From the IMG/VR virus record IMGVR_UViG_2671180275_000009, positions 1-40,622 of that record: a DNA stretch of 40,622 nt. One strand, given 5' to 3'. Below the pieces are notes generated by a model. That model saw nothing but the letters and a program-made list of their open reading frames with translations. It did not search any database and was not told the DNA's origin. Numbering within the stretch: the stretch's first letter is position 1; the number at the start of each line of letters is the position of its first letter. The translations under genes were made by a program, and so were the position numbers. This document shows, one piece after another, positions 1 through 40,622 of the stretch. Source of the stretch: a virus (Duplodnaviria; Heunggongvirae; Uroviricota; Caudoviricetes).

Positions 1-1589
1 ATGATGTTAAATGCATGGCACCTGCCGGTGCCCCCATTTGTTAAACAAAGCAAAGATCAACTGCTCATTACACTGTGGCTGACGGGCGAAGACCCACCGC
101 AGCGCATTATGCTGCGTACAGAACACGATAACGAAGAAATGTCAGTATCGATGCATAAGCAGCGCAGTCAGCAGCAGCCTGGCGTCACCGCATGGCGTGC
201 GGCGATTGATCTCTCCAGCGGACAACCCCGGCGGCGTTACAGTTTCAAACTGCTGTGGCACGATCGCCAGCGTTGGTTTACACCGCAGGGCTTCAGCCGA
301 ATGCCGCCGGCACGACTGGAGCAGTTTGCCGTCGATGTACCGGATATCGGCCCACAATGGGCTGCGGATCAGATTTTTTATCAGATCTTCCCTGATCGTT
401 TTGCGCGTAGTCTTCCTCGTGAAGCTGAACAGGATCATGTCTATTACCATCATGCAGCCGGACAAGAGATCATCTTGCGTGACTGGGATGAACCGGTCAC
501 GGCGCAGGCGGGCGGATCAACGTTCTATGGCGGCGATCTGGACGGGATAAGCGAAAAACTGCCGTATCTGAAAAAGCTTGGCGTGACGGCGCTGTATCTC
601 AATCCGGTGTTTAAAGCTCCCAGCGTACATAAATACGATACCGAGGATTATCGCCATGTCGATCCGCAGTTTGGCGGTGATGGGGCGTTGCTGCGCTTAC
701 GCCACAATACGCAGCAGCTGGGAATGCGGCTGGTGCTGGATGGCGTGTTTAACCACAGTGGCGATTCCCATGCCTGGTTTGACAGGCACAATCGTGGCAC
801 GGGGGGAGCTTGTCACAACCCTGAATCGCCCTGGCGCGACTGGTACTCGTTTAGTGATGATGGCACGGCGCTCGACTGGCTTGGCTATGCCAGCTTGCCG
901 AAGCTGGATTATCAGTCGGAAAGTCTGGTGAATGAAATTTATCGCGGGGAAGACAGTATTGTCCGCCATTGGCTGAAAGCGCCGTGGAGTATGGACGGCT
1001 GGCGGCTGGATGTGGTGCATATGCTGGGGGAGGCGGGTGGGGCGCGCAATAATATGCAGCACGTTGCTGGGATCACCGAAGCGGCGAAAGAAACCCAGCC
1101 GGAAGCGTATATTGTCGGCGAACATTTTGGCGATGCACGGCAATGGTTACAGGCCGATGTGGAAGATGCCGCCATGAACTATCGTGGCTTCACATTCCCG
1201 TTGTGGGGATTTCTTGCCAATACCGATATCTCTTACGATCCGCAGCAAATTGATGCCCAAACCTGTATGGCCTGGATGGATAATTACCGCGCAGGGCTTT
1301 CTCATCAACAACAATTACGTATGTTTAATCAGCTCGACAGCCACGATACTGCGCGATTTAAAACGCTGCTCGGTCGGGATATTGCGCGCCTGCCGCTGGC
1401 GGTGGTCTGGCTGTTCACCTGGCCTGGTGTACCGTGCATTTATTACGGTGATGAAGTAGGACTGGATGGCAAAAACGATCCGTTTTGCCGTAAACCGTTC
1501 CCCTGGCAGGTGGAAAAGCAGGATACGGCGTTATTCGCGCTGTACCAGCGAATGATTGCGCTGCGTAAGAAAAGTCAGGCGCTGCGTCG
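1..1589 (+). pseudogene. malZ: Maltodextrin glucosidase MalZ, N-terminal ~529 codons; the frame runs into prophage sequence and stops at 1602
   Basis: Translation matches my recollection of E. coli MalZ N-terminus ([32 protein letters not shown]...); native MalZ is ~604 aa, here the C-terminus is replaced by ...ALRRVTR* from the element end. Confidence 0.85.
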
Positions 1590-1780
1590 TGTAACCAGGT
1601 AAATCATTTGATACCGACAAGGGTTTTAGTGAAAGGAGGTGAAATCACCTGTAAGATACTGAAATAAAACAGGTGATCGATGATTCTGGAGGTTACTTAG
1701 TTTTGATACTGATTAAATAAAATCCGGTATAAAATTAAGGCATCGGCAACAAATTTGATACTGCACATACTGCTTATAGA
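1590..1780 (+). repeat. Prophage left end (attL-like) with three TTTGATAC-containing putative transposase-binding repeats and an 8-bp inverted repeat
   Basis: TTTGATAC at 1607-1614, 1702-1709 and 1754-1761 (spacing 95 and 52 bp, similar to Mu L1/L2/L3 layout); TCACCTGT 1643-1650 and ACAGGTGA 1669-1676. Confidence 0.5.
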
Positions 1781-1895
1781 CGTTTTAAAAAGTACTTAAA
1801 ATGTCTTTCATGCTAAAAAGTTTATATCAATGTCGATCTGGTCACAAATCAAGTTGAAAGTGCTCGCTAAGTGCATAGGACTGGGCTTCATGGGG

Positions 1896-2414
1896 TTACG
1901 CTTTGGCTTCTTTATGGGTTAGATTGAAATGATGATCCTTGGTTTCATCTCCCTCGAAAATCTCTCTAACCTTTTGATCTGATAAATTATTGAGGCTCAA
2001 TGCTGCCAGGCGTCGAATACCTGTTAAAGCGATCAGCTCTTGATTCTCTTGATTGCAGAATTCCAGCAATTTTTCTACCCCTTTCCTTCTCAAGGTGTAA
2101 ATAACTAATTCTTGCTCTTCTTGGTTCAAGGTGTCGATGAGTTCGAGCAACTCGCTATTGCCACCGTTCTTTTTAGGGGCTTGGTGTTTTATTTCTGCAC
2201 TACCTGTAATGATGGAAACTACATGTGCAGGTAAGTCGCTTAAACGGTAGGCAAATGCTCTCCCTCTGATACCGGGTGTAGTTACCGAACGTTTTTCCCA
2301 TCCTTCATTTTTTGCTCGTTTATGAAGCCCAGCCAGAGATGAAGGAAGACCTCCAACCCCCAACAAGTCACTGGCAAGGATCCATTCTTGGTCAAGGATC
2401 ATATCAAACTCCAT
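1896..2414 (-). CDS. c: Mu repressor c-like protein
   Basis: Minus-strand ORF divergent from ner; N-terminal LPSSLAGLHKRAKNEGW motif shared with the N-terminus of the transposase at 2859, as in Mu Repc and MuA. Confidence 0.7.
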   Translation of the reverse strand: MEFDMILDQEWILASDLLGVGGLPSSLAGLHKRAKNEGWEKRSVTTPGIRGRAFAYRLSDLPAHVVSIITGSAEIKHQAPKKNGGNSELLELIDTLNQEEQELVIYTLRRKGVEKLLEFCNQENQELIALTGIRRLAALSLNNLSDQKVREIFEGDETKDHHFNLTHKEAKA

Positions 2415-2632
2415 TTGATATTAACTTTTGTTCATATCTCTTCTGTGGTTTATTTCAAAAATAATCTAATATAAAACAAATAGATATCGAGTAAATCTAA
2501 GGAATTTGAAATTAACCGGTTGATATTTACTTAGTTAATATCTAATATATCAAACATACACTAGTGAGTAACTCAATAGAGTAGCACACATGAGTAATAA
2601 AGTTTGCCATAGAAAGTACACAGGGGGCCATT
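2415..2632. promoter_or_regulatory. c/ner divergent operator-promoter region (candidate operators and transposition enhancer)
   Basis: 218-bp AT-rich intergenic region between divergent c and ner; palindrome AACCGGTT at 2514-2521; repeated ATATCTAATAT-like motifs. Confidence 0.4.
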
Positions 2633-2878
2633 GTGAGTCTTATTGAAGATTGGTCTTCCGCCGATATAAAGGCAGCCTTAGAAAAACGCGATACCAATTT
2701 GTCACGTTTATCAAGGGAAAATAATTTGCAGCCTAGGACTTTGGGTAATGCTTTGCGAGTTCCCTACCCTAAAGGTGAAAAGATTATTGCTAGGGCTATA
2801 GGTGTAGAGCCGCAAGTTATTTGGCCTACTAGATATGAACGACGTGCGCGGAGGAAATATGTGGGTTGCAATGACTGA
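2633..2878 (+). CDS. ner: Ner-like DNA-binding protein (GTG start)
   Basis: 81-aa ORF with ...GEKIIARAIGVEPQVIWPTRY, resembling the Mu Ner C-terminus (...IIANALETKPEVIWPSRY). Confidence 0.8.
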   Translation: MSLIEDWSSADIKAALEKRDTNLSRLSRENNLQPRTLGNALRVPYPKGEKIIARAIGVEPQVIWPTRYERRARRKYVGCND

Positions 2879-4943
2879 ATTGATTTCATTCAGTGACCTA
2901 CCTAGTTCTTTGGCAGGTCTGCACAAAAAAGCAAAGAGGGAGGCGTGGAAAACGCGGCTAAAACCAGGGGTAAAAGGGAAAGTTTTAGAGTGTGAAATAG
3001 GTGCTTTGCCTTTAACTGTTCAGCAGGCAGTACGTGAACGCTACGCCCTGCAACTGATGACGCAAAAAGCCGATGAATCACCGGCTCCGGTGGTGACAAA
3101 GGCCAGACGCTCACCTGCCGTGGTTGATGCGGTGGAGGCATATCGCGGATCACCACAACTGATGGTCGAACGCCTCAATGCCCTGACTGAAAACCAGCGC
3201 CAGGTGGCTGATGCACGAATCGCGATCGTCAGCGAAGTTCTGAAAGTCGCGCAACAACCTGGTTTCAGCTGTGCGAAGGCTATCCGGTTTATCGTTGACA
3301 ACCTGGCACGTTCGCAGCTGGACGAGCGCATTGTGGCAATGGTTGAGACGGCGAACGCCAAAAAGGGAAACAGCCGCGCGTTAAGTGAAATCACGCTGAA
3401 ACGCTGGATTGCGGCCTTTAACAAGGCGCAGAACGCCGCTGAACGCCTGCTTTTACTGGCACCGGGTAAGCGCCAGGAAATAAAAGCCGAAGATATTAAC
3501 TGGCTGCCCGAATTTCTGGCGCAGTATCGCCAGTCAAACGGCCGACCAATGACCGAGGCTTACGAGGATTTTGTCGCTGAATGGCAGCACCGGCACGCTG
3601 ATGAGCCTTATATGCTCGATATCATGCCGTCTTATGACACCATTCGCCGCGCAATGAAGAAACTGCCGGAAGTGGTGAAACAAAAAGGCCGGGTGACCGG
3701 CAGTGAATACCGTCAGCTTGAGGGATTCACGCGCCGCGACTGGTCCAGAATGCCGGTGAATTATGTCTGGATTGGTGACGGTCACGGCATGAAGCTGAAA
3801 TGCAAACACCCGGTTCACGGACGGCCATTTGCACCGGAAGTGACCTTTATTATCGACGGTGGCACACGCTTTGTGGTGGGCTGGAGCATGGACCTGGCTG
3901 AAAATGTTTTCGCCGTAGCCGGTGCCATACAGCACGGCATTCGTCATCACGGCAAACCGTTTCTGTATTACTCGGATAACGGTTCGGGGGAAACCGCCGA
4001 CATCCTGGATAAGGAGGTTGTGGGGATCCTGCCGCGCCTGGGGATTAATCACCCGACAGGGATTGCCGGTAATCCGCAGGGGCGAGGCATTATCGAACGG
4101 CTTAACCGCACATTACCAATGCGCATAGCCCGTAAATACCGCACCTATTTCGGGAAAGGTGCAGATCGCGAAACGTTACGCAAAACCAACCGCGATTTAC
4201 GCTCGGCATTCACTGCCCTGCAACAGGACAAACGGCTGAACGCCCGGCAGCAGTCAGCGATGCGTGATTTACCGTCCTGGCCTGAACTGATTGATGCCAT
4301 CCGTGATGGTGTCGAGTGGTACAACAACCGGCCGCACAGCGGATTGCCGGTGAAACCGAACGGTAAACATTACAGCCCGGCGGAATACAGGAAAAAACGC
4401 CTGGCAGAAGAGGACACGGAAATTGAATGGCTGTCCGATGTTGAGCTGCGGGATATGTTCCGGCCAATGGTGGAACGCCCTGTAAGACGCTGTGAAATAC
4501 GCTGGCTGAATAATATTTACTACGCGCCCGAGCTGCGTGATGAGCATGGCCGCAAGGTGCTTATCAGCTATGACATTCATGATGCCGAACGAATTACCGT
4601 ACGTCGCCTGGATGGCAGCGTGATTTGCGAGGCGGTATGGGACGGTAATAAACGCGAAGCCTTCCCGGTTAGCGCGGAATACTACAAACAGCAGCAACGC
4701 CTTAAAGGCATGCGTAAACGCGCAGAGGAAAAAATCCGTGATGCCGAGGATGAGGTTGTCAACGTGCTGGAGCACAAGCCGCAGGAGCCCTGGCTGGAAA
4801 ACATATACCGCCCTGTGGGTAATACGGTGACCGTTCAGCAACCGGTCGCTGACGATGAACCTGATGAAGAATGCGAGCGTAATTTCCAGCGGGGATTGCA
4901 GCTGCTTGAAGCGAAATTAAAAGAAAATGACCCGCTGGCCTGA
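2859..4943 (+). CDS. A: Mu A-type DDE transposase
   Basis: ~694-aa ORF; N-terminal repressor-like DNA-binding motif (LPSSLAGLHKKAKREAWKTR); position after ner; start 2859 or 2868 uncertain. Confidence 0.9.
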   Translation: MWVAMTELISFSDLPSSLAGLHKKAKREAWKTRLKPGVKGKVLECEIGALPLTVQQAVRERYALQLMTQKADESPAPVVTKARRSPAVVDAVEAYRGSPQLMVERLNALTENQRQVADARIAIVSEVLKVAQQPGFSCAKAIRFIVDNLARSQLDERIVAMVETANAKKGNSRALSEITLKRWIAAFNKAQNAAERLLLLAPGKRQEIKAEDINWLPEFLAQYRQSNGRPMTEAYEDFVAEWQHRHADEPYMLDIMPSYDTIRRAMKKLPEVVKQKGRVTGSEYRQLEGFTRRDWSRMPVNYVWIGDGHGMKLKCKHPVHGRPFAPEVTFIIDGGTRFVVGWSMDLAENVFAVAGAIQHGIRHHGKPFLYYSDNGSGETADILDKEVVGILPRLGINHPTGIAGNPQGRGIIERLNRTLPMRIARKYRTYFGKGADRETLRKTNRDLRSAFTALQQDKRLNARQQSAMRDLPSWPELIDAIRDGVEWYNNRPHSGLPVKPNGKHYSPAEYRKKRLAEEDTEIEWLSDVELRDMFRPMVERPVRRCEIRWLNNIYYAPELRDEHGRKVLISYDIHDAERITVRRLDGSVICEAVWDGNKREAFPVSAEYYKQQQRLKGMRKRAEEKIRDAEDEVVNVLEHKPQEPWLENIYRPVGNTVTVQQPVADDEPDEECERNFQRGLQLLEAKLKENDPLA

Positions 4944-5019
4944 AATAAAAAAATAACCCGAGCGGCGACTCAGGTTATTTGATTAAACAAAGGTATCTAT
5001 ATAAACGCGAGGTAATAAT

Positions 5020-5952
5020 ATGACCGATATTAACGATGTAATCAAGACCATTGATGAGCTTATTGATGGCGGCGTACTGACGCAGTATGCCATCGCCAGA
5101 GAGGCGGGAATTTCCGACGGCACATTATCGGCTTTCCGCAAGGGAAAATATAAAGGCGATAACGCTGCTGTGGCTGCTTCCCTGCGCTCCTGGTATGAGA
5201 ACTGGAATAAACAAAGCGCACTGCCCGAGCCGCCGCAGTTTGTGGAAACGCAGACAGTCCAGGAGCTGCGCGCGCTGTTTCAGGCGGTCCGCCTGATGGG
5301 CTGTATTAACGTCATAGTGGGCGTGCCCGGGGTGGGTAAAACGGCCACGGCTCGTAATTACTGTCAGGAACAACCGAACACCTGGATGATCACCCTGTCG
5401 CCCGCGCATTCCAGCGTCACGGAGTGTCTGCTGGAGCTGGCAGAGGAACTGGGGATTGATTACACCCGCGCGAACAAGGGGGCGTTATCCCGCGCCATCC
5501 GCCGTCGCCTGATGGGAACGCGTGGACTGGTGATTGTTGATGAGGCGGATCACCTTGGTATTGACGGTCTGGAACAACTGCGTGCAATCCAGGACGCCAC
5601 GGGGATCGGGATGGTGCTTATTGGTAACCCACGCGGACTGTTTAAGGGTGGACGCCGCGCCGTTGATGATTTATCGCGCCTGTTCAGTCGTCTTGCCCGT
5701 ACAAAACAACTTCGCAAGGCCAAAAAGGCGGATGTGCTGGCCATTGCCAGGGCATGGGGGATTAGTGGTGAGGCCGAGCTGGCTGTCATGCAGGCTATCG
5801 CTGAAAAGCCGGGAGCCTTACGCGTTCTGACACATACGCTTAACCAGGCGTGGATCACCGCCAGCGGTGAAGGCGCGGCGCTGACAGAAAAACATATTAA
5901 TGCGGCCTTTAAAGAGGTTTATACCAACCCTGAATTACTCTCACAGGTGTGA
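5020..5952 (+). CDS. B: Mu B-type transposition ATPase
   Basis: 310-aa ORF with N-terminal HTH-like region and Walker A GVPGVGKT; immediately downstream of A. Confidence 0.85.
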   Translation: MTDINDVIKTIDELIDGGVLTQYAIAREAGISDGTLSAFRKGKYKGDNAAVAASLRSWYENWNKQSALPEPPQFVETQTVQELRALFQAVRLMGCINVIVGVPGVGKTATARNYCQEQPNTWMITLSPAHSSVTECLLELAEELGIDYTRANKGALSRAIRRRLMGTRGLVIVDEADHLGIDGLEQLRAIQDATGIGMVLIGNPRGLFKGGRRAVDDLSRLFSRLARTKQLRKAKKADVLAIARAWGISGEAELAVMQAIAEKPGALRVLTHTLNQAWITASGEGAALTEKHINAAFKEVYTNPELLSQV

Positions 5953-6176
5953 TTATGGCTGCATTTAATATTCCTGATATTTACGGACGCTTTTACCTGG
6001 TGAATTTCGATAACGTGAAAGTGATTTCACTGGCCGAAAATAAAGAATGTGGTGATTTACTTTTTGAATTTAATGACCGCACACGAATGGTGATATCTGC
6101 CGGACTTGATCGCGAAGGTGCGACAGACGTTTACAGCGGAATATGCCGTTCTGTTGGTGCAAAACAAGTCAGCTAA
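5949..6176 (+). CDS. Hypothetical early protein (75 aa)
   Basis: ORF overlapping B stop (ATGA-type coupling); no recognisable motif. Confidence 0.45.
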   Translation: MIMAAFNIPDIYGRFYLVNFDNVKVISLAENKECGDLLFEFNDRTRMVISAGLDREGATDVYSGICRSVGAKQVS

Positions 6177-6188
6177 ATGAGGTGTTAT

Positions 6189-6443
6189 ATGAATATGCAA
6201 TCCTGCGGTAACAAAATGAATTTATTCGACTCCCTGAACAGCGCGCGTCGTCTGACCGAACTTGCCGGTGCGGTACTGGAGCGCAGCAAACGCTACCCAC
6301 AACGTTATGCCCTGAAAACCACGCCGCCGGTAAACGAAGTTAAGGGAACCGGTGAAATTGAAATCACTGTTCAGACCAATGGCCTGCGCCGCCGTGTAAA
6401 AGCCACCCGCATAAGCGGCTGCACGGTTTACTGGGAAGTATGA
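6189..6443 (+). CDS. Hypothetical early protein
   Basis: ORF with GAGGTG Shine-Dalgarno before ATG 6189 (track start 6177). Confidence 0.45.
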   Translation: MNMQSCGNKMNLFDSLNSARRLTELAGAVLERSKRYPQRYALKTTPPVNEVKGTGEIEITVQTNGLRRRVKATRISGCTVYWEV

Positions 6444-6790
6444 AGTTGCTTCATGGTTCGACTCTGTCATCAGGTCAGACGCCGGGGCAGTTATCCAAAC
6501 AGAACGAGGACCAGAGGGTGAGTAAAGTCGTACGCATTATTTTCGAATACAAGGAGCACGTTATCCATAAAAACGCGGATGGAACAGTGCGCATGGGGGT
6601 AAGTCTGGACATACGTTCAACCGGGATAAAGCAGAAAGGTGATGGACCTGCCATGATTTTTGGGGTGGTTATGCTCGCGGAAAGCAGAGACTTTGCTGAA
6701 CTTGTGGCAATGAAAGCCAGTGCGCTCATGAAAGATATGAACATGAGTTCCGGGGTTATTAAAGGTAATGAATTTAATCAGCAGGGGTAA
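6440..6790 (+). CDS. Hypothetical early protein, paralogue 1 of a tandem pair (alternative GTG start at 6518)
   Basis: Contains SKVVRIIFEYKEHVIHKNADG, similar to the start of the next ORF; GAGGA RBS 7 nt before GTG 6518. Confidence 0.5.
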   Translation: MKLLHGSTLSSGQTPGQLSKQNEDQRVSKVVRIIFEYKEHVIHKNADGTVRMGVSLDIRSTGIKQKGDGPAMIFGVVMLAESRDFAELVAMKASALMKDMNMSSGVIKGNEFNQQG

Positions 6791-6794
6791 TTCC

Positions 6795-7088
6795 ATGAGC
6801 AAAGTACGCGTTATTTTTGAATTTGAGCATGTTTCGCATGACGAAAAATCGGCAGGCAATGACAGTGTTGAAGTGCATGAAAAGATTGGAGTAGATGTGA
6901 AAACAGAACGTGATACGGATAACAGGCCGACGTCACTCTGTGACGTTTATGCAAGCATTCTCCAGTATCACAGTCCTGTAATTATTCAGTTTCTCTCAGC
7001 GGAATTTCAGGCATCTGTACAGGCTTTTGGGGCGGATGCCATCATTAAACGCCACCGTGTGCATAAAGCATCAGGCACACTGCAATAA
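6795..7088 (+). CDS. Hypothetical early protein, paralogue 2 of a tandem pair
   Basis: Starts MSKVRVIFEFEHVSHDEKSAGND, paralogous to the preceding ORF; RBS before ATG 6795. Confidence 0.55.
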   Translation: MSKVRVIFEFEHVSHDEKSAGNDSVEVHEKIGVDVKTERDTDNRPTSLCDVYASILQYHSPVIIQFLSAEFQASVQAFGADAIIKRHRVHKASGTLQ

Positions 7089-7098
7089 GGAAAACAAA

Positions 7099-7629
7099 AT
7101 GGTTAAACGTGTTACAAAATTAAAGGCCGCAGCCGAGGCTGCACCGCAGACCCGCGAAGAAGTCAGCCGCGATATCCGAACCCTGGGCGATATTCAGCGA
7201 GAGGCGCTGCGCCTGGAAACGGCAATGAATGATGAAGTGGCAGAAATCACCGCCCGTTATACGCCGCAGATTGAAAACCTTAAAAAAGAAATCAAAGTGC
7301 TTTTTAAAGGGATTCATGACTGGTGTAAAACCAACCGCAATGAGCTGACGAACGGCGGCGAAACCAAAACTGCCAATCTGACCACCGGAACGGTGTCATG
7401 GCGGCTGGGAAATCCATCATGCAGCGTCAGTCGTGATGTGGAGGGTGTGATTGAAATGCTGCGTCGTATGGGGCTTGAGCGCTTCATCCGCACGAAAGAG
7501 GAAGTGAATAAGCAAGCTGTCCTGGCAGAGCCGGATGCGGTGAAAGGGATTGCTGGTATTAAGGTGAATAAAGGCGCTGAAAGTTTTCATGTCGAGCCTT
7601 TTGAACAGGACGCCGGACTGAATAAATAA
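7099..7629 (+). CDS. gam: Gam-like host-nuclease inhibitor (Ku-like DNA end-binding protein)
   Basis: Strong similarity to my recollection of Mu Gam (..LGDIQREALRLETAMNDEVAEIT..NRNELTNGGETKTANLTTGTVSWR..LERFIRTKEEVNKQA..); AAGGA RBS before ATG 7099. Confidence 0.85.
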   Translation: MVKRVTKLKAAAEAAPQTREEVSRDIRTLGDIQREALRLETAMNDEVAEITARYTPQIENLKKEIKVLFKGIHDWCKTNRNELTNGGETKTANLTTGTVSWRLGNPSCSVSRDVEGVIEMLRRMGLERFIRTKEEVNKQAVLAEPDAVKGIAGIKVNKGAESFHVEPFEQDAGLNK

Positions 7630-7713
7630 CACCGCATTAAATCTTTAAATATCACATCGTTTTAATTATGGCGCTCGCGTCAGGGGACTGCTCGCGCCTG
7701 AATGAGGCATGTC

Positions 7714-8292
7714 ATGAGTATTAAATATCGTTATTTTAAAATGAATGAGAGCGATTCCCGTCATTATCACAGGGAATGGCTTGATTGTGTTGGCAGGGAG
7801 CGCCAGAAATTGATTGATGATTTTCTCAGTAATCAGAATGCCAGAGGGTATTGTTGTTCCTGGTATTGTGGGGATTTTTTTGTCAAATCAATACTGGTGC
7901 ATGAGGATGTTGATGTCGGAAGAAATAAACGGGTGTTGTCTGATAAATTTGATGAAGATGGCCGTACTTTATTTTCAGTTAAGCCCGACCGCAGATTCAG
8001 AGAGGGAAAAAAACTGAACAAAGCACTGAATATCTTAAACGAGAAGTTAAAACAGCTTCCGTCATTCAGTACCTGGATGGTTAATAAACTGGACTGCTAT
8101 TTTGAGGTTTTTGGTGTCAGCAACGGCCGCACAGTTATGGCGTGCTCTTCTGCCGGGTTCTATGGCGACAAAGGGGCTGTTGTGGTTCGTATTCCTGTCG
8201 GTGAATCAGATAATGCCTTTTCACCTGAAAAGCTGCATCCGTCATTGATGGCAATCAAGCATTCCGAATTCATCGCAATAACGGAGGAATAA
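7714..8292 (+). CDS. Hypothetical protein encoded in an AT-rich segment (candidate moron)
   Basis: ORF with visibly lower GC than flanking phage genes; no recognisable family. Confidence 0.5.
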   Translation: MSIKYRYFKMNESDSRHYHREWLDCVGRERQKLIDDFLSNQNARGYCCSWYCGDFFVKSILVHEDVDVGRNKRVLSDKFDEDGRTLFSVKPDRRFREGKKLNKALNILNEKLKQLPSFSTWMVNKLDCYFEVFGVSNGRTVMACSSAGFYGDKGAVVVRIPVGESDNAFSPEKLHPSLMAIKHSEFIAITEE

Positions 8293-8295
8293 TTC

Positions 8296-8829
8296 ATGAT
8301 TGATGCAAAAGTGCTTGAAGGGGTTAAAAGCTGGCTGCGTTTTTCTGGCCGTCTGACCAGTCGTTCTCTGGCAGAAAAAATGAATATGCCGCTATCCTCC
8401 ATGGTTTATTTTCTGCGTGATGCGGTCGATGCCGGTGTGCTGACGGACCGTAACGGTTTTTATGATATTCCGCGTCCCCGCCCGGTGCAGCCGGTTCGTC
8501 GCAAATGCAGCCAGGAGTCTGCGGCTGATGATGTTCAGTGGTGCAGCTTCAGAAAATCCCTGCCGTGGATTGAAGGGCATGATATTCCGTCGATGGCGTG
8601 GGAATTTGCTCAGGGCGTTCTGACCTGTGAAACCGTTTATGTGGTGGCTGAAGTTGATGAGCAGGCCATGAAAGAAGGCGTGCCCCAGTTTGTGATGGCG
8701 TATATCGACATTCGCCTGGGTGTCATTATCTGCGGTTTAAGCGGCTGGAATATCACCGCGCGTGTTCTGCGTTACCTGATTGTTGACCGGACGGCCGCGC
8801 CTGCCGGGATATCTGCGGAGGTGGCGTAA
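8296..8829 (+). CDS. Hypothetical protein, possible N-terminal winged-helix
   Basis: 177-aa ORF tightly packed after the previous gene. Confidence 0.5.
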   Translation: MIDAKVLEGVKSWLRFSGRLTSRSLAEKMNMPLSSMVYFLRDAVDAGVLTDRNGFYDIPRPRPVQPVRRKCSQESAADDVQWCSFRKSLPWIEGHDIPSMAWEFAQGVLTCETVYVVAEVDEQAMKEGVPQFVMAYIDIRLGVIICGLSGWNITARVLRYLIVDRTAAPAGISAEVA

Positions 8830-9344
8830 TGTTCTTTAAAACATCAAACCCTGCCGCGCTGGCTGCGTGGCAAAAATACCAGCAGGACTACAAGAAAGTT
8901 AAGGATGAGGCAAAACGTCTTGAGGCCGTGCTGAATGTTGCGTGCCGGTCGGTATTTGTATCCGGTATCAATGGTTTTTATTTTAAGGGACTGCGTTTTA
9001 CGGATGACAAATATCCTTTTCATCGAGACTTATGGCGAAAACCGACTGCGTCGAATGGCTGGAGCTGCACGCCGCGCACATCGTGTATTCCCAAAGCCCT
9101 GCGCTCTGCCTCTGACGAACTTAACAGTCTGTGGCGTGAATATTCGCCCGTCACGTATGCCAGAACCGATGCGCTGTTGTTCTGGCTGGGCATTGACTTC
9201 TCAGCAATATTGCATGGTCCCGTGAAGTGGTTCTGCGTTGACGATGTGATTTACCTTGAGTGTGGCGTAAAACCCGCAAAACAGAAAATGACCGAAATTC
9301 TGTCTGATGAGTTTTATGCTGCTGAAAAGCGAGTCAGGGGGTGA
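8829..9344 (+). CDS. Hypothetical early protein
   Basis: 171-aa ORF, start overlaps previous stop. Confidence 0.5.
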   Translation: MFFKTSNPAALAAWQKYQQDYKKVKDEAKRLEAVLNVACRSVFVSGINGFYFKGLRFTDDKYPFHRDLWRKPTASNGWSCTPRTSCIPKALRSASDELNSLWREYSPVTYARTDALLFWLGIDFSAILHGPVKWFCVDDVIYLECGVKPAKQKMTEILSDEFYAAEKRVRG

Positions 9345-9347
9345 TGC

Positions 9348-9899
9348 ATGATGAAATTACAACCCATGGGACGAAAAGGTCGGGCACCCGCTCATGTCCG
9401 CGCATGGACACCTGAAGAAGATGCGCTGCTGATTGCGCTTTATTCGTCCACCCCGGTTAAGGATATTGCTGTCAGAGTAAAAAGAAGTTACTGGGGAGTA
9501 TATAACCGGATTATTTTATTACGCGGTATTTACCCGCAGTTGCTCAAATGCAAACGTCCCAGATTTAAACCTGATGAAGATAAATTTATCCGAAAAAATG
9601 CCAGGACGATGACCGGTAAGCAAATAGGAGAATATCTGGGGCGAGACCGGGATTCTGTCCACAATCGGGCGCGATATATTGCCGTAAGCATGAAAAAATA
9701 CGGAGAATTGCTGCCTTTTACCCGCATACCTGACGATGATGTTCATCTTATTCGTAAATTACGGGATGCAGAGTCGCCACGACGTCTTACCTTCCGGGAA
9801 ATTGGCGAGAAATTTGAATTATCCGAGGGCACGGTGAGTTTTATTTATCACCGTCGCCGGACTGCCGAAGATGTTGTATTACGGGAGTTAATGCCATGA
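9348..9899 (+). CDS. Hypothetical DNA-binding protein with three HTH-like repeats
   Basis: Three internal segments of similar design (WTPEEDALLIALY..., FKPDEDKFIRKNA..., DDDVHLIRKLRD...LTFREIGEKFELSEGTVSFIYHRRR). Confidence 0.45.
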   Translation: MMKLQPMGRKGRAPAHVRAWTPEEDALLIALYSSTPVKDIAVRVKRSYWGVYNRIILLRGIYPQLLKCKRPRFKPDEDKFIRKNARTMTGKQIGEYLGRDRDSVHNRARYIAVSMKKYGELLPFTRIPDDDVHLIRKLRDAESPRRLTFREIGEKFELSEGTVSFIYHRRRTAEDVVLRELMP

Positions 9900-10228
9900 T
9901 AACGACATTATTTGTTGAATCAGATGAACCCCTTGTGTGTGCCGCCGGAATGCCGGTCTGTGGCGGAACGCTGACCGGTGTTTATTTCGGGGATTTGCGC
10001 GGTTATCCCTGGCATTCACTGGATGACGCATTTCCGCCTGATATGGAGGCTGTCGTGCTGATTGTTCAGTATGGTGACCAACAGGAACTGCGCATCGGCC
10101 ATATGGGGTATGAAGGCTTTTTTATTGATGAAGAAACCGGAGCCTGCCTTGAAGATGAGGACGGACAGGTGACGCACTGGTGCCATATTTCAGCTTTACC
10201 GGAATTACAGGAGACGCCCAATGGATGA
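9896..10228 (+). CDS. Hypothetical protein (DUF551-like C-terminus)
   Basis: 110-aa acidic ORF ending ...VTHWCHISALPEL. Confidence 0.45.
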   Translation: MITTLFVESDEPLVCAAGMPVCGGTLTGVYFGDLRGYPWHSLDDAFPPDMEAVVLIVQYGDQQELRIGHMGYEGFFIDEETGACLEDEDGQVTHWCHISALPELQETPNG

Positions 10229-10361
10229 TCAAATAGTTGAATGTCCCACCTGTGGAAATGAAGCCCCGGAGTATCTGAAAGAGTGCCCACATTGTGGTGA
10301 GGTAAAATGTAATCACTGCGATATGGGCGACGACACTGCATGTATGAATTGTGAGGATTAA
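10221..10361 (+). CDS. Small zinc-ribbon protein (46 aa), absent from the ORF track
   Basis: MDDQIVECPTCGNEAPEYLKECPHCGEVKCNHCDMGDDTACMNCED; four CxxC pairs; AGGAG RBS 7 nt upstream of ATG 10221. Confidence 0.45.
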   Translation: MDDQIVECPTCGNEAPEYLKECPHCGEVKCNHCDMGDDTACMNCED

Positions 10362-10365
10362 TAAT

Positions 10366-10653
10366 ATGGAAAAAGAAATCAAATTTGCGCCTAAAGATAT
10401 CGACGAAGAACTGGCTAAAATCGGCATGCTTGAGCGTATGCGGGACATTATCGAATATGCGATAAAAGAAAATCTTGCAGCCAGAGAAGCCCTTTTGATA
10501 ATGGAGCGGGAGATTAACCTGATTAAGGATGCTGTATCTCTGGATAATAAAATAGCCCGCGAGGAATACGTTCGCCGCAGGCTCGGTGTTGATGGTTCAG
10601 CAATTCTTACATCTGAACATTATGCAAAAATCTTTAATCTTTTTTCGCGGTAA
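10366..10653 (+). CDS. Hypothetical early protein
   Basis: ORF starting MEKEIKF with GAGGA RBS (track start 10351 is a GTG extension). Confidence 0.45.
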   Translation: MEKEIKFAPKDIDEELAKIGMLERMRDIIEYAIKENLAAREALLIMEREINLIKDAVSLDNKIAREEYVRRRLGVDGSAILTSEHYAKIFNLFSR

Positions 10654-10873
10654 TGCCCATGCAGGCCCGGAGATTGTCGAAATGCCAGTTTGTATTAATA
10701 TATGAGCCATCCTGGTGTCCCTCTGCGCTTTGGGGTGCGGCACTTTTTTGAGCAATATTGATAATATGTGTTGCCTCCTCACGGGAAATAACCCCCTTAT
10801 CGAACAGGGTTACCATAAGATTTCCAGCCATTGTGAATGCGGCAACATCAAGGGCATTTTTTATATCTGACAT
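10634..10873 (-). CDS. Hypothetical protein on the opposite strand within the early region
   Basis: 79-aa minus-strand ORF with AAGGA RBS 7 nt before its ATG; convergent with and overlapping the 3' end of the previous plus-strand ORF. Confidence 0.45.
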   Translation of the reverse strand: MSDIKNALDVAAFTMAGNLMVTLFDKGVISREEATHIINIAQKSAAPQSAEGHQDGSYINTNWHFDNLRACMGITAKKD

Positions 10874-10901
10874 AGATTTTTCCTTTTATGTTAATTGACA
10901 T

Positions 10902-10930
10902 GGCGGTGCGGTAACACCGCCCATTTTTTA
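10902..10930 (+). terminator. Rho-independent terminator candidate
   Basis: GGCGGTG / CACCGCC 7-bp stem with 6-nt loop followed by CATTTTTTA. Confidence 0.5.
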
Positions 10931-10943
10931 TGGAGCCACGATA

Positions 10944-11456
10944 ATGAATCGCGCTTCCCTGATTACCTTAATACATGTCGCAAAACGCGATCTACAGCTT
11001 GACCGGGAGACCTATATATCCGCGCTGCTGGCAGCCACCGGCAAAACCAGCTGCCGGGATATGTCACCGGATGAGTTGTCCCGCGTGCTGGATGTTTTCA
11101 AAAAACGCGGTTTTAAAGTGCGTCAGAACCCGGTTAACCGGGCCTTAAAACCGGGTACGGTGACCGCTAAAATTCGCGCCATCTGGAAGGTGATGCACCG
11201 GCAGGGCTTTATCTCTGATGGTGCGGAAACCGCCCTTAACCGCTGGGTGAAATCGCAGACGGCCGCGCAAAACGGCGGCGAAGGTGTGGCAAACTGGCAG
11301 TGGCTGGAGCAACACCCCGCCCTGGCCTCAGATGTGCTGGAGCGTCTCAAGCGATGGCACCGCCGCAAAATGCTGGCCGCGATGGGAATGCCCGAACGCA
11401 CGCTGATGGGGTATGACGCCGTTTGCAGGCAGTATGAAAAATCACTTCCCCGTTAA
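10944..11456 (+). CDS. gemA: GemA-like protein (Mu gp16 family)
   Basis: 170-aa ORF in the position of Mu gemA; conserved-looking basic, Trp-containing C-terminal region. Confidence 0.65.
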   Translation: MNRASLITLIHVAKRDLQLDRETYISALLAATGKTSCRDMSPDELSRVLDVFKKRGFKVRQNPVNRALKPGTVTAKIRAIWKVMHRQGFISDGAETALNRWVKSQTAAQNGGEGVANWQWLEQHPALASDVLERLKRWHRRKMLAAMGMPERTLMGYDAVCRQYEKSLPR

Positions 11457-11460
11457 CCCC

Positions 11461-11490
11461 AAATCCCGCCACAACGCGGGATTTTTATTT
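11461..11490 (+). terminator. Rho-independent terminator candidate after gemA
   Basis: AAATCCCGC / GCGGGATTT stem, 6-nt loop, followed by TTTTATTTT. Confidence 0.6.
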
Positions 11491-11525
11491 TAAACTTACC
11501 GGGAACGCGAGAACCGGAGGCTGAT

Positions 11526-11951
11526 ATGGCAGAAACTCAGATGAGCATGTTTGGTGGTGACAGTGAGCAACTGCACGCCCTTATCGACCGCCTTGATGAC
11601 ATCCCTGATGATGTTCTCAAAAAGAACTGGCCGCGGACCCTGTCAGAACTGGTTGAAGTCACCGGCGCAGAACTTCAGCGTCAGGGGATTGAGCCGGTAC
11701 TGGCCGGCAAACTGGCACGCAAGGTGGCTGCGGCTCAGGCAGCCTATATGGGCGGACGGGGTTATTACCTGCCGGTCGGGGAATCTCTCTTTGCCGAGCT
11801 GCGAAACAATGAGATATTTTCGCGCTGGGACCGGGGCGAGAAAATTGAATCCCTTCGCCGCCATTACCGGATGTCAGAAACCCAGATTTATACCGTCATA
11901 CGCGAACAGCGCCGTCTGCATCTGGCAAGAACGCAACCGCCACTTTTCTGA
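11526..11951 (+). CDS. Mor/C-family transcription activator
   Basis: 141-aa ORF between gemA and lys with C-terminal HTH-like segment (RRHYRMSETQIYTVIREQRR); cannot assign Mor versus C. Confidence 0.6.
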   Translation: MAETQMSMFGGDSEQLHALIDRLDDIPDDVLKKNWPRTLSELVEVTGAELQRQGIEPVLAGKLARKVAAAQAAYMGGRGYYLPVGESLFAELRNNEIFSRWDRGEKIESLRRHYRMSETQIYTVIREQRRLHLARTQPPLF

Positions 11952-12022
11952 TATTCCGCAAAGCCTGCCGCCTTTCCTTCACCGTTACGCTGACTCAGAG
12001 AACATCATGAGACAGCGTAACA

Positions 12023-12523
12023 ATGCCAAAACTCCCCGCACCACTGCGTAAAAAGCTGATTGCCCTTGTTCTGGCCGGTGCCGGGACGTTCACGATTGCC
12101 ACGCATTACACCGGTTACTGGGAAGGGAAAGAAAACTCCACGTATATCGATCCCACCGGTACACCCACCATCTGTTACGGCCATACCGGCCCGGATGTGA
12201 AACCGGGTATGACCCTGACGGATGAAGAATGCCTGGAACTGCTGGAAAAGGACATGAAATGGGCCTTTGCGGCCATTGATCGGCGTGTTCAGGTGCCGCT
12301 TACCCGTGGTCAGACGGTGGCGCTGGCTTCGTGGATCTTCTGGGCCGGTGAAACGAACTTCCGCAACTCCACGCTTCTGCGCCTGATCAATGCCGGGCAG
12401 ATGCCCGCGTCCTGTAAGCAGTATATCCGCTGGATTTATTCAAAGGGGGTGAAACTCCCCGGCCTTGAGGCCCGCCGTTCGGCGGATGAATGGTTATGTC
12501 GCTACGATTTGCCGAAAGTCTGA
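12023..12523 (+). CDS. lys: SAR endolysin (phage lysozyme)
   Basis: N-terminal weakly hydrophobic Gly/Ala-rich signal-anchor (LIALVLAGAGTFTIA) then lysozyme-like domain (..GYWEGKE..TICYGHTG..). Confidence 0.8.
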   Translation: MPKLPAPLRKKLIALVLAGAGTFTIATHYTGYWEGKENSTYIDPTGTPTICYGHTGPDVKPGMTLTDEECLELLEKDMKWAFAAIDRRVQVPLTRGQTVALASWIFWAGETNFRNSTLLRLINAGQMPASCKQYIRWIYSKGVKLPGLEARRSADEWLCRYDLPKV

Positions 12524-12635
12524 ACCGCTTCTGGCGACCGCTCATGATTGCGCTGCTGTGTGCCGTTGTGCTGCTGCGGGGTGTGCTGTGGCTGCGGTGA
12601 ATAATCCCTTACCGGCCCTGATTGCCGGAGGCTGT

Positions 12636-12986
12636 ATGGCGGCGCTGGGGGTGATGAGCGTGCTGGCTGCCGTGGTATGGGGAATGCACCAGAAGACGCA
12701 GCGCCTTGAGGACAATAATCATGTGCTTGTGCGCGAACGGGACGAAGCCCGTCTGGTGCTGGCAAACCAGCAACGCACCCTGCAACTCATTTCACAAATC
12801 AGTGAGGCGGCCACGAATGAAAAACAACAGAACATTCAGCACAGCGAGGGGCAGCAGAGCGTTGTCCGCCGGTCGCTGGCAGCAGTGCCTGCGGCCTCTG
12901 CCCCTGTTCCTGATGATGTGGCTGATCGGGTGCGCCGGGCCGTCTGTGAAATACGTGCCTGTGAAGCCGGTGCCGATCCCCGCTGA
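12636..12986 (+). CDS. i-spanin candidate (Rz-like)
   Basis: GGAGG RBS before ATG 12636; N-terminal TM segment (MAALGVMSVLAAVVWG) then coiled-coil-like region; alternative GTG start 12597; the long track start 12465 is probably an artefact. Confidence 0.5.
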   Translation: MAALGVMSVLAAVVWGMHQKTQRLEDNNHVLVRERDEARLVLANQQRTLQLISQISEAATNEKQQNIQHSEGQQSVVRRSLAAVPAASAPVPDDVADRVRRAVCEIRACEAGADPR

Positions 12987-13188
12987 ATGGCTGGCTGACT
13001 GCCTGGTGCCTCCTGCGCCGGAGCCGTTCACGTTTGGGGCATCGGTCACTTACAACCTGCAACTGCTGGCGGTGATCAAGAACTGCAACGTGGACAAGGC
13101 CAGTATTCGTCGTCTGGAGGCGCGGCGACAACATGAATTTACTGATATGGCCGGAACGCCTGCTGTTCCGGCAGGAAAGACGAAGTAA
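12817..13188 (+). CDS. o-spanin candidate (Rz1-like outer-membrane lipoprotein)
   Basis: Starts in a different frame inside the i-spanin gene; lipobox LIGC after a hydrophobic segment; Pro-rich mature part; GAGG RBS before ATG 12817. Confidence 0.6.
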   Translation: MKNNRTFSTARGSRALSAGRWQQCLRPLPLFLMMWLIGCAGPSVKYVPVKPVPIPAEWLADCLVPPAPEPFTFGASVTYNLQLLAVIKNCNVDKASIRRLEARRQHEFTDMAGTPAVPAGKTK

Positions 13189-13197
13189 GGAAAAGCT

Positions 13198-13425
13198 ATG
13201 GATGATTCAGATCGTGCTCAGGCTGTGATGGAGCGGGGATCAGAACGCGCCCTTTGTAACCGGCTGACACGTAAGTGCCGGGCAATGGATGCTCCGGGCA
13301 GACGTGTCTGCGCAGACTGTGGCGGAGAGATCCCCGCCGCACGTCTTGTTGCTGTGCCGGATGCCATCCGTTGTGTGAACTGCCAGAACATCATGGAGGC
13401 CCGTCATGTGGGTCAGCATCGTTAA
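13198..13425 (+). CDS. TraR/DksA-family C4 zinc-finger protein
   Basis: CADCGGEIPAARLVAVPDAIRCVNC gives CxxC-17-CxxC spacing typical of the zf-DksA/TraR family. Confidence 0.7.
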   Translation: MDDSDRAQAVMERGSERALCNRLTRKCRAMDAPGRRVCADCGGEIPAARLVAVPDAIRCVNCQNIMEARHVGQHR

Positions 13426-13714
13426 AGATTATGTTGTGCCGATCCTTTCGGCGACGGCAACCGCTGGCGGGATATTCATGGCGCTGATGCGCAAAACGTT
13501 TGTCCCCCGCGAGGCCTTTGAAAAACTCTCCGACCGCGTTGAGAAGGTGGAAACCCGCCTGTCGTCACTGCCGACAGAAGCCGAGGTCAACCGTCTGAAT
13601 GTGGAAATCGTGACCCTGCGGGGTGAACTGAAAACCACGAACGCCACGCTCCGCTCTGTCTCCTATCAGAACGAACTGCTGCTGGAGCAGGCTGTAAGGA
13701 AAAAAACGCAATGA
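13406..13714 (+). CDS. Small membrane protein with coiled-coil
   Basis: N-terminal hydrophobic segment (VPILSATATAGGIFMALM), GGAGG RBS. Confidence 0.5.
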   Translation: MWVSIVKDYVVPILSATATAGGIFMALMRKTFVPREAFEKLSDRVEKVETRLSSLPTEAEVNRLNVEIVTLRGELKTTNATLRSVSYQNELLLEQAVRKKTQ

Positions 13715-14001
13715 GTGATTTCATTACTGAAGATCAGCGTCTGGTCATTCTGCGGTCGCTGGCAGATTACAACGGTGAACTGGGTGAATCCGTGCTCCAG
13801 GACTGTCTGGATGATTACGGTCACCGCGTGTCCCGCGACACCGTTCACACCCACATTGCCTGGCTTACCGAACAGGGACTGGTGCGCAAACGCGTTCTGA
13901 TTAACGGTTATTTCATCGCAGAGCTGACCGGCCGGGGGCAGGATGTGGCGGAAGGCCGCGCCAGTGTTCCGGGTGTGAAGAAACCACGCGCAAGGGGGTA
14001 A
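13711..14001 (+). CDS. Hypothetical protein, possible winged-helix
   Basis: 96-aa ORF with start overlapping previous stop. Confidence 0.45.
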   Translation: MSDFITEDQRLVILRSLADYNGELGESVLQDCLDDYGHRVSRDTVHTHIAWLTEQGLVRKRVLINGYFIAELTGRGQDVAEGRASVPGVKKPRARG

Positions 14002-14003
14002 CG

Positions 14004-14585
14004 ATGGACAAGCCGACGCGTGGCCGCGTGCGCAAGGTGGATTTGCTCCCCGACAGCATCCGTAAGCCGCTGCTGGAAATGCTGCGTGAAAAACGTCTGA
14101 CGCAGGTCCAGATCCGCGAGGAAATCAACCGTCTGATCCGCGAGGCAGGCCTGCCGGAAGAGCAGCAGCTTTCACCGGCGGCCATCAGCCGAGAAGCCTC
14201 CCGTAATGAGCTGATTGCCCGTAACCTGCGTGATTTACGCGAGCAGACAAAAGCCATGATGGCCGAACTGGGGGACAAGCCGACCGGTGAAACCACTGCA
14301 CTGATTCTGGAAATGTCCCGCGCCCTGATGTACCGCCGCCTGCGTGCCGCGACCGAATCCCTGAACAGCGACAGCGACGTGGATATGCGCCTCATCAAAG
14401 ATATCCTCCTGTCAGCACAGCGTGCGGAAAGTGCCGCCGAGCGCAGCATTAAGCGTGAAAAAGAAATCCGGGCCGCATTTGCTGAAGAGATGGCAAACGC
14501 GGTCACCGACGAACTGCGCGGCGTGGACGGGATGAGTGAACAGCTTGAGTCCCGTATTAAGGGGATTCTGTTGGGTAAAGTCTGA
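14004..14585 (+). CDS. Terminase small subunit-like protein (Mu gp27 position)
   Basis: 193-aa helical/charged ORF immediately upstream of the large terminase. Confidence 0.55.
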   Translation: MDKPTRGRVRKVDLLPDSIRKPLLEMLREKRLTQVQIREEINRLIREAGLPEEQQLSPAAISREASRNELIARNLRDLREQTKAMMAELGDKPTGETTALILEMSRALMYRRLRAATESLNSDSDVDMRLIKDILLSAQRAESAAERSIKREKEIRAAFAEEMANAVTDELRGVDGMSEQLESRIKGILLGKV

Positions 14586-16249
14586 TGAATAACGCCGAAG
14601 AACTCTCCCCCTTACTGACGAATACCGTCTCCACCCGCAAAATTGATCTGGCCGGTGAAAAAGCCCTGCTGGGCGTGGATGTGCCGGACAGCCTTGATTT
14701 GCCCGGTGATATGCCGGTATTTCTGGATTATCAGGCCCGCTGGTTTGAGGATGAAAGCGAGGTCTGCATCGCGGAAAAATCCCGCCGTACCGGGCTTACC
14801 TGGGCGGAAGCCGGGCGTAACGTCATTACCGCTGCAAAACCGAAGCGGCGCGGTGGCCGCAATGTGTTTTATGTGGGGTCAAAGCAGGAGATGGCGCTGG
14901 AATATATTTCTGCCTGCGCCCTGTTCTCCCGTGCCTTTAACCAGCTGGCAGATGCTGATGTGTATGAGCAGACCTTCTGGGATCGGGATAAAAAAGAAGA
15001 AATTCTGACCTACATGATCCGCTTTCCGAACAGTGGATTCAAAATTCAGGCACTGTCTTCCCGTCCGTCAAACCTGCGCGGCCTTCAGGGGGATGTGGTG
15101 ATTGATGAAGCCGCGTTCCACGAGTCACTGGATGAGCTTCTCAAGGCGGCAATGGCGCTTACCATGTGGGGCGCGCGCGTGCGTATTATCTCCACGCATA
15201 ACGGCGTCGATAATCTGTTTAATCAGTACATTCAGGAAGCCCGCGAGGGACGCAAGGATTACAGCGTCCACCGCATAACCCTGGATGATGCCATTGCGGA
15301 CGGGCTGTACCGTCGTATCTGTTATGTCACCGGCCGCGAATGGTCACCGGAAAGCGAGCAGAAGTGGCGTGATGATCTCTACAAAAACGCCCCGACCCGT
15401 GAGGATGCCGACGAGGAATACGGCTGTATCCCGAAAAAATCCGGCGGTGCCTATATTCCTCACGCGCTTATTGAAATGGCGATGATCCGCGACATCCCGA
15501 TTCTGACGTTTGAAGCCCCGGACGACTTCATCAGCCGTGCTGCATGGCTGCGTGAATCGGAGGTTTTAACCTGGTGTGAAGAACATTTAAAACCGCTTTT
15601 AGAGAAATTAAATCCCCGTTCCCGCTTCAGCTTCGGGGAAGACTTTGCCCGCACCGGTGACCTGTCCTGCTTTGTGCTGCTGGAAATCACCGAATCCCTG
15701 GCAAAACGCGAGGTGTTTCGCGTGGAGCTGCGTAACCTGCCGTATGCCCAGCAGGAGCAGGTGATGATGTACATCCTGACCCGCGTTCCGGCACTGACTG
15801 GCGCGGCGTTCGATGCCACCGGTAACGGCGGCTATCTGGCCGAAGCCGCGCTGCTGGCCTTTGGTCCGGACATCATCGACTGCGTGATGTTATCGCCGAA
15901 GTGGTACGGCGAGTGGATGCCAAAACTGAAGGCCGAGTTTGAAGATCAGAATATCCTCGTCGCCCGTCATCAGACCACGCTTGATGATTTGCGCCATGTG
16001 AAGGTGGTGAACGGTATCCCGCAAATCGACAAGGGGCGTACGAAGGACCAGAACGCAACGGCTGTGAACGCCCGCCGCCATGGTGATTTTGCCGTGGCGC
16101 TCTGTATGGCAAACCGGGCGTCATACATGGAGGGCTTCATCCTGGATGAATCAGCCTGTCAGGCGCTGCCGGAGCGGTCGCGGGCCATGGAGGGCGGTTA
16201 TCGTGATGACGATGAGGCATATCATAAATTTGATCGGGGGTGCTGGTAG
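14585..16249 (+). CDS. Terminase large subunit
   Basis: 554-aa ORF in the Mu gp28 position with ATPase then nuclease-type layout. Confidence 0.75.
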   Translation: MNNAEELSPLLTNTVSTRKIDLAGEKALLGVDVPDSLDLPGDMPVFLDYQARWFEDESEVCIAEKSRRTGLTWAEAGRNVITAAKPKRRGGRNVFYVGSKQEMALEYISACALFSRAFNQLADADVYEQTFWDRDKKEEILTYMIRFPNSGFKIQALSSRPSNLRGLQGDVVIDEAAFHESLDELLKAAMALTMWGARVRIISTHNGVDNLFNQYIQEAREGRKDYSVHRITLDDAIADGLYRRICYVTGREWSPESEQKWRDDLYKNAPTREDADEEYGCIPKKSGGAYIPHALIEMAMIRDIPILTFEAPDDFISRAAWLRESEVLTWCEEHLKPLLEKLNPRSRFSFGEDFARTGDLSCFVLLEITESLAKREVFRVELRNLPYAQQEQVMMYILTRVPALTGAAFDATGNGGYLAEAALLAFGPDIIDCVMLSPKWYGEWMPKLKAEFEDQNILVARHQTTLDDLRHVKVVNGIPQIDKGRTKDQNATAVNARRHGDFAVALCMANRASYMEGFILDESACQALPERSRAMEGGYRDDDEAYHKFDRGCW

Positions 16250-17838
16250 TGGGACGCATAATTGATCTTGACGGAAAACCTTTCTCCTTTGACCCGGAGA
16301 TGCAGAGTGCCGTGCTGGATATTCCGCAGATTGCCAGCCGTTATATTGAACATCCGGCCTCGGGTATCACCCCGAACCGGGCGGCGCAGTGCCTTCGCGG
16401 GGCTGAACATGGCGATCTGATTGCCCAGTCCGATCTGGCGGCTGACATTGAAGAAAAGGACACCCACCTTTTTGCAGAGCTGGGCAAGCGACGTCTTGCC
16501 ATTCAGGGCGTGCCCTGGAGTATTGAGCCGCCACCGAACGCCAGCGCGAATGAGAAAAAGGACGCGGAAATGCTCGACGAATATCTGCATTCCGCCGACT
16601 GGTTTGATGCCATGCTGTTTGATGCTACCGATGCCATCCTGAAGGGCTATTCCTGTATGGAGATTGAGCACGGGATGCTCGGTAAAATGCACATCATCCG
16701 CGCCATCCGCTGGCGTGACAGCGGGCATTTCTGCCTTAACCCGGATGATTTGAGCGAACTGCGGCTGCGTGACGGCAGCCATGCCGGGGTGGCGTTTCAG
16801 CCCTTTGGCTGGATAGTGCATCAGTCACGTTCACGCACCGGTTACGGCGGCGCAACGGGGCTTGTCAGAACGCTTATCTGGCCGTTCATTTTCAAAAACT
16901 ATTCCGTGCGCGATCTGGCTGAATTTCTGGAAGTGTACGGCCTGCCGATGAAGGTCGGTAAATACCCGTCCGGGGCAACACCGGAGCAGAAAAGCGCCCT
17001 GATGCGGGCGGTGATGGATATCGGGCGACGTACAGGCGGGATCATCCCGGCCGGGATGTCGCTGGAGTTTCAGGCGGCAGCGAACGGTCAGGCCGATCCG
17101 TTTGAAACCATGATTTCGTGGGGGGAGCGTTCCATCTCCAAAGCTATCCTCGGCGGCACGCTGACCACGGAAGCCGGAGACAAAGGCGCGCGCTCGCTGG
17201 GTGAAGTGCATAACGAGGTGCGCCGGGAAATCAGGGATTCTGATTTACGTCAGCTGGCTGCCACGCTGAACCGCGATCTGGTGTATCCGCTGTACGCCCT
17301 GAACACCACGCACACTATTGATATCCGCCGTCTGCCACGTATCTGCTTCCAGACAAAAGAACCGGGGGATATCACCAAAATCACCAGTGCGGTGATGCAG
17401 CTCAGTACGGGGATGGATATTTCTGATCCCTGGATACGTGAGCAGACGGGTATTCCGCAGCCCACGCCCGGCGAAGCCATCTTCCGTGTCCGTCAGAGTG
17501 GCAATGAACCGGCTCAGACTGACAGGGAAATACCACCGGAAACACAGGAAAAGACAGAGCAGACGGCGCTGTCAGCCCGAGTGCCGGAAGCGAAAAGCAG
17601 CCCCCGTGATGAACTGGACGACATGGGGGATGCGGTGCCTGCCCGCCGGTTACAGGAGGCCATCGACCCGCTACTGGAGCCGGTCATTGATGCCATCAGA
17701 ACGCGGGGGCTGGCGGATGCGCTGGCAGACCTGCCCGCCCTTTACCGTGAAATGGATGATTCCCGCCTGATGACGCTGCTCAGTGATGCCATGTTTGCTG
17801 CGGAAATGAAGGGGATGCTGGATGGCACAGGGGATTGA
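16240..17838 (+). CDS. Portal protein (Mu gp29 family)
   Basis: 532-aa ORF following the terminase; GTG start. Confidence 0.7.
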   Translation: MLVVGRIIDLDGKPFSFDPEMQSAVLDIPQIASRYIEHPASGITPNRAAQCLRGAEHGDLIAQSDLAADIEEKDTHLFAELGKRRLAIQGVPWSIEPPPNASANEKKDAEMLDEYLHSADWFDAMLFDATDAILKGYSCMEIEHGMLGKMHIIRAIRWRDSGHFCLNPDDLSELRLRDGSHAGVAFQPFGWIVHQSRSRTGYGGATGLVRTLIWPFIFKNYSVRDLAEFLEVYGLPMKVGKYPSGATPEQKSALMRAVMDIGRRTGGIIPAGMSLEFQAAANGQADPFETMISWGERSISKAILGGTLTTEAGDKGARSLGEVHNEVRREIRDSDLRQLAATLNRDLVYPLYALNTTHTIDIRRLPRICFQTKEPGDITKITSAVMQLSTGMDISDPWIREQTGIPQPTPGEAIFRVRQSGNEPAQTDREIPPETQEKTEQTALSARVPEAKSSPRDELDDMGDAVPARRLQEAIDPLLEPVIDAIRTRGLADALADLPALYREMDDSRLMTLLSDAMFAAEMKGMLDGTGD

Positions 17839-19147
17839 TCTGGGTTATGCCGCCACGCTTCCCTCAAAAGAGGCGGTGGCATACTTCCGCGCCAAAGGGG
17901 CGCATATCAGCTGGAACTGGTTCGAAACAGACGCGGATGTTCATGCCCGTTCATTCACGGCGGCAAAAGTGGCACGCCTGGACGTACTGACCACACTACA
18001 GGCGGAAGTGCAGCGTGCTGTTGATGAGGGGATTTCACAGAAAGCATTTATTCGCACGCTGACACCCCGCCTGCAAAAGCTGGGATGGTGGGGAAAACAG
18101 ATTGTGGTGGACAGTGCCGGTAACGCGGAAGAAGTGCAGCTGGGCAGTCCCCGCCGTCTGGCGCTGATTTACAACGTGAACACCCGTGTGGCTTACAATG
18201 CCGGGCGTTACACGCAGATGATGAACAACACGGACACGCATCCGTTCTGGCAGTATGTGGCGGTGATGGACAGCCGCACCCGCCCGGCACATTCCGCCTT
18301 TAACGGGCTGGTATTCCGCTATGACGATCCGTTCTGGAATACACACTACCCGCCCAATGGCTGGAACTGCCGCTGCCGTGTCCGGCCATTATCTCAGGCC
18401 CGTCTGGATGCAATGGGGTTATCCGTTTCATCCGGTCAGGATCATCTCTCCACCCGCAATGTTGAGGCTGGCGTGGATAAGCAGACCGGAGAAGTCAGAG
18501 AAATGCCGGTGACCACATATTCAGATGGCACCAGAACCATGACACCGGATGTGGGCTGGTCATATAACCCCGGTTCGGCGGCGTTCGGCACAGACCAGGC
18601 GCTGATCCGTAAACTGATCGAGGTGAAAAGCCCGGCGTTACGGGAAATGGTGGTTCAGGAGATGAACAACAGCCCGGAGCGGCAGCTGGCGTTCCGCATC
18701 TGGGCAAAAAACATCATGAAGACCCGGCGAGGTGGTCACGATATCCGCACGCTGGGCTTTATGACCGAAAGTATTGCGCAGGCGGTGGAAAGCCGGACGG
18801 GAACGCCACCGGCCCGCCTGCTGGCGATGAGCGGTAAAAATGTGCTCCATGCGGACAGCGTGAAACATCAGAATGACGGCATTGCCCTGACGCCGGAGGA
18901 TTTCGGGCGATTACCGGCAATGCTGGCCGCGCCTGATGCCGTGCTGTGGGATCATGTCCATCAGAATCTGCTTTACATCACTGAAACCCGTGACGGAACG
19001 GCAAAGATTGCCGTCAATGCGCCTTATAGTGTGAAACGTCAGCCGGATAAGCTGGATGTGGTGATTAATGCCTACAGAGTCAAAAAGGAGGCATTACTTG
19101 ATGATCTGCGCGGTGGAAAGCTGGAATTACTGGAGGGTGAATTGTAG
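17822..19147 (+). CDS. Head morphogenesis protein (Mu F / gp30-like)
   Basis: 441-aa ORF after portal, order-based assignment. Confidence 0.65.
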   Translation: MAQGIDLGYAATLPSKEAVAYFRAKGAHISWNWFETDADVHARSFTAAKVARLDVLTTLQAEVQRAVDEGISQKAFIRTLTPRLQKLGWWGKQIVVDSAGNAEEVQLGSPRRLALIYNVNTRVAYNAGRYTQMMNNTDTHPFWQYVAVMDSRTRPAHSAFNGLVFRYDDPFWNTHYPPNGWNCRCRVRPLSQARLDAMGLSVSSGQDHLSTRNVEAGVDKQTGEVREMPVTTYSDGTRTMTPDVGWSYNPGSAAFGTDQALIRKLIEVKSPALREMVVQEMNNSPERQLAFRIWAKNIMKTRRGGHDIRTLGFMTESIAQAVESRTGTPPARLLAMSGKNVLHADSVKHQNDGIALTPEDFGRLPAMLAAPDAVLWDHVHQNLLYITETRDGTAKIAVNAPYSVKRQPDKLDVVINAYRVKKEALLDDLRGGKLELLEGEL

Positions 19148-19231
19148 GTCGGTGGCGGGGGTCGAACCCGCATAAACATCCCTCAGGAAAAAACCATCAG
19201 GCGCCGCTTTACCAGTTAAGAGTACACCGAC
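19148..19231 (-). ncRNA. tRNA-like structure (acceptor stem plus T-arm) between the F-like and G-like genes
   Basis: On the minus strand: GTCGGTG ... GCGGG TTCGACC CCCGC CACCGAC, i.e. a perfect 7-bp acceptor stem and 5-bp T-stem with a TTCGA-type loop; D and anticodon arms are not canonical. Confidence 0.25.
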
Positions 19232-19269
19232 CTGCTTTTATTTTAACCAGGTAGTTTCACGGAGGCAAT

Positions 19270-19743
19270 ATGTCATCCATTGATGCCGCTGTCGTTGTTG
19301 ACGTTACGCGTCTCCAGCGGGTGTTTGCCCGGCTTCAGTTTGTGGGGGGCGGAAAAGACCTGGCCCGCAGTGTGGCGTCCAGCCTTCTGTCATCCTCAGA
19401 AATGGCGTTTGAACAGGAAAAAGAGCCGGACGGCGAACGCTGGCATGACTGGTCAGATCCTTACCGCAAGTGGCGTACCCGTAAGGGATACACGCCCGGC
19501 AAAATCCTGACGCTGAACGGCGATCTGGCCCGCCGCCTGACCACGGATTATGGCGATACCTGGGCGCTGATTGGATCAAATGAACCTTATGCAGCCATTC
19601 ATCAGTGGGGTGGCCTGCCTGGTATGCCACCGGGACTGGCAGCCATTGGCGCACGTCCGTATATGGGCTTTGATGAGGTGGCTGAACAGGAGATCATGGA
19701 CGAAATCAGAAAACGCTTTAAAAAGGCCACAGAAACGCCTTAA
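19270..19743 (+). CDS. Mu G (gp31)-like virion protein
   Basis: 157-aa ORF in the Mu G position. Confidence 0.5.
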   Translation: MSSIDAAVVVDVTRLQRVFARLQFVGGGKDLARSVASSLLSSSEMAFEQEKEPDGERWHDWSDPYRKWRTRKGYTPGKILTLNGDLARRLTTDYGDTWALIGSNEPYAAIHQWGGLPGMPPGLAAIGARPYMGFDEVAEQEIMDEIRKRFKKATETP

Positions 19744-19919
19744 TTGTTTAAGGTATGCAAATGCATTACCTTACCCCCTTCAGGCGCGTGTCGTGATTTT
19801 CTAACCTGTATTTAACGGGCTTTAAAATCTGCGTGAAGCGCCTTTGTATTTTTCCCCTGAAAGCACTTCCTGAAATCCCGCAAAACCCGCCCTGAAAATT
19901 CCCGGCTTATGCTGCCGGA

Positions 19920-21044
19920 ATGAAGACGAAAAACACGCCCAAACTTGCTTATGCCATTCTGAATGCCATCAGCCTGTCCGCAGACGGGGACGGTGACTGG
20001 TGTCAGATCATGCCAGCCGGTCGGGTAAAGGCCCGTGACGGTCGCCCGGAAAAACCGGCTGAAGGCTGGCTGATTAACCGTGCGACCGTTGAGCGCATGG
20101 TATCCCGGGTTGTGGCGCTCAATCAGCCGGTAAAAATTGACTACAACCACCAGACCCTGATTAAGGGGCATCAGGCACCGGCTGCCGGTTTTGTGACGGC
20201 TTCACCGGAAAACTTCCGCTTCAGTGAAGAGCGTGGCTTCGAGGTGCGCCCGAAGTGGAACCCTCCGGCCCTTGAACATCTGCGTAATAACGAATTCCCC
20301 TGGTTTTCACCGGTGATTGGCTATGACGAGAACACCGGCGAACCTGTCGAACTTCGGATGCTGGCTATTACCGGTGACCCCGGTCTGACCGGCATGAATC
20401 CTGTCGCCGCGCTGTCGGCGGATGACCTTTATAACGCCTTAAACCCTCCTTTAAAGGATACCTCCATGAATGAGCAATTACGCCAGTTGCTGACGGCGCT
20501 CGGTCTGACCGTGGCTGACGGTGACGAATTTACGCCGGAGCTGGGCACGGCGGCGCTGTCTGCCCTCACCGGGATCAAAACCCGTGCGGATGCACACGAC
20601 AACCTGAAAACACAGGTCGCCAGTCTGTCGGCAGAGCTGGAAACCGCAAAAGGCACACCGGCTGGCGGCAGTATTGATCTGACGAAATACGTGCCCGTTG
20701 AGACGTATAACGCCCTGCGTACCGAATATGTCGCGCTGTCGGCACAGCACGGCAGCACCACGCTGGAGCAGTTGCTGGATAAGGCCGAGTCCGAAGGACG
20801 CATTTTCAAAAGCGAACGCGGATACATGGAAGGACTCGGACAACAGATTGGCGTTGCAGCACTTTCTGCGCAGCTTGACGCCCGCCAGCCGGTTGCGGCT
20901 CTGACCGGTCTTCAGACCGACACCGTGACCGTGCCGGATAAAAAGACCGCCACCGCCTCGCTGTCGGCTGAAGATATCGCCGCCGCCCATCTTCTGGGTA
21001 AAACCGAAGCCGAATTCCTGAAAATGAAAGAGGAAATGCAATAA
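19920..21044 (+). CDS. Head maturation protease / scaffold (Mu I, gp32-like)
   Basis: 374-aa ORF directly upstream of the major head gene, with coiled-coil C-terminal half. Confidence 0.7.
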   Translation: MKTKNTPKLAYAILNAISLSADGDGDWCQIMPAGRVKARDGRPEKPAEGWLINRATVERMVSRVVALNQPVKIDYNHQTLIKGHQAPAAGFVTASPENFRFSEERGFEVRPKWNPPALEHLRNNEFPWFSPVIGYDENTGEPVELRMLAITGDPGLTGMNPVAALSADDLYNALNPPLKDTSMNEQLRQLLTALGLTVADGDEFTPELGTAALSALTGIKTRADAHDNLKTQVASLSAELETAKGTPAGGSIDLTKYVPVETYNALRTEYVALSAQHGSTTLEQLLDKAESEGRIFKSERGYMEGLGQQIGVAALSAQLDARQPVAALTGLQTDTVTVPDKKTATASLSAEDIAAAHLLGKTEAEFLKMKEEMQ

Positions 21045-21991
21045 TGCCTACCCCGATTACACCGGCGATGATCACCGCCCTGATGACGGGCTACCGTTCT
21101 GATTTTCAGGCCGGGATGTCCATGGCCCCGTCGCAGTACAAAAAAATTGCGATGACCGTGCCCTCCACCTCGAAATCCAACACCTACGGCTGGCTGGGGC
21201 AGTTCCCGCAGTTCCGTGAGTGGATCGGCTCCCGCGTCATCGAGAAGATGAAGGCCTATGGCTATGCCATCGTGAACAAAACCTTTGAAGGCACCGTCGC
21301 CATTAACCGTGATGACTTCGAAGACGATAACCTCGGTATTTATTCCCCGTTGTTCCAGGAGATGGGGCGCGCTGCTGCGGCACAACCGGATGAACTGGTC
21401 TTTGCTGCTCTTCGTGACGGGATTAATGCGGCCTGCTATGACGGCCAGAACTTCTTTGATACCGAACATCCTGTTTACCCCAAAGTGGATGGCTCCGGGG
21501 ATGCGCAGATGGTCAGCAATATGTTTGTGGCAAAAACCGGCTCTGTCGGTGCACAGGCGGATTACAGCGGTCCTGCCTGGTATCTGCTCGACTGTTCACG
21601 CGCAATCAAACCGCTGATTTATCAGGATCGCCGTAAGGCTGAACTGGTTGCCCAGACCAAAGTCGATGAAGGTCGCGCATTCACCGATAACGAATTTGTG
21701 TTCGGTGCTTCCGCCCGTCGCAATGTGGGCTACGGCTTCTGGCAGATGGCCTACATGATGCAGTCACCGCTGACGCTGGATGCACTGTGGCACGGCTGGT
21801 CAGCCATGCGCGAATTTACCGCTGACGGTGGCCGCAAGCTCGGCATCAAACCCACCCATATTGTTGTCCCCACCTCGCTGGAAAAACAGGCGGTGCAGCT
21901 GCTGGAGCGTGAACTGTTCGCAGACGGAAACGCCACCGTCTCTAACGAGATGAAGGGCAAGCTGGAGCTGGTTGTCGCGGATTATCTGTAA
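21044..21991 (+). CDS. Major head subunit (Mu T, gp34-like)
   Basis: 315-aa ORF after protease/scaffold; start overlaps the upstream stop. Confidence 0.75.
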   Translation: MPTPITPAMITALMTGYRSDFQAGMSMAPSQYKKIAMTVPSTSKSNTYGWLGQFPQFREWIGSRVIEKMKAYGYAIVNKTFEGTVAINRDDFEDDNLGIYSPLFQEMGRAAAAQPDELVFAALRDGINAACYDGQNFFDTEHPVYPKVDGSGDAQMVSNMFVAKTGSVGAQADYSGPAWYLLDCSRAIKPLIYQDRRKAELVAQTKVDEGRAFTDNEFVFGASARRNVGYGFWQMAYMMQSPLTLDALWHGWSAMREFTADGGRKLGIKPTHIVVPTSLEKQAVQLLERELFADGNATVSNEMKGKLELVVADYL

Positions 21992-22034
21992 ACGGTGAGC
22001 CGGGCTTACGGCCCGGCCCCTGCGGAGGGCAAAT

Positions 22035-22412
22035 ATGAATGAACATCACACTGTGGCAGCAACAGATGATTCAGGTCTTCAGGTCAGTGGTGACAATTCT
22101 GTCACGGTGCTGGCAGAAGTGCGTTGCAGTCGTTCGGCGTTTCGTCGTGCGGGGTTCCTGTTCACGCGTGGACGTCAGCAGGTTGAGGTCACCCCGGAGC
22201 AGCTTGCCCGACTGGAGGCGGAGCCATGCCTCACTGTGCGAATACTACAGACGCCTGCTGATGATGCGGGGAGCGTGGCGGGTGTGGTTCATGCAGTGGC
22301 CGGTACAGATTTAGCCGAAGCCGAAGCCGAAGCCGAAGCCGAAGCCGGACAGGATGCTCCCCGGAAAAAGACCGGTAACAAAGCGAAACAGGCGAAAAAG
22401 GCCCGCGCATGA
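22035..22412 (+). CDS. Hypothetical head-associated protein with an internal (Ala-Glu)n repeat and basic C-terminus
   Basis: 125-aa ORF; ...LAEAEAEAEAEAGQDAPRKKTGNKAKQAKKARA. Confidence 0.55.
   Translation: MNEHHTVAATDDSGLQVSGDNSVTVLAEVRCSRSAFRRAGFLFTRGRQQVEVTPEQLARLEAEPCLTVRILQTPADDAGSVAGVVHAVAGTDLAEAEAEAEAEAGQDAPRKKTGNKAKQAKKARA
22314..22349 (+). repeat. Hexanucleotide tandem repeat: GCCGAA x5 plus GCCGGA
   Basis: Directly visible; in frame, encoding (AE)5-AG. Confidence 0.95.
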
Positions 22413-22828
22413 ATTACGCCACTGAAAGCGATATGCGGGCGCGTTACCGCGAGGATTTGCTCAGGCCGTTACTGGCAGTGCCCCGTTCGGATGAGCTGGA
22501 CACGCGCAAGCTGAACCGGGCGCTGACAGATGCGTCAGCCCTTATCGACAGCTATCTGTCCGCCCGTTACACGCTGCCGCTGGAGGTTATCCCGGCTGTT
22601 CTTGTTCAGCACTGTTGCGCGATTGCCTTTTATTACCTGTGCGATCAGCGAGCCTCCGATCAGGCGCGTGACCGTTACCGTGAAGCGCTGGCCTGGCTGA
22701 AAGATGTCATGAACGGCAATGTGCCGGTAGGTGTGGATACGAACGGTGCGGCCCCTGAATCCGGGGATTTACCACAGGTTCAGTCTGATGCAGCGGTATT
22801 CGGGCGCAACCAGAAGGGCTTCATATGA
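22409..22828 (+). CDS. Mu gp36-like head-tail connecting protein
   Basis: 139-aa ORF, position. Confidence 0.5.
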   Translation: MNYATESDMRARYREDLLRPLLAVPRSDELDTRKLNRALTDASALIDSYLSARYTLPLEVIPAVLVQHCCAIAFYYLCDQRASDQARDRYREALAWLKDVMNGNVPVGVDTNGAAPESGDLPQVQSDAAVFGRNQKGFI

Positions 22829-23385
22829 TTACGGAAACCGAACAGGCATACATCGCCCGTATCCGTGAGTATTTCGGGAATGAACTTGTGTCTGTTGACA
22901 CGCATCCCGGCGACTGGAGCGACAGCGTACTGCGCACCATGCTGATTAACGCTCCGGCGATCTACGTTGCCTGGCTGGGTGCCGGTGAAGGCCGTACCCG
23001 TGGTCGCCTGGTCAGTCACTGGGTGTTCTACGTCATCGGCGACATGCTCAACGGGCGTGAGGCCAGCCGTCCCGGACTGTATCAGATTGTGGCCCGGCTG
23101 ATTGCCGTGCTTAACGGCTTCAGAACCGAAAAAACCTCACCGCTTTACTTTGAAAAGGCGGTCAACGGTTACACCGAAACCCAGGCGAACAGTGGTGCGG
23201 TGATGTATGCGCTTTATTTCTCCTGCGAGGAAATGATCGCACCGCTGACCGATATCAGCTCGCTGGACGACTTCCTGCGTCATTACGAAACCTTTGTGGA
23301 GCCGCCCGGTACGCCGCCGTTTGAGGCACATATTGATTTGCCGGGGAACACGACAACGGCGGTCGAACCGCCGGAGGAACTGTAA
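22825..23385 (+). CDS. Mu gp37-like protein
   Basis: 186-aa ORF, position. Confidence 0.5.
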   Translation: MITETEQAYIARIREYFGNELVSVDTHPGDWSDSVLRTMLINAPAIYVAWLGAGEGRTRGRLVSHWVFYVIGDMLNGREASRPGLYQIVARLIAVLNGFRTEKTSPLYFEKAVNGYTETQANSGAVMYALYFSCEEMIAPLTDISSLDDFLRHYETFVEPPGTPPFEAHIDLPGNTTTAVEPPEEL

Positions 23386-23664
23386 ATGAAAACCATCTTT
23401 ATCAAACCCGCGCCGGGACGCCTGATTCGTGATCCCGACACAATGCGCCCGCTGGCACAGGAGGGGGAGGAAAAAACCTTCACGCCGTTCTGGTGTCGGC
23501 GTCTTGATGACGGCGATGTCATTCAGCCTGGAAGCCTGCCGGAAAGTGAAGCTCCCGCCGTGACGGAAGAAAACAGTGATAACGACATGGCGATGAATGC
23601 CGACCCGGTTATGGACAGTGACACGGTATCCGGCCCCGCAGTCTCAGATGAGGAAACGCTCTGA
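23386..23664 (+). CDS. Mu gp38-like small acidic protein
   Basis: 92-aa ORF before the sheath gene. Confidence 0.45.
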   Translation: MKTIFIKPAPGRLIRDPDTMRPLAQEGEEKTFTPFWCRRLDDGDVIQPGSLPESEAPAVTEENSDNDMAMNADPVMDSDTVSGPAVSDEETL

Positions 23665-25166
23665 TGATCAGTTTTAATCAGATTGGGGATGATAACCGCA
23701 TCCCGCTTGTACAGATTGAATTTGATAATTCCATGGCCGTCACCGGCACCCCGGCGCAACGTCAGTCTGTGTTGCTGTTCGGGCAGGCTGCCATGAAAGA
23801 CACCGCCGTACAGGGTTCCGGTCAACTGGACATTCCTGTACGTATTACCCGTGCATCTCAGGCAAGAGAGCTTTGGGGGCGTGGTTCCATGATTGCGCTG
23901 ATGGTGGCGGAATTCATCGCCATTAATCCCGACACAGAGTTATATGCCATTGCCCAGGGGGCGGGCACTGGTCAGCCGCAGGCGTGTGTGATGAATATCA
24001 TTGGTACGGCGACGGCAGACGGTGTGTTATGCGTCTATATTGGTGGTCGCCGTTATCTGCTGGCTGTCGGTACAGGGCAAAAAGGTAAAGCGCTTGTGGA
24101 AGCACTTGTGAAGGTCATTAACGCCGATGTTGATGCACCATTCACGGCTTATGCAGCAGAAGTCAGTGGAGATAATGCTGAAGGCCTTAAAGGCAGTATG
24201 GGGGTGAATGCCCGTTTTACCGGTGAGTGCTCAGTTCATGATTTACGTGTGAACTATTACGACGGTGAAACCACCCCTTCCGGCCTTACATTGCAGATAA
24301 CATCTCCAAAACAGAAGGCCACAAACCCGGATATCACCCGCAGCGTGGCGGGGATGGGGGATCGTCAGTACAACTACATCGTCATGCCCTATAAGGATGA
24401 CGCAAACCTGAAGGTGATCAGCGATGAACTGCTGAAACGCTGGGGACCGGTCAAAATGTCCGATGGAGTCATCTGGATGGCTCACACGGGCACATTCGGA
24501 GAAGTACAGGCGTTCGGTGAAAAACGTAACGATTTTCTTGCTACCTGTACGGCTATTCCAAAAGCACCGGAACCCGATTATCTGTGGGCAGCCTCGGTGT
24601 GTGCGACATGCGCACCGTCATTATCTTCGGATCCGGCACGTCCACTTCAGACACTGGCCATCACGCCCCGACTGGCACCCGCCGCAGCGGATCGTCTGAC
24701 CCGTGAAGAGCGAAACAGCCTGCTGTGGAGCGGTATCGCTACAGTAACCGTCGCAACCGGTGATGTGGTGCAAATCGAACGTCAGGTGACGATGTATCGT
24801 CAGAACGCCTATGGAGACAATGACCCCAGCTATCTGGATGTGGAAACCGTCTACACCCTTTCATATCTGCGTTACTCCCTGCGAACGTTCATCACGCAGC
24901 GTTTTCCGCGCCATAAGCTGGCGGATAATGGCACACCGGTGAGCGCGGGACAGAATATTGTAACCCCGGAAATCATGACGCTTCAGTTGATTGCTCTGGG
25001 TGAGGAATGGGTCGATCAGGGGTTGGTCGAGAACCTGGACACTTTTAAAAAGAATCTGCTCGTGGAGCGTAACACATCAGATCGCAACCGCCTTGATGTG
25101 TTGTGCACACCGGACCTGGTTAACCAGTTCCGCTTTATGGCCGCGCAGATCCGTTTCATTTTGTGA
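23664..25166 (+). CDS. Contractile tail sheath protein
   Basis: 500-aa ORF followed by a ~120-aa tube gene, the standard myovirus arrangement. Confidence 0.8.
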   Translation: MISFNQIGDDNRIPLVQIEFDNSMAVTGTPAQRQSVLLFGQAAMKDTAVQGSGQLDIPVRITRASQARELWGRGSMIALMVAEFIAINPDTELYAIAQGAGTGQPQACVMNIIGTATADGVLCVYIGGRRYLLAVGTGQKGKALVEALVKVINADVDAPFTAYAAEVSGDNAEGLKGSMGVNARFTGECSVHDLRVNYYDGETTPSGLTLQITSPKQKATNPDITRSVAGMGDRQYNYIVMPYKDDANLKVISDELLKRWGPVKMSDGVIWMAHTGTFGEVQAFGEKRNDFLATCTAIPKAPEPDYLWAASVCATCAPSLSSDPARPLQTLAITPRLAPAAADRLTREERNSLLWSGIATVTVATGDVVQIERQVTMYRQNAYGDNDPSYLDVETVYTLSYLRYSLRTFITQRFPRHKLADNGTPVSAGQNIVTPEIMTLQLIALGEEWVDQGLVENLDTFKKNLLVERNTSDRNRLDVLCTPDLVNQFRFMAAQIRFIL

Positions 25167-25174
25167 GGTAATTC

Positions 25175-25540
25175 ATGAGCGGAAAACAGTATCAGGGGAC
25201 CGCAACCATCCGTGTGAACGGTCAGGAGTTTGCCACGCTGGAAGGCGCAACCTTCTCGCCATCCGGTTTTGAACGTGAAGCCGTGAAAGGCGCAAAGGTC
25301 TACGGTTACCGGGAGAAACCCCGTGAGGCCACGCTGGAATGCAAATTTCCGGCCGGTGGTGAAGGCTCGCCGGCAACGGATGAAATCAACAGCTGGAACG
25401 CAGTCACAATTGAATTCGTCGCCGATACCGGTGAAGTCCATATGATGACCAAAGCCTGGAGTGTGGAGCCCGCGTCTTTAGATGGTGGTGGCGATATCTC
25501 TGCGAAGTTCGCCAGCGCAACCAGTACCCGTGTTCAGTAA
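25175..25540 (+). CDS. Tail tube protein
   Basis: 121-aa ORF directly after the sheath gene. Confidence 0.75.
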   Translation: MSGKQYQGTATIRVNGQEFATLEGATFSPSGFEREAVKGAKVYGYREKPREATLECKFPAGGEGSPATDEINSWNAVTIEFVADTGEVHMMTKAWSVEPASLDGGGDISAKFASATSTRVQ

Positions 25541-25549
25541 GGAGCAGTT

Positions 25550-26026
25550 ATGGCATCACGTAAGAAAAAAACAGCGGTTTCAGACGAAGGCGTCATGGAG
25601 GCCATTCGTGAAGCGCTTGAAGGAGGCGATCCGCGCACCGCCGGTCTGACTGAACAACTGGCTAATGGGTATGTGGATCTGCTGGATGGTCTGCCCTGCG
25701 GTGAAAGCCGTGAATACCGTGTCACATTCCGGGAACTGACCGCGAAAGACAGCATTGATGCTGAATCAGAAGCCGAGAAAGTGATGGATACACGTAACGG
25801 TCCGATGCTGATTGCGTCTCCCTCTCTACGGGGGATTGCACTTCTGCGCCGTCAGATTGCCGCTGTCGGTGAGATTCAGGGACCGTTATCCCTCCGCCAG
25901 GTTGGGCAGTTGAGTGAACGTGACCTGTCCCGTCTGATGGCGGCGGTCGGCATTCTGGATACAGCCATGGCCGGAAAGCTGGCGGCTGACCGGGGGCGAG
26001 CAGGCGCAGTGTCGGGCGCAGATTGA
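25550..26026 (+). CDS. Tail assembly chaperone candidate (possibly extended by frameshift to ~26149)
   Basis: 158-aa ORF before the tape measure gene; an overlapping frame is open from ~25941 to stop at 26147-26149. Confidence 0.5.
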   Translation: MASRKKKTAVSDEGVMEAIREALEGGDPRTAGLTEQLANGYVDLLDGLPCGESREYRVTFRELTAKDSIDAESEAEKVMDTRNGPMLIASPSLRGIALLRRQIAAVGEIQGPLSLRQVGQLSERDLSRLMAAVGILDTAMAGKLAADRGRAGAVSGAD

Positions 26027-26153
26027 AGAAGCGGCGATAGTACTGGGGATGGTGACGAAAAGCGGCCCGGAATGGGCGCTTAACCTCCCCTTATCGCAAC
26101 TTTACCGGCACTGCCAACAAACGGAAAAAATCCTTAAAGCGAAGCAGTAAACG

Positions 26154-28220
26154 ATGGCAAAAAATCTGAAAGCCTCCCTGATAGTCGATCTGCTCGGCAA
26201 TATTTCCGCTAAATCTCGCCAGTGGTCGCAGGAGCTGGGGACATTTTCCCGTTCCGGACAGTCGGGGCTGGGTGGTCTGGGTAATGCAGCCCGTCGTGCC
26301 GGTCAGGAAACTGATCTTGTTGGCACCCGTATGCAACGTATGCTTGCCGGAGTCCGTGGCAGTATCCGTTCAGTCACCTCTGATTTTGACCGGCTTCAGG
26401 GAAGTATTACCGGTACGCTGGGACGTATCAGCAACCTTTACGGGATGCTGGCCGGTGGTGCGGCTGCGTACGGATTTAACAAGGCTTTTCTTCGTCCCGC
26501 ATCAGAGATGGAGAATTACATTCTTCGTCTCAATGCCATCAATCATGGTGATACATCCAGAACAGAAGACGTCCGTAAGTGGGCTGTCCAGAATGCAAAA
26601 GAAACCACGTGGGGGCTGGCCGGCGTTATGCAGGAATACGCTTCCAGCCGTGGTTTTGGTATGAGTGATAAGGAAGCACGTAACTTTATCACCATGCTTC
26701 AGGATCAGGGGGGCTATCACGGCTGGTCCCTTGCTGACGCGCAGGGCGCATCCCTTCAGCTCAAACAGATGTATTCCCGTGGTGCAATTCAGGCGGCTGA
26801 TGCCAGTATTCTGACGGGCTACGGTATCAACGTTTATCAGTTGCTGGCTGAAAAACTGAAAGTTGATCAGAAAGTACTTCGTGATCTGGGTGGCAAAGGT
26901 AAGCTGGGACCGGACAGTATTCGTCTCCTGTTCCAGGTCATGGCAGAACAGGCAAAAGGTGCACAGAAAAATGCCATGAACTCCTGGACGGGCATGACTG
27001 CCATGATGGGGGATGTATGGGATGACTTTGCCCGTGACGTCATGGCCAAAGGACCTTTTGACAGCCTTAAAAACAGCCTTAAAGGCTTTCTGGATTATGC
27101 TGATGAGGCAAAGTCCAGCAGTCTTCAGGAAAAACTGGCGGCACAGACAGCGGGTGCCCTGAATCAGGGCTTTGAGTATGCCCGTGATGCGGCAACTGGT
27201 TTTTACCGGGCTATTCAGAAGGTACGGGAAACGCTTCAGGCGCTGCGTGATGCAGGGTATGGCGATACGCTGGACGGTATCGCTCGTGGTGCACAGACAG
27301 CTGCGAAATATCTGCTGTATATGTATCTGGCCACCCGGACACTGAAACTGGTCAGGGCTGTTGGTGGAAGTGCGCTGCGTCTTGGTGCAACACCGCTTCG
27401 CTGGGGCATGTCCACCGCTTCTGTTCTGACCTCCCCCTTCCGCAAACCACAGACCACCGTTCCCGAAACCATACCGGGGCGTGGCGGTCGGTTCCTGAAT
27501 TTTCTGACGGGGGTTAACCCCGCAGCCATTCAGCCCGTAAATGTCATGAACTGGCCAGCCGGTGCCATGGCGGGGGGCGTTTCTGATGTGATCAGCGGAG
27601 GTGAAGGAAAACGTCAGCGTGGACGCACCAGACGCGGGCCGGGGCGCGGACGCCCGGTGACGTCGGTTGTTACTGTACCGGCAACGCCGCCAGCCTCACC
27701 CCCTCAGGGCTTCTTCGGGCGCATGATGAGCCGTGCCGGTGGCTTGCTTTCATCCGCCGGTAACCGGCTGGGTATGGGGCGTTTCTCCGGCCTTTTCCGC
27801 CGTGCCGGTGGGGTTGCCGGTCGTTTGGGCGGTGGAGCCCTTTGGGCCGGGGCGATGGCCGCCCCTGTCCTGCTGGACGATAGTGCCAGTGCTACCAACA
27901 AGGGGGAGGCTGTCGGCTCTCTTGCTGGCAGCATTGCCGGTGGAGCGCTGGGAGCTGCGGCAGGACCTGTCGGCGTGGCTATCGGTTCAACGGTGGGAAG
28001 TTATCTCGGTAATTATCTCGGCGGCTGGCTGACAGAAGCCTGGCAAAAACTACGGGGGGATACCGATAACAGCGGAGGAAAAGCCGCTGAACAGGCTTCT
28101 GCCCGTGTGGAGCTGGTTGCCCCGGATGGCTGGAGCGCAAGAAGTATTGATATCAATGAAACCTCCGGCAGTTCGCTGGATGTGGATGTCTGGAACGGAG
28201 GTAACTATGTCCACTGGTGA
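26154..28220 (+). CDS. Tail tape measure protein
   Basis: 688-aa Ala/Gly-rich ORF with glycine-rich C-terminal region, between chaperone and baseplate genes. Confidence 0.75.
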   Translation: MAKNLKASLIVDLLGNISAKSRQWSQELGTFSRSGQSGLGGLGNAARRAGQETDLVGTRMQRMLAGVRGSIRSVTSDFDRLQGSITGTLGRISNLYGMLAGGAAAYGFNKAFLRPASEMENYILRLNAINHGDTSRTEDVRKWAVQNAKETTWGLAGVMQEYASSRGFGMSDKEARNFITMLQDQGGYHGWSLADAQGASLQLKQMYSRGAIQAADASILTGYGINVYQLLAEKLKVDQKVLRDLGGKGKLGPDSIRLLFQVMAEQAKGAQKNAMNSWTGMTAMMGDVWDDFARDVMAKGPFDSLKNSLKGFLDYADEAKSSSLQEKLAAQTAGALNQGFEYARDAATGFYRAIQKVRETLQALRDAGYGDTLDGIARGAQTAAKYLLYMYLATRTLKLVRAVGGSALRLGATPLRWGMSTASVLTSPFRKPQTTVPETIPGRGGRFLNFLTGVNPAAIQPVNVMNWPAGAMAGGVSDVISGGEGKRQRGRTRRGPGRGRPVTSVVTVPATPPASPPQGFFGRMMSRAGGLLSSAGNRLGMGRFSGLFRRAGGVAGRLGGGALWAGAMAAPVLLDDSASATNKGEAVGSLAGSIAGGALGAAAGPVGVAIGSTVGSYLGNYLGGWLTEAWQKLRGDTDNSGGKAAEQASARVELVAPDGWSARSIDINETSGSSLDVDVWNGGNYVHW

Positions 28221-29622
28221 CGGCAAGGGGTCGTTTCGCGGTGTGCCATTCCTGGTATTTCGCGAACAGCGTGAACGCGGTGGGCGTAATATCGTTCGCC
28301 GGGAATATCCGTTACAGGAACGGGGCGGTGCAGATGATCTGGGGCCAAAACTGCCGGAATACACCTTCACCGTACTGGTGATGGGAGAGGATGTTCACAC
28401 GCAACGAAGCCGTCTTCGGGATGCCCTTCGCGCCCCCGGGCCGGGTGAACTTATGCACCCGGAATATGGCACTTTAAACGTGATGATAAACAGCTTTGAA
28501 AGCCGTTACAGCGCCGATGAACAGCGCATTGTTGAATTCACAATTAATGTGTCTCCGGTCAGTGATGAAACAGCGCCAACGGCCAGCCAGGATACGGCTG
28601 CACTTCTGGAGGCCAGAAGTGGTGCAGCCCTGAACAGCATGTTTGGTACGCTGGCAAGTGGCTGGACCGTCATTTCCGATGGTATGCATGATGTGCAGGC
28701 AATGGCTGAAACCATCAGTGACAAAATTGAGGCGCTGGAAAATTCCGTTTCCGGGATGGGGATTGTGCAGGATATCAGTGCCTTTACGGCCACGTTTACG
28801 GCGCTTAAAGGTAACGTTACCGCATTGCTCACAAGTCCGCAGCGAATGGCGGAATCACTGGCGGGTATGTTTGTCACCCTGACGGCATTACCCACGATCC
28901 CTGCGCTCTCCCTTACCCGGAAGAATACCGGCAGTACCGTAACCGGTGCTTCCGGGGGGAATGGCGGTACGGTTTACACCAGAGGCAGTGGAGGCGAATT
29001 GCCCGCAGGGAGTCTGGATGTGGTGATGCAGAGCACCCTTGAACAGGGACTTCCTCAGCTCTACAGAACCTTATCCTCCCTGCGTTATGCGCTGACAGAA
29101 CAGGATGATCCACAGCGTCTGATTGGGCTTACCCCGCCAGCTCAACAAAATATCCGGCTTCTCAGGGCAGTGATGCAGAGTGCAGCCGTGGTGTCTCAGG
29201 CTCAGACAGTGGGAAAATTGCTGGATCAGGTAATCAGTCTTGAAACAGCCCGGACAAGTAATAACACGAAGTCAGCCGGTCTTGTCTGGCTGGAAAGTGC
29301 CGCAGATGTTGAGCGTATCAACCGTGATTTGAGTGATGCGCTTGAATTACAGGTCATGGATTTGTCTGCGCTGGGGTATACCTCCACAGCCCTGACTCTC
29401 AGGGATGCCCGCCTGGCGTTGACAGAAGATCTTACGGTCAGGGCGGTCTCCCTGCCGGGGGCTGTACAGGTATCCGTCCGGGCGACAGAACCTGCACTGG
29501 TAACCCTGTACCGTGAAACAGGAAACAGCACCCGCTGGCAACATTTTGTGCGTCGTAACAACATTTCAGACCCGCTTTTTGTGCCGGGGGGAAGTACTGT
29601 GGAGGTGATCAGTGAACAGTAA
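28207..29622 (+). CDS. DNA circularisation protein-like (Mu N / gp43 family)
   Basis: ~471-aa ORF starting MSTGDGKGSF; track start 28105 overlaps tape measure and is probably an extension. Confidence 0.6.
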   Translation: MSTGDGKGSFRGVPFLVFREQRERGGRNIVRREYPLQERGGADDLGPKLPEYTFTVLVMGEDVHTQRSRLRDALRAPGPGELMHPEYGTLNVMINSFESRYSADEQRIVEFTINVSPVSDETAPTASQDTAALLEARSGAALNSMFGTLASGWTVISDGMHDVQAMAETISDKIEALENSVSGMGIVQDISAFTATFTALKGNVTALLTSPQRMAESLAGMFVTLTALPTIPALSLTRKNTGSTVTGASGGNGGTVYTRGSGGELPAGSLDVVMQSTLEQGLPQLYRTLSSLRYALTEQDDPQRLIGLTPPAQQNIRLLRAVMQSAAVVSQAQTVGKLLDQVISLETARTSNNTKSAGLVWLESAADVERINRDLSDALELQVMDLSALGYTSTALTLRDARLALTEDLTVRAVSLPGAVQVSVRATEPALVTLYRETGNSTRWQHFVRRNNISDPLFVPGGSTVEVISEQ

Positions 29623-30742
29623 AGTGGAGCTGTATCTTGGCAGCCAGATTTTTACCGGCTGGGTGACGGTCAGTGTACGACGTTCTCTTGAACATCTTGC
29701 GGGATCATTCGAGCTGGGCCTTATGCTCCCCGGTGAACCGGTTCCGGCGATCATCTCGCCCGGTCAGTCAGTGACACTGAAAATTAACGGTCAGACAGTC
29801 ATCAGCGGCTGGCTGGATCAGGTGAATCAGAGTATCAGCGCCACGCGTTATCAAATTACTATCAGTGGCCGCGATAAAACAGGTGATCTGGTTGACTGCT
29901 CTGCTGTTCACCAGGGAAGTCAGTGGCGGAACCGGACGCTGGCCCAGATAGCCGCTGATTTGTGTGCGCCGTTTGGTATCAGCGTTCGCTGGCAGGTTAA
30001 TGATGTCACGGCAGAGAAACCGTTCGCATCTTTCACGCTTGAGAACTCAGAAACAGTGGCGGATGCACTCACACGAGCCGCACGGCATCGTGGGGTTCTG
30101 GTAACCAGTAACGCTGTGGGTGAACTGGTTTTTACTCAGGCTGGAAGCAAGCAGACCGATACGCTTGTACTGGGTGAGAATTTGCTTGAGGCCATTCATA
30201 ACGATGACCACCGTATGCGCTACAGCGAATACCGAATCAGAGGACACGGGCGCGGAGGCGGCAAATCCGGTGACAGCGCAAAACCAGCCAGCCTGTCTGC
30301 ACCGGTCGGGGTGGTGAATGACGAAGGTGTTACCCGTTACCGTCCGAAAATTGTTCTCGCCGATCATCACATTGATACCAGCGGAGCCACACAGCGGGGA
30401 TTACGGGAAATGCGCCGGGCAGTGGCCCGTTCCTCCCGCTTTACCGCCGTGGTGCGTACCTGGTTCCGCTCAGACGGCACGTTGTGGGATCTTAATCTGC
30501 TGACGCGCGTTACCGCTTCACGGTTTGGTATTGACCAGCGTGATCTGCTGATTTGCCAGGTTGAATTCTCCCTGGACGCACAAAAAGGCGAAACCACGCG
30601 GCTGATTCTTGCCCCCCGTGATGGTTTTATTGTTCCTGCGGAGCCTGACAGTAAAGGTCGGGGCGGAAATGATGCCGGTGGCGTGGATGCCTTTATCCAT
30701 CAGCAGATGAAAAAACAGGGGATCACCTTTAATGATAAATGA
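29612..30742 (+). CDS. Baseplate hub / tail protein (Mu gp44-like)
   Basis: 376-aa ORF, position. Confidence 0.6.
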   Translation: MNSKVELYLGSQIFTGWVTVSVRRSLEHLAGSFELGLMLPGEPVPAIISPGQSVTLKINGQTVISGWLDQVNQSISATRYQITISGRDKTGDLVDCSAVHQGSQWRNRTLAQIAADLCAPFGISVRWQVNDVTAEKPFASFTLENSETVADALTRAARHRGVLVTSNAVGELVFTQAGSKQTDTLVLGENLLEAIHNDDHRMRYSEYRIRGHGRGGGKSGDSAKPASLSAPVGVVNDEGVTRYRPKIVLADHHIDTSGATQRGLREMRRAVARSSRFTAVVRTWFRSDGTLWDLNLLTRVTASRFGIDQRDLLICQVEFSLDAQKGETTRLILAPRDGFIVPAEPDSKGRGGNDAGGVDAFIHQQMKKQGITFNDK

Positions 30743-31346
30743 AGAGGTTTTCAGCCGCCTTATAGCCCCCGTTATGCGTGGGGTGCGTCTTCTGATTGGA
30801 CGGGGGGTTCTTACCGGTATCCGTGATGAGCTGAAAATGCAGAATGTACAGCTTACCGGAATGGAGGGGGAAACGTTTGATGATGTTGAACGGCCACAGC
30901 AGTACGGACAAATCAGCGTACCCTTACCGGGGGCGGAGCTATTCTTCGCCTGTCCTGGTGGTCAGCGTGATCAGGCCGTTGTTCTGGTGGTTGATGACCG
31001 GCGTTACCGCCCATCCGGGCTGACTTCCGGCGACAGTGGGCTTTATCACTACGAAGGGCACCGCATTCGCCTGACAAAAGACGGACGCATCATCATCACC
31101 TGCCGGACGCTTGAGATTTTTGCTGATGAGCGCGTGAGCGTTGATACCCCTGAAACGGTCTTCACCGGCGATGTCATCGTGGAAAAAAATCTGCATGTGA
31201 AAGGCAATCTTGCGATCGATGGAACCGGTATGTCAAAAGGCACATTTACTATGTCTGAAGCCAAGATTGCGGGGATCACCTATTCCGGACATGTGCACCA
31301 TGACAACGGCAAAGGAAGTAAAACAGGAGGACCGGAAAATGGCTGA
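30732..31346 (+). CDS. Baseplate assembly protein (Mu gp45-like, spike-type)
   Basis: 204-aa ORF, position. Confidence 0.55.
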   Translation: MINEEVFSRLIAPVMRGVRLLIGRGVLTGIRDELKMQNVQLTGMEGETFDDVERPQQYGQISVPLPGAELFFACPGGQRDQAVVLVVDDRRYRPSGLTSGDSGLYHYEGHRIRLTKDGRIIITCRTLEIFADERVSVDTPETVFTGDVIVEKNLHVKGNLAIDGTGMSKGTFTMSEAKIAGITYSGHVHHDNGKGSKTGGPENG

Positions 31347-31776
31347 TATTGCCGTGATATGGAAACAGGGGCATGGTGCACTGCAACTGAATGGCGCAGA
31401 TCTTCTGACAGACAATACATTGCAGACGGCAGTGATTATCTCACTGTTTACTGATCGTCGAGCCCTGGCATCAGATGTCATACCAGATGGTACCCGCGAT
31501 CGCCGTGGATGGTGGGGTGACAGCTTCCGGGAATACCCCATAGGCTCCCGTCTGTGGTTGCTGAGCCGGGAAAAAACGCTTACTTCGGTGGTAAGTCGTG
31601 CACAGGCGTATGCGGATGAGGCGCTGGCATGGCTTCGTCAGAGCGGCGTTGCATCGGATGTTGTGTGTCGTGCTGAACGAACGGCGCACGAGCAACTTTC
31701 ATTATTTGTTGAAATCACGCTGCCGGACGGCAGTCGGGAACCCATGATTTTTTATGCTGATATTAAGGGGGAATGA
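31339..31776 (+). CDS. Baseplate wedge protein (Mu gp46-like)
   Basis: AGGAGG RBS before ATG 31339; track start 31210 is probably an extension. Confidence 0.55.
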   Translation: MADIAVIWKQGHGALQLNGADLLTDNTLQTAVIISLFTDRRALASDVIPDGTRDRRGWWGDSFREYPIGSRLWLLSREKTLTSVVSRAQAYADEALAWLRQSGVASDVVCRAERTAHEQLSLFVEITLPDGSREPMIFYADIKGE

Positions 31777-32858
31777 TGCCTTATCAGCCCTTGCCACTGG
31801 CGCAACTGATCACCCAGACACAGCAGGATATCAGCCAGCGTCTTCCCGGTTCCCAGCCGGGTGTGAGTGAAACAACATTAAATGCCATTGCATATGCTCA
31901 GGCCGGGTTGTCTGCGCAGGAGCATGAGCACCTTGCCTGGATTGCCAGGCAGATTATTCCGACAGAAGCAGACGAGGCTGAACTGCTGAAACACTGTTCC
32001 TTCTGGGGTGTGATCCGTAAACCGGCATCACGTGGCGATGGTCCCGTCCAGTTGATGCTGACGACAGATGCCGGGGTGACCGAAGGGGTACAACTTCAGC
32101 GCAGTGATGGTGAGGTGTACCGCATCACCGGGTCTGTTACCGGAAAGGCCGGAACCCTGACCGTGCAGGTTGAAGCGGAAAATGCAGGTCGTTCCGGTAA
32201 TGCCCCAGCAGGTACCCCCCTGACGTTCGTCACCCCGCAGGCGGGTATAAATCAGACAGCCACCATTACCGGTACGGGGATCACCGGAGGTGCGGATGTT
32301 GAGTCAGTCCCGGAATTGCTGTCCCGCCTGGTGTTTCGTGTACAGAATCCACCATCCGGTGGTACGCAGTATGATTTTGAGCGCTGGGCGCGTGAAGTTC
32401 CGGGGGTAACCCGTGCATGGTGTAAACCGGAATGGCCTCAGGCTGGCAGCGTTGGAGTGACCTTTGTTCAGGATAACAACCCTGATATTTTCCCCGGCGA
32501 AGGTGACGTACAGCGCGTGGCGGAATATATCCGTAGCCATGATGATCCAGCAACGGGGCAACCCGTCGGACAGCCACTGGGACCAACGGTAAAGGTCTTT
32601 AAGTTAACGAATAAGCCCGTGGATTTTGAAATCCGCATAGTCCCGAAAACGCCGGAGAACCAGGCTGCTGTAAAGCAGGCGCTGACAGACCTGTTGTATA
32701 ACGAATCAAGCCCGGGGGCCCTGGTTCTTCCGTCTTCATTCTGGCGAACCGTGGCAGGTGTGAAAAATCTTGAGGATTTTGAAGTCCGCAGCCCCCTCAA
32801 ATCGGTTATGGCTGGTGATGCTGAATTGCTGACGGTGGGAGAAATTACATGGCTCTGA
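31773..32858 (+). CDS. Baseplate J-like protein (Mu gp47-like)
   Basis: 361-aa ORF, position. Confidence 0.6.
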   Translation: MMPYQPLPLAQLITQTQQDISQRLPGSQPGVSETTLNAIAYAQAGLSAQEHEHLAWIARQIIPTEADEAELLKHCSFWGVIRKPASRGDGPVQLMLTTDAGVTEGVQLQRSDGEVYRITGSVTGKAGTLTVQVEAENAGRSGNAPAGTPLTFVTPQAGINQTATITGTGITGGADVESVPELLSRLVFRVQNPPSGGTQYDFERWAREVPGVTRAWCKPEWPQAGSVGVTFVQDNNPDIFPGEGDVQRVAEYIRSHDDPATGQPVGQPLGPTVKVFKLTNKPVDFEIRIVPKTPENQAAVKQALTDLLYNESSPGALVLPSSFWRTVAGVKNLEDFEVRSPLKSVMAGDAELLTVGEITWL

Positions 32859-33406
32859 CGCTTGCAGCTCATCAGCGCGCATTGTTGCAGCTCCTACCCG
32901 ATGGCCTGGCATGGGATAAACGTCCTGAATCCGTGTTGTCAGCCTTATGTCTTGGGCTAAGTCACGCCACCGAGCGTGTATCCTGGACGGCTAATCAGTT
33001 ACTTTCGGAGCGCTTTCCGGAAACATCCCGGATGTTACTGGAGGACTGGGAGCGTTATCTGGGGTTGCCTGAATGTGATATGGCAGGAGCAACGTTGCAG
33101 GAGCGCCAGCGATACGCGGCGAATAAATACCGTATGAAGCCGTCACTGAACCGCGAGTTTTATATCCGGTTTGCGGCTGAATTTGGCTATGTGATTGATA
33201 TTCAGCCATCACCGGAATCGCAGTGGATCAGTATTGTGACCGTAAAAAGCGAGGTTGGGTATCGTCACATGCATGTGCTCGATCACATTCTGACGCCTCT
33301 GCGGATATATGAAGGTGGTGCGCTGGAATGCATTTTAAACCGGTATAAACCGGCCTGGCAGACGTTTTTATACATTTACGAAAAGTCGCATGAGGAGACG
33401 GAATAA
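32849..33406 (+). CDS. Tail protein (Mu gp48-like)
   Basis: 185-aa ORF immediately upstream of the tail fibre gene. Confidence 0.5.
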   Translation: MALTLAAHQRALLQLLPDGLAWDKRPESVLSALCLGLSHATERVSWTANQLLSERFPETSRMLLEDWERYLGLPECDMAGATLQERQRYAANKYRMKPSLNREFYIRFAAEFGYVIDIQPSPESQWISIVTVKSEVGYRHMHVLDHILTPLRIYEGGALECILNRYKPAWQTFLYIYEKSHEETE

Positions 33407-34374
33407 TGTATTTCGTGGATAACAATACCGGTACGACAGAGATGCCAGCGCTGGCTCCATCGCAGGGTACTGAAGTTAAGTGGTTTACGGAAGGCGACGG
33501 TAATAAAGGTATCAGCCATATCGGGCAGGACTGGCTTAATATCATTCAGGCAGAATTGCTTGCGATTTTGACTGAAGGAAAAATTCAACCAGATAAAATG
33601 AAGCTGAATCAGCTTACACTGGCAATCAAGGCCATTATTACGGCCAATGCTTTTTTACGTAAAAACAACCTGAAAGAAATCGAGGATGCGGGAGCTGGTG
33701 CTCAGGCGAATGCCAGAAAAGCTCTTGGGCTGGGGACTCTGGCGACAAAAGATAAGCTTTCACCAACAGATGTTGGTGCGCTTGAAAAAAGCAAAAATTT
33801 GTCTGACGTACCCGATAAAGTTGCGGCCCGTACCAACCTTGGGGTTTACAGTAAAGAAGAAGGTGATCGGCGTTATCTGAAAAGCGGCGCAGATATTGGT
33901 TCATATAGTCGCGAACAAAGTGATGGGTCATATCTTAAGGTTGCGTCAAATGGTTCTGACATTGCAAACAGAAGTGCCTTTATCGATAACCTCGGTTTAC
34001 GGGAAACGGTAAACAGGGCGGCGAATGCCCTGCCATCGAACGGAACGGCCGTTGCCGCGAACAGGCTGGCAAATGCCCACACAATTAATGGTGTTCCCTT
34101 TGACGGAACGCAGGATATCAACATTACCTCCGGTATGACCGAAGCTGCTGCTGATAACAAATACGTTCGCAACGTTCAGCTTGGTGCCCAGAGTTACCAT
34201 TCACCCGGAGGTAATGAAATGTCCTGGAGTTATGGCGCGCCTTCCGGTTGTATGCTTTCAGGTATTAACGTGCAGGAGACCGGGAGAAATTCAGCCGATA
34301 ATATCGGAGGCGTTTATTACCGTCCGGTGCAGATATATATCGGTAATGCCTGGCGCACAGTTTCATCCGTCTGA
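33406..34374 (+). CDS. Tail fibre protein S: constant N-terminal part (to ~33990) fused to the currently expressed variable C-terminus
   Basis: 322-aa ORF; C-terminal third is homologous to the inverted alternative exon at 35422-35051 (AANRLAN..INGVPFDGT.DINITSGM). Confidence 0.75.
   Translation: MYFVDNNTGTTEMPALAPSQGTEVKWFTEGDGNKGISHIGQDWLNIIQAELLAILTEGKIQPDKMKLNQLTLAIKAIITANAFLRKNNLKEIEDAGAGAQANARKALGLGTLATKDKLSPTDVGALEKSKNLSDVPDKVAARTNLGVYSKEEGDRRYLKSGADIGSYSREQSDGSYLKVASNGSDIANRSAFIDNLGLRETVNRAANALPSNGTAVAANRLANAHTINGVPFDGTQDINITSGMTEAAADNKYVRNVQLGAQSYHSPGGNEMSWSYGAPSGCMLSGINVQETGRNSADNIGGVYYRPVQIYIGNAWRTVSSV
33980..34005 (+). other. gix/hix-like 26-bp recombination site, left
   Basis: TTATCGATAACC TC GGTTTACGGGAA resembles the Gin/Hin site consensus as I remember it (TTATC..AAACC nn GGTTT..GATAA); lies inside S codons D-N-L-G-L-R-E-T. 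Confidence 0.6.
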
Positions 34375-34383
34375 TTAAAGGAA

Positions 34384-34406
34384 AAGGGTGCGATAAGCAC
34401 CCTTTA
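34384..34406. terminator. Hairpin between convergent S and tail fibre assembly genes (candidate bidirectional terminator)
   Basis: AAAGGGTGC / GCACCCTTT 9-bp stem with GATAA loop. Confidence 0.45.
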
Positions 34407-34408
34407 CG

Positions 34409-34951
34409 TTATTCAGGCTTCTCCGGCCATTTAATGTCGTCAAATTCAGCTTTGTTTTTAATCGCTGGTAGTTCCATTTTTTTCACCTGACTGATGTATG
34501 CCATCCATCGGGTAAGTGCGGCTCTGTCTTCATCACTGATGGTGCCCAGCTGTAATTCTGTTCTCCAGTCATTAATTTTTTCATATGCCTGATTAAGATA
34601 TGACTGGCGCATTGCTTCCAGTTTTCTTGCGTAGTTAACCGGAATACGGGAGATCACGCCATTATCAAACTTCCAGTTACCCGAAATATCAGCACCTTCA
34701 GGGAGTTCGTCGACTTCAACCACAGAGAACCCCGCAGGATACAGCGCCGAAGCGTCCTGTGATATTGAGCAGATAATGCCGCTGTCAGGTGTTATACAAA
34801 GTTTATATTTTTTTGTGAATAATGGCAGGGACTCGTAGAAATCCTTACCATCTTCACTCTGAAAATACTGTACATCATTACCATAGAGGGTGTTTTCCGG
34901 GTAATATCGTTTAACATTAATCAGTTGCATAAACATCACCATGTGAATCAA
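34409..34951 (-). CDS. Tail fibre assembly protein (Tfa / Mu U family)
   Basis: 180-aa ORF ending ...FDDIKWPEKPE, typical C-terminus of phage tail fibre assembly chaperones. Confidence 0.75.
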   Translation of the reverse strand: MIHMVMFMQLINVKRYYPENTLYGNDVQYFQSEDGKDFYESLPLFTKKYKLCITPDSGIICSISQDASALYPAGFSVVEVDELPEGADISGNWKFDNGVISRIPVNYARKLEAMRQSYLNQAYEKINDWRTELQLGTISDEDRAALTRWMAYISQVKKMELPAIKNKAEFDDIKWPEKPE

Positions 34952-35050
34952 TGATAAAAACAGGAATAATACTATCGCTATATACGGACAGGGGTTGTCT
35001 GAGATAACGCATATATCAGGCGCTGCCTGCCGTACGCCATGAGCCGTTAA

Positions 35051-35422
35051 TTAAATACTTGCAGCGGATACCCAATTCCCATTAATACAATATTGTATCT
35101 GTCTGTAATAAACACGGTCATCACCACCACGCATTTCCCAGTCTCCGTCAGTCTTAAAACCGGTAATCACATTTCCTGATGACAGGGAGTAATTATATTC
35201 CAGTACGCCGCTTAATGCCTGCGCTCCCAGTCTTACCCCTGTAACATAACGCTGATTGGCCGTTGATTCCGGCATTCCTGACGTAATGTTTATATCCCGC
35301 GTCCCGTCGAAAGGAACACCATTAATATTTCTTGGGGTGGCGAGTCTGTTTGCTGCCACGGCGGTTCCCCCCGATGGCAGGGCATCAGCGGCCTTATTTA
35401 CCGTTTCCCGTAAACCGAGGTT
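35051..35422 (-). CDS. Alternative tail fibre C-terminal exon with no start of its own
   Basis: Reading frame opens immediately after a TGA inside the right gix-like site and encodes NLGLRETVNKAADALPSGGTAVAANRLATPRNINGVPFDGTRDINITSGM..., homologous to S residues from the crossover point. Confidence 0.65.
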   Translation of the reverse strand, partial: NLGLRETVNKAADALPSGGTAVAANRLATPRNINGVPFDGTRDINITSGMPESTANQRYVTGVRLGAQALSGVLEYNYSLSSGNVITGFKTDGDWEMRGGDDRVYYRQIQYCINGNWVSAASI

Positions 35423-35430
35423 TCAGGGAT
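35405..35430 (+). other. gix/hix-like 26-bp recombination site, right (inverted relative to left)
   Basis: TTCCCGTAAACC GA GGTTTCAGGGAT; its reverse complement shares the half-site GGTTTACGGGAA and centre TC with the left site. Confidence 0.6.
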
Positions 35431-35484
35431 GCCGTATATCTGCTTTAAAAAGCATTTCCACCTCTTTTTAAGGAAGGTAAATAC

Positions 35485-36045
35485 ATGCTGATTGGCTATA
35501 TACGCGTATCAACAAATGACCAGAACACAGGTTTACAAAGAAATGCGCTGGAATGTGCAGGATGTGAGCAGATTTTTGAAGACAAAATGAGTGGTAAAAC
35601 GACGCAGCGGCCGGGACTGAAGCGGGCACTGAAGAAACTAAAACCCGGCGACACACTGATGGTCTGGAAACTGGACAGGCTGGGGCGCAGTATGCGCCAC
35701 CTTGTTGCGCTGACAGATGAATTACAGCAACAGGGGATAAATTTTCGTAGTCTTACTGACAACATTGATACGTCAACCCCCATGGGGCGCTTCTTTTTTC
35801 ACATAATGGGTGCGCTGGCAGAAATGGAGCGTGAATTGATTGTCGAACGGACACGGGCTGGTCTTGCTGCTGCCCGTGAAAGGGGACGAACCGGCGGCAG
35901 ACCCCGTCGTCTCACGCAGGAACAATACGAGCAGGTCGGGCGTTTACTGGCCGGGGGTGTCAGCCGAAGACAGGTGGCACTTATTTTTGATATCGGCCTT
36001 TCAACCCTTTATCGTTATTATCCTGCGAGCGTTTCGGAAAAATAA
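35485..36045 (+). CDS. gin: Gin/Hin/Cin-family serine DNA invertase
   Basis: 186-aa ORF starting MLIGYIRVSTNDQNTGLQRNAL (catalytic Ser motif) with C-terminal HTH; adjacent to invertible segment. Confidence 0.85.
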   Translation: MLIGYIRVSTNDQNTGLQRNALECAGCEQIFEDKMSGKTTQRPGLKRALKKLKPGDTLMVWKLDRLGRSMRHLVALTDELQQQGINFRSLTDNIDTSTPMGRFFFHIMGALAEMERELIVERTRAGLAAARERGRTGGRPRRLTQEQYEQVGRLLAGGVSRRQVALIFDIGLSTLYRYYPASVSEK

Positions 36046-36144
36046 GACGCTCTCTTTGTTGGGCCTTTACTGAATTAACGCAAAATGGCGTTTATCGGTC
36101 TGTGGATATGATAATTCTGTTTATTCAGGAACAGGCTGATTATT

Positions 36145-38184
36145 ATGACGTCCAAATGGGTTCAACTATCATCAATGCCCGGAAACTTTACTGTTAAAGT
36201 TTCCGGTGGTACAGCGGCATTTCTTGAGGCTCCCTTTCCTCCGGCCGAAACAAAAGGAGGAATGACATTTGCTGACTGTCTCATCAGTTTTAATACACGG
36301 GATTGCCTGTGGGTAAGGCCAGTATCCGGTGATCCGAGCGTGGAAATTACCGGTGCGGGTATTGGTGCTGTCATTCCGTTAAGTGCTGATGTTGCCGGTA
36401 CTGCTGAACCGTCAGACTGGGATAATGCTGAAACACATACCCGTCCGTCAGGAAATGAAACTGCTTCCAGCTCCCCTTCCTGGTATTACGTGGTGGTTCT
36501 TGCTGGTCAGTCAAACGGGATGGCCTACGGTGAAGGTCTGCCGCTGCCGGAGACATATGACCGCCCCGAACCGCGTATTATGCAGTTAGCCCGTCGCAGT
36601 ACAGTCACGCCGGGAGGTAAAGCCTGTCAGTATAACGACATCATTCTGGCCGACCACTGTCTGCATGATGTGCAGGATATGAGTGGAAAAAATCACCCGA
36701 AAGCGGATGTGGCTAAAGGGCAATATGGCACCGTGGGTCAGGGGCTTCACATTGCCAAAAAACTGCTGCCGTTTATTCCGGCAGATGCGGGGATTCTGCT
36801 GGTTCCCTGCTGCCGTGGTGGTTCTGCATTCACGGCGGGTGCTGACGGCACGTACAGTGACAGCACGGGTGCTTCAGAGGACTCAGCCCGCTGGGGTGTG
36901 GATAAGCCGCTGTATAAGGACTTAATCAGCCGGACAAAAGCGGCACTGGCGAAGAACCCGAAAAACCGCCTGCTTGCTGTGGTGTGGATGCAGGGCGAGT
37001 TTGATATTGATGCGAAGCCGACGGAGCATTCCGCGCTGTTTCTGGCGATGGTGGAAAAATTCCGCGCAGACCTGGCTGAACAGGCGGAACAGTGTACCGG
37101 TGGCAGTGCTGCTGGCGTTCCGTGGATTTGTGGCGATACCACGTATTTCTGGAAACAGAAAAACGAACAGGCATACCAGGCAATCTATGACGGCTACAAA
37201 AATAAAACAGATAAAAACATTCATTTCGTCCCATTAATGACAGATGAAAATGGCGCGAATGTACCCACCAACAATCCGACAGAAGACCCGGATATTGAAT
37301 CCATTGGTTATTACGGCTCAACGTGGCGTAACAGTGCCGCCACCTGGACATCTGCGGGCCGGGCCAGCCATTTCAGTTCATGGGCACGTCGTGGGATTAT
37401 TTCCGACCGTCTGGCCACGGCTGTTCTGACTCATGCAGGGCGAACCACAGTAAAAGCCGATGTTCCATCTTCTGAAACTGAAGCACCAGTGCCGTCACCT
37501 TCAGAAACTGAAGCAGTAACCACAACACTGCTGTCTTACCGTGTCAGTGAGTCAGAAGGAAATCTGAAAGCCCAGGGCTGGGAGCCGGCTGGCGGTAAAG
37601 CTGAAATTATCAGTGATGCAGGAGGCACAGGTGGTAAGGCAATGAAACTGACCAAGGAAACAGGTAAATCATCCTGGTATCTGGATCATGATGCCGGTAC
37701 TGGTGCTGAACTGCTGAAAAATGGTGGTTTAATCAGTTGTCGTTTTAAAGTACCTGGCGACCTGGTGGCAAACCAGTATGTCATGGCGCTTTACTGGCCG
37801 GTTTCCTCTCTGCCGCAGGGTGTCACCCTGACAGGGGATGCAGGGAATAATCTGCTGGCATCGTTCTACATCCAGACAGACGCAAAAGACCTGAATGTGA
37901 TGCACCACAATGCAAAAGTGGCAACAAATAACCAGAAACTGGGAACCTTTGGTGTATTTGATAATGAATGGCATACGCTGGCCTTCCGTTTTGCAGGAAA
38001 TAACAGCCTTCAGGTTATTCCGGTTATTGATGGTCAGGATGGTGCCGCGTTTACCCTGACGCAGTCACCAGTAGGAACTTTCCCGGTGGACAAACTCCGC
38101 GTAACGGATATCACCAAAAATGCAACTTACCCGGTGCTGATTGACAGCATTGTGGTGGAAGTGAAAAAAGCGGTAACAGAATAA
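36145..38184 (+). CDS. Putative carbohydrate O-acetylesterase (SGNH/SASA family, NanS-like) with additional N- and C-terminal domains
   Basis: 679-aa ORF with YYVVVLAGQSNGMAYGEG (GQSN active-site motif of sialate O-acetylesterase-type hydrolases); GATAAT -10-like element upstream. Confidence 0.55.
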   Translation: MTSKWVQLSSMPGNFTVKVSGGTAAFLEAPFPPAETKGGMTFADCLISFNTRDCLWVRPVSGDPSVEITGAGIGAVIPLSADVAGTAEPSDWDNAETHTRPSGNETASSSPSWYYVVVLAGQSNGMAYGEGLPLPETYDRPEPRIMQLARRSTVTPGGKACQYNDIILADHCLHDVQDMSGKNHPKADVAKGQYGTVGQGLHIAKKLLPFIPADAGILLVPCCRGGSAFTAGADGTYSDSTGASEDSARWGVDKPLYKDLISRTKAALAKNPKNRLLAVVWMQGEFDIDAKPTEHSALFLAMVEKFRADLAEQAEQCTGGSAAGVPWICGDTTYFWKQKNEQAYQAIYDGYKNKTDKNIHFVPLMTDENGANVPTNNPTEDPDIESIGYYGSTWRNSAATWTSAGRASHFSSWARRGIISDRLATAVLTHAGRTTVKADVPSSETEAPVPSPSETEAVTTTLLSYRVSESEGNLKAQGWEPAGGKAEIISDAGGTGGKAMKLTKETGKSSWYLDHDAGTGAELLKNGGLISCRFKVPGDLVANQYVMALYWPVSSLPQGVTLTGDAGNNLLASFYIQTDAKDLNVMHHNAKVATNNQKLGTFGVFDNEWHTLAFRFAGNNSLQVIPVIDGQDGAAFTLTQSPVGTFPVDKLRVTDITKNATYPVLIDSIVVEVKKAVTE

Positions 38185-38333
38185 AAAAAATCCCGCCGGT
38201 CATGATATGGCTGGCGGGAGCTACCTAACCCATAAAGGAAAATAAAAATACTCCCGAAGGAGTAGTTACCAGTCACTTCGTCATGTTTTTACCCGATAAC
38301 GAATTATGTAGTCAATATCAAAGGTAAGGTTAT

Positions 38334-38516
38334 ATGACATTCGTTCATACAATGCTGCTTTATTTCTGCGCTGTGGTCAGTGCGTTATATCTGGTGAGCG
38401 GCGGTTATAAGGTCATCAGAAATTATATTCGCCGCAAAATTGATGACGCAGCAGCCGAAAAGCTCAGTAAAACAGCACAGGCACCATCATCCCCAAACGA
38501 CCCGACCCCGCTCTGA
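38334..38516 (+). CDS. Small membrane protein (60 aa)
   Basis: Hydrophobic N-terminus (MLLYFCAVVSALYLVSGG); AAGGTAAGG RBS. Confidence 0.4.
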   Translation: MTFVHTMLLYFCAVVSALYLVSGGYKVIRNYIRRKIDDAAAEKLSKTAQAPSSPNDPTPL

Positions 38517-38551
38517 TAACGGGGCAATATACCTGCAAAAGGAGAATATTC

Positions 38552-38797
38552 ATGCCAGAGATTAAAGGCACGGTTACTGAAGAGCTTGTCAAACAGGCAC
38601 TTTATTCTGAAGAAGTGAACCGCGTGCTGAAGGCGCAGGTTCGCAAGGATTTTGAGGCACAAATCGACGCATATGTTGATGAAGTGCTGGCCCGAATGGT
38701 TGGCCGTTCTCCGGCTGAAAACAGCACGGAAAATGCTCCTCAACCCGTAGAGCAACCAGAGCCGGTTCAGCCCGGAACTGACGGTACTATGATGTAA
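38552..38797 (+). CDS. Hypothetical protein (81 aa)
   Basis: AAGGAG RBS 8 nt upstream of ATG. Confidence 0.45.
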   Translation: MPEIKGTVTEELVKQALYSEEVNRVLKAQVRKDFEAQIDAYVDEVLARMVGRSPAENSTENAPQPVEQPEPVQPGTDGTMM

Positions 38798-39229
38798 CAA
38801 TACCGACCTGCAGGTTTCCCTGCCGGGTGAATTTGTTAATGCACGTTTTGTGTATTTTCCCTCTGGGGAGAACAGGCAGGGCATATCAGCATCCTGAAAC
38901 AGGAAGCATTTTTTGGTTTGTATGTCTTGCCATTTTGAGATCGAGAACGGCGATAGATGAGCTGTAAGGGAGTCTTACAGGCAGGGTAAACAGGCTCTTT
39001 ATCCATGATAAAGATCTCCTTTTTATGCATCTCTGCTTTACAGGAGACCGGGGAATATCATAGGATACGCCACGAGCTCGAAGTAAAGCATTGATGCAAA
39101 ATTGTCTAAATCGGCCCAGAATAGTTCGCGCTATCTGGGTCGCCCTTTATGTATGTAGTATCCCATTGATTTGAAACATACTACATATACGCACAATCCT
39201 ACCTTCACTGTATAAAAAGTCAATAAAAT

Positions 39230-39368
39230 GATCATTTTATGATCGTTTTCACCACCTAACTCTTCGTTTTCTTTAAGTAAGTAATCACCGCCCTGAATCA
39301 TTGTTGATGACTTTTCAATCTATTTGTTGTATCAATTAAACAAACCGAATCGATCGTTTTTGTCGATC
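39230..39368. promoter_or_regulatory. GATC-rich region upstream of com (candidate Dam-methylation-sensitive regulatory region, by analogy with Mu mom)
   Basis: GATC at 39230, 39241, 39352 and 39365 within 140 bp of AT-rich intergenic DNA. Confidence 0.4.
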
Positions 39369-39415
39369 GATTGCATGAGAAAGGCATCAACAACAAAGCA
39401 GGAGGTTATGCGGCC

Positions 39416-39601
39416 ATGTATCGAAACATACGGTGCCGACACTGCAATAAGCTACTGGCACGGGCCAGTTTCAGTTATCTGGAAGTAAAATGTCCGCGCT
39501 GCAAAACCCTCAATCAAATCACATCTCAGAGCGCCACAGAGCACCCCACATACACAAGGAAATCCTGCCGTGGGGAACAAGAAACATTACTTTCAGTCTG
39601 A
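39416..39601 (+). CDS. com: Com-like zinc-finger translational activator
   Basis: MYRNIRCRHCNKLLARASFSYLEVKCPRCK closely resembles my recollection of Mu Com (IRCKNCNKLL...IEIRCPRCK); GGAGG RBS; 3' end overlaps the next gene. Confidence 0.8.
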   Translation: MYRNIRCRHCNKLLARASFSYLEVKCPRCKTLNQITSQSATEHPTYTRKSCRGEQETLLSV

Positions 39602-40622
39602 TAAGTCACTAACCTATGGTTCAGTATGCAGTGGTATTGAAGCTGCGACAGTAGCCTGGAGCAATCTTGGCTGGAAAGCCAGATGGTTCAGTGAAATAGA
39701 GGACTTCCCGTCAACACTTCTTTCATATCGCTGGCCCCATATACCAAATCTTGGTGATATGGCTTTGCTTGCGCCTCGTATCAGGGATGGGCTTATTGAA
39801 GCACCAGATATTCTTGTAGGTGGAACTCCGTGTCAGGCATTCAGTATGTCAGGCAAACGAAAAGGCCTTTCAGATCCACGGGGGCAGTTAACACTGTCTT
39901 TTGTTGAACTGGCGAATCAGATAGATACCGTTCGGGCATCGCTCAATAAATCCCCCTCAATAATCGTATGGGAAAACGTCACAGGAGTTTTAAGTAGCCA
40001 TGACAATGCATTCGGTCATTTTCTTGGTGCGCTGGCCGGAGCAGGTTGCGCATTACAGCCAGCAAGGAAAAGATGGGCAAACGCTGGTGTTGTGTCTGGA
40101 CCATCGCGTATCGTCGCCTGGCGAGTACTTGATGCCCAATATTTCGGAGTCGCCCAGGCTCGCAGAAGAGTGTTTGTTGTGGCAAGTGCTGGAAAAAGGC
40201 TCGATCCCGGAAAGGTATTATTTGAGTTCCCGCCTGTGTCGCAGGGCGATAAAAACTATTACGGAAAGAAGAAAAAATCCGAATCCCTTCTTGATCAAGG
40301 CATTGAAGGAAAATTGCACCGATATTGCCTTGAAGCATTGCCAAAACGAACAGGCACAGTAATAGCTGGCTATAACGGAACAACTAACCAGGACATGACT
40401 ATGTCTGGTGGGCTCATAGTTGAAAGAGCGCCATATTCAAGGGTTCGTAGGTTGACGCCAACCGAATGCGAGAGGCTACAAGGTTTTCCCGATGGATATA
40501 CAGATATTCCATGGAAAAATTCATCTCCAGCTCATCGTTATAAGGCCATTGGAAATTCAATGCCTGTACCGGTCATGAAATGGATTGGTCGAAGAATACA
40601 GGAAGCGTTAAACGAAGTTTAA
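39570..40622 (+). CDS. C5-cytosine DNA methyltransferase (GTG start overlapping com)
   Basis: Motifs GGTPCQAFS (catalytic PCQ), IVWENV, QARRRVF and IGNSMPVPV in canonical order; stop codon is the last triplet of the window. Confidence 0.85.
   Translation: MGNKKHYFQSDKSLTYGSVCSGIEAATVAWSNLGWKARWFSEIEDFPSTLLSYRWPHIPNLGDMALLAPRIRDGLIEAPDILVGGTPCQAFSMSGKRKGLSDPRGQLTLSFVELANQIDTVRASLNKSPSIIVWENVTGVLSSHDNAFGHFLGALAGAGCALQPARKRWANAGVVSGPSRIVAWRVLDAQYFGVAQARRRVFVVASAGKRLDPGKVLFEFPPVSQGDKNYYGKKKKSESLLDQGIEGKLHRYCLEALPKRTGTVIAGYNGTTNQDMTMSGGLIVERAPYSRVRRLTPTECERLQGFPDGYTDIPWKNSSPAHRYKAIGNSMPVPVMKWIGRRIQEALNEV

Follow-up and report, generated by a model that had tools for sequence, protein, structure and literature searches.

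A 40,622-nt stretch of DNA (hereafter the window) opens in the E. coli gene malZ and passes from there into a prophage whose edge carries three spaced copies of the 8-nt word TTTGATAC. This arrangement raises the question of what kind of element has entered malZ and which protein reads its repeats. Based on the comparisons described below, it is highly likely that positions 1590–1764 are the attL of an Sp18-type, Mu-like prophage inserted in malZ, with the repeats serving as sites for its own transposase. The left end itself is what one would expect at the edge of such an already known element, a cis-acting end, and the message is in that respect modest. Both the kind of feature (a textbook one) and the prophage family were known already; in the literature searched, we found no report of a 4-bp target-site duplication for a transposable phage, nor of the end repeats or end sequences of the Sp18 family.

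Left end of the prophage in malZ

The 5' part of malZ, encoding maltodextrin glucosidase, occupies positions 1–1589 (+ strand) and is cut by the insertion; it has 100% megablast matches to annotated malZ, extending to position 1591. When the segment 1400–3000 was searched by megablast against 5,426 complete genomes, malZ homology in other E. coli genomes ended at 1591, and from 1590 on the homology was to prophages inserted at other loci. The element therefore starts at 1590, with the sequence TGTAACCAGG and the opening TGTAACC, and the TG at 1590–1591 happens by coincidence to equal the next two bases of malZ. An initial annotation made from the letters alone had the element begin with TG where malZ homology stops, which holds, but placed that start at 1589, which the megablast result moves to 1590. 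The malZ ORF (1–1602) reads into the prophage and meets a stop at 1602. The 5,426 complete E. coli genomes contained no example of this malZ insertion.

The terminal 17 bp, TGTAACCAGGTAAATCA (1590–1606, + strand), are identical to the start of eight other insertions at other chromosomal sites in other strains, Sakai Sp18 among them, so that the identification of a prophage left end stands. Subfamilies whose immunity or repeat type is different still have the AGGTAA core of this terminus, and we infer that 1590 is the point of cleavage and joining.

All three copies of TTTGATAC lie on the + strand at exactly the positions first reported, 1607, 1702, and 1754, and the 40.6 kb as a whole contain just one more. 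With the adjoining bases, the repeat extends to 11 nt and reads TTTGATACCGA in L1 (1607–1617), TTTGATACTGA in L2 (1702–1712), and TTTGATACTGC in L3 (1754–1764), with spacings of 95 and 52 bp. L3 is accompanied by an upstream box, ATCGGCAA (1742–1749), conserved in the Sp18 comparison below; box and repeat together occupy 1742–1764 on the + strand. Counted from the terminus, the repeats begin at nt 18, 113, and 165 and their GATAC cores at 21, 116, and 168, close to the offsets of the CGAAA cores at the left end of Mu (22, 127, and 167), in agreement with the L1-L2-L3-like arrangement initially proposed. L1 would be the terminal transposase-binding repeat, as the same motif recurs inverted at nt 18 of the right end of relatives. 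Taken together, the three repeats are very probably transposase-binding sites.

[quoted passage not shown] Its existence and its place between the first two repeats had been recognized correctly, but its arms are 9 bp rather than 8 bp long. We considered whether it could be a terminator and rejected this, having found no terminator-like site in 1500–2900.

Early genes and the far end of the window

The genes adjoining the left end are of the kind expected for a transposable phage. A Mu c-like repressor (1896–2414, − strand; Pfam HTH_Tnp_Mu_1, E 4e-7) has an N-terminal DNA-binding domain 42% identical to the transposase N-terminus (E 2e-13). It is separated from a Ner-like early regulator (2633–2878, + strand; Pfam HTH_35, E 7e-27) by a divergent promoter/operator region (2415–2632) that contains the word TTGATAT three times and is presumed, by analogy to Mu (PMC3145075), to be the equivalent of the enhancer. 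The MuA-family DDE transposase (2859–4943, + strand; Pfam Mu-transpos_C and HTH_Tnp_Mu_1) is 694 aa long from an ATG at 2859 preceded by a GGAGGA ribosome-binding site, while the longest ORF starts at 2835. A MuB-like AAA+ ATPase, a target-DNA activator, follows (5020–5952, + strand; Pfam Phage-MuB_C, E 5e-25, and AAA_22) and is 49% identical to MuB. Downstream of the ATPase gene are Mu-like late genes, as identified also from the annotation of relatives. The last prophage gene in the window encodes a C5 DNA methyltransferase (39570–40622, + strand; Pfam DNA_methylase, E 2e-42), which occupies the place of mom in other members. tRNA and Rfam scans of the window returned no matches.

Right ends and target-site duplications of related prophages

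The window closes at the stop codon of the methyltransferase gene and does not include the right end, which, as the initial annotation had anticipated, lies beyond it. In a related prophage (L002), 164 bp separate the end of the same methyltransferase gene from the right terminus; by analogy, the right end of this element should be found about 164 bp downstream of position 40622. We therefore read the right end from relatives. A scan of genome contigs with the transposase protein yielded two loci, and the relatives came from E. coli genomes, phage records, and exact-protein look-ups. Complete related prophages were fetched from nine genomes with TTTGATAC ends, together with one prophage with TTCAAGATAA ends; the phage SuMu record was left out, as its ends include host DNA and clear repeats are not readable in it. 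The nine TTTGATAC-end insertions are in torZ, ttdB, meaB, an alcohol dehydrogenase gene, ypdA, hyfF, yahO-yahN, sorM (Sakai Sp18), and ydcO. With a further site adjoining a vgr/rhs cluster, prophages of roughly 35–40 kb with the same ends are found at 10 chromosomal sites.

Read inward from the right terminus, the relatives carry three inverted copies of TTTGATAC at nt 18, 40, and 75 (cores at 21, 43, and 78), and three such copies were present in every relative examined. The inverted repeats that the initial annotation had asked to be looked for at the right end are thus present in the relatives. Eight of the 10 fetched prophages begin with TGTAACCAGGT and end with ...ATCGCCGCGCTATA; their left terminus is TG and their right terminus is ...GCGCTATA-3', that is, TA-3'. 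The other two belong to subfamilies with TA at both termini.

A perfect 4-bp duplication flanks all 10 of these independent insertions, each with a different 4-mer: tgct, agag, gtca, tctg, ctga, cgag, tttt, taaa, ttca, and gtga. When two empty sites were reconstructed so that the 4-mer was present once, they matched other genomes in one piece over 496 of 496 positions. The Mu prophage of E. coli W, processed identically as a control, gave TG...CA termini and the 5-bp duplication GCCGC. A duplication of 5 or 6 bp obtained by shifting the termini one base in or out was also considered and rejected: the flanking bases then mismatch in most insertions, and no copy deviates from the outer T and A. 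Given 4 bp in 10 of 10 relatives, the duplicated malZ bases are expected to be GTCG at 1586–1589, with the right copy outside the window. The initial annotation had assumed from Mu a 5-bp duplication at 1585–1589 and had treated the lack of one as decisive against a Mu-like end; the relatives and both empty sites contradict that length, and the reasoning, taken literally, would have led to a correct interpretation being wrongly discarded. The right junction is accordingly expected to read ...CATTTCATTTGATACCG...AAAATCGCCGCGCTATA, followed by GTCG, TG..., and then malZ. An exact search of viral contigs for this predicted junction (ATCGCCGCGCTATAGTCGTG) gave no match.

Comparison with Sp18

Among the closest known systems is Sp18 of E. 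coli O157:H7 Sakai. It shares with the window the offsets of L1–L3, the type of right end, and a 99% identical MuB, and identity to Sp18-type prophages is 97–98% over the right part of the window; the window differs in having the C5 methyltransferase in place of mom. A second difference lies in the immunity module, in which repressor, Ner, the transposase up to residue ~70, and the DNA surrounding L2 and L3 all diverge. The left ends are 97% identical over nt 1–88, a block that includes the inverted repeat, but only 43% identical (ungapped) over nt 89–260. Within the latter interval, the only identical runs of at least 6 nt are TTTGATAC at 113–120, ATCGGCAA at 153–160, and TTTGATACTGC at 165–175, all at identical offsets in the two phages. 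L2 and L3 with its upstream box are thus kept in place amid otherwise unrelated sequence.

The repressor DNA-binding domains of the two prophages are unrelated and their Ner proteins are 38% identical, whereas the transposases are ~98–100% identical beyond residue 70 (92% overall); the first ~70 residues, which differ, form the presumed enhancer/operator-binding domain. Because repressor and Ner diverge while the transposase past residue ~70 stays nearly identical, the transposase is, on these alignments, the only one of the three that fits as the probable binder of the conserved repeats.

The element is an Sp18-like Mu-like prophage, a member of a family found at many different E. coli sites. 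Among Shiga-toxin-producing E. coli this family is very common, and it disrupts genes, even Stx phages. Its members there have been described as intact, packaged, and mobile or variably located (PMC2669165, PMC7430833, PMC10132054), and packaging has been reported for Sp18 DNA itself (PMC2669165). In the Sakai genome, the prophage boundaries are currently annotated off by 1 and 5 nt. Exact termini combined with a 4-bp duplication allow precise annotation of Sp18-type prophages, which are now loosely bounded.

A remote MuA homolog and its putative repeat-reading segment

The transposase is a full-length but remote homolog of MuA, with about 22–25% identity, and belongs to a cluster of ~7,000 member sequences. 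Alignment of a nine-sequence profile to MuA with hhalign gave a probability of 99.4% (E 5e-21, 606 columns) and placed transposase residues 93–150 on MuA residues 80–134, within Iβ; the Iβ-like segment as a whole spans residues ~93–215. The putative catalytic residues D307, D373, and E413 show no variation among the aligned sequences and lie in integrase-like motifs. A sequence search of the PDB matched the MuA N-terminal domain only and, with the profile, also the MuA C-terminal part. With the Mu-specific Pfam models for Iγ and the core, the transposase gave no match, even when E values up to 1 were allowed. For residues 80–300, an AlphaFold model had a mean pLDDT of 66 (75–91 for residues ~109–194, with the Iγ-like part poorly modeled), and Foldseek of the transposase model against the PDB gave no significant match, which makes the structural line of evidence a weak one.

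A distinct specificity, as initially suggested from the terminal sequence, is supported by this low identity to MuA and with the absence of Mu-type CGAAA sites. The Mu end quoted for that comparison, TGTATTGATTCACTTGAAG, matches NC_000929.1 and has only TGTA in common with the end described here.

Natural variation among relatives points to the part of the protein that may read the repeat. The transposases of P0023-type and L011-type E. coli prophages share 98–99% identity across their Iγ-like and catalytic regions. In the Iβ-like core, which corresponds to window residues 114–194, the identity drops to 42%, and there P0023 keeps the window-like helix LS(E/A)ITLKRW and L011 has ISRDPLYQWV instead. 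The two types have a common right terminus, TAAAGCGCGCAAAAT, but different repeats: P0023-type ends carry TTTGATAC (left 18/122/164, right 18/40/75) and L011-type ends carry TTCAAGATAA (left 18/89/141, right 18/40/75). In the more distant Klebsiella phage Kp4866-3 (55% identity), the helix LS(E/A)I(T/S)LKRW is kept and the TTGATAC word is used, and the Salmonella type (78% identity) likewise keeps both helix and TTGATAC word. The coincidence of a natural swap of the Iβ-like segment with the switch from TTTGATAC to TTCAAGATAA is suggestive rather than proof, as the prophages compared differ in many other genes.

Alternative functions of the left-end repeats

Three 8-mers in AT-rich DNA (34% G+C) could in principle arise by chance, and the whole-window count alone is not significant: four copies were found against 1.15 expected, a number reached by 4 of 100 shuffles. 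Their clustering, however, is significant, with any 8-mer occurring at least three times in just 106 of 20,000 (0.5%) dinucleotide-preserving shuffles of the 200-bp region 1590–1789. Sp18, moreover, keeps the exact positions within otherwise unrelated sequence (none of 5000 shuffles of the window–Sp18 comparison gave two identical runs of at least 9 nt), and the same architecture is found at both ends of related prophages. Chance is contradicted by these comparative data; judged by sequence conservation in the relatives, the repeats are far beyond what it would produce, and we regard its probability as negligible. A more specific proposal is that the repeats are operator-type sites through which the repressor or Ner controls immunity, and not transposase sites. 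The similar word in the element's own operator region and the DNA-binding domain that repressor and transposase N-terminus have in common speak for such a role, which we nonetheless consider very improbable. In Sp18, P0023-type prophages, and Klebsiella phage Kp4866-3, the location of TTTGATAC at the ends is unchanged, although the DNA-binding domains of the repressors compared are unrelated and the Ner proteins are 38–56% identical. The operator regions of Sp18 and of a P0023-type prophage (L031, in E. coli 1290) lack TTGATA, and three inverted copies just inside the far right terminus would make no sense as operators.

In Mu, the pac site is located between L1 and L2 at the left end, and the repeats or the region around them might likewise serve DNA packaging or the binding of a host factor, and not transposition. 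Across the phages compared, the L1-L2 spacer varies with the packaging genes and not with the transposase: it is conserved between the window and Sp18, whose gp27 proteins are 57% identical to that of Mu and whose spacer differs from the Mu-like one, while L031, with a gp27 100% identical to Mu's, has a Mu-like spacer despite its TTTGATAC ends, as does the related phage vB_YpM_5, also with TTTGATAC ends. Given the position of pac in Mu, a pac role for the spacer is plausible, and the 9-bp inverted repeat may be a packaging or host-factor site. The same evidence fits the spacer and the inverted repeat but not the TTTGATAC words themselves, since hybrid phages with Mu's own terminase (gp27 100%) combine TTTGATAC ends with a non-Mu transposase; the words also recur at the right end, where pac is not expected. 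As an explanation of the repeats, packaging is thus a poor candidate, only a shade less improbable than operator function, and recognition by the element's own transposase remains by far the preferred reading.

Proposed transposition mechanism

If the repeats are transposase sites, transposition would, by analogy with Mu (PMC3145075), proceed along the following lines. Transposase monomers (encoded at 2859–4943) would bind the same-orientation TTTGATAC(Y)G repeats L1 (1607), L2 (1702), and L3 (1754), and likewise the inverted R1–R3 at the right end beyond the window. The bound ends would then pair into a transpososome, probably helped by contacts of the N-terminal domain with 2415–2632. The transposase would nick the 3' ends of the element, which are ...TTACA-3' at 1590 (bottom strand) and ...GCTATA-3' on the right, and would join them to target phosphates separated by 4 bp. 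The target would be delivered by the MuB-like ATPase (encoded at 5020–5952), and repair or replication would leave the 4-bp duplication. Recognition appears to be split, such that a helix-turn-helix segment in the Iβ-like region (residues ~110–195) reads TTTGATAC and the rest of the protein reads the terminal 15–17 bp. In Mu, some sites are dispensable (R3 and, partly, L3; PMC3145075), and the three repeats therefore need not matter equally.

A broader generalization is possible, although we hold it tentatively and with slightly more doubt than conviction. The widespread enterobacterial clade formed by the Sp18-, vB_YpM-, and Kp4866-types may work with a 4-bp stagger, with a right TA-3' terminus (TA at both ends in some), and with a swappable Iβ-like segment that alone sets TTTGATAC or TTCAAGATAA while the terminal ~15 bp follow the rest of the enzyme, parameters undescribed for transposable phages. 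If this hypothesis is correct, the clade would represent a set of naturally orthogonal Mu-like transposition systems. The natural exchange of the Iβ segment indicates where in the protein end specificity may be set, and could be used for orthogonal mini-Mu tools.

Relationship to Mu and other transposable phages

Mu is the reference system for DDE transposition, and textbooks give its end architecture, the CA at its termini, and its stagger of 5 bp as the standard values. As in Mu, the genes adjoining the left end come in the order repressor, ner, A, B; repressor and transposase resemble each other at their N-termini; the left terminus starts with TGTA; and the element inserts without site specificity, producing a short duplication. 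Each end has three site repeats, with L1 by the terminus, a spacer of ~70–95 bp, and then L2-L3 (PMC3145075), and R1 and R2 are 22 bp apart in both systems. There are also differences. The repeat word is TTTGATAC here and a CGAAA-type site in Mu; R3 is direct here but inverted in Mu, where the right cores lie at 22 and 44 with an inverted core at 57; the right terminus is TA-3' here and CA-3' in Mu; and the duplication is 4 bp in relatives of this prophage as compared to 5 bp in Mu (E. coli W control; PMC3145075). The prophage family thus retains the architecture of the Mu ends, but its recognition word is different, its right terminus is TA, and its stagger is 4 bp.

These differences place the element outside Mu sensu stricto (Mu/D108/SfMu), which is characterized by a 5-bp duplication, TG...CA termini, CGAAA sites, and a close MuA homolog. 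It is Mu-like in the wider sense, its relatives occupying many unrelated sites with a short duplication, its left end and the right ends of relatives carrying multiple repeats in inverted orientation to each other, and its gene set being of the repressor/ner/MuA/MuB type. SfMu was considered as a relative and set aside, as it has no match to the left 3.4 kb of the window and its proteins are >90% identical to those of Mu (PMC4406740).

Closer in transposase are the Yersinia phages vB_YpM_5/6 and the P0023-type E. coli prophages, which belong to the same clade (75–76% identity), have TTTGATAC at nt 18 of both ends and right offsets of 18/40/75, and, in L031, show the same 4-bp duplication. They differ in that both of their termini start with 5'-TA, and the late genes of the P0023 type are Mu's own (on L031, small terminase gp27 100% and large terminase 97.5% identical). 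The Yersinia vB_YpM phages were isolated as plaque-forming phages (PMC10434027), and ends of the kind described here therefore occur in a plaque-forming phage, vB_YpM_5.

Variation in these parameters also has precedent farther afield. The duplication of B3 is 6 bp, as is that of Leptospira prophages, which have TA-TA or TG-CA ends (PMC8705779). Duplication length and terminal dinucleotide vary among transposable phages, and the relatives of the prophage in malZ differ from B3 and the Leptospira prophages in the 4-bp length.

Interruption of malZ and Prophage Termini

The malZ reading frame (window 1–1602) enters the prophage end by 13 nt and stops at 1600–1602; the host therefore should produce a truncated MalZ of 533 amino acids, of which the prophage should encode only the last 3–4 residues, and is predicted to lack maltodextrin glucosidase activity.

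Sp18 of E. coli O157:H7 Sakai is annotated at 5040971–5079729 of NC_002695.2 (38,759 bp). We place its termini at a T at 5040970 and an A at 5079724, an element of 38,755 bp, so that the annotation is off by 1 nt at the left and by 5 nt at the right.

Exchange of the Immunity Module

Comparison of the window with Sp18 (window 1590–1677 versus 1678 to ~3070) shows that the immunity module has been swapped, with sharp boundaries at nucleotide 88 of the left end and near transposase residue 70. The window repressor is Mu c-like, and its N-terminus is 42% identical to that of the window's own transposase, whereas the N-terminus of the Sp18 repressor matches instead those of the repressors typified by L031 (a P0023-type prophage) and L011 (a prophage type with another repeat word), which contain CI/HTH_3 Pfam matches. 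The operator region between the divergent repressor and ner genes (2415–2632) carries three copies of TTGATAT, at 2415 (+), 2520 (+), and 2547–2553 (−), a sequence similar but not identical to the end motif. Sp18, L031, and L011 lack TTGATAT in their operator regions.

Right Side of the Window and Other Features

A C5 cytosine DNA methyltransferase is encoded 3' of com (39570–40622), the last base of the window being the end of its stop codon. Across the assembly collection, 2,090 indexed blocks contain a protein identical to it; at each of the ten places shown among these, the insertion site differs. In both Sp18 and Mu, the position downstream of com is held by mom rather than this methyltransferase.

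At the right end of L002, a related complete prophage, an 8-bp inverted repeat (GCGCCAAT/ATCGGCGC; 40124–40165) has the end repeat R3 in its loop and is followed by TTTTC; this terminator-like hairpin lies directly 3' of the methyltransferase or mom gene. The left-end counterpart is similar, with a degenerate repeat, GATACTGA (window 1655–1662), within the loop of a 9-bp inverted repeat.

RefSeq annotates a "tRNA-OTHER" between head-morphogenesis genes of L001, L002, L005, L008, and L009 (equivalent to window ~19150–19270). ARAGORN detected no tRNA in the window, and a scan at Rfam gathering thresholds gave no match.

Hybrid Phages and the L1–L2 Spacer

Two hybrid phages, L031 in E. coli 1290 (NZ_CP184007.1, 167779 to ~203865) and Yersinia phage vB_YpM_5 (L033; 4560–4930), combine a non-Mu transposase and TTTGATAC/TA-type ends with a Mu-like spacer between the left-end repeats L1 and L2. 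L031 is flanked by a 4-bp target-site duplication, GTGA, and carries the late genes of Mu itself, with 100% identity to Mu in gp27 and 97.5% in the large terminase. The L1–L2 spacer seems to accompany the packaging module, which suggests that pac is located in this spacer.

What the first reader, a model, noticed from the sequence alone, without database searches (positions are those of the whole stretch)
6440..7088. Tandem paralogous small genes immediately upstream of gam
Two adjacent ORFs begin with nearly the same peptide (SKVVRIIFEYKEH / SKVRVIFEFEHV) and have similar size, indicating a local duplication. Duplicated early genes next to the Ku-like Gam could be diversifying host-interaction factors.
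Basis: seen in the sequence. Interest (0 to 1): 0.4.

Follow-up and report, generated by a model that had tools for sequence, protein, structure and literature searches.

The report
Ancient tandem paralogues in Mu-like prophage
Two small neighbouring early genes of an E. coli Mu-like prophage are real, anciently duplicated copies of one uncharacterised protein family; this is ordinary phage accessory-gene biology, though the family may be distantly related to phage Mu's O-antigen-altering protein Gnarl2.

Summary
orfA is 6518-6790 (GTG start, 90 aa) and orfB is 6795-7088 (97 aa). Both lie on the + strand between kil and gam in a Sp18-like Mu-like prophage.

Pairwise BLASTP aligns only the first 17 residues (12/17 identical, E 7e-4). 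Profiles built from Salmonella, Klebsiella and Serratia relatives of orfB match orfA over about 77 columns (hhalign 90%, E 1.4e-6). orfA still scores above 2000 shuffles after its first 15 residues are removed. The genes are therefore true but ancient paralogues.

Both are under purifying selection (dN/dS 0.2-0.4), which gives no evidence of diversifying selection. Divergent alleles reassort between the two genes. Outgroup genera carry a single copy. About 4% of complete E. coli genomes carry the pair.

The shared N-terminus is also frozen at the DNA level: the first 30 nt of orfB are identical in 48 of 49 loci. It acts as a recombination joint, because two single-copy loci join orfA's leader to the orfB coding sequence at the start codon.

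There is no Pfam, PDB or fold match, and function is unproven. The one lead is a one-directional match of Mu gp7/E6 (Gnarl2) to orfB's PHROG family. The kil-gam interval is a variable accessory slot. Overall this is ordinary, with modest interest.

The parts
6518..6790 (+). orfA: 90-aa protein, GTG start (ATG in most relatives), PHROG phrog_4107, no Pfam
   Evidence: ORF and translation. PGAP calls the 273-bp gene in near-identical prophages. phrog_4107 E 7.8e-61. dN/dS 0.21-0.36 across alleles. 41 homologues found, the named ones all from E. coli.
6795..7088 (+). orfB: 97-aa protein, PHROG phrog_2230, no Pfam; divergent paralogue of orfA
   Evidence: phrog_2230 E 5.5e-39. dN/dS 0.25-0.42. Relatives in Salmonella, Serratia and Klebsiella. 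hhalign to the orfA family at 87-90% probability.
6518..6550 (+). 5' repeat, copy 1: start codon plus first 10 codons of orfA (MSKVVRIIFEY), including the 19-nt core 6530-6548
   Evidence: Direct repeat D2, 17/19 nt. Nearly invariant among 42 copies. No synonymous change in codons 2-11, against dS about 0.6 in the hairpin and helix segments.
6795..6824 (+). 5' repeat, copy 2: first 30 nt of orfB (MSKVRVIFEF), including the 19-nt core 6804-6822; acts as a recombination joint
   Evidence: Identical in 48 of 49 E. coli-type loci, including alleles only about 70% identical elsewhere. Single-copy loci L004 and L048 join orfA's leader to the orfB CDS at the start codon, at the head of the repeat.
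6444..6517 (+). Leader between kil and orfA, carrying orfA's SD (GAGG 6506-6509). The in-frame ATG at 6440 gives a 116-aa form that some gene callers report.
   Evidence: P0001, P0013. Most E. coli prophages align only from window 6452 onward and carry a 93-aa gene there that ends in an ATGA overlap with orfA's start.
6216..6443 (+). kil homologue, the upstream boundary of the accessory slot
   Evidence: phrog_2679 'Kil protein', E 6.2e-44. Pfam PF26843 hits the equivalent gene of relatives. C-terminal G-C-x-V-Y-W motif as in Mu Kil.
7099..7629 (+). gam (Ku-like host-nuclease inhibitor), the downstream boundary of the slot
   Evidence: Pfam PF07352 E 2.1e-39.
6658..6665 (+). TTTTGGGG microhomology in orfA; partner copy at 7025-7032 in orfB. 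Junction of a natural orfA-N/orfB-C fusion (P0036).
   Evidence: The P0036 sequence ...GPAMIFG|ADAIIKRHRVHKASGTLQ read against the window sequence.

Best explanation
SHOWN. orfA (6518-6790) and orfB (6795-7088) are two translated genes under purifying selection. They are anciently diverged tandem paralogues of one small protein family of about 90-97 aa. The predicted topology, at low confidence, is a long N-terminal beta-hairpin followed by a helix. The family hallmark is the first strand, M-S-K/N-(x)-V-x-V/I-I-F-x-F/Y. The named homologues found all come from Mu-like prophages of Enterobacterales. The genes lie inside the early operon, packed 4 nt and 10 nt from their neighbours. No terminator-like site was found on the + strand in 5900-7800. 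The interval between kil and gam gains and loses small genes among Mu-like phages. Outgroup genera have one copy, while the E. coli Sp18-like lineage keeps both in nearly all prophages. The first ~30 nt of each gene are frozen at the nucleotide level. They serve as a homologous-recombination joint: alleles of orfA and orfB reassort, and recombination at the start codon, at the head of the two 5' repeats, has deleted orfA in some prophages. INFERRED. The products are non-enzymatic, cytoplasmic, non-essential accessory proteins that act early after infection or induction by binding a host protein. The most specific candidate activity is interference with O-antigen/LPS biosynthesis, as reported for Mu E6/Mup07 (Gnarl2). 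In that reading the two paralogues would cover different host variants or form a hetero-oligomer. The paralogy and recombination parts are well supported; the functional part is a lead only.
For: Paralogy: hhalign 87.5% with E 3.6e-6 over 67 columns, and 90.4% with E 1.4e-6 over 77 columns using only non-E. coli relatives. An HMM of 73 non-E. coli relatives scores orfA at 17.1 bits and residues 16-90 alone at 11.1 bits, both above 2000 shuffles. The best tblastn hit of a Klebsiella relative in 2.3 Gb of phage DNA is orfA. The two AF2 models share topology: strands 3-18 and 24-39 plus a helix, versus strands 4-19 and 25-39 plus a helix. Real genes: dN/dS 0.2-0.4, PGAP calls, SD sequences. Operon context: no + strand terminator-like site and no Rfam family. 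Single copy in outgroups. Pair present in 271 and 274 places in 228 and 232 of 5426 E. coli genomes and in 38 of 39 viral contigs. Variable slot: kil lies directly before gam in PhiKM, SuMu and JBD24, while Mu has gp6-gp9 there. Frozen 5' ends and recombination; junctions in L004 and L048; all four major allele combinations occur. Gnarl2 lead: Mu gp7 and all 6 of its relatives tested hit orfB's PHROG phrog_2230 over the full length, with E 0.009 for Mu itself and a best of 3.5e-4. gp7 lies in the same kil-gam interval. NP_050611.1 is gnarl2, which shifts O-antigen bands and sensitises wild E. coli to T5 by 10^5-6 fold (PMC12373910).
Against: Pairwise BLASTP aligns only 17 residues. orfA does not hit phrog_2230 in hmmscan at E<=1. 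The AF2 models are low confidence (pLDDT 62 and 55). The Gnarl2 link is one-directional and weak. hhalign of the gp7 family against the orfA, orfB or merged profiles gives E 0.04-0.4. My own HMMs do not score gp7 above shuffles. orfB-family members do not hit gp7's phrog_10252. No bridging sequences were found. Gnarl2's own target is unknown, and function may not be conserved at under 20% identity. The frozen 5' ends could instead reflect selection on translation initiation; the orfB start region folds more weakly than most shuffles (z +1.47).
Confidence: 0.6

Rival explanations
1. The two genes are unrelated. Only their 5' ends were made alike, by recombination or gene conversion of a shared 'linker' at a mosaic boundary, or by common constraints on translation initiation.
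For: The similarity is strongest in the first 17 residues. It is visible in DNA at 17/19 nt. The 5' ends are frozen at synonymous sites and are used as recombination joints.
Against: orfA residues 16-90 alone still match a profile built only from non-E. coli relatives of orfB, in register, above 2000 shuffles. hhalign aligns 77 columns. The strand motif is conserved at protein level in Salmonella, Serratia and Klebsiella with a different residue sequence (MSNKVQVIFTFE). The predicted topology is the same.
Confidence: 0.07
2. The N-terminal resemblance is chance between two unrelated small ORFs, one or both of which are not real genes.
For: BLASTP E is only 7e-4, and there are no Pfam, PDB or fold matches.
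Against: Both frames show dN/dS of 0.2-0.4 across alleles diverged up to dS about 1. Both belong to PHROG families. Profile evidence supports homology.
Confidence: 0.02
3. They are counter-defence proteins against an intracellular immune system (for example a restriction, abortive-infection or RecBCD-linked system), grouped with the anti-RecBCD gene gam, rather than envelope modifiers.
For: They lie in an accessory slot beside an anti-nuclease gene. They show presence/absence variation and several divergent alleles. The screen that named Gnarl2 found such slots enriched for counter-defence genes.
Against: No similarity to any characterised anti-defence protein was found. The only homology lead points to Gnarl2, whose phenotype was phenocopied by O-antigen mutants rather than tracking particular defence systems.
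Confidence: 0.22
4. They are cofactors or regulators of Gam, or of transposition and replication; that is, they work on phage DNA rather than on the host.
For: They sit immediately upstream of gam in the same operon. In every lineage examined the orfB-type gene lies directly before the gene occupying the gam position.
Against: Gam-bearing Mu-like phages PhiKM, SuMu and JBD24 have no such gene, and no member was found in Mu by HMM at E<1e-3. In Salmonella and Klebsiella the neighbour is DUF3164, not Gam. Net charge is near neutral (pI 9.1 and 6.0) with no nucleic-acid-binding domain match.
Confidence: 0.08

Closest known systems
Phage Mu gp7 / E6 / Mup07 (NP_050611.1) = Gnarl2 (Nat Commun 2025, PMC12373910)
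   Same: It is a small (87 aa) early-operon protein encoded between kil and gam of a Mu-type phage. Its N-terminus MAKVIIEIK resembles MSKVVRIIFEY. gp7 and all 6 relatives tested match orfB's PHROG phrog_2230 over the full length, with E 0.009 for Mu itself and a best of 3.5e-4. The four hhalign alignments agree in register over the helix (gp7 residue i aligns with orfA residue i+5).
   Different: Homology is not established. hhalign E values are 0.04-0.4, my HMMs do not exceed shuffles, and there is no reciprocal PHROG hit. Mu has one copy, and it is not adjacent to gam because gp8 and gp9 intervene. The O-antigen phenotype is known only for Mu gp7, and its target is unknown.
PHROG families phrog_2230 (orfB type) and phrog_4107 (orfA type), both 'unknown function'
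   Same: orfB and orfA are clear members, with E 5.5e-39 and 7.8e-61.
   Different: PHROGs keeps them as two separate families. This work links them as paralogues through Salmonella, Klebsiella and Serratia intermediates.
Single-copy orfB-type genes of Salmonella, Klebsiella and Serratia Mu-like prophages (e.g. P0065, P0162, P0070)
   Same: They have the same length (93-98 aa), the same N-terminal strand motif and the same GP-x-x-Y/F-(A/G)-x-I-L helix start. They occupy the same position, just before the gene in the gam slot.
   Different: They are single copy. In Salmonella and Klebsiella they are preceded by an unrelated 90-92-aa gene and followed by DUF3164 instead of Gam.
Conserved boundary ('linker') sequences at mosaic joints of temperate phage genomes (lambdoid phages; from my own knowledge of the literature, not checked here)
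   Same: A short stretch at a gene boundary is conserved at the nucleotide level between otherwise divergent alleles, and recombination breakpoints map to it.
   Different: Here the conserved stretch is inside the coding sequence (first 10 codons) and is itself duplicated in tandem. It therefore also drives copy-number change.

Membership tests
Tandem paralogue pair (local duplication) | Sequence similarity in register along most of the length, not only a short motif | tested here: met
   hhalign aligns 67-77 columns at 87-90% probability with E 1e-6 to 4e-6. orfA residues 16-90 alone score above 2000 shuffles. Pairwise BLASTP alone would fail this test.
Tandem paralogue pair (local duplication) | Adjacent, same strand, similar size | tested here: met
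   orfA is 6518-6790 and orfB is 6795-7088, both on the + strand, 90 and 97 aa, separated by 4 nt. The spacing is the same in every two-copy locus examined except L044.
Tandem paralogue pair (local duplication) | Single-copy state in outgroups | tested here: met
   Salmonella L011/L012, Klebsiella L014 and Serratia L013 carry one orfB-type gene and no orfA-type gene.
Tandem paralogue pair (local duplication) | Same three-dimensional fold | tested here: inconclusive
   The AF2 models share the hairpin-plus-helix topology, but pLDDT is only 62 and 55.
PHROG phrog_2230 (orfB-type family) | Significant match to the family HMM | tested here: met
   orfB matches at E 5.5e-39. orfA does NOT match at E<=1 and belongs to phrog_4107.
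Gnarl2 (Mu E6/Mup07) family | Demonstrable sequence homology to NP_050611.1 | tested here: inconclusive
   gp7 and its relatives hit phrog_2230 (7 of 7 sequences, E 0.009 for Mu itself and 3.5e-4 at best). hhalign gives E 0.04-0.4, local HMMs stay at or below shuffles, and there is no reciprocal hit.
Gnarl2 (Mu E6/Mup07) family | Small non-enzymatic protein encoded in the early operon between kil and gam of a Mu-type phage | tested here: met
   The proteins are 90 and 97 aa; the paper gives 40-90 aa for Gnarls.
Gnarl2 (Mu E6/Mup07) family | Expression shifts the O-antigen ladder and sensitises O-antigen-positive E. coli to T5 | not testable with these tools
   This phenotype is defined experimentally in PMC12373910.
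Genes under diversifying (positive) selection | dN/dS > 1 overall or in a defined segment | tested here: not met
   Whole-gene dN/dS is 0.21-0.42. The hairpin segment gives 0.35 (orfA) and 0.18 (orfB). Only the orfB tail (codons 80-97) reaches about 1.2, on 19 substitutions.
Gam-associated factor | Co-occurrence with gam across Mu-like phages | tested here: not met
   The family is absent from Gam-bearing PhiKM, SuMu and JBD24, and no member was found in Mu by HMM at E<1e-3. It is present next to DUF3164 in Salmonella and Klebsiella.

The most novel reading that the evidence does not exclude
orfA and orfB are a duplicated, allele-shuffling cassette of Gnarl2-like effectors. Each paralogue or allele would disable the O-antigen/LPS pathway of a different set of E. 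coli serotypes, or the two would act as a heterodimer. The nucleotide-frozen first 30 nt of each gene would work as a built-in recombination site that lets Mu-like prophages swap, duplicate or delete these effectors. That would make Sp18-like prophages of EHEC and other E. coli modulators of their host's surface antigen and phage susceptibility.
Probability: 0.2. Interest if true: 0.55.

Novelty: new member of a known kind. Interest (0 to 1): 0.33.

Why it matters
The pair is present in about 4% of complete E. coli genomes, including many O157:H7 and other STEC strains, and is annotated only as 'hypothetical protein'. Showing that the two genes are one family, and possibly kin of Mu E6/Gnarl2, merges two orphan PHROG families and gives them a testable function: alteration of O-antigen and hence of phage susceptibility or serotype. 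It also marks the kil-gam interval of Mu-like phages as an accessory-gene slot worth screening. The frozen, duplicated 5' ends are a clear small example of how short conserved coding stretches drive allele exchange and copy-number change in phage mosaics. None of this overturns current understanding.

Tried and rejected
Searches that found nothing:
- Pfam gave no hit for either protein or for the 116-aa long form at E<=0.1.
- PDB sequence search with both family profiles gave only noise, E>=0.16.
- Foldseek against BFVD with both AF2 models gave no hit at E<=0.001.
- The afdb50 library was unavailable.
- Rfam on both strands of 5800-7800 found nothing.
- The promoter/terminator scan found no site on the + strand; the one promoter-like and one terminator-like match were both on the - strand and no more than expected from shuffles.
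- tblastn of orfA, orfB and their Salmonella and Klebsiella relatives against 50,697 phage records found only the two Stx-phage records that carry an inserted Mu-like phage.

Attempts to bridge to Mu gp7:
- I built a gp7 family alignment from viral contigs, reaching down to 70% identity.
- Two genome-contig scans and two metagenome scans gave no divergent members.
- hhalign and local HMM tests were not significant.

Ideas rejected:
- I guessed that the ~90-aa genes directly upstream of gam in PhiKM, SuMu and JBD24 were family members. They are Kil-like and unrelated.
- The P0036 orfA/orfB fusion is not evidence of register. Its junction is a TTTTGGGG microhomology that is out of register with the protein alignment.
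- A recent duplication is rejected because there is no DNA similarity outside the 5' ends.
- The minus-strand ORFs across the region (6475-6744, 6617-6859) are rejected as genes because the substitution pattern fits the + strand frames.

Full report
WHAT IS THERE. The window is an E. coli Mu-like prophage of the Sp18 type. It begins in a truncated host alpha-amylase-family gene. The prophage genes then run in order:
- a repressor-like gene on the minus strand;
- transposase A (2835-4943);
- MuB (5020-5952);
- a 75-aa ORF (phrog_3375, 5949-6176);
- a Kil homologue (6216-6443);
- the two genes of the finding;
- Gam (7099-7629, Pfam PF07352, E 2e-39);
- DUF5420, Gp11-like and Gp12-like genes.

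The same DNA occurs at 92-98% identity in 231 records from 230 of 5426 complete E. coli genomes. It also occurs in two Stx-phage records that carry 'an inserted Mu-like phage'.

THE OBSERVATION. The quoted peptides are correct. The mechanical ORFs 6440-6790 and 6768-7088 are longer than the genes. The conserved genes are orfA 6518-6790 (GTG here, ATG in most relatives; SD GAGG at 6506-6509; 90 aa) and orfB 6795-7088 (ATG; SD AGGGG at 6783-6787; 97 aa). This matches the PGAP calls in near-identical prophages. BLASTP aligns only residues 1-17 (12/17 identical, two 1-residue gaps, E 7e-4 for the single comparison). At DNA level the match is a 19-nt direct repeat, 6530-6548 and 6804-6822, with 17/19 identity. 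An HMM scan of all + strand ORFs of at least 40 codons in the window finds no further copy.

BOTH ARE REAL GENES. Across prophage alleles that differ by up to dS 0.4 (orfA) and about 1.0 (orfB), dN/dS is 0.21-0.36 and 0.25-0.42 in the annotated frames. The genes are packed 4 nt and 10 nt from their neighbours. No terminator-like site lies on the + strand in 5900-7800, and there is no Rfam match. They are therefore read as part of the early operon.

IS THE SIMILARITY MORE THAN AN N-TERMINAL MOTIF? Direct searches found 41 relatives of orfA, the named ones all from E. coli, and 22 relatives of orfB, again E. coli where named. An exhaustive HMMER search of 1.84 billion representatives with the orfB alignment added five divergent clusters of 93-98 aa. 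A profile search then added about 100 members from Salmonella, Serratia and Klebsiella.

These intermediates make the relationship visible by eye. For example, P0065 reads ...GISVRVRSQGLSNVDKCGPQHAYGLILKHNAPNIIRFL, and orfA reads ...GVSLDIRSTGIKQKGDGPAMIFGVVMLAESRDFAELV. The quantitative results are:
- hhalign of the orfA family against the E. coli orfB family alone: 76.7%, E 2e-5, 42 columns.
- Against orfB plus relatives: 87.5%, E 3.6e-6, 67 columns.
- Against twelve non-E. coli relatives only, so E. coli orfB's own N-terminus cannot drive it: 90.4%, E 1.4e-6, 77 columns.
- An HMM of 73 non-E. coli relatives scores orfA at 17.1 bits (single-comparison E 2.9e-7; best of 2000 shuffles 10.8).
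- The same HMM scores orfA without its first 15 residues at 11.1 bits, in register (best shuffle 8.7).
- A Klebsiella relative searched by tblastn against 2.3 Gb of phage DNA returns orfA as its single best hit, at a non-significant E of 2.
- The two AF2 models are low confidence (pLDDT 62 and 55) but share a topology: a long beta-hairpin (3-18/24-39 in orfA, 4-19/25-39 in orfB) followed by a helix.

I conclude that orfA and orfB are true paralogues.

AGE AND DISTRIBUTION OF THE DUPLICATION. blastn with either gene never finds the other. PHROGs files them in different families, phrog_4107 and phrog_2230. The duplication is therefore old. Salmonella and Klebsiella prophages have one orfB-type gene. 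It is preceded by an unrelated 90-92-aa gene and followed by DUF3164 rather than Gam. A Serratia prophage has one copy followed by Gam. In E. coli the pair is stable:
- orfA occurs at 271 places in 228 genomes, and orfB at 274 places in 232 genomes.
- 38 of 39 viral contigs carry both.
- The spacing is identical in every two-copy locus examined except L044.

THE 5' ENDS ARE SPECIAL. Between alleles that are 70% (orfB) or 85% (orfA) identical overall, the first 30 nt are 30/30 and 29/30 identical. There are no synonymous changes in codons 2-11, against dS of about 0.6 (orfA) and 1.1-1.9 (orfB) in the hairpin and helix segments. The first 30 nt of orfB are identical in 48 of the 49 E. coli-type loci that the HMM had identified.

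The two major orfA allele groups and the two major orfB allele groups occur in all four combinations. The two single-copy E. coli loci, strain M1 (L004) and viral contig L048, carry the leader that normally precedes orfA (kil end, 75-nt spacer and SD). It is joined to an orfB coding sequence at the start codon, at the head of the repeat. The two loci carry different orfB alleles.

The shared N-terminal segment is therefore a conserved first beta-strand. At DNA level it is also a recombination joint, used both for allele exchange and for deleting orfA. Selection for an unstructured translation start may contribute to the conservation. The orfB start region folds more weakly than 184 of 200 shuffles, which is not significant.

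IS IT 'DIVERSIFYING'? Not in the sense of positive selection. The most variable segment, the hairpin, has dN/dS of 0.35 in orfA and 0.18 in orfB. Only the short orfB tail reaches about 1.2, and that rests on 19 substitutions. The diversity takes the form of a few old alleles that reassort.

CONTEXT. The interval between kil and gam varies among Mu-like phages:
- PhiKM, SuMu and JBD24 have a Kil-like gene directly before gam.
- Mu has gp6-gp9.
- E. coli Sp18-like prophages have orfA and orfB, with or without a 93-aa gene between kil and orfA; a 139-aa gene upstream of kil also comes and goes. Both are absent from this window.

This presence/absence pattern between conserved flanks is the signature that the accessory-gene screens of PMC12373910 used.

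The only lead is Mu gp7 (E6/Mup07, 87 aa), which lies in the same interval. Mu gp7 and all six relatives tested hit orfB's family phrog_2230 over the full length. E is 0.009 for Mu itself and 3.5e-4 at best, for a library of 38,880 families. The four hhalign alignments agree with one another in register.

NP_050611.1 is 'gnarl2'. When expressed in wild E. coli ECOR1 and ECOR22 it shifts O-antigen bands downward and raises T5 plating by 10^5-6 fold. Its direct target is unknown (PMC12373910 and bioRxiv 10.1101/2023.04.06.535777).

Against this lead:
- hhalign E values are only 0.04-0.4.
- My own HMMs do not score gp7 above shuffles.
- There is no reciprocal PHROG hit.
- No bridging sequences were found in viral, genome or metagenome scans.

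I rate homology to Gnarl2 at about even odds, and conservation of the O-antigen activity lower than that.

VERDICT. 'Diversifying host-interaction factors' remains a reasonable but untested guess. The added findings are the link between two orphan PHROG families, the frozen and recombinogenic 5' ends, the variable kil-gam slot, and a testable Gnarl2-like hypothesis. This is ordinary phage accessory-gene biology of modest interest.

Noticed in passing
window 6440-6517: An in-frame ATG at 6440, overlapping the kil stop as ATGA, gives a 116-aa form of orfA that some gene callers report (P0001, P0013). Most E. coli prophages instead carry a 93-aa gene here (WP_000739863) whose 3' end is homologous to window 6452-6517. 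The window looks like a deletion variant that retains only that remnant as a leader.
   Followed up: partly
window 6518-6520: orfA starts with GTG in this window. Only 3 of 42 copies examined have GTG; the rest have ATG.
   Followed up: partly
window 6658-6665 and 7025-7032; protein P0036: A natural 67-aa fusion, orfA residues 1-49 joined to the last 18 residues of orfB, exists in an E. coli assembly. Its junction is the shared TTTTGGGG microhomology. A stop-loss orfA variant of 100 aa (P0005; locus L005) also exists.
   Followed up: partly
L011/L012 3303-3941; L014 3303-3941: In Salmonella and Klebsiella Mu-like prophages the gene in the gam position is a 212-aa DUF3164 protein. Flanking synteny is otherwise conserved (Kil, orfB-type gene, DUF5420, Gp11_C, Gp12). 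DUF3164 may be a functional substitute for Gam.
   Followed up: no
L078 2665-2934; L080 2675-2968; L081 2685-2957: The 'hypothetical' ~90-aa genes directly upstream of gam in phages PhiKM, SuMu and JBD24 end in a Kil-like G-(C/I)-x-(V/L)-x-W motif and look like unannotated Kil homologues. SuMu gp06 (63 aa) is annotated 'host nuclease inhibitor' without obvious basis.
   Followed up: partly
L013 2645-3004 (Serratia prophage): An uncalled 119-aa ORF between kil and the orfB-type gene contains two CxxC pairs (CPFCG...CQTCG), which suggests a small zinc-ribbon protein. It may be another occupant of the accessory slot.
   Followed up: no
window 1-1602 and 1896-2414: The window opens inside an alpha-amylase-family host gene (Pfam PF00128, E 2e-82) whose ORF ends at 1602. 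A Mu-repressor-like gene (HTH_Tnp_Mu_1) lies on the minus strand at 1896-2414, so the prophage left end and insertion site should lie at about 1600-1900.
   Followed up: no
L002 1906-2325, absent from the window: Some Sp18-like prophages carry a 139-aa gene between the first post-B gene and kil. It has exactly the length of Mu gp8 (420 bp). Possible homology was not tested.
   Followed up: no
L004 versus L048: The two single-copy (orfA-deleted) loci have identical upstream leaders but different orfB alleles (type I and type II). Either the deletion arose twice, or the allele was exchanged after the deletion.
   Followed up: partly

Follow-up and report, generated by a model that had tools for sequence, protein, structure and literature searches.

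What is the gene that separates the gam and gp11 homologues of a Mu-like prophage of E. coli, how did it come to lie there and what might it do? The window analysed here, a stretch of 40,622 nucleotides, is a Mu-like prophage with a DUF5420 gene at this position in its early region. The initial annotation had taken the segment 7630–8292 as an AT-rich insertion that carries a 193-aa gene downstream of gam, had proposed that it is a horizontally acquired moron and had suspected a terminator or operator in a GC-rich palindrome ahead of the gene. We re-examined each of these points together with the family membership, predicted structure, selection and population distribution of the gene.

Gene call and prophage setting

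The listed open reading frame covers positions 7702–8292 of the plus strand and corresponds to 196 aa. ATG 7714 is the preferred start because of the spacing of the GAGG sequence upstream of it, because RefSeq annotates the gene of a near-identical prophage from this codon and because the N-termini of the family members line up at this codon. The gene encodes a soluble protein of 192 aa, which with the stop makes 193 codons, so that the 193-aa gene reported downstream of gam is retained essentially as described. Only 3 nt separate its stop codon (TAA, 8290–8292) from the ATG of the gp11 homologue, which is found directly 3′ of the DUF5420 gene in every Mu-like locus examined. The Gam-family protein encoded upstream shares 54% amino-acid identity with Mu Gam. 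The coordinates of all features are collected in Table 1.

Table 1. Features of the prophage and of the region between the gam and gp11 homologues.
Feature	Position	Strand	Remarks
Host alpha-amylase-family gene	1–1602		Abuts the left end of the prophage
Mu c-type repressor	1896–2414	−	
Mu-type transposase	2835–4943		
MuB-like ATPase	5020–5952		
gam homologue, Mu Gam-family host-nuclease inhibitor, 176 aa	7099–7629	+	Phage_Mu_Gam E = 2e-39; phrog_491 E = 1e-66
Conserved non-coding backbone block, outside the variable segment	7630–7701	+	Common to allele-a, allele-b and gene-less prophages, Mu, SfMu and Tongde
Imperfect inverted repeat GGCGC...GCGCC, GGCGCTCGCGTCAGGGGACTGCTCGCGCC	7670–7698	+	5-bp outer stem, without T-run
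Shine–Dalgarno sequence GAGG for ATG 7714	7705–7708	+	Sequence reading; 5 nt upstream of the ATG
CDS, DUF5420/PHROG 2260/EaC-family protein, rare allele a	7714–8292	+	PF17457, phrog_2260, dN/dS, AF2
Hypervariable patch GYCCSWYCGDFFV, codons 41–58	7834–7887	+	End of helix 1 and β2–β3 hairpin
Motif P-x-x-R-x-K-x-G-K (here PDRRFREGK), codons 91–99	7984–8010	+	N-terminus of helix 2
C-terminal motif IKHSEFIAITEE-COOH, codons 181–192	8254–8289	+	88-member alignment
gp11 ribosome-binding site GGAGG	8283–8287	+	Sequence reading; inside the last codons of the DUF5420 gene
Mu gp11 homologue, 177 aa	8296–8829	+	Gp11_C E = 5e-40; phrog_1949 E = 2e-99
GemA	10944–11456		
Gin-type invertase	35485–36045		

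From the positions of the repressor and amylase genes, the insertion site of the prophage is placed just downstream of the amylase gene. Directly after the Gin-like invertase, positions 36145–38184 encode a protein of 679 aa in which a SASA (sialate O-acetylesterase-type) domain is combined with DUF6645; the gene appears to be NanS-p-type cargo at the right end of this prophage. An ORF for a C-5 cytosine DNA methylase (39759–40622) is cut by the end of the window and is preceded by a low-GC patch (38750–39730). Further polymorphic slots are seen in the semi-essential region (5952–7088 and 9348–9899; loci L001–L004, L011 and L017–L019). The alleles of a 106-aa gene (6768–7088) are ∼62% identical and those of a 183-aa HTH gene (9348–9899) are ∼72% identical, and the gene content of the stretch from MuB to a 116-aa gene varies among close prophages.

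Base composition

The GC content of the DUF5420 ORF is 41.8%, compared with 52.1% for gam and gp11 together (z = −4.0, p = 6e-5), and the earlier impression that the segment is AT-richer than its surroundings is thereby borne out by calculation over GC windows. The same is seen at third codon positions, where the ORF has 42.5% GC and the flanks have 53.2% (p = 0.016). Ranked against windows of its own size (579 bp), the ORF is among the lowest 1.8% in the early region, 3.4% in the prophage and 4% in the whole window, and none of the same-size windows in the late region is as AT-rich. Other low-GC patches are located at 1400–3080, 10300–10900, 34400–35300 and 38750–39730. The compositional oddity of the gene is moderate. 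Homologues that occupy the same slot in other Mu-like phages have a GC content of 46–48%, compared with 49–55% for their flanks. Because these homologues are also AT-richer than their flanks, low GC is a trait of the slot occupants in general, of which the version in the window (allele a) is the extreme case.

A member of the EaC family

The protein matches PF17457 (DUF5420) over residues 48–189 of 192 with a score of 52 bits (gathering cutoff 26; E = 1e-13) and phrog_2260 over 192/192 profile positions (E = 7e-40). It is a further member of the already known DUF5420/PHROG 2260 (EaC) family. Both EaC of Salmonella phage P22 (3.8e-71), from the ea region of its PL operon, and allele b, a second E. 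coli version of the gene (1.4e-71), match phrog_2260, and an hhalign comparison of the 88-member family profile with P22 EaC gives a probability of 99.8% (E = 2e-29) over 191 columns. This end-to-end alignment, together with the presence of EaC and allele b in PHROG 2260, identifies DUF5420/PHROG 2260 as the EaC family. PF17457 is matched by 75 of the 88 collected relatives; allele b and P22 EaC escape detection by Pfam but lie within PHROG 2260.

Exhaustive searching of 1.84 billion cluster representatives with a profile (E ≤ 1e-3) yielded only 89 relatives, nearly all of them single-domain proteins of about 170–210 aa. Allele a forms a divergent AT-rich branch, and its nearest relatives outside E. 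coli are 45–52% identical (Salmonella/Citrobacter Mu-like prophages). Family members are found in phages of Proteobacteria and Desulfobacterota and in an Izemoplasma genome, in each case within a prophage or an early region. Members in Vibrio phages, annotated as `EaC', are found in early clusters, a Desulfobotulus prophage member adjoins an AlpA-like regulator and an integrase, and the Izemoplasma prophage member adjoins a Cro/CI-type regulator. BLASTP comparison among the downstream ORFs revealed no conserved downstream partner outside the Mu-like phages.

The conserved positions are Tyr7, Phe8, Phe118, Gly148 and Pro161 together with the motif at codons 91–99, and the window protein contains all of the family motifs listed. 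Tyr7, Gly98 and Pro161 are the most conserved residues among the 88 members, followed by Gly148 and Lys99. Within the codon 91–99 motif, conservation amounts to 74% for Pro91, 61% for Arg94, 68% for Lys96, 98% for Gly98 and 80% for Lys99; the window protein has an arginine at position 96, where the family usually has a lysine. The C-terminus is an IK[KH]SEF[IV]A[LI]TEE-like tail in 59 of the 88 members, including members from non-Mu phages, and an ITYGQFYD variant in 16 others as well as in P22 EaC, which was compared separately from the alignment. As the tail is kept where no gp11 lies downstream, it is a feature of the protein and not merely a by-product of the ribosome-binding site. No invariant acidic/histidine constellation is present across the family alignment. 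The isoelectric point is 8.5 for the window protein, with a family median of ∼7, and the protein is therefore not an acidic DNA mimic.

Like the window gene, eaC of P22 is an early-operon gene that lies among accessory genes downstream of anti-RecBCD/recombination genes. The two differ in that eaC adjoins xis and int in a lambdoid phage, while the window gene follows gam in a transposable phage. P22 EaC is also only ∼17% identical to the profile consensus and ends in an ITYGQFYD-type C-terminus instead of IKHSEFIAITEE. A full-text literature search for DUF5420, PF17457 and phrog_2260 returned no match, and no function is assigned to P22 EaC in the papers that name it. A prophage carrying an eaC–eaE deletion has been reported to yield no viable phage, but this deletion spans many genes.

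Three states of one slot

We surveyed 5,426 complete E. coli genomes using gam plus the conserved block as the query. The combination was found at 274 places in 232 genomes, many of these prophage copies belonging to Shiga-toxin-producing E. coli, and three slot states account for all of them (11 + 244 + 19 = 274). Allele a occurs at 11 places in nine genomes (4% of copies). Allele b, which encodes 180 aa, is found at 244 places in 214 genomes (89%), while a gene-less junction with a 14-codon ORF, MKYVYIVINNVVGK, occurs at 19 places in 15 genomes (7%).

Alleles a and b align collinearly over their whole length with ∼25% amino-acid identity (BLASTP E = 9e-10), and the Gam and gp11 proteins beside them are 96–98% identical. 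When the window is aligned with four close E. coli prophages, the identity is ∼95% across gam and positions 7630–7701, collapses at ∼7702 and is regained in the last few codons and the GGAGG at 8283–8287. These sharp boundaries identify the gene itself as the variable unit. Positions 7630–7701, counted as part of the AT-rich segment in the initial annotation, belong to the conserved backbone block, so that the variable segment begins at ∼7702. The content of the slot is exchanged by recombination in its conserved flanks, which are the left-hand non-coding block and, on the right-hand side, the conserved C-terminal codons with the gp11 ribosome-binding site. Comparison with individual loci gives opposite contrasts in synonymous divergence: relative to L014 the cassette has a dS of 0.06 and the flanks 0.18–0.21, while relative to L004 the cassette has 0.09 and the flanks 0.016. 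The histories of cassette and flanks are therefore decoupled.

In phage Mu there is no gene between gam (Mup10) and gp11 (Mup11): the same non-coding block follows gam and is itself followed by gp11. The slot is filled by a family member in SfMu, Yersinia phage Tongde, Haemophilus SuMu and a Mannheimia phage. A locus search of IMG/VR with a 20-sequence subset of the family alignment recovered 26 contigs, and every Mu-like contig among them has a family member directly upstream of gp11. The SfMu protein (SfMu gp11) and allele b (from E. coli Sp18-type prophages) resemble allele a in lying in the slot between gam and the Mu gp11 homologue and in belonging to the same length class. Both are collinear with it from the N-terminal YFK motif to the C-terminal IKHSE[FY][IV]A[IL]TEE, but share only 24–30% amino-acid identity with it and have a higher GC content (46–48%).

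Some variation is also seen on the gam side of the slot. No Gam homologue was detected in the Salmonella/Citrobacter-type Mu-like contigs L021–L027. In L022, the contig of this group that was examined, the slot ahead of the DUF5420 gene is taken by an unrelated protein of 212 aa (phrog_846), and in L020 an NTP-pyrophosphohydrolase-like gene (192 aa) sits between gam and the DUF5420 gene. We considered whether the upstream genes of L020 and L022 are tandem paralogues, and rejected this because the 192-aa protein is NTP-PPase-like and the 212-aa protein belongs to phrog_846, neither being a family member.

The gene-less junctions contain what look like traces of the gene. The 14-codon ORF of E. 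coli has a b-like 5′ leader and a family-like N-terminus (MKYVY...), and its 3′ end aligns with the end of the gene. In Mu, the sequence ...ACTGAGGAATAA ahead of gp11 resembles the terminal TEE-stop codons of the DUF5420 gene. This is suggestive, although not conclusive, of gene-less states that arose by deletion and retain remnants of the gene ends.

The locus is best described as a resident slot in which recombination in the conserved flanks swaps the occupant and deletion occasionally removes it, rather than as the site of a one-off foreign insertion. The insertion proposed in the initial annotation holds in so far as the content of the slot varies and Mu lacks the gene, but not in that homologues of the same family occupy the slot and the gene-less states look like deletions. 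Recent foreign acquisition is contradicted by the homologues that fill the same slot in SfMu, Tongde, the Haemophilus and Mannheimia phages and the IMG/VR contigs. That the gene is not universal among Mu-like relatives is evident from Mu, from the gene-less copies and from the predominance of a ∼25% identical allele. The initial annotation was to be given up if the composition did not differ and the gene was universal; as it is not universal and its composition differs, the annotation is not refuted on this ground.

The non-coding block after gam

The block 7630–7701 shares 80–82% nucleotide identity with Mu and SfMu, compared with 66–70% for the flanking gam and gp11 coding sequences. The GC content over positions 7630–7713 is 47.6%. 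A GC-rich palindrome had been placed at 7662–7692; an inverted repeat does exist, but it is imperfect and lies at 7670–7698. The predicted fold of positions 7625–7725 has a minimum free energy of −21.9 kcal/mol, which corresponds to z = −0.6 relative to shuffled sequences, and substitutions in relatives disrupt stem pairs of the repeat without compensation. The suggestion that the palindrome is a terminator fails on the missing T-run and on this z-score, and the terminator scan makes no call there. We rejected a terminator or operator on these grounds and also because the repeat is kept in gene-less Mu and the substitutions break its stem. The repeat is a backbone element that lies outside the cassette and is shared with gene-less Mu.

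A consensus scan of the plus strand from 6900 to 9000, restricted to σ70 for promoters, found neither a σ70-like promoter nor an intrinsic terminator. No Rfam match was obtained in 7400–8500. A conserved small peptide encoded in the block 7630–7701 was also considered and was discarded because the window and Mu differ there by a 1-nt indel that throws the reading frame out of register.

Predicted structure and selection

An AlphaFold2 model based on the alignment of 88 sequences has a pLDDT of 94 and a pTM of 0.86. The chain runs through a strand, a long helix, four strands, two helices, five strands and a terminal helix. The codon 91–99 motif is modelled as a strand followed by a basic loop that contains the Gly-Lys pair and then by a helix. 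The model has no significant structural similarity to any PDB chain, including characterised anti-defence proteins, and at the sequence level likewise no similarity to the anti-defence proteins characterised in the PDB was found. The combination of an ART fold with the R, S-T-S and E-x-E motifs that would assign the protein to the C3-like mono-ADP-ribosyltransferases was not observed. Searches of the PADLOC-DB defence models with allele a, allele b and the SfMu homologue gave no match at E ≤ 1, and an NCBIfam search gave no match.

Among the allele-a copies, the DUF5420 gene has a dN/dS of 0.33, and the values for gam and gp11 are 0.11 and 0.18, respectively. The gene is thus real and is maintained by purifying selection, although less stringently than its neighbours. 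Ten of the 24 residues that vary among the 11 allele-a copies fall within codons 41–60, all ten of them at 41–58 (binomial p = 7e-5). The ratio of replacement to silent changes is 10:3 in this patch and 14:19 elsewhere (Fisher p = 0.05). Much of the patch is due to a variant that L004 and L019 have in common, so that a single tract of recombination might account for it. At positions 13, 47 and 48, however, several independent states are seen among the allele-a copies. Codons 46–54 (7849–7875) of allele a encode a cysteine- and aromatic-rich hairpin, YCCSWYCGD. Conservation in the family does not extend to its cysteines, which vary (C/R/S/L, C/Y and Y/C) among the allele-a copies.

Expression and proposed function

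The early operon of Mu is silent in the lysogen and active during lytic growth. Given that no promoter or terminator consensus of its own was found and that the gene overlaps the ribosome-binding site of gp11, the DUF5420 gene is expected to be co-transcribed with the early operon. From its sequence context it reads as an early-operon (Pe-type) gene rather than as a classical moron, and its protein would be produced only in lytic development, alongside Gam.

We tentatively propose that the early protein acts non-enzymatically by binding to a factor of the host, which is probably a component of immunity; at present this is a possible role and no firm assignment. Early expression beside an anti-nuclease gene, the lack of an enzymatic signature, a compact new fold and the replacement or loss of alleles favour a protein that would act as a stoichiometric binder and would neutralise or redirect its target. 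A binder rather than an enzyme is also suggested by the family alignment, in which an invariant acidic/histidine constellation is missing. The most likely target would be a component of a strain-variable anti-phage immune system. Specificity for this target would be set by the fast-evolving N-terminal half, in particular by hairpin residues 41–58, while a common core function would be provided by the basic P-x-x-R-x-K-x-G-K loop and the C-terminal ...SEFIAITEE tail.

The presence/absence polymorphism, the ∼25% identical alleles on 96–98% identical backbones and the clustered replacements resemble the signature of an arms race and suggest an anti-defence role. In this respect the slot is similar to known accessory slots for counter-defence such as that of Mu gnarl2, where a fast-evolving gene in a fixed position of the early operon is present, absent or replaced. 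Mu E6/Mup07 (gnarl2), from the same semi-essential region, has been reported as a host-modifying accessory gene (bioRxiv 10.1101/2023.04.06.535777). Against this stands the overall dN/dS below 1. Fast evolution and presence/absence also fit a dispensable, weakly constrained gene, and the conserved basic loop could bind nucleic acid instead.

Alternative explanations

The last of these points leads to an accessory factor of DNA metabolism, in which the basic loop would bind DNA ends, DNA or nucleotides and the protein would aid or modulate end protection, recombination or transposition beside Gam, or beside Abc/Erf in P22. In most Mu-like loci the gene indeed comes immediately after gam, P22 eaC shares the PL operon with erf, abc1 and abc2, and the member in Vibrio phage H188 follows genes for a Cas4-like exonuclease, a helicase and an RNaseH-like protein. 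The strand, basic Gly-Lys loop and helix of the conserved motif would suit such a role, as would the isoelectric points (median of ∼7 in the family and 8.5 here), which do not fit a DNA mimic. We nevertheless consider it unlikely. Mu replicates without the gene and 7% of the E. coli copies have lost it, Salmonella-type relatives keep it where another protein replaces gam, and its neighbours outside the Mu-like phages are inconsistent. Core partners, moreover, rarely tolerate ∼25% identical alleles on identical backbones, and no structural match to a nucleic-acid-binding fold rises above noise.

The moron of the initial annotation would be a recent foreign gene with signals of its own that is expressed from the prophage and protects the host by superinfection exclusion or abortive infection. 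Two of its hallmarks are present: the gene lies between genes that are adjacent in relatives (Mu and the 19 E. coli copies), with a gene-less state that is fairly common, and its GC and GC3 are below those of the flanks (41.8% against 52.1% for GC). The third, a promoter and terminator of its own, was not found on the plus strand of 6900–9000 in the consensus scan, and the upstream repeat is a backbone element of gene-less Mu and no terminator. The ATG of gp11 follows the stop after 3 nt and its ribosome-binding site is overlapped, which reads as a repressed early operon, and PADLOC gives no match. Homologues that fill the slot and are likewise AT-richer than their flanks, together with end remnants at gene-less sites that look like deletions, speak for ancestral residence, exchange and loss. 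A classical moron is thus a very improbable description, even though its positional and compositional aspects are retained.

We give equally little credence to a dispensable filler, that is a weakly constrained passenger that has no specific target and plays only a positional role through the ribosome-binding site and translational coupling to gp11. Loss without replacement in Mu and in 19 of the 274 E. coli copies, remnants that keep the context of the gp11 ribosome-binding site and a dN/dS above that of the neighbours are what such a passenger would show. A dN/dS of 0.33 is still purifying selection, however, the fold is confidently predicted from co-variation, and conservation of the motifs extends across phyla and, for the C-terminal tail, to phages without a downstream gp11.

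Implications

Returning to an immune target, the wider proposal is that DUF5420/EaC is a widespread and structurally new class of counter-defence proteins, of which the divergent slot alleles would each disarm a different immune system, perhaps a sensor of Gam or of linear DNA ends. We put this forward as a doubtful extension that goes beyond the single gene. What the present analysis adds is the link to P22 EaC, a sharply bounded polymorphism of three states and the finding that the fold has no structural analogue. For annotators, the locus illustrates that composition correctly flagged an accessory gene, yet `recent insertion with its own terminator' was the wrong explanation.

For screens of counter-defence activity the gene offers a well-defined candidate, and the three slot states (a, b and empty) on the same backbone, spread over 274 copies, constitute a natural experiment. 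If the proposal is true, the content of the slot would help to decide which E. coli strains are permissive for each prophage, and P22 EaC would receive its first function. Any function found would annotate family members in phages of several bacterial phyla.

What the first reader, a model, noticed from the sequence alone, without database searches (positions are those of the whole stretch)
10221..10361. Unlisted 46-codon zinc-ribbon ORF
Below the 60-aa cutoff of the ORF track is an ORF with AGGAG RBS encoding four evenly spaced CxxC pairs (CPTC, CPHC, CNHC, CMNC). It fills the gap between two annotated ORFs. Small zinc-ribbon proteins in phage early regions often act as inhibitors of host proteins.
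Basis: seen in the sequence. Interest (0 to 1): 0.45.

Follow-up and report, generated by a model that had tools for sequence, protein, structure and literature searches.

The report
Short phage Mu gp13 zinc-finger gene
The 46-codon ORF is a real, strongly conserved gene: a shortened copy of phage Mu's uncharacterised early protein gp13, a very acidic eight-cysteine mini-protein whose function nobody has tested.

Summary
Window 10221-10361 (+) is an ATG ORF of 46 codons. It has an AGGAG Shine-Dalgarno 7 nt upstream and four CxxC pairs, and it overlaps the stop of the upstream gene by 8 nt.

It is not new. The window is a Mu-like prophage, and the ORF is the orthologue of phage Mu gp13 (E14). 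Residues 7-45 are 92% identical to Mu gp13, while flanking early proteins are only 27-64% identical. It matches PHROG 5584 ("unknown function").

Selection is strongly purifying: pN/pS is 0.16 in this frame, and all 47 related loci carry an intact ORF.

A profile search shows gp13 belongs to a wider family with no Pfam model. Its signature is CxxC-x9-16(-25)-CPxCG-x2-K-CxxC-DMGDD-x2-CxxC. The domain is always C-terminal and always acidic. It occurs in several phage types of beta- and gammaproteobacteria.

An AlphaFold model (pLDDT 83) resembles FYVE/PHD two-zinc fingers only weakly, and not significantly.

Function is unknown. My best inference, at about 0.4, is a zinc-stabilised acidic module that binds a host or phage DNA-transaction protein.

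PGAP misses the 46-aa form in the three RefSeq genomes I checked. This is an ordinary finding of modest interest.

The parts
10209..10213 (+). Shine-Dalgarno AGGAG, 7 nt upstream of the ATG
   Evidence: Read directly from the sequence.
10221..10361 (+). 46-codon ORF plus stop: the Mu gp13 (E14) orthologue with a shortened N-terminus. A second in-frame TAA follows at 10362-10364.
   Evidence: 92% identical to Mu gp13 residues 20-58. PHROG 5584 at E=2.8e-27. pN/pS 0.16.
10221..10228 (+). 8-nt overlap ATGGATGA: the start of this ORF overlaps the stop of upstream orf110, an arrangement typical of translational coupling
   Evidence: Coupling itself is inferred.
10239..10355 (+). Conserved eight-Cys core (E7-E45). 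Homology to Mu begins exactly at 10239, so this is a mosaic junction.
   Evidence: blastn against Mu starts at query position 344, which is window 10239. Alignment A5. Family alignments A2 and A3.
10242..10253 (+). CxxC pair 1 (C8, C11), followed by invariant G12
   Evidence: Invariant in 62 family sequences.
10284..10295 (+). CxxC pair 2 (C22, C25), in the motif CPHCG. It sits at the turn of the predicted beta-hairpin 19-21/28-30.
10308..10319 (+). CxxC pair 3 (C30, C33), preceded by invariant K29
10320..10334 (+). DMGDD acidic loop (D34-D38), the most conserved non-cysteine motif and the candidate functional surface
   Evidence: Conservation in the family: D 98%, M 79%, G 100%, D 83%, D 82%. 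The functional role is inferred.
10341..10352 (+). CxxC pair 4 (C41, C44), at the start of the predicted C-terminal helix 42-45
10353..10357 (+). GAGGA inside the last two codons (E45-D46). It serves as the likely Shine-Dalgarno for gp14, whose ATG is at 10366.
   Evidence: Sequence. The Mu record annotates an RBS at the equivalent place.
9348..10228 (+). Context: orf183 (HTH protein) and orf110. Relative to Mu, these two genes are inserted between gp12 and gp13.
10366..10653 (+). Context: gp14 homologue (50% identical to Mu gp14), immediately downstream

Best explanation
The ORF is a translated accessory early gene of a Mu-like prophage and the orthologue of phage Mu gp13 (E14). A recombination junction at codon 7 replaced the 19-residue N-terminus of Mu gp13 with six residues. 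What remains is essentially the 39-residue conserved core. The gene lies in the early gene block, which by analogy with Mu is transcribed as one operon. Its start overlaps the stop of orf110, and its last codons hold the ribosome-binding site of gp14. The product is a 5.1-kDa protein with a computed pI of about 4. Its eight invariant cysteines most probably hold two zinc ions in a compact fold: a beta-hairpin knuckle plus a C-terminal helix, possibly cross-braced as in FYVE/PHD fingers. This scaffold displays an invariant lysine and an almost invariant acidic loop, DMGDD. Because the surface is uniformly acidic, I infer that the protein does not bind nucleic acid. I infer instead that it binds a protein, most likely a basic, nucleic-acid-handling surface of a host or phage DNA-transaction or defence protein, and modulates or blocks it. 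Shown: gene identity, conservation, selection, the family signature and acidity. Inferred: zinc binding (about 0.85), topology (about 0.5) and the protein-binding modulator role (about 0.4). The confidence value given is for the mechanism. Identity as a real gp13 orthologue is at least 0.95.
For: Identity. The core is 92% identical to Mu gp13 over residues 7-45 and matches PHROG 5584 at E=2.8e-27. The surrounding genes are those of Mu: Gam, gp11, gp12, gp14, GemA and Mor.

A real gene. AGGAG is at the optimal spacing. All 47 related loci carry an intact ORF, with 25 distinct nucleotide sequences. pN/pS is 0.16 in this frame and above 1.4 in four of the five other frames. Variable columns number 14/14/35 by codon position. 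The core is far better conserved than flanking proteins, which are 27-64% identical to Mu.

The family. A profile search of 1.84 billion representatives gave 219 hits at E<=1e-3. About 83 of these are small proteins with the full eight-Cys pattern, and the 4- and 7-residue spacings are almost invariant. C8, C11, G12, C22, C25, K29, C30, C33, G36, C41 and C44 are invariant.

Acidity. The core net charge averages -6.6 and is never zero or positive in 62 sequences. The window protein has 12 D/E against 2 K/R.

A host-directed, portable function. The same domain occurs outside Mu-like phages. It lies in the replication module of Klebsiella phage BU9, next to helicase, exonuclease, SSB and DNA polymerase genes. 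It also occurs in phiKO2-like and Hafnia yong2-like contexts, and directly after Gam in a distant Mu-like contig, L059. Neighbours of distant members are mostly DNA-metabolism genes.

A modular domain. It is found fused to the C-terminus of several unrelated N-terminal domains.
Against: There is no experimental or literature evidence for any function. No neighbour is conserved across phage types, so guilt by association is weak. Structural matches are not significant, and I could not inspect the model coordinates, so the zinc-site topology is unverified. Zinc binding is inferred only from the cysteine pattern; iron or a redox role is not excluded. The gene is dispensable in evolutionary terms. 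O157-type Mu-like prophages that share orf110 replace gp13 and gp14 with another cassette. Only 49 of 5426 complete E. coli genomes carry any gp13-like gene.
Confidence: 0.4

Rival explanations
1. It is a partner subunit or adaptor for another phage protein, not a host-directed factor. The eight-Cys module would dock onto a phage-encoded protein such as gp14 or the product of the upstream gene and work only in that complex.
For: The domain occurs fused to the C-terminus of diverse N-terminal domains. These include a ProQ_C-like domain in P0029 and P0093 and a 190-aa domain in L018-L021, which is PHROG 6418. In Mu-like phages it is tightly packed with its neighbours, with overlapping start and stop codons and a shared ribosome-binding site. 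In O157-type prophages gp13 and gp14 are replaced together.
Against: gp14 does not accompany the domain outside Mu-like phages. No neighbour cluster is shared across phage types. SfMu and related phages have a different gene directly after gp13.
Confidence: 0.2
2. It is a small zinc-finger regulator that binds DNA or RNA, for example a transcription or translation regulator of the early-to-middle switch.
For: Many phage Cys4 proteins are regulators. The gene lies upstream of gemA and mor. There are weak sub-threshold similarities to zinc ribbons of RNA-polymerase subunits and ribosomal proteins.
Against: The protein has 12 acidic and 2 basic residues, and the family core is never neutral or basic. 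Nucleic-acid-binding zinc ribbons are typically basic. No DNA-binding family matched at threshold.
Confidence: 0.08
3. It is a redox or metal-handling protein: a rubredoxin-like Fe(Cys)4 electron carrier, a thiol redox switch, or a metal sink.
For: Cysteine makes up 17% of the residues. The best PDB sequence matches, though not significant, are the rubredoxin-like domains of nigerythrin and rubrerythrin at E about 0.04.
Against: These matches cover only the first two CxxC pairs and are above any significance threshold. There are no redox partners in the neighbourhood. The conserved K29 and DMGDD motif is unrelated to rubredoxin.
Confidence: 0.07
4. It is a chance ORF or a decaying remnant that makes no functional product. 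This would explain why PGAP does not call it.
For: PGAP leaves it unannotated in three RefSeq genomes. Its N-terminus is truncated relative to Mu gp13.
Against: pN/pS is 0.16 and the ORF is intact in all 47 loci. The core is 92% identical to Mu while its neighbours are 27-64% identical. It has a strong Shine-Dalgarno. The family signature is conserved across 219 representative clusters.
Confidence: 0.02

Closest known systems
Bacteriophage Mu gp13 (E14; AAF01090.1), D108 gp13 and SfMu_13; PHROG 5584
   Same: Orthologous. Residues 7-45 are 92% identical to Mu gp13 residues 20-58, and all eight cysteines, K29 and DMGDD are the same. The position in the early region, directly upstream of gp14, is also the same.
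   Different: It is 46 aa, not 60. The Mu N-terminus MENNKTSYSWLGKFTTVKQ is replaced by MDDQIV at a mosaic junction. Two extra genes, orf183 and orf110, separate it from gp12. No function is known for gp13 itself.
FYVE, PHD and RING cross-braced two-zinc fingers (eukaryotic)
Generic zinc ribbons (Pfam Zn_Ribbon_1 PF13240, DZR PF12773, Zn_ribbon_LapB PF18073)
   Same: The first two pairs, CxxC-x10-CxxC, look like a zinc ribbon or rubredoxin knuckle pair.
   Different: All scores are below the Pfam gathering cut-offs (18.2 against 25; 16.0 against 27.3). The second half, KCxxCDMGDDxxCxxC, is not covered by any of these models.
Lar restriction-alleviation protein family (PF14354 / TIGR03655)
   Same: A small prophage-encoded Cys-rich protein from an early or accessory region that acts on a host enzyme.
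   Different: Only trace similarity: PF14354 at E=0.28 and 11.9 bits against a cut-off of 28.6, and TIGR03655 at 14.9 bits against 39.6 for Mu gp13. It is not a member.
Archaeal four-CxxC micro-proteins (DUF1610, e.g. HVO_2753, PDB 6ydh)
   Same: About 60 aa with four CxxC pairs. There is a full-length but non-significant alignment.
   Different: E is about 0.9 by sequence and 2.1 by fold. The spacing differs, there is no DMGDD motif, and the taxonomic domain is different.

Membership tests
Phage Mu gp13 / E14 family (PHROG 5584) | Significant sequence match to the family profile and to Mu gp13 | tested here: met
   phrog_5584 at E=2.8e-27, covering profile positions 20-58 of 60. blastp against Mu gp13 gives 92% identity at E=3e-26.
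Phage Mu gp13 / E14 family (PHROG 5584) | Eight cysteines with the spacing CxxC-x10-CxxC-x4-CxxC-x7-CxxC, plus K29 and DMGDD | tested here: met
   All are present in the window protein and invariant or nearly invariant in the family.
Phage Mu gp13 / E14 family (PHROG 5584) | Position in the early region of a Mu-like phage, between gam/gp11/gp12 and gp14/gemA/mor | tested here: met
   Pfam finds Gp11_C, GemA and Mor in the neighbours. The Gam, gp12 and gp14 homologues are 50-54% identical to Mu. Two extra genes lie between gp12 and this ORF.
Phage Mu gp13 / E14 family (PHROG 5584) | The N-terminal extension of about 19 residues seen in Mu, D108 and SfMu gp13 | tested here: not met
   It is replaced by six residues, MDDQIV. 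Homology starts at codon 7. The extension varies across the family, so it is not a core feature.
Zinc ribbon (Pfam PF13240 Zn_Ribbon_1 / PF12773 DZR) | Score at or above the Pfam gathering threshold | tested here: not met
   18.2 bits against 25 for PF13240, and 16.0 against 27.3 for PF12773. Only residues 7-26 are matched.
FYVE / PHD / RING cross-brace zinc fingers | Significant structural similarity to solved domains | tested here: inconclusive
FYVE / PHD / RING cross-brace zinc fingers | Family signature motifs (FYVE: WxxD, R(R/K)HHCR, RVC) | tested here: not met
   They are absent from the 46-aa sequence. No FYVE, PHD or RING Pfam model appears among the hits at E<=1. The motif definitions come from my own knowledge.
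Lar restriction-alleviation family (PF14354 / TIGR03655) | Profile match above the curated cut-off | tested here: not met
   PF14354 at 11.9 bits against 28.6. TIGR03655 at 14.9 bits against 39.6 for Mu gp13, with no hit for the window protein.
Known anti-phage defence system components (PADLOC) | Match to any PADLOC model | tested here: not met
   No hit at E<=0.1.
Zinc-binding protein (any) | Stoichiometric metal bound by the cysteines | not testable with these tools
   Inferred only from eight invariant cysteines in CxxC pairs and from the predicted knuckle and helix geometry.

The most novel reading that the evidence does not exclude
The gp13 core may define an uncurated family of phage 'acidic finger' proteins. 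In this reading a two-zinc scaffold presents the invariant K...DMGDD loop to plug or mimic nucleic acid at the basic active site or DNA-binding cleft of a host enzyme, such as a repair or defence nuclease, a polymerase or a topoisomerase. That would make it a portable anti-host or anti-defence module exchanged among Mu-like, N15-like and other phages of beta- and gammaproteobacteria. It would also assign a function to a Mu early gene that has had none since it was first sequenced.
Probability: 0.25. Interest if true: 0.6.

Novelty: new member of a known kind. Interest (0 to 1): 0.3.

Why it matters
It matters in three modest ways.

First, annotation. The short gp13 variant is a real and strongly constrained gene. 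NCBI's pipeline skipped it in the three RefSeq genomes I checked, although the exact protein was seen on 685 public contigs.

Second, family definition. gp13 is not a Mu oddity. It is the founding member of a recognisable eight-cysteine acidic domain that has no Pfam or NCBIfam model and about 200 representative clusters, spread across several phage types.

Third, a testable lead for Mu biology. This core is the best-conserved stretch among the seven early-region proteins compared, at 92% identity against 27-64% for the others. That is unusual for a gene in a region treated as semi-essential, and it argues that the protein does something important in natural hosts.

None of this is surprising to a phage specialist, and the function remains unknown.

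Tried and rejected
1. The first AF2 run used only an 11-sequence alignment and gave pLDDT 55.7, which is unusable. I repeated it with 47 sequences.

3. A sequence-profile search of the PDB returned only sub-threshold rubredoxin-like and ribosomal zinc-ribbon matches.

4. Pfam, NCBIfam and PADLOC hold no family for the domain.

5. I clustered neighbours over 69 viral loci to look for a conserved partner. None is shared beyond the Mu-like group.

6. tblastn suggested that the ProQ_C-like domain of P0029 extends over gp12/gp13 in Yersinia phages. I rejected this. The upstream frame contains stops, and the extension is a low-identity alignment artefact.

7. Literature searches for Mu gp13, E14, Mup13, DMGDD and anti-defence found no functional work.

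8. I looked for family members lacking one CxxC pair to infer which pairs share a zinc. All full-length members keep all four pairs, so this gave no information.

9. Rfam found no RNA family anywhere in the window. No promoter-like or terminator-like site lies between orf110 and gp14.

Full report
**1. The observation**

Window 10221-10361 (+) is an ATG-initiated ORF of 46 codons encoding MDDQIVECPTCGNEAPEYLKECPHCGEVKCNHCDMGDDTACMNCED.
- AGGAG lies at 10209-10213, 7 nt before the ATG.
- The ATG overlaps the stop of the upstream 110-codon ORF by 8 nt (ATGGATGA).
- The ORF ends in a double stop, TAATAA.
- Its last two codons (GAGGAT) contain a GAGGA that sits 8 nt before the ATG of the next gene at 10366.
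The gaps between pairs are 10, 4 and 7 residues.

This is not chance. Among 786 six-frame stop-to-stop segments of at least 30 aa in the window, this is the only one with more than two CxxC in any 45 residues.

**2. What the region is**

Pfam identifies the neighbours as the phage Mu Gp11 C-terminal domain (8296-8829), GemA (10944-11456) and Mor (11526-11951). Other neighbours are homologous to Mu proteins:

| Window ORF | Mu homologue | Identity |
|---|---|---|
| 7027-7629 | Gam | 54% |
| 8829-9344 | gp12 | 54% |
| 10366-10653 | gp14 | 50% |

The window is therefore a Mu-like prophage, and the ORF lies in its early accessory region. That region is called 'semi-essential' in the Mu literature, and its gene functions are described as largely unknown (PMC3820752). 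Closely related DNA occurs in E. coli chromosomes and as a Mu-like phage inserted in Stx-converting phages.

**3. What the ORF is**

It is the orthologue of Mu gene 13, formerly E14 (protein AAF01090.1, 60 aa, annotated 'hypothetical protein').
- Residues 7-45 are 92% identical to Mu gp13 residues 20-58.
- It matches PHROG 5584, annotated 'unknown function', at E=2.8e-27.
- Nucleotide homology to Mu begins exactly at 10239, the first base of codon 7.
- Upstream of that point the window carries two genes that Mu lacks. They are orf183, an HTH protein that RefSeq names 'AsnC family' or 'SANT/Myb-like', and orf110.
- The ORF is thus a gp13 whose variable N-terminal 19 residues were swapped for six residues at a mosaic junction. 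What remains is essentially the conserved core.

**4. Whether it is a real gene**

I collected 69 viral loci and extracted the ORF from each.
- All 47 loci of the Mu-like group, counting the window, carry an intact ORF, with 25 distinct nucleotide sequences for the core.
- In the ORF frame pS is 0.65 and pN is 0.105, so pN/pS is 0.16.
- Four of the five other frames give ratios above 1.4.
- Variable columns fall 14/14/35 on codon positions 1/2/3.
- The core is by far the best conserved of the seven early-region proteins compared: 92% identity to Mu against 27-64% for Gam, gp11, gp12, gp14, GemA and Mor.

Mu-like prophages of O157:H7 and other STEC share orf110 up to about 10213-10235. They then carry a different cassette in place of gp13 and gp14. 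This is cassette exchange, not decay. Overall, 49 of 5426 complete E. coli genomes have a gp13-like gene.

**5. Annotation status**

PGAP leaves the 46-codon form unannotated in three RefSeq genomes I checked: CP053234, CP027586 and CP136993. It does annotate the 60-codon Mu-type form in E. coli W. The exact 46-aa protein nevertheless exists in GenBank as 'hypothetical protein' (for example BDQ75975.1 and ERD39583.1) and was seen on 685 contigs. The gene is therefore missed by some pipelines but is not unknown.

**6. A wider family**

The word-indexed search found only 11 clusters. An exhaustive profile search of 1.84 billion representative proteins found 219 hits at E<=1e-3.
- About 83 are small proteins (45-190 aa) with the full pattern: CxxC-(9-16, mostly 10 or 11)-CxxC-4-CxxC-7-CxxC.
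- A long-loop subgroup, with about 22-25 residues between pairs 1 and 2, appears in viral and bacterial contigs.
- Invariant positions are the eight Cys, G12, K29 and G36. D34, M35, D37, D38 and P23 are 79-98% conserved.
- The signature is CPxCG-x2-K-CxxC-DMGDD-(V/T)-x-CxxC-(E/D).
- The domain is at or near the C-terminus in nearly all members, usually followed by a short acidic tail.
- Its net charge is always negative, with a mean of -6.6.
- No Pfam, NCBIfam or PADLOC model covers it. Pfam zinc-ribbon models touch only residues 7-26, below their thresholds.

**7. Distribution and context**

Besides Mu, D108, SfMu and Yersinia Mu-like phages, the domain occurs in several other settings:
- Klebsiella phage Kpn BU9, in a 50-aa protein lying near helicase and beside exonuclease, Gp2.5-like SSB and DNA-polymerase genes.
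- phiKO2-like (N15-type) contexts and Hafnia yong2-like contexts.
- Distant Mu-like contigs. In L059 it directly follows Gam.
- Prophage regions of beta- and gammaproteobacteria, including Thauera, Methylovulum, Rubrivivax, Hydrogenophaga, Paucibacter and Buttiauxella.

Neighbours of the distant members are mostly DNA-metabolism genes: Gam, DNA polymerase, helicase, SSB, exonucleases, RdgC, RuvC, ThyX and dNMP phosphatase. No single partner is conserved.

The domain is also fused to unrelated N-terminal domains:
- A borderline ProQ_C-like domain in P0029 and P0093.
- A 190-aa domain of unknown function in L018-L021, which corresponds to PHROG 6418.

**8. Structure**

- With 11 sequences AF2 gave pLDDT 55.7. 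With 47 sequences it gave 82.7.
- The better model has strands at 19-21 and 28-30 flanking the CPHCG knuckle, and a short helix at 42-45 carrying the last CxxC.
- Foldseek's top PDB hit was also a FYVE domain (2yw8, E=0.32), followed by PHD, GATA and RING-like fingers.
- BFVD gave nothing significant, and the PDB sequence search gave nothing significant.

I take this as a hint, not a demonstration, of a two-zinc treble-clef or cross-braced fold. I could not examine the coordinates, so which cysteine pairs share a metal is unresolved.

**9. Mechanism**

Shown:
- The gene is coding and under strong constraint.
- Its start and stop signals overlap those of its neighbours.
- The domain has eight invariant cysteines and is uniformly acidic.
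- The domain is portable between phage types.

Inferred:
- It binds two zinc ions (about 0.85).
- Because it is so acidic (12 D/E against 2 K/R), it is unlikely to bind nucleic acid.
- It more probably binds a protein, presenting the invariant K29 and DMGDD surface. The likeliest target is a basic, DNA-handling host or phage protein (about 0.4).

Rivals:
- An obligate partner of another phage protein such as gp14 (0.2).
- A nucleic-acid-binding regulator (0.08).
- A redox or metal role (0.07).
- A non-functional ORF (0.02).

No paper in the searchable library reports a function for Mu gp13. From my own knowledge, Mu gene 13/E14 has been listed as an uncharacterised early ORF since the left end of Mu was first sequenced.

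**10. Verdict**

It is a shortened member of a known but uncharacterised phage family, not a new kind of element. The useful additions are the family definition, the annotation gap and the evidence of unusually strong constraint. Interest is modest at 0.3. It would rise to about 0.6 if the domain proved to be a portable inhibitor of a host DNA-transaction or defence enzyme.

Noticed in passing
window 9348-10228: Relative to Mu, two genes are inserted between gp12 and gp13. One is orf183, an HTH protein with sigma-70 region 4 and Myb-like hits below threshold, which RefSeq names 'AsnC family' or 'SANT/Myb-like' and which matches PHROG 323 ('transcriptional regulator'). The other is orf110 (PHROG 6925, unknown function). 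orf110 is shared with O157:H7-type Mu-like prophages, 130 of the 144 matching genomes, which then diverge right at the start of the zinc-finger ORF.
   Followed up: partly
window 10634-10873 (- strand): A 79-aa reverse-strand ORF lies between gp14 and gemA and overlaps the gp14 3' end by 20 nt. PGAP annotates it as hypothetical in relatives, and it matches PHROG 32893 (unknown). It is an oppositely oriented moron-like gene inside the early region. Terminator-like hairpins lie nearby at 10723-10740 and 10902-10921 (+).
   Followed up: partly
L018-L021 (for example L019:5368-6126): In some Mu-like prophages the gp13 frame stays open upstream for about 190 codons. This gives a 252-aa fusion of an unknown domain (PHROG 6418 / 2510) with the gp13 zinc core, and gp12 is missing there. 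A GTG at the Mu start position could still give a stand-alone gp13.
   Followed up: partly
P0029, P0051, P0083, P0093 (metagenomic proteins of 154-167 aa): These proteins fuse an N-terminal domain with the gp13-type core. For P0029 and P0093 that domain scores just below the Pfam cut-off for Phage_ProQ_C_like (PF24203; 26.6 and 19.7 bits against 27); P0051 and P0083 have no Pfam hit and were grouped by sequence resemblance only. tblastn found the N-terminal domain alone in a human-gut phage contig (MT835597.1).
   Followed up: partly
public protein collection, cluster of P0188: The 90%-identity cluster that holds the exact 46-aa protein has an orf110 protein as its representative and mostly orf110 members. 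This is why the first homology search did not return the query itself. It is either a clustering artefact or a sign that fused orf110-gp13 gene calls exist.
   Followed up: no
L094 (NZ_CP027586.1), about 550 nt downstream of the ORF: In E. coli 2012EL-2448 an IS1A element sits just after the reverse-strand 79-aa gene, where gemA is expected. That copy of the prophage early region appears to be disrupted.
   Followed up: no
LC727895.1 and LC727881.1 (hits H1, H2): The same Mu-like phage is annotated as an insertion inside Stx1a- and Stx2c-converting prophages, which is a phage within a phage. In the Stx2c record the match covers only window 9896-10213, so the gp13 region was not matched there.
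   Followed up: no
whole window: No Rfam family reaches its gathering score anywhere in the 40.6-kb window.
   Followed up: yes

Follow-up and report, generated by a model that had tools for sequence, protein, structure and literature searches.

A probable counterpart of phage Mu gene 15 in a hypervariable two-gene module of a Mu-like prophage

On the map of bacteriophage Mu, a gene 15 has been drawn since 2002. In the RefSeq record of Mu (NC_000929.1) it is represented by Mup15, a minus-strand gene for the 88-aa protein gp15 (NP_050619.1) at 7896-8162 that shares 62 nt with gene 14 and stands 70 nt from gemA, and the same arrangement is found for SfMu_16. The public Mu annotations are in conflict at this position, as the updated GenBank record AF083977.1 has a 55-aa plus-strand gene, Mu_54, in exchange for the minus-strand gene 15; the update of the Mu annotation is acknowledged in PMC9239132. 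A literature search on Mu gp15, Pgem and Mu transcriptomes returned nothing relevant.

Morons are extra, autonomously expressed prophage genes of temperate phages. Toxin-antitoxin (TA) modules of type II consist of two small, tightly linked and co-inherited genes in a co-directional, autoregulated operon, and the convergent modules of type I have 3′ ends overlapping on opposite strands. In the Pseudomonas transposable phage Fc02, olg1/olg2 are transcribed in the lysogen and overlap early gene 10 on the other strand, and an exclusion function has been shown for this phage (PMC9936078).

The window, i.e. the whole 40,622-nt stretch of DNA analysed here, is a transposable prophage of the Mu type. 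On its right the reverse-oriented gene under study is flanked by GemA (PF06252, E 6.5e-28) and Mor (PF08765, E 2.8e-32), both identified by Pfam search, and then by a lysozyme; on its left stand genes that match PHROGs from the semi-essential early region of Mu. The first-pass annotation of the window had described a minus-strand 79-aa ORF with a good ribosome-binding site, running against the early direction and overlapping the 3′ end of the upstream plus-strand gene, all of which was recovered: the Shine-Dalgarno (SD) sequence AAGGA stands 7 nt from the ATG, every other long ORF from ca. 2835 to 34374 is on the plus strand, and the overlap with gene 14 amounts to 20 nt (Table 1). In relatives the length of the overlap ranges from 4 to 62 nt and is thus not conserved. 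What had been overlooked is that this is the position of the known phage Mu gene 15.

The 401 nt around the reverse gene are 100% identical to E. coli SCU-106, and the same region was present in 14 of 5,426 complete E. coli genomes, in each of them within a Mu-type prophage. There the ORF carries the PGAP label ‘hypothetical protein’, under WP_032204020.1 or WP_001280089.1, and the gene of the window is already annotated, as hypothetical (WP_032204020.1, phrog_32893). Genes 13-15 have a GC content of 0.40-0.46, which rises to 0.53-0.63 in gemA and the DNA beyond it.

Table 1. Coordinates of the features around the reverse gene in the window.
Feature	Position	Strand	Basis or remark
Gene 13 homologue, 46-aa zinc ribbon	10221..10361	+	phrog_5584, zinc-ribbon Pfam hints
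Gene 14 (Mu E15) homologue, 95 aa	10366..10653	+	phrog_6075, E 5.9e-44, also the PHROG of Mu gp14
Tail-to-tail coding overlap of gene 14 and reverse gene, 20 nt	10634..10653		ORF and PGAP coordinates
Reverse gene, 79 aa, probable Mu gene 15 homologue (phrog_32893 subfamily)	10634..10873	-	ATG-start ORF, PGAP CDS WP_032204020.1
Variable patch in reverse gene, alleles SAAPQSAEGH / NSTPENAEEI	10713..10745		DNA and protein alignments
Spacer between the divergent starts of reverse gene and gemA, 70 nt	10874..10943		length 68-74 nt in relatives
SD AAGGA of reverse gene, 7 nt from ATG	10881..10885	-	sequence reading
Hairpin (7-bp stem, 6-nt loop) and T6, 10 nt before gemA SD	10902..10930	+	terminator scan
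gemA (Mu gene 16) homologue	10944..11456	+	PF06252; right-hand neighbour, boundary of cassette

Comparison with relatives shows, as read from the substitution pattern, that the minus-strand ORF is a real gene of the translated type under purifying selection. Between closely related prophages its frame had a dN/dS of 0.23-0.26. This is below the 0.52-1.25 of the five remaining frames and comparable to the values of gp14 (0.15-0.37) and gemA (0.08-0.26) on either side. The variable sites fell on codon positions 3, 1 and 2 in the numbers 16, 9 and 5. The minus-strand frame was the only one open across the span in 15 of 15 lineages, the plus-strand frames being interrupted in most, and a purine-rich SD was present at the matching position in every homologous locus. 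Both AT and GC skew reverse their sign across the ORF, which is the expectation for a switch of the coding strand. Conservation in related elements was found in the form of full-length homologues down to 37% identity.

Exhaustive HMMER searching of 1.84 billion representatives and a profile search over 5.8 billion clusters resulted in a very small family of ca. 20 clusters, with members of 73-80 aa in E. coli, Salmonella and Klebsiella. A 322-aa repeat protein among the homologue matches (P0016) was judged spurious. The reverse-gene protein matched phrog_32893 over its full length (E 2.4e-40). Family members at 37-54% identity aligned end to end, with both N-terminal and C-terminal motifs kept, and conserved residues were D9, F13, N18, L23 and G27 together with the C-terminal W-H-[LF]-D-N-L-x-A.

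Within the gene, the 33-nt patch with two alleles had a dS of ca. 0.26 against 0.03-0.05 in its flanks, even between near-identical prophages. Frameshifted versions of the gene also exist, one of them from a visibly error-ridden assembly. Another, a +2 frameshift in the G-run at 10732-10735 (allele P0006), was present in three independent assemblies with intact neighbours and is probably a real, degenerate allele. A frameshift in one natural lineage deletes the conserved C-terminal motif, so the reverse gene is dispensable at least there.

The reverse-gene product is predicted to be a small, acidic, soluble three-helix protein. The AlphaFold2 model, built on a 14-sequence alignment, places helices at residues 3-25, 31-44 and 62-71 with a pLDDT of 75, rising to 88-94 between residues 11 and 40; residues 45-60, where the variable patch lies, are modelled as a disordered linker, and the predicted fold is a generic three-helix bundle. 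The protein has a pI of 5.8 (family range 4.3-6.2), gp14 is acidic as well, and neither gp14 nor the gp15-type protein carries a DNA-binding signature. Helix 1 was considered as a transmembrane segment and rejected, the maximal Kyte-Doolittle mean over 19 residues being 1.05-1.62 with charged and polar residues within the stretch. Searches of Pfam, NCBIfam, PADLOC and PDB sequences with the gp15-type, gp14-type and alternative-cassette proteins gave nothing usable, and no domain, defence, toxin or fold match of the reverse-gene protein suggested a function; its best fold match in BFVD was a Mu left-end ORF.

On the basis of position, orientation, spacer to gemA, hairpin and N-terminal homology, the reverse gene is identified with high confidence as the counterpart of Mu gene 15. 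In every homologous locus examined it stood between a convergent gene 14-like gene and a divergent gemA, a synteny that holds in relatives of 42% and 52% identity too and is seen in E. coli, Salmonella and Klebsiella prophages. Alignment of the family to Mu gp15 with hhalign gave a probability of 92.5% and an E-value of 4.9e-7 over 53 N-terminal columns. Mu gp15, which belongs to phrog_8747, matched phrog_32893 at E 5.9e-4, and one family member (P0015) matched phrog_8747 at E 1.2e-4. Direct BLASTP of the window protein against Mu gp15 gave nothing, which indicates that the part shared with Mu gp15 is the N-terminal domain and not the whole protein.

The likeness to Mu gp15 and SfMu_16 thus comprises a minus-strand gene between gene 14 and gemA with a 3′ overlap with gene 14, a 70-nt spacer to gemA with a GGCGGTG-N6-CACCGCC hairpin, and homology over the N-terminal ca. 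50 residues. Overall identity to Mu gp15, however, is only ca. 25%, the C-terminal helix and the WH[LF]DNL motif are not shared with Mu gp15, and both length (88 aa in Mu, 79 aa here) and overlap (62 nt in Mu, 20 nt here) differ. Family members also match phrog_38610, and reciprocal PHROG cross-matches connect phrog_32893, phrog_38610 and phrog_8747. The members of phrog_38610 are of the D108 type, which in D108 itself is a 119-aa minus-strand ORF in the gap left unannotated between gene 14 and gemA (GQ357916). The D108-type reverse ORFs (84-119 aa) share slot, orientation, hairpin and N-terminal domain with the gene of the window (hmmscan cross-matches E 1e-7 to 1e-14), but differ in the C-terminal part (…LFNKLW…), and that of D108 has a long acidic N-terminal extension. 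The architecture of the gp15 superfamily can accordingly be described as a conserved N-terminal helical hairpin of ca. 50 residues joined to a lineage-specific C-terminal helix.

The surroundings of the gene were compared in 80 gemA loci from IMG/VR, from which 67 distinct upstream regions were classified. A gp15-type reverse gene was present in 17 of these, with a convergent gene 14 homologue in 17 of 17, and neither homologue ever stood single among the 67 regions. Another 13 of the 67 contained a different reverse gene, DUF2513-like (phrog_585), convergent with a forward phrog_1988 gene; this pair overlaps by 39 nt and is unrelated to the gene 14/15 pair. Only co-directional genes, with no reverse gene, were found in 35 of the 67. 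The two cassette types are interspersed along the range of GemA similarity, which points to several replacement events. The comparison of loci thus shows that the gene 14/15 pair has been replaced as a unit, by the phrog_1988/DUF2513-like pair, in other Mu-like phages. The module begins on the left at the start of gene 14, the first codons of which are common to the cassette types, and ends on the right with the hairpin; the gene 13 homologue is the left-hand boundary of the variable cassette and is kept upstream of both types.

Within the gp15-type loci, divergence of the pair contrasts with that of its neighbour: in Mu, D108, L108 and L028, GemA is 93-97% identical against 35-61% for gp14 and 20-38% for gp15, the latter falling into four subfamilies. 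As judged from these alignments, the module made up of genes 14 and 15 is hypervariable and mosaic among phages with near-identical GemA. Pairwise identities of gp14 and gp15 were correlated with a Pearson r of 0.70, against 0.31-0.35 for either protein versus GemA, a value to be read together with the weak rank correlation of gp14 and gp15 (Spearman 0.33) and with the physical overlap, which forces part of the co-variation.

The spacer before gemA contains the hairpin and T-tract that the first-pass annotation had placed on the plus strand, and both were confirmed: GGCGGTG-CGGTAA-CACCGCC occupies 10902-10921 and is followed by CATTTTTT. With a stem of 7 bp, six of them GC pairs, and the succeeding CAUUUUUU, the element has the sequence make-up asked of an intrinsic terminator, and it looks like an intrinsic terminator or attenuator here. 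The motif has a single exact match in the window, and in Mu, D108, SfMu and all gp15-type loci the hairpin lies 6-10 nt upstream of the gemA SD. In 19 distinct sequences of the hairpin 98.5% of the cells were paired, two pairs had compensatory changes, and the four wobble cells are G·U in a plus-strand transcript but would be A·C in a minus-strand one; pairing of these cells on the plus strand only argues for a structure of the plus-strand RNA. The hairpin was present in 17 of 17 gp14-gp15 loci, in 8 of 13 DUF2513-type loci and in 2 of 37 others, and the two exceptions were one locus with a remnant reverse ORF and one with a different hairpin.

The tract following the hairpin is always pyrimidine-rich, with T at 3 to 7 of its first 8 positions; Mu has 3, and roughly one in two of the 19 variants reaches 5 or more. 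With T6, as here, an intrinsic terminator is credible, which does not hold for the CCCTTTCC of Mu; this is a weak T-tract, and termination is therefore perhaps not the common role of the hairpin. Terminator-like sites were not enriched between 1500 and 13500 (9 sites, with 13.3 expected from shuffles), and the fold energy of the hairpin in isolation was unremarkable (z -0.9); what makes the element credible, despite the unenriched scan, is its conservation between lineages. Between gemA and mor there is a second terminator, much stronger than the first (z -6.0), and gemA is bracketed by these two, the highest-ranking terminator-like sites of the plus strand within the first 13 kb. A weak ‘terminator’ on the plus strand at 10723-10740 was not accepted as functional: it is part of the variable patch, is absent from the other allele and has a z of 0.08. 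Rfam gave a single match over 10300-11300, at chance level. In the GenBank annotation of Mu, a ‘semi-early promoter’ is placed at 8151-8217, in the corresponding spacer.

As the reverse gene opposes Pe, it would not be expressed from the early transcript and would need a promoter of its own. No sigma-70 consensus promoter was found in 10300-11100 by a scan of the kind that misses weak or activated promoters, manual inspection of the spacer in 14 lineages revealed AT-rich stretches with no consistently placed -10/-35 on either strand, and no minus-strand terminator was found after the stop codon of the reverse gene. The promoter of the gene would then be weak or depart from the consensus, and would lie within or next to the 70-nt spacer that separates the gene from gemA. 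Lytic transcription from Pe would run head-on into it and suppress it after induction, and for such a head-on arrangement it is most economical to suppose that the gene is expressed while the prophage is repressed, or else constitutively at a low level; gp15 would most likely be made under those conditions and gp14 on induction. The hairpin with T6 probably throttles transcripts that have passed an untranslated antisense stretch of ca. 290 nt, in which case gemA-mor would need either read-through or a promoter close by, such as the semi-early promoter annotated here in Mu.

Proteins that are small, acidic and helical in this way usually work by binding to another protein. Strict linkage, together with replacement of the whole cassette, suggests cooperation or opposition between gp14 and gp15, and most likely both would act through protein-protein contacts, either mutual or with a host or phage target. 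Rather than carrying out an essential step, they may have an accessory role of the conflict type within the semi-essential early region. This model of expression and partnership is tentative. The explanation that we prefer as a whole, i.e. a gp15 counterpart within a replaceable cassette together with these roles in expression and partnership, is put forward with moderate confidence.

Among the rival readings, the one that best survives takes the reverse gene as a classic moron, i.e. an independently acquired lysogenic-conversion or superinfection-exclusion gene, expressed from the prophage and acting alone, to which gene 14 is linked by position only. A small accessory gene opposite to the operon and opposed to Pe, with GC below its flanks and plausible expression in the lysogen, has the look of a moron by analogy, and its absence from similar relatives is seen in the 35 regions with no reverse gene and the 13 with a different one. 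In the Pseudomonas transposable phage there is a precedent for antisense small genes expressed in the lysogen that give exclusion (PMC9936078). Like olg1/olg2 of Fc02, which are transcribed in the lysogen, the reverse gene is a small gene of a transposable phage and shares part of its length with an oppositely encoded early lytic gene; unlike it, olg1/olg2 lie beside the repressor and not gemA, overlap extensively and encode unrelated proteins, and exclusion was shown in Fc02 only. Against a moron speak, as far as consensus scans reach, the lack of any detectable promoter or terminator of its own, no promoter-gene-terminator unit being recognisable, and the protein, which is not membrane-associated, unlike many exclusion proteins. 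Furthermore, the gene never occurs without gene 14, and it is an old resident that has diverged in place across the Mu-like lineages rather than a recent insertion. We consider this reading unlikely.

A bolder extension of the preferred cassette reading would treat the gene 14/15 and phrog_1988/DUF2513-like pairs as allelic versions of a single hypervariable ‘conflict cassette’ found in transposable phages. Expressed from the repressed prophage, the reverse gene would be directed against host functions or phages entering the cell; on induction its cognate antagonist, the forward early gene, would release the lytic cycle of the phage itself, and the hairpin would double as insulator and recombination anchor for cassette exchange. 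This proposal, with all its steps, is speculative and unlikely to be correct, and if true it would represent a new convergent protein-protein module of defence and self-immunity.

The first-pass annotation had compared the convergent genes with toxin-antitoxin-like or regulatory pairs. The pairing itself is borne out by the strict co-occurrence of genes 14 and 15 and their joint replacement. A TA-like pair, in which gp14 or gp15 would be toxic and its partner neutralising, with antisense RNA control added by the tail-to-tail overlap, would agree with this linkage, with the small size of both proteins, with the convergent overlap of the alternative cassette as well, and with a hypervariability that is typical of conflict systems. 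The toxin-antitoxin part of the comparison nevertheless fares poorly. The searches of Pfam, NCBIfam, PADLOC and PDB returned no toxin or antitoxin domain, the PADLOC result being blank, and the generic three-helix fold is not a known toxin or antitoxin fold. Both proteins are acidic, and no autoregulatory DNA-binding domain was recognised. Genes 14 and 15 are convergent and not co-transcribed, contrary to the operon of type II modules, and both partners here are proteins encoded on opposite strands, with an overlap of variable length (4 to 62 nt). A natural frameshift of one partner is tolerated: the frameshifted gp15 beside an intact gp14 in the three independent assemblies argues, weakly, against gp15 as an indispensable antitoxin, and neighbourhoods disrupted by IS1 persist. 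A toxin-antitoxin pair is considered improbable.

Improbable, too, is a reading that puts regulation first, in which reverse transcription would serve mainly to disturb or shield the terminal part of the early operon and, together with the hairpin, to set the level and timing of gemA-mor. The fixed spacer of 68-74 nt with a conserved hairpin adjoining the gemA SD would fit such a function, as would the near-confinement of the hairpin to loci where a reverse gene precedes gemA, the second strong terminator after gemA in this phage and the semi-early promoter annotated in the corresponding spacer of Mu. It does not account for purifying selection on the protein frame, for protein motifs kept at 37% identity, or for the unrelated proteins that occupy the slot, each of them conserved in itself. 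That the ORF is spurious, i.e. a non-coding spacer open on the minus strand by chance, might be argued from the fact that an open frame of ca. 80 codons in AT-rich DNA is not very improbable alone and from the exchange of gene 15 for Mu_54 in AF083977.1, but the comparative data effectively refute it and leave it a very slight chance, as the reverse-gene frame has the lowest dN/dS, is alone in being always open while plus-strand frames are interrupted in most lineages, and retains both its SD and its full-length motifs at 37-54% identity.

The preferred reading, a gene 15 counterpart in a replaceable two-gene module, also bears on the annotation of Mu itself. Frame openness in the 15 lineages and the selection data favour the minus-strand gene 15 over Mu_54 and so have a bearing on the conflict between the RefSeq and GenBank records of Mu, and the comparison reveals a homologue that is unannotated in D108. 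The gene in the window is ordinary in itself, being the local version of a Mu gene annotated as hypothetical, and its novelty is low; linkage, hypervariability and the hairpin make it a reasonable, not an urgent, experimental target. The hairpin accompanying the reverse gene offers a tangible starting point for explaining how ‘semi-early’ expression of gemA-mor is kept apart from the early operon. The cassette marks a hotspot of diversity in the semi-essential early region of Mu-like phages, and it is a sensible place to seek functions in host interaction or phage exclusion.

Public records of Mu are in conflict over the site of gene 15 (comparison loci L001 and L036), where RefSeq annotates gp15 and the updated GenBank record an ORF antisense to it. 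On the basis of frame openness, homology, and selection in relatives, we favour the minus-strand gene over Mu_54. An unannotated reverse ORF was also identified between gene 14 and gemA in phage D108; it matched the PHROG protein family phrog_38610 with an E-value of 8e-83 and belongs to the gp15 superfamily.

Coordinates and annotation of features in the window phage and related elements.
Feature	Position	Strand	Size or structure	Source or family
gp15 (Mup15)	Mu 7896–8162 (L001 2869–3135)	minus	88 aa	RefSeq NC_000929.1
Mu_54, antisense to gp15		plus	55 aa	updated GenBank AF083977.1
D108 reverse ORF, gene 14–gemA interval	L034 1566–1925 (GQ357916 about 7853–8212)	minus	119 aa	unannotated
Alternative cassette, forward gene (converges on reverse partner)			ca. 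100 aa	phrog_1988
Alternative cassette, reverse gene			134–138 aa	DUF2513-like, phrog_585
tRNA-OTHER between head genes, E. coli SCU-106	L003 20589–20669 (would correspond to about window 19148–19228)	minus		PGAP
Strong intrinsic terminator	window 11461–11490	plus	9-bp stem, T-rich tail, z −6.0	

In three independent assemblies (L009, L010, and L011), the G-run at window positions 10732–10735 has grown to 8 G through a +2 insertion that moves the reverse gene into a different open frame of 92 amino acids (protein allele P0006). Possible explanations are that the C-terminus is dispensable, that the gene is undergoing pseudogenisation, or that the tract is subject to slippage-prone switching.

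The slot of the gene 14/gene 15 pair was filled by another convergent cassette in L060 (730–1476), L046 (756–1436), L094, L105, L112, L115, and L073. The phrog_1988 gene and the DUF2513-like gene of this cassette overlap by 39 nt, and neither returned a match in PADLOC.

Around the reverse gene, the window was identical to the E. coli SCU-106 locus (L003). At the left end (window 1–4950), however, gene coordinates and lengths were mismatched between the two, with, for example, a transposase of 702 amino acids in the window and 696 in SCU-106, and the window thus represents a related, not identical, prophage. ARAGORN identified no tRNA or tmRNA in the whole window; PGAP annotates a tRNA-OTHER in SCU-106.

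Two E. coli strains carried a copy of IS1A inside the short spacer separating the reverse gene from the hairpin or gemA (L004 3367–4064; L005 3340–4036), and in one of these strains gemA through the tail genes were deleted as well. The bases that separate the gemA Shine-Dalgarno sequence from the start codon (TACGATCATG; CACGATAATG in the window; window 10936–10946, columns 42–54 of alignment A5) were nearly invariant in DNA across phages with GemA only about 45% identical, and conservation of this interval is above that normal for a spacer. Downstream, gemA and mor overlap in Mu with no terminator between them, whereas in the window phage they are separated by a 69-nt gap containing the intrinsic terminator, and gemA of the window phage is therefore flanked by two terminator-like hairpins.

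What the first reader, a model, noticed from the sequence alone, without database searches (positions are those of the whole stretch)
19148..19232. tRNA-like structure abutting the stop codon of the F-like gene
Read on the minus strand the sequence has a perfect 7-bp acceptor stem (GTCGGTG / CACCGAC) and a T-arm GCGGG-TTCGACC-CCCGC in the correct relative positions, but the intervening 53 nt do not form canonical D and anticodon arms and there is no encoded CCA. It may be a degenerate or unusual tRNA, a tRNA-like regulatory RNA, or simply a hairpin terminator with a coincidental distant complement.
Basis: seen in the sequence. Interest (0 to 1): 0.45.

Follow-up and report, generated by a model that had tools for sequence, protein, structure and literature searches.

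The report
Anticodon-less tRNA mimic beside phage RNase
Between two head genes of a Mu-like prophage, on the opposite strand, lies a gene for a tRNA-shaped RNA with no anticodon loop; in related phages it occurs only where the adjacent head protein keeps an apparently intact RNA-cutting domain, so it may be an RNA decoy or antidote for that enzyme.

Summary
Window 19147-19232 (minus strand) encodes an 86-nt cloverleaf. It has an 8-bp terminal helix, a canonical D arm and a canonical T arm. Where the anticodon arm should be there is an irregular hairpin. NCBI's PGAP pipeline already labels it 'tRNA-OTHER' in 229 complete E. coli genomes, but I found no paper describing it.

It is a conserved RNA gene, not a relic. 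Across 28 distinct homologues, 96% of cells pair, 14 of 20 pairs show compensatory changes, and G.U outnumbers A.C 51:2, which fixes the strand. A sigma70-like promoter precedes it in nearly every lineage. The central arm is hypervariable but is always a hairpin, usually closed by a 3-4-nt loop, so the RNA cannot decode.

The new finding is a genetic coupling. The RNA abuts the end of head protein F, whose C-terminal MuF-C domain is a predicted BECR-fold RNase. In 76 informative F loci, the RNA is present in 50 of 50 that carry the motif H-x-D/N-S-x-K/R-H and absent from 26 of 26 that lack it, phage Mu included. MuF-C and the RNA together form a hypervariable cassette. A satellite-like island carries arrays of 2-3 copies.

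Best model (about 0.4): an uncleavable tRNA pseudo-substrate, acting as RNA immunity for the F RNase.

The parts
19147..19232 (-). Gene for an 86-nt anticodon-less tRNA-like RNA. RNA position -1 is base 19232; position 73 is base 19147.
   Evidence: Rfam tRNA model matched end to end, 27.4 bits. Own covariance model R1 scores 93.7 bits, and this is the only hit in the window. PGAP annotates 'tRNA-OTHER' at the same bases in identical E. coli genomes. Covariation.
19225..19232 (-). 5' strand of the 8-bp terminal (acceptor-like) helix, G-1 plus GUCGGUG.
   Evidence: Seven of its 8 pairs show compensatory changes in the family. The -1:73 pair occurs as GC, AU, GU or UA.
19206..19221 (-). D arm: UCUU / AACUGGUA / AAGC. 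The loop bases A14, G18, G19 and A21 are conserved.
   Evidence: Rfam alignment; invariant columns in alignment A2; D-stem pairs covary.
19172..19205 (-). Central arm in place of the anticodon arm. Its base helix GGC(G)/(U)GUU is conserved; beyond that lies a hypervariable hairpin, here with a U6 loop.
   Evidence: The three base-helix pairs covary, for example CG 15 against UA 13. The distal part differs in sequence and length in every lineage but always folds as a hairpin, closed by a 3-4-nt loop in most homologues. In this window and a few relatives the loop is longer and the stem irregular.
19155..19171 (-). T arm: GCGGG / UUCGACC / CCCGC.
   Evidence: 100% of cells pair and two pairs carry compensatory changes. 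The loop UUCGA is near-invariant.
19147..19154 (-). 3' strand of the terminal helix, CACCGAC plus C73. No CCA follows. Base 19147 is also the G of the F stop codon TAG.
19240..19268 (-). Sigma70-like promoter TTGCCT-17-TAAAAT, ending 7 nt before the RNA's first base. Its -35 hexamer overlaps the ribosome-binding site and ATG of G on the other strand.
   Evidence: It is the only promoter-like site found in 18900-19500. Equivalent -35/-10 pairs with different sequences lie 4-12 nt upstream of the RNA in nearly all lineages.
17822..19147 (+). F-like head morphogenesis / minor head protein (441 aa): Phage_Mu_F domain plus MuF_C domain.
   Evidence: Pfam PF04233 (residues 58-187) and PF18819 (residues 347-422); TIGR01641.
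18860..19087 (+). MuF-C domain (residues 347-422), a predicted phage BECR-fold RNase (PBECR).
18848..18868 (+). Motif H343-A-D-S-V-K-H349, the putative catalytic histidines in the N-terminal helix of MuF-C.
   Evidence: Translation. Present in all 50 loci that carry the RNA and absent from all 26 complete loci that lack it.
19064..19078 (+). Motif I-N-A-Y-R on the last long beta-strand of MuF-C.
   Evidence: Translation. Kept as [IV]-N-x-[YWF]-[KR] in most RNA-bearing loci and altered in almost all loci without the RNA; L174/L175 keep A-Y-R.
19270..19743 (+). G-like virion morphogenesis protein, the downstream neighbour. Its start region overlaps the RNA's promoter.
   Evidence: Pfam PF05069.

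Best explanation
SHOWN. Window 19147-19232 (minus strand) is a conserved gene for a small RNA that folds like a tRNA, with an 8-bp acceptor-like helix, a D arm, a T arm and all the elbow-forming bases. The anticodon stem-loop is replaced by a hairpin, in most homologues closed by a 3-4-nt loop, and the discriminator base is paired. The gene has its own sigma70-type promoter pointing against the late operon. It occurs only next to F proteins whose C-terminal MuF-C (PBECR, BECR-fold RNase) domain keeps the H-x-D/N-S-x-K/R-H motif.

INFERRED. The F protein is a virion-borne RNase, possibly one that cuts tRNAs. The tRNA-like RNA is its matching uncleavable pseudo-substrate. It offers the tRNA body but lacks both classic tRNase cutting sites, the anticodon loop and the single-stranded 3' NCCA end. 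By binding the RNase domain it would neutralise it in the lysogen and in the producing cell. That would make it an RNA immunity factor, comparable to a type III antitoxin or a colicin immunity protein. Copies on other mobile elements would act as orphan immunity.
For: (1) It is a real structured RNA on the minus strand. In 28 distinct sequences, 96.4% of cells pair, 14 of 20 pairs carry compensatory changes, 0 of 500 shuffles match, and slid controls pair at 38-55%. G.U outnumbers A.C 51:2. U8, A14, G18, G19, A21 and UUCGA are conserved.

(2) It is its own transcription unit. Promoter-like -35/-10 pairs lie 4-12 nt upstream in nearly all lineages despite different sequences, and terminator hairpins follow the RNA where there is room (L177, L180, L193).

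(3) It cannot decode. Central loops are mostly 3-4 nt (UUCG, UCCG, GCAA, GAGA, triloops), with a few longer irregular ones and never a 7-nt anticodon loop. ARAGORN finds nothing.

(4) It is coupled to the RNase domain. Of 80 F loci with 42-100% identity, the RNA sits directly 3' of the F stop in 50. All 50 carry the His motif. All 26 complete loci without the RNA lack the motif. Parsimony gives 2-9 independent co-transitions, including the nested case L189-191(+) against L194-198(-).

(5) The prediction held on phages outside that set. Pasteurella phage Pmp9 has the motif and an unannotated RNA (59.4 bits). Mu and Shewanella MuM16-1 have neither, and in both F and G overlap or nearly abut.

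(6) An RNA-first scan gave the same answer. All 23 true members with readable context are convergent with a motif-bearing MuF gene; in 17 the N-terminal MuF signature is also detectable.

(8) It has a cassette signature. Against near-identical phages, divergence is confined to about 18900-19260, which is MuF-C plus the RNA.

(9) No protein immunity gene fits in the 122-nt F-G gap.

(10) A satellite-like island carries arrays of 2-3 copies that match the three E. coli types. At least 10 of the 14 island-bearing genomes also carry a Mu-like prophage, against 4% overall.
Against: No expression, binding or RNase activity data exist for this RNA or this domain. The His residues are called 'catalytic' only by analogy.

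The RNA and the motif lie about 300 nt apart, so inheritance of the cassette as one block could produce much of the correlation. On the MuF-C tree only 2 transitions are required.

Colicins D and E5 recognise mainly the anticodon stem-loop, which this RNA lacks. A decoy therefore requires an enzyme that reads the tRNA body.

Co-divergence of the RNA with MuF-C beyond that with its neighbours is modest: partial r is 0.35 against 0.12 for G, and not distinguishable from the F N-terminus.

One recombination breakpoint falls inside the RNA (window against L002).
Confidence: 0.4

Rival explanations
1. Partner rather than inhibitor. The tRNA-like RNA is a substrate, cofactor or cargo of the MuF-C domain. 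The domain might process it, use it as a scaffold or guide, or carry it into the capsid with F so that it reaches the next host.
For: This reading predicts the same presence/absence coupling and the same cassette structure. Iyer et al. suggest that MuF-C may bind RNA even where it is inactive. The gene sits inside the head-morphogenesis module.
Against: In Mu and other lineages the domain persists without the RNA, so domain folding and head assembly do not need it. Closed loops (UUCG, GNRA) and a closed terminal helix look built to resist cleavage. The orphan arrays on an island with no annotated MuF gene fit a decoy better than a cofactor.
Confidence: 0.25
2. Stand-alone tRNA mimic aimed at the host. 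The RNA acts as a decoy or sponge for host tRNA-binding factors such as RNase P, CCA-adding enzyme, EF-Tu, tRNA-targeting defence nucleases or acceptor-end toxins. Its association with MuF-C would then reflect linkage and shared ancestry only.
For: An intact L-shape and its own promoter suggest action in trans in the lysogen. Copies exist outside the F-G spacer on a satellite-like island. The MuF-C tree needs only 2 transitions.
Against: The correlation is 50/50 and 26/26, and both out-of-sample predictions held. Loss of the RNA always comes with loss of residues about 300 nt away, and does so in lineages nested among RNA-bearing ones. A decoy for anticodon nucleases would need an anticodon loop.
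Confidence: 0.17
3. Cis-antisense regulator. Transcription from the minus-strand promoter runs into the 3' end of F, or the RNA pairs with the F-G spacer of the late mRNA. Either way it would lower F or G expression, as in type I toxin-antitoxin systems or by transcriptional interference, with the cloverleaf serving only as a stabiliser.
For: The promoter is convergent with the late operon and overlaps the ribosome-binding site and ATG of G. In the E. coli type no terminator separates the RNA from F.
Against: Lineages with a 20-28-nt gap and a terminator directly after the RNA do not read into F. Antisense action does not require conserved tRNA tertiary bases or compensatory stem changes. The island copies have no antisense partner. 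No complementary target beyond chance was found elsewhere in the window.
Confidence: 0.1
4. Decaying tRNA pseudogene, or a chance hairpin or terminator.
For: ARAGORN finds nothing and the Rfam score is below the gathering threshold in the window. The single-sequence fold z-score is only -1.7.
Against: The element keeps its position, strand and structure from E. coli to Pasteurella, and all helices carry compensatory changes. One genuinely degenerate copy (L235) shows what decay looks like.
Confidence: 0.02

Closest known systems
Canonical tRNA (Rfam RF00005); annotated by PGAP as 'tRNA-OTHER' or, inconsistently, 'tRNA-Tyr'
   Same: Cloverleaf with acceptor-like, D and T arms. U8, A14, G18, G19, A21 and T-loop UUCGA are conserved. 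Some members score above Rfam's gathering threshold, from 34 to 45 bits.
   Different: There is no 7-nt anticodon loop in any member. The central arm is a hairpin, usually closed by a 3-4-nt loop, of variable length. Position 73 is paired with -1, giving an 8-bp helix. No CCA is encoded. An extra base lies between A9 and the D stem. Many members fall below the threshold or go undetected.
tRNA-like domains of tmRNA and of bacterial Y RNA YrlA (from my own knowledge of these families)
   Same: These are non-decoding RNAs that copy the tRNA acceptor/T-arm 'top half' and elbow.
   Different: In tmRNA and YrlA the tRNA-like part is embedded in a larger RNA, tmRNA has no D stem, and both work with dedicated partners (SmpB, Rsr). 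This RNA is a free-standing ~80-nt cloverleaf. Rfam's tmRNA model gives only 15-18 bits against a gathering score of 47.
P1/P7 C4 and P4 CI antisense immunity RNAs (from my own knowledge)
   Same: Small, stable, phage-encoded RNAs with variable loops that set specificity.
   Different: No Rfam hit to the C4 family at any threshold. No complementary target was found in the phage. C4 and CI lack tRNA D-loop and T-loop sequence.
Type III toxin-antitoxin systems such as ToxIN (RNA antitoxin bound to an endoRNase toxin; from my own knowledge)
   Same: The proposed logic is the same: a structured RNA encoded next to an RNase neutralises it by direct binding. Toxin and RNA are lost together.
   Different: ToxI is a tandem repeat upstream of the toxin on the same strand, is processed by the toxin, and forms pseudoknots. 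Here the RNA is a single tRNA mimic, convergent and downstream. The enzyme is a domain of a virion protein with a different fold (BECR, not the ToxN fold).
MuF polymorphic toxins / polyvalent MuF proteins with downstream immunity genes (Jamet 2017, PMC5576092; Iyer 2017, PMC5512222), and colicin D with its tRNA-mimicking immunity protein ImmD (the latter from my own knowledge)
   Same: A MuF N-terminal domain is fused to a variable C-terminal effector. The gene directly downstream would provide immunity. The C-terminus plus its neighbour form a hypervariable cassette. The enzyme is a BECR-fold RNase.
   Different: Known immunity factors are proteins. Here the 122-nt gap has no coding capacity and holds an RNA gene on the opposite strand.

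Membership tests
tRNA (RF00005 / functional decoding tRNA) | Covariance-model score at or above the curated gathering score (29 bits) | tested here: inconclusive
   The window copy scores 27.4 bits, below the threshold. Homologues score 34.2, 37.3, 37.9 and 45.5 bits, and several are not detected at all.
tRNA (RF00005 / functional decoding tRNA) | Anticodon arm: a 5-bp stem closing a 7-nt loop with U33 and an anticodon | tested here: not met
   Absent from every family member inspected. Loops are mostly 3-4 nt, a few longer and irregular. ARAGORN finds 0 genes.
tRNA (RF00005 / functional decoding tRNA) | 7-bp acceptor stem with an unpaired discriminator base and a 3' CCA, encoded or added | tested here: not met
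   Position 73 pairs with -1 and the pair covaries. No CCA is encoded. Post-transcriptional CCA addition cannot be tested here.
tRNA (RF00005 / functional decoding tRNA) | D-loop and T-loop bases that form the elbow (G18, G19, U54, U55, C56, A58) | tested here: met
   These columns are invariant or near-invariant in A2 and A4.
C4 / CI phage antisense RNAs (RF01695) | Match to the family covariance model, and loops complementary to a target in the same phage | tested here: not met
   No Rfam hit at gathering or at E<=10. Only chance-level 10-11-mers are shared with the rest of the window.
tmRNA tRNA-like domain (RF00023) | Match to the tmRNA model, and a tag-peptide reading frame | tested here: not met
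   15-18 bits against a gathering score of 47. ARAGORN finds no tmRNA.
Type III toxin-antitoxin | RNA antitoxin made of tandem repeats upstream of, and co-transcribed with, the endoRNase toxin | tested here: not met
   The phage carries a single copy that is convergent with and downstream of F.
Type III toxin-antitoxin | The RNA binds the toxin protein directly and inhibits it | not testable with these tools
   Needs biochemistry. Here it is inferred only from co-occurrence.
MuF_C / PBECR RNase domain (for the F protein) | Pfam PF18819 match above the gathering score | tested here: met
   30.2 bits against a cut-off of 27.6, residues 347-422.
MuF_C / PBECR RNase domain (for the F protein) | BECR fold: an N-terminal helix followed by a 4-5-stranded sheet | tested here: inconclusive
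MuF_C / PBECR RNase domain (for the F protein) | [quoted passage not shown] | tested here: met
   H343 and H349 are present in the window and absent from Mu and all other loci without the RNA. Catalysis itself was not tested.
Polymorphic toxin-immunity cassette | A variable C-terminal toxin domain and its adjacent immunity gene diverge or are exchanged together in an otherwise conserved locus | tested here: met
   Identity falls to 51-85% only across about 18900-19260, between flanks of 95-100%.
Polymorphic toxin-immunity cassette | The immunity factor is a protein that binds its cognate toxin | tested here: not met
   There is no ORF in the 122-nt gap. The only gene there is the RNA.

The most novel reading that the evidence does not exclude
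A previously unrecognised class of RNA immunity. A free-standing tRNA mimic, stripped of the anticodon loop and of the single-stranded 3' end, is the dedicated antidote to a BECR-fold RNase domain that Mu-like phages carry in their capsids on head protein F. The RNase and the RNA co-diversify as a cassette. A satellite-like island collects arrays of 'orphan' mimics of several specificities, to disarm the RNases of incoming or resident Mu-like phages.
Probability: 0.35. Interest if true: 0.9.

Novelty: new variant of a known kind. Interest (0 to 1): 0.78.

Why it matters
If the coupling is functional, several things follow.

- The MuF-C/PBECR domain would gain its first partner molecule. The domain is widespread in phage head and 'polyvalent' proteins but has never been characterised.
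- Its target class would be suggested: tRNA-shaped RNA.
- RNA would join the list of immunity factors for polymorphic-toxin-like effectors, which so far are all proteins.
- Hundreds of 'tRNA-OTHER' and stray 'tRNA-Tyr' annotations in E. coli, Salmonella and related genomes would be explained.
- The difference between phage Mu itself (inactive domain, no RNA) and its relatives would become a ready-made natural experiment.

The RNA is small and the domain can be expressed alone, so the model can be tested directly.

Tried and rejected
- ARAGORN on the window and on family loci found nothing. Rfam at gathering thresholds found nothing in the window.
- Antisense target search. I looked for sequence complementary or identical to the element elsewhere in the 40-kb window. 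Only three 11-mers turned up, about the chance number of ~1.5, so a C4/CI-like model was dropped.
- tRNA-His identity (G-1:C73). Rejected as a family feature, because -1:73 simply covaries (GC, AU, GU, UA) and the island copies have U-1:A73.
- Class II tRNA with a long variable arm, tRNA-Sec, or an intron-containing tRNA. No anticodon stem-loop can be drawn in any variant.
- att-site mimic. Mu-like phages transpose, and in the island the direct repeat (CGTATGTACAC) lies about 100 nt outside the array.
- Isotype of origin from the D-loop motif. Ordinary phage tRNAs with the same D loop are His, Lys, Asn, Met, Trp and Val, which is uninformative.
- The single genome-contig scan gave only 2 loci.
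- Foldseek against PDB with the full-length model found nothing. A profile search of PDB sequences found nothing.
- The partial Mantel test gave only weak support for co-evolution of the RNA with MuF-C.
- Seven full-text literature searches found no description of the element. One preprint on BECR RNases could not be opened.
- Covariance-model hits below about 45 bits can be real tRNAs: L233 is tRNA-Asn and L240 is tRNA-Ser.

Full report
WHAT IS THERE

The window is a Mu-like prophage of E. coli. It is 100% identical to NZ_CP116067, and related copies occur in 229 of 5,426 complete genomes. The flagged bases lie in the 122-nt gap between the F-like head-morphogenesis gene (17822-19147, +) and the G-like virion-morphogenesis gene (19270-19743, +).

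Read on the minus strand, 19232..19147 gives G-1, GUCGGUG, UAC, UCUU-AACUGGUA-AAGC, a 34-nt central segment, GCGGG-UUCGACC-CCCGC, CACCGAC and C73. ARAGORN calls nothing and Rfam at gathering thresholds calls nothing. A local Rfam search, however, aligns the tRNA model end to end at 27.4 bits (gathering score 29), with a canonical D arm and T arm and 25 nt where the 13-nt anticodon core should be.

The statement that no D arm exists is wrong. Only the anticodon arm is missing. NCBI's PGAP pipeline already annotates these same bases as 'tRNA-OTHER' on the minus strand.

IT IS A CONSERVED RNA GENE

I collected the F-G spacer from relatives: Edwardsiella, IMG/VR contigs, metagenomes and E. coli genomes. 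The element is at the same place and on the same strand in all of them.

- A hand-checked alignment of 20 distinct sequences gives 94% paired cells and 10 of 20 pairs with changes on both sides.
- With a covariance model built from that alignment (R1) I recovered members next to F proteins as low as 45% identical.
- On 28 distinct sequences, 96.4% of cells pair and 14 of 20 pairs are compensatory. None of 500 shuffles reaches the observed score. Sliding the partners drops pairing to 38-55%. This alignment was fitted to the model, which favours the structure, but the MAFFT alignment A2 gives the same picture.
- G.U pairs outnumber A.C mismatches 51 to 2, so the minus-strand transcript is the folded molecule.
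- The bases that build the tRNA elbow and core (U8, A14, G18, G19, A21, UUCGA) are invariant or nearly so.
- The pair -1:73 covaries (GC 13, AU 9, GU 2, UA 1). The terminal helix is therefore 8 bp, without a free discriminator base, and no CCA is encoded.

THE CENTRAL ARM

Its three basal pairs covary. Beyond them, sequence and length change in almost every lineage, and total RNA length ranges from 69 to 102 nt. Each variant still folds into a hairpin. Most are closed by UUCG, UCCG, UCAA, GCAA, GAGA, UCAU, AUUU or a triloop; a few, including the window, have a longer or irregular loop. No variant has a 5-bp stem with a 7-nt loop, so this RNA cannot read a codon.

ITS OWN TRANSCRIPTION UNIT (INFERRED)

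The only sigma70-like site in 18900-19500 is TTGCCT-17-TAAAAT on the minus strand, ending 7 nt before G-1. Equivalent -35/-10 pairs with quite different sequences lie 4-12 nt upstream of the RNA in nearly all lineages. Where the RNA does not abut F (L177, L180, L193), a terminator-like hairpin follows it. Expression itself has not been shown.

THE LINK TO THE F PROTEIN

F carries Phage_Mu_F (PF04233) and, at residues 347-422, MuF_C (PF18819). Iyer et al. [quoted passage not shown] They predict that Mu's own copy is inactive while orthologues are active, and they note that MuF proteins are head components likely to be delivered into the host.

Phage Mu has no F-G gap at all, because the genes overlap, and it has no tRNA-like element. 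Aligning F C-termini showed that RNA-bearing phages share L-x-H-[AIST]-[DN]-S-x-[KR]-H (H343 and H349 in the window) and [IV]-N-x-[YWF]-[KR]. Mu and L034 have lost both.

I then took 80 F loci from IMG/VR spanning 42-100% identity.

- R1 finds the RNA in 50 of them, always on the minus strand directly after the F stop. All 50 have the His motif.
- All 26 complete loci without the RNA lack the motif.
- The four remaining loci are uninformative. L139, L140 and L185 are cut by contig ends. L134 has a rearranged F 3' end.

Parsimony requires 9 state changes on a tree of the F N-terminal 320 residues. It requires only 2 on a tree of the MuF-C domain with the motif columns masked. One case is cleanly nested: L189-191(+) against L194-198(-).

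Two tests outside that set agree.

- Among isolated phages, Pasteurella phage Pmp9 has LQHANSEKH and a 59.4-bit R1 hit at its F stop, unannotated in the record. Shewanella phage MuM16-1 has neither and only a 9-nt F-G gap.
- A scan of IMG/VR with an RNA-only pattern returned 26 true members. All 23 with readable context are convergent with a motif-bearing MuF gene, and in 17 of them the N-terminal MuF signature is also detectable. Of the other hits, two were ordinary tRNAs and one (L235) is a degenerate copy elsewhere in a Mu-like phage.

FOLD OF MuF-C

CASSETTE BEHAVIOUR

Against three close relatives, flanks are 95-100% identical while identity falls to 51-85% only between about 18900 and 19260. 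That stretch is the part of MuF-C after the His motif, plus the RNA, plus its promoter spacer. This is the pattern of polymorphic toxin-immunity cassettes. One breakpoint (window against L002) falls inside the RNA's central arm. A partial Mantel test gives the RNA core a somewhat tighter link to MuF-C than to G (0.35 against 0.12) but does not separate it from the F N-terminus.

COPIES OUTSIDE THE PHAGE

An ~11-kb island lies between yicC and dinD. It encodes an integrase, an AntA/B protein, Icd-like proteins, toprim and DUF927 proteins, PerC and Mor, and it ends with a same-strand array of 2-3 tRNA-like genes. PGAP labels them 'tRNA-OTHER' or 'tRNA-Tyr'. The three copies correspond to the three main types found in E. 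coli and Salmonella Mu-like phages. The island occurs in 14 of 5,426 genomes, and at least 10 of those 14 also carry a Mu-like prophage, against a 4% background. Its att repeat lies about 100 nt outside the array.

INTERPRETATION

Shown:
- a conserved, tRNA-shaped, non-decoding RNA gene on the minus strand;
- a strict co-occurrence with motif-bearing MuF-C;
- a shared hypervariable cassette.

Inferred: the RNA is an uncleavable tRNA pseudo-substrate that neutralises the F RNase. Three points favour this. Both classical tRNase target sites, the anticodon loop and the free 3' end, have been closed off. No protein immunity gene fits in the gap. RNase motif and RNA are lost together, as expected for a toxin and its antidote. 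Orphan arrays on a satellite-like island fit immunity collecting.

The main caveats are these. There are no expression or activity data. Physical linkage could account for much of the correlation. The fold evidence is weak. Colicin-type enzymes recognise the anticodon arm, which this RNA lacks.

The rivals are: an RNA partner or cargo of the domain; a host-directed tRNA decoy linked to F only by ancestry; and cis-antisense control of F or G. The null reading of a pseudogene or chance hairpin is excluded by the covariation.

NOVELTY

Seven full-text searches found no description of this RNA or of any RNA partner for MuF-C. The element is known only as an unexplained automatic annotation. I class it as a new variant of a known kind, a tRNA mimic. 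The proposed RNase-immunity role, if confirmed, would be new in kind.

Noticed in passing
L113:1131-1433; L117:10131-10433 (NZ_AP045179.1 75531-75833); also L104, L107, L110: An ~11-kb integrase/AntA/Icd/toprim-DUF927/PerC/Mor island between yicC and dinD ends in a tandem array of 2-3 tRNA-like genes of different types. It is present in 14 of 5,426 E. coli genomes, and at least 10 of those also carry a Mu-like prophage. It is possibly a satellite of Mu-like phages.
   Followed up: partly
L199:1900-1979 (OR544140.1, Pasteurella phage Pmp9, about 10105-10184): A published phage genome carries an unannotated member of the RNA family (59.4 bits) directly after its F gene.
   Followed up: yes
L235:13257-13331: A degenerate copy with broken acceptor and T stems lies about 2 kb downstream of the major head gene of another Mu-like phage, away from F. 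It may be a decaying or relocated copy.
   Followed up: partly
L117:10351-10433 and E. coli hits H36-H40: PGAP labels the third array copy 'tRNA-Tyr', apparently because GUA happens to occur in its 4-6-nt loop. The same family is called 'tRNA-OTHER' elsewhere and is sometimes missed altogether. The automatic annotation is inconsistent.
   Followed up: partly
window 18900-18940: A second small divergence patch (75% identity between 100% flanks) lies inside MuF-C just after the His motif, at residues ~360-373. It is separate from the main variable block at 19060-19220.
   Followed up: no
window 19744-19919: This is the 176-nt G-I intergenic region. In phage Mu the record marks the strong gyrase cut site directly after G (NC_000929 17879-17880), so this spacer may hold the equivalent site and the late promoter for I. 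Not examined.
   Followed up: no
L089:10313-10398 and relatives L090, L093, L094, L096, L101, L103, L111 (soil metagenomes): 86-nt tRNA-like genes with a 7-bp central stem and a 15-nt loop. ARAGORN calls near-identical copies tRNA-Asp or tRNA-Asn after single-base changes. Their context was not examined.
   Followed up: no
protein P0011: A 199-aa protein joins PF11985 to a motif-bearing MuF_C domain with no MuF N-terminal domain, so the RNase-like domain also occurs in another architecture. Whether a tRNA-like gene follows it was not checked.
   Followed up: no
L113:1775-1790: A LexA-box-like sequence, CTGTATATAAATACAG, lies upstream of dinD just beyond the island end. This is expected for dinD and was noted only as a landmark.
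   Followed up: no

Follow-up and report, generated by a model that had tools for sequence, protein, structure and literature searches.

Between the G-like and I-like genes of a Mu-like prophage of E. coli lies a non-coding stretch of 176 nt. What is it for? In Mu and FluMu, the gyrase site lies between G and I (PMC2628397). An earlier note on this DNA had described the gap as untranslated, had placed it where Mu has its G-I interval and near the centre of the element, and had suggested that it contains a Mu-like strong gyrase site and a C-dependent late promoter for I. Here, we follow up these suggestions in the window, by which we mean the whole 40,622-nt stretch of DNA that was analysed. 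We conclude that the gap is very probably a control region in two parts, a strong gyrase site and the late promoter of I, in a Mu-like prophage of the Sp18 type.

The gap and its flanking genes

The limits of the open reading frames set the G-I gap at 19744-19919, a non-coding interval of 176 nt. It is flanked as follows.

19270-19743, + strand: G-like virion morphogenesis gene (157 aa; Pfam Phage_tail_S, E 2e-33; stop codon 19741-19743)
19920-21044, + strand: I-like protease/scaffold gene (374 aa; Pfam Mu-like_Pro, E 1.3e-75; ATG at 19920)

The G-like gene has about 70% DNA identity to Mu G, and the pair is neighboured by homologues of the portal, F, T and gp36 genes in the Mu order. In near-identical prophages, namely Sakai Sp18 (29233-29408, also 176 nt) and that of strain CP55_Sichuan, RefSeq leaves the interval unannotated. 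Reading-frame limits, Pfam matches and the RefSeq annotation of relatives thus confirm that the gap is untranslated, and the G and I homologues on its two sides (Pfam) put it in the same place as the G-I interval of Mu. It is the largest intergenic gap in the Sp18 structural gene block, where most neighbouring genes abut or overlap. Nineteen relatives have gaps of 175-177 nt that carry indels at 19847-19850, and no frame is therefore maintained across the interval. Rfam covariance models gave no match within 19744-19919 at E up to 1, a tRNA reading of the gap was negative, and the k-mers common to the gap and the remaining window are mostly noise.

The prophage, its ends and its centre

The window carries an Sp18-type Mu-like transposable prophage, inserted in E. 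coli malZ. Its left end is placed as follows.

1590-1616, + strand: prophage left end, TGTAACC..., including the first of the TTTGATACYG repeats (identity to host malZ runs to 1591; Sp18 left-end homology runs from 1590)

Host malZ occupies positions 1-1591 and is 100% identical to many E. coli genomes. Among 5,426 complete E. coli genomes, there is no match spanning the malZ junction (1590-1592) and no Mu-like insertion at that point. On the other side, the window ends with the stop codon of the cytosine methyltransferase gene downstream of com. One genome matches the last 1.3 kb of the window at 100% identity; there, the prophage continues for about 164 nt past the window end, via two CGGTATCAAA repeats, and this continuation stops where the Sp18 right-end homology stops. 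We therefore infer that the right end lies about 164 nt beyond the window. With the left end at 1590 and the right end taken from relatives, the element would be about 39.2 kb long. The predicted gyrase cut, described below, then falls at 0.464 of the element length (0.472 in Sp18 and 0.487 in Mu), 18.2 kb in from the left end and about 1.4 kb to the left of the exact centre. The idea that the gap lies near the centre of the element thus holds approximately.

The surroundings of the gap are not rare. A 600-nt segment around it has 229 matching records from 228 of the 5,426 complete E. coli genomes (about 4%), many of them O157:H7, and identity over the 600 nt is 95-100% in 218 of these records. 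The right end is more particular. At 39417-40622, com is followed by a gene for a 350-aa DNA cytosine methyltransferase in place of mom; this right-end module is present in 10 of 235 matching records (233 genomes), and the remainder match the com part only. Between the invertase gene and com, at 36145-38184, lies a gene for a 679-aa protein, assigned to DUF6645 in relatives, which is accessory cargo without a Mu counterpart.

The F-G boundary also departs from that of Mu. In Mu, F and G overlap and leave no gap, whereas in the window they are separated by 122 nt (19148-19269). A sub-threshold tRNA-like match to RF00005 is seen there on the minus strand at 19147-19231 (27.4 bits, where the gathering score is 29; E 0.003). 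RefSeq annotates a 'tRNA-OTHER' at the corresponding F-G site in strain CP55_Sichuan, and ARAGORN called nothing at 19147-19231.

A probable Mu-type gyrase site in the left part of the gap

When the gap was compared with the whole Mu genome by blastn, the best match paired 19792-19818 with Mu 17908-17934 (85% over 27 nt, E 0.001). The same pair came back when the Mu gap was compared with the whole window, which makes it a reciprocal best match. In both phages the 27 nt occupy nucleotides 49-75 after the G stop codon. The likeness is short and, taken alone, its significance is modest (E about 1e-3). Pairwise alignment of the G-I regions with short coding flanks, which is gapped, gives a mean column identity of 72%, and the similar block within it reads GCGCGTGTCGTGATTTTCTAACCTGTATTTAACGG in the window and ACGCGCCACGGGATTTTTAAACCGGTATTTAACGG in Mu. 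From a GG(C/T)AT motif to the CGCG block, the distance is 32 nt in both. The gap can therefore be aligned with the Mu G-I region, a check that the earlier note had proposed, at the same offset from the G stop.

The Mu gyrase cut is annotated at 17879/17880, which places the matched block in the right arm of the site. This is the part that matters most in Mu, where the right arm is essential and the left arm can be deleted (PMC10052514; PMC13284261). In the gyrase motif, periodic arms at +24 to +66 wrap the C-terminal domain of GyrA, and the Mu 133-mer given in the supplement of the same study is centred on the annotated cut (PMC6379681). By this register, the following elements are assigned in the window.

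19750-19772, no strand: imperfect palindrome AAGGTATGCAAATGCATTACCTT, predicted gyrase G-segment (placed in register with Mu, by homology only)
19776-19844, no strand: nearly invariant block, read as the right arm of the gyrase site, wrapping the GyrA C-terminal domain (conservation and match to Mu)

The 4-bp staggered cut is predicted at about 19760-19763, AATG (AATC in Mu). Its placement follows from the annotated Mu cut, the centre of the 133-mer, and the spacing that is kept from both the GG(C/T)AT motif and the right-arm block. The 3′ end of the G-like gene would then form the left arm.

How similar is the gap to gyrase sites that have been put to use in the laboratory? Oram and Pato are said to have studied the Sakai Sp18 strong gyrase site in 2004. 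The fragment tested from the Sakai prophage was presumably the Sp18 G-I gap. Two published accounts are consistent with this identification (PMC2628397; PMC10052514). Of the heterologous gyrase sites that Pato put in Mu, that of the Sakai O157:H7 prophage alone promoted replication, according to the review of Toussaint and Higgins (PMC10052514). The gap in the window is identical to the Sp18 G-I gap at 174 of 176 positions, including the whole of its first 116 nt. The two differences, at 19860 (A for G) and 19907 (T for C), both lie outside the gyrase-site part. Together, the homology to the Mu right arm and the near-identity to the Sakai Sp18 gap support the assignment of the left part of the gap, about 19750-19844, as a strong gyrase site of the Mu type, as the earlier note had supposed.

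Motif scores were computed as well. We built a stand-in score from the weak/strong-base pattern of the 133-nt Topo-seq consensus, as distinct from the published position matrix; it gave z = 2.25 at the predicted centre, and the true Mu site itself scored z = 3.2 and did not come first. A/T periodicity (10-11.5 bp) is unremarkable over the right arm in both phages. In the promoter half of the gap, the stretch 19849-19938 has the second-highest 11.5-bp A/T periodicity in the window and the strongest in the gap, and its source is a series of CCTGAAA-type A-tracts at 19856, 19869, (19882) and 19891, phased at about 11.5 bp. This periodicity may come from a promoter that is intrinsically bent, or the gyrase wrap may extend this far.

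Conservation of the putative right arm

IMG/VR supplied 28 related loci, and the alignment was made from the 19 distinct sequences of the Sp18 family; a scan of genome contigs with the I protein yielded nothing confirmable. Variable columns among the 19 relatives are distributed unevenly along the gap.

19745-19769: 7 of 25 columns variable
19770-19844: 4 of 75 columns variable
19845-19869: 15 of 26 columns variable, with indels in the T/C run
19870-19919: 10 of 50 columns variable

Outside the block in which 4 of 75 columns vary, the gap has 31 variable columns in 101; Fisher's test gives p 1.7e-5, a rough value because the relatives are not independent samples. Within the palindrome that contains the predicted cut region (19750-19772), 6 of the 23 columns vary. 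In the middle of the right arm, a 34-nt core at 19785-19818, CGCGnnnCGnnnTTTTnnAAnnnGTnTTnAACGG, is common to three lineages in a MAFFT alignment: Mu/D108, the Sp18 family, and a group consisting of loci L026, L031 and L032 (hereafter the L026 group). The I proteins of these lineages have diverged considerably, with about 62-71% identity to that of the window in the L026 group and about 46-47% in Mu/D108.

What kind of constraint is at work? RNAalifold found no shared structure in the conserved block over the three lineages (0 pairs). Since this search, the terminator scan (see below) and the Rfam search were all negative, the constraint is best read as acting on DNA sequence and not on an RNA fold.

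Two further observations concern the layout of the region. In the L026 group, at about 2400-2440, GGCAT lies about 10 bp, or one helical turn, nearer to the CGCG block than in Mu and Sp18, and the cleavage centre may be shifted in that lineage. The second observation concerns the segment that joins the two halves of the gap.

19845-19869, no strand: hypervariable linker with a T/C run (length and composition change among relatives)

The T/C run, TTTTTCCCC at 19847-19857, appears among relatives as T5C4, TC7, C9 and T4C3. Lying between the gyrase site and the promoter, this homopolymer-like tract seems to have varied by slippage or hypermutation.

A probable C-type late promoter in the right part of the gap

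Mu has a C-dependent late promoter for I, P_I, reportedly described by Margolin et al. in 1989, and its record annotates P_I at 17977-18043. The Mu Plys, PI and PP sequences are available as 92-mers with 20 nt downstream of the mapped start (PMC4461284). Counted from these starts, the three promoters share one layout, with CCATAAYCCC at -43 to -34, a spacer of 20 nt, and a hexamer at -13 to -8 (TAGACT, CAAACT, TATCCT). The position of the box agrees with the C site, which is centred at -43.5 (PMC2582627). In the 36.7-kb Mu genome, a pattern with this layout has three matches, which are Plys, PI and PP themselves.

In the window, 19878-19913 reads CCGCAAAACC-N20-TATGCT. The elements of this candidate promoter, its sister before the lysozyme gene (lys), and the gene for the presumed activator are as follows.

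19870-19887, + strand: predicted binding site for a C-like activator, CTGAAATCCCGCAAAACC, of which 19878-19887 form the core box CCGCAAAACC (likeness to the lys site; MAFFT)
19888-19907, + strand: 20-nt promoter spacer (length 20 in all relatives; 8 of 20 positions vary)
19908-19913, + strand: predicted -10 hexamer TATGCT (invariant among relatives; without a -35 hexamer)
11956-11991, + strand: predicted sister late promoter before the lysozyme gene, CCGCAAAGCC-N20-TACGCT (box at 11956-11965)
11526-11951, + strand: C-like late activator of the Mor/C family, presumed reader of the box (39% identity to Mu C, E 4e-35; 27% to Mor)

The core box CCGCAAAACC is invariant in the 19 relatives, and MAFFT pairs it with the Mu box GCATAACCCC; box, spacer and hexamer align without gaps across Mu, D108, the Sp18 family and the L026 group. 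A generic sigma-70 scan found no -35/-10 pair in the region, which is expected if the promoter depends on an activator. Two other candidates in the region, GAAAAT (19894-19899) as the -10 hexamer and the dyad GAAAGCACTTCC as the activator site, were dropped, as their positions vary among relatives.

The sequence upstream of lys, CTGATATTCCGCAAAGCC-N20-TACGCT-GACTCAGAGAA, contains nearly the same activator site as the I promoter, and its hexamer and start region resemble those of Mu Plys (TAGACT-GCCATCAGAGAA). In relatives, the lys promoter has either CCGCAAAGCC or CCGCAAATCC as its box (one position, G or T), an invariant hexamer, and a spacing of 20 nt with several variable positions. The combined pattern CCGCAAARCC-N20-TAYGCT has exactly two perfect matches in the window, one before lys and one before I; a third, P_P-like copy was not found in the window. 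Shuffled sequences give an expectation of 0.015 for this pattern, a figure that overstates its significance because the pattern was defined from the two sites themselves.

Counterparts of the C-like gene are annotated in relatives as Mor family or late positive regulator. The box CCGCAAARCC is not the CCATAAYCCC of Mu C, and the two have in common only CC..AA..CC. This is consistent with a cognate variant for a diverged activator, rather than a site for Mu C itself. Overall, the box-N20-hexamer arrangement, which is that of the three mapped Mu promoters, together with the C homologue encoded in the same element, supports the view that 19870-19913 is a C-type late promoter for I, and the earlier suggestion of such a promoter stands. 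The same note had cautioned that no sequence signature could be asserted; that caveat can now give way to explicit signatures, namely the right-arm core and the promoter box and hexamer.

The surroundings of the activator gene have features of their own. Upstream of it, at 11457-11525, a terminator-like hairpin, AATCCCGC-CACAA-GCGGGATT, is followed by a T run and is overlapped by a degenerate late-box-like site, CCCCAAATCC-N19-TATTTT. In two related prophages a single Mor/C-family gene is annotated, whereas Mu has both Mor and C; the regulatory cascade may therefore be shorter in these prophages.

Missing leader bases and a hairpin before I

The distance from the promoter to the I gene sets the window apart from Mu. 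In the MAFFT alignment, the Sp18 family and the L026 group lack 26 nt that are present in Mu/D108 between the hexamer region and the ATG. In Mu/D108, this 26-nt leader carries a hairpin, CTGCTCA...TGAGCAG, and an AGGA ribosome-binding site. In the other two lineages, hexamer, 6 nt and start codon follow directly upon one another, as TATGCT-GCCGGA-ATG in the Sp18 family and CACACT-GGCGGC-ATG in the L026 group. There is no usable ribosome-binding site before I, the GGA directly abutting the ATG. Since the leader of Mu is absent, the predicted first base of the transcript is 19920, the A of the I start codon, if the hexamer is taken as -12 to -7, or the next base by the Mu geometry (-13 to -8).

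The hexamer is itself bracketed by a short repeat.

19902-19918, + strand: inverted repeat CCGGC-TTATGCT-GCCGG (brackets the -10 hexamer and abuts the start codon)

As RNA, this repeat would fold with -10 kcal/mol; its arms are invariant, and the difference from Sp18 falls in the loop. Mu and the L026 group likewise have a hairpin just 5′ of the I start. With the start predicted above, the hairpin of the window would exist on read-through transcripts only, directly before the AUG. An internally initiated scaffold product is known for Mu's Z. As a tentative proposal, which we regard as somewhat on the doubtful side, the late I mRNA may be leaderless in Sp18-type prophages and, independently, in the L026 group, and the hairpin on read-through from the lysis operon may lower the level of full-length protease relative to any internally initiated scaffold product and the downstream head genes.

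Alternative explanations

Other readings of the gap have to be weighed against the bipartite one. With respect to the promoter, the late start might lie nearer 19894, with TCCCGCAAAAC as the -10 region, like TCCCGCAAACT of Mu, and a normal 26-nt leader. An ungapped alignment counted back from the ATG does place TCCCGCAAA at nearly equal distances in the two phages, 42 nt before the ATG in Mu and 43 nt before it in the window, and the resulting leader would hold a hairpin, as in Mu. Against this, the hexamer would be CAAAAC, without the conserved final T, and the box would have to lie at 19851-19860, in the most variable part of the gap, where indels occur. Moreover, CCGCAAARCC is found at -43 to -34 of the lys promoter as well, whose -10 and start region is homologous to Mu Plys, and MAFFT prefers to align box with box at the cost of a 26-nt gap. 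We consider the start near 19894 unlikely, and keep the promoter with its box at 19878-19887. A small protein encoded in the gap, on the model of gene 31.5 in the G-I gap of D108, is scarcely credible. The D108 record does annotate a 42-aa ORF there, and the mechanical ORFs that touch the gap in the window are two on the plus strand, of 23 aa (TTG, 19744-19815) and 20 aa (GTG, 19833-19895), and the tail of a 119-aa antisense ORF. Both of the plus-strand frames start with codons other than ATG, however, and the shorter is broken by indels and many substitutions at 19846-19869. RefSeq leaves the gap empty in Sp18-type prophages, and its conservation has no codon-like pattern.

The left part of the gap invites two further doubts. 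One is that the block 19776-19844 serves chiefly as a transcription stop or RNA 3′-end structure for the late transcript running from lys to G, and not as an arm for gyrase. In the record AF083977.1, a terminator predicted by TransTermHP is annotated at Mu 17908-17953, right on the homologous block, and on this account the terminator reading stays a minor rival. In addition, the RNA of the gap folds somewhat better than shuffled sequences (z = -3.07), with local hairpins at 19749-19773 and 19792-19833. A generic terminator scan of 19500-20100 found none, however, and the hairpin in the window is A/U-rich, has no U run after it, and reaches just z = -1.8. Over the three lineages, it is the primary sequence of the block that is conserved and not any pairing, and the literature assigns the function of the right arm to DNA (PMC10052514; PMC13284261). 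This reading thus seems to us rather improbable, more so than the alternative start. The other doubt, to which we give even less credence, is that the gap consists of promoter and spacer only, and that its likeness to a gyrase site is an inherited relic without a role here. In favour of it, the site does not lie at the exact centre (0.464), relatives differ in the predicted cleavage core, and the stand-ins for the gyrase motif do not discriminate, at the true Mu site included. On the other hand, variation in the right arm is below that of the flanking coding DNA and far below that of the remaining gap, the arm has been kept across three lineages in spite of diverged I proteins (46-62% identity), and the identical Sakai sequence was reported to be functional in Mu (PMC10052514).

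Proposed function and comparison with known systems

How would such a bipartite region act? Bound by host DNA gyrase, the palindrome would hold the cleavage centre, near 19760-19763, and the enzyme would wrap the conserved right arm, 19776-19844, around the C-terminal domain of GyrA. Starting near the middle of the 39-kb element, it would then supercoil processively and extrude the prophage as a plectonemic loop, and this loop would bring the two prophage ends together for synapsis by the transposase and replicative transposition. In Mu, loss of the site reportedly delays replication by about 100 min. On the promoter side, a dimer of the C-like activator would sit on CTGAAATCCCGCAAAACC, whose box lies at about -43 to -34, and so let sigma-70 RNA polymerase use TATGCT without a -35 partner. 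In this way, the right third of the gap would drive I and the downstream head genes. The identity, position, conservation and promoter architecture on which this picture draws are seen in the window and its relatives. Its functional content comes from the literature on the near-identical Sakai site and on the mechanism of Mu, and the exact cut, the binding of the activator and the start point are our own inferences.

The finding is already known in kind, and for the gyrase site it is known in sequence too, from Sakai Sp18. The promoter half is what Mu P_I would lead one to expect, except that its box has diverged and, by our prediction, the leader is missing. Enterobacterial Mu-like prophages have, as a conserved feature, a near-central gyrase site beside the late promoter of I. 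The gap is of interest chiefly because it confirms this, and it leaves the current view of Mu biology unchanged. What it provides in addition is a 34-nt right-arm signature with which such sites may be located in other prophages, a candidate recognition box for the Sp18-type late activator (CCGCAAARCC-N20-TAYGCT), and the prediction of a leaderless I message in two lineages.

Sakai Sp18 shares with the element in the window its gene context, prophage family, end sequences and 176-nt gap, and the predicted cleavage core and right arm are fully identical in the two. They differ in host strain and in insertion site, Sp18 lying in sorM and the present element in malZ. The latter is also about 0.4 kb longer, and its right end has the cytosine methyltransferase gene instead of mom.

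The gyrase site of Mu likewise lies in the G-I gap, with the centre of the cut about 19 nt past the G stop and near the centre of the genome, and the right-arm signature CGCGnnnCGnnnTTTTnnAAnnnGTnTTnAACGG is equally distant from the core in Mu and in the window. Outside this 34-nt signature, the two gaps are largely unrelated; the core, for instance, reads AAGGTATGCAAATGCATT here and CAGGCATAAAATCAGCC in Mu. In Mu P_I as in the window, the distance from the gyrase cut rightward to the box is about 110-116 nt, and the box is followed by a 20-nt spacer and a -10 hexamer with A at its second and T at its sixth position. Both lack a -35 hexamer, and both have a sister promoter before lys and an activator of the Mor/C family. 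The box itself is CCGCAAAACC in the window and GCATAACCCC in Mu P_I, and the third, P_P-like site is peculiar to Mu in this comparison.
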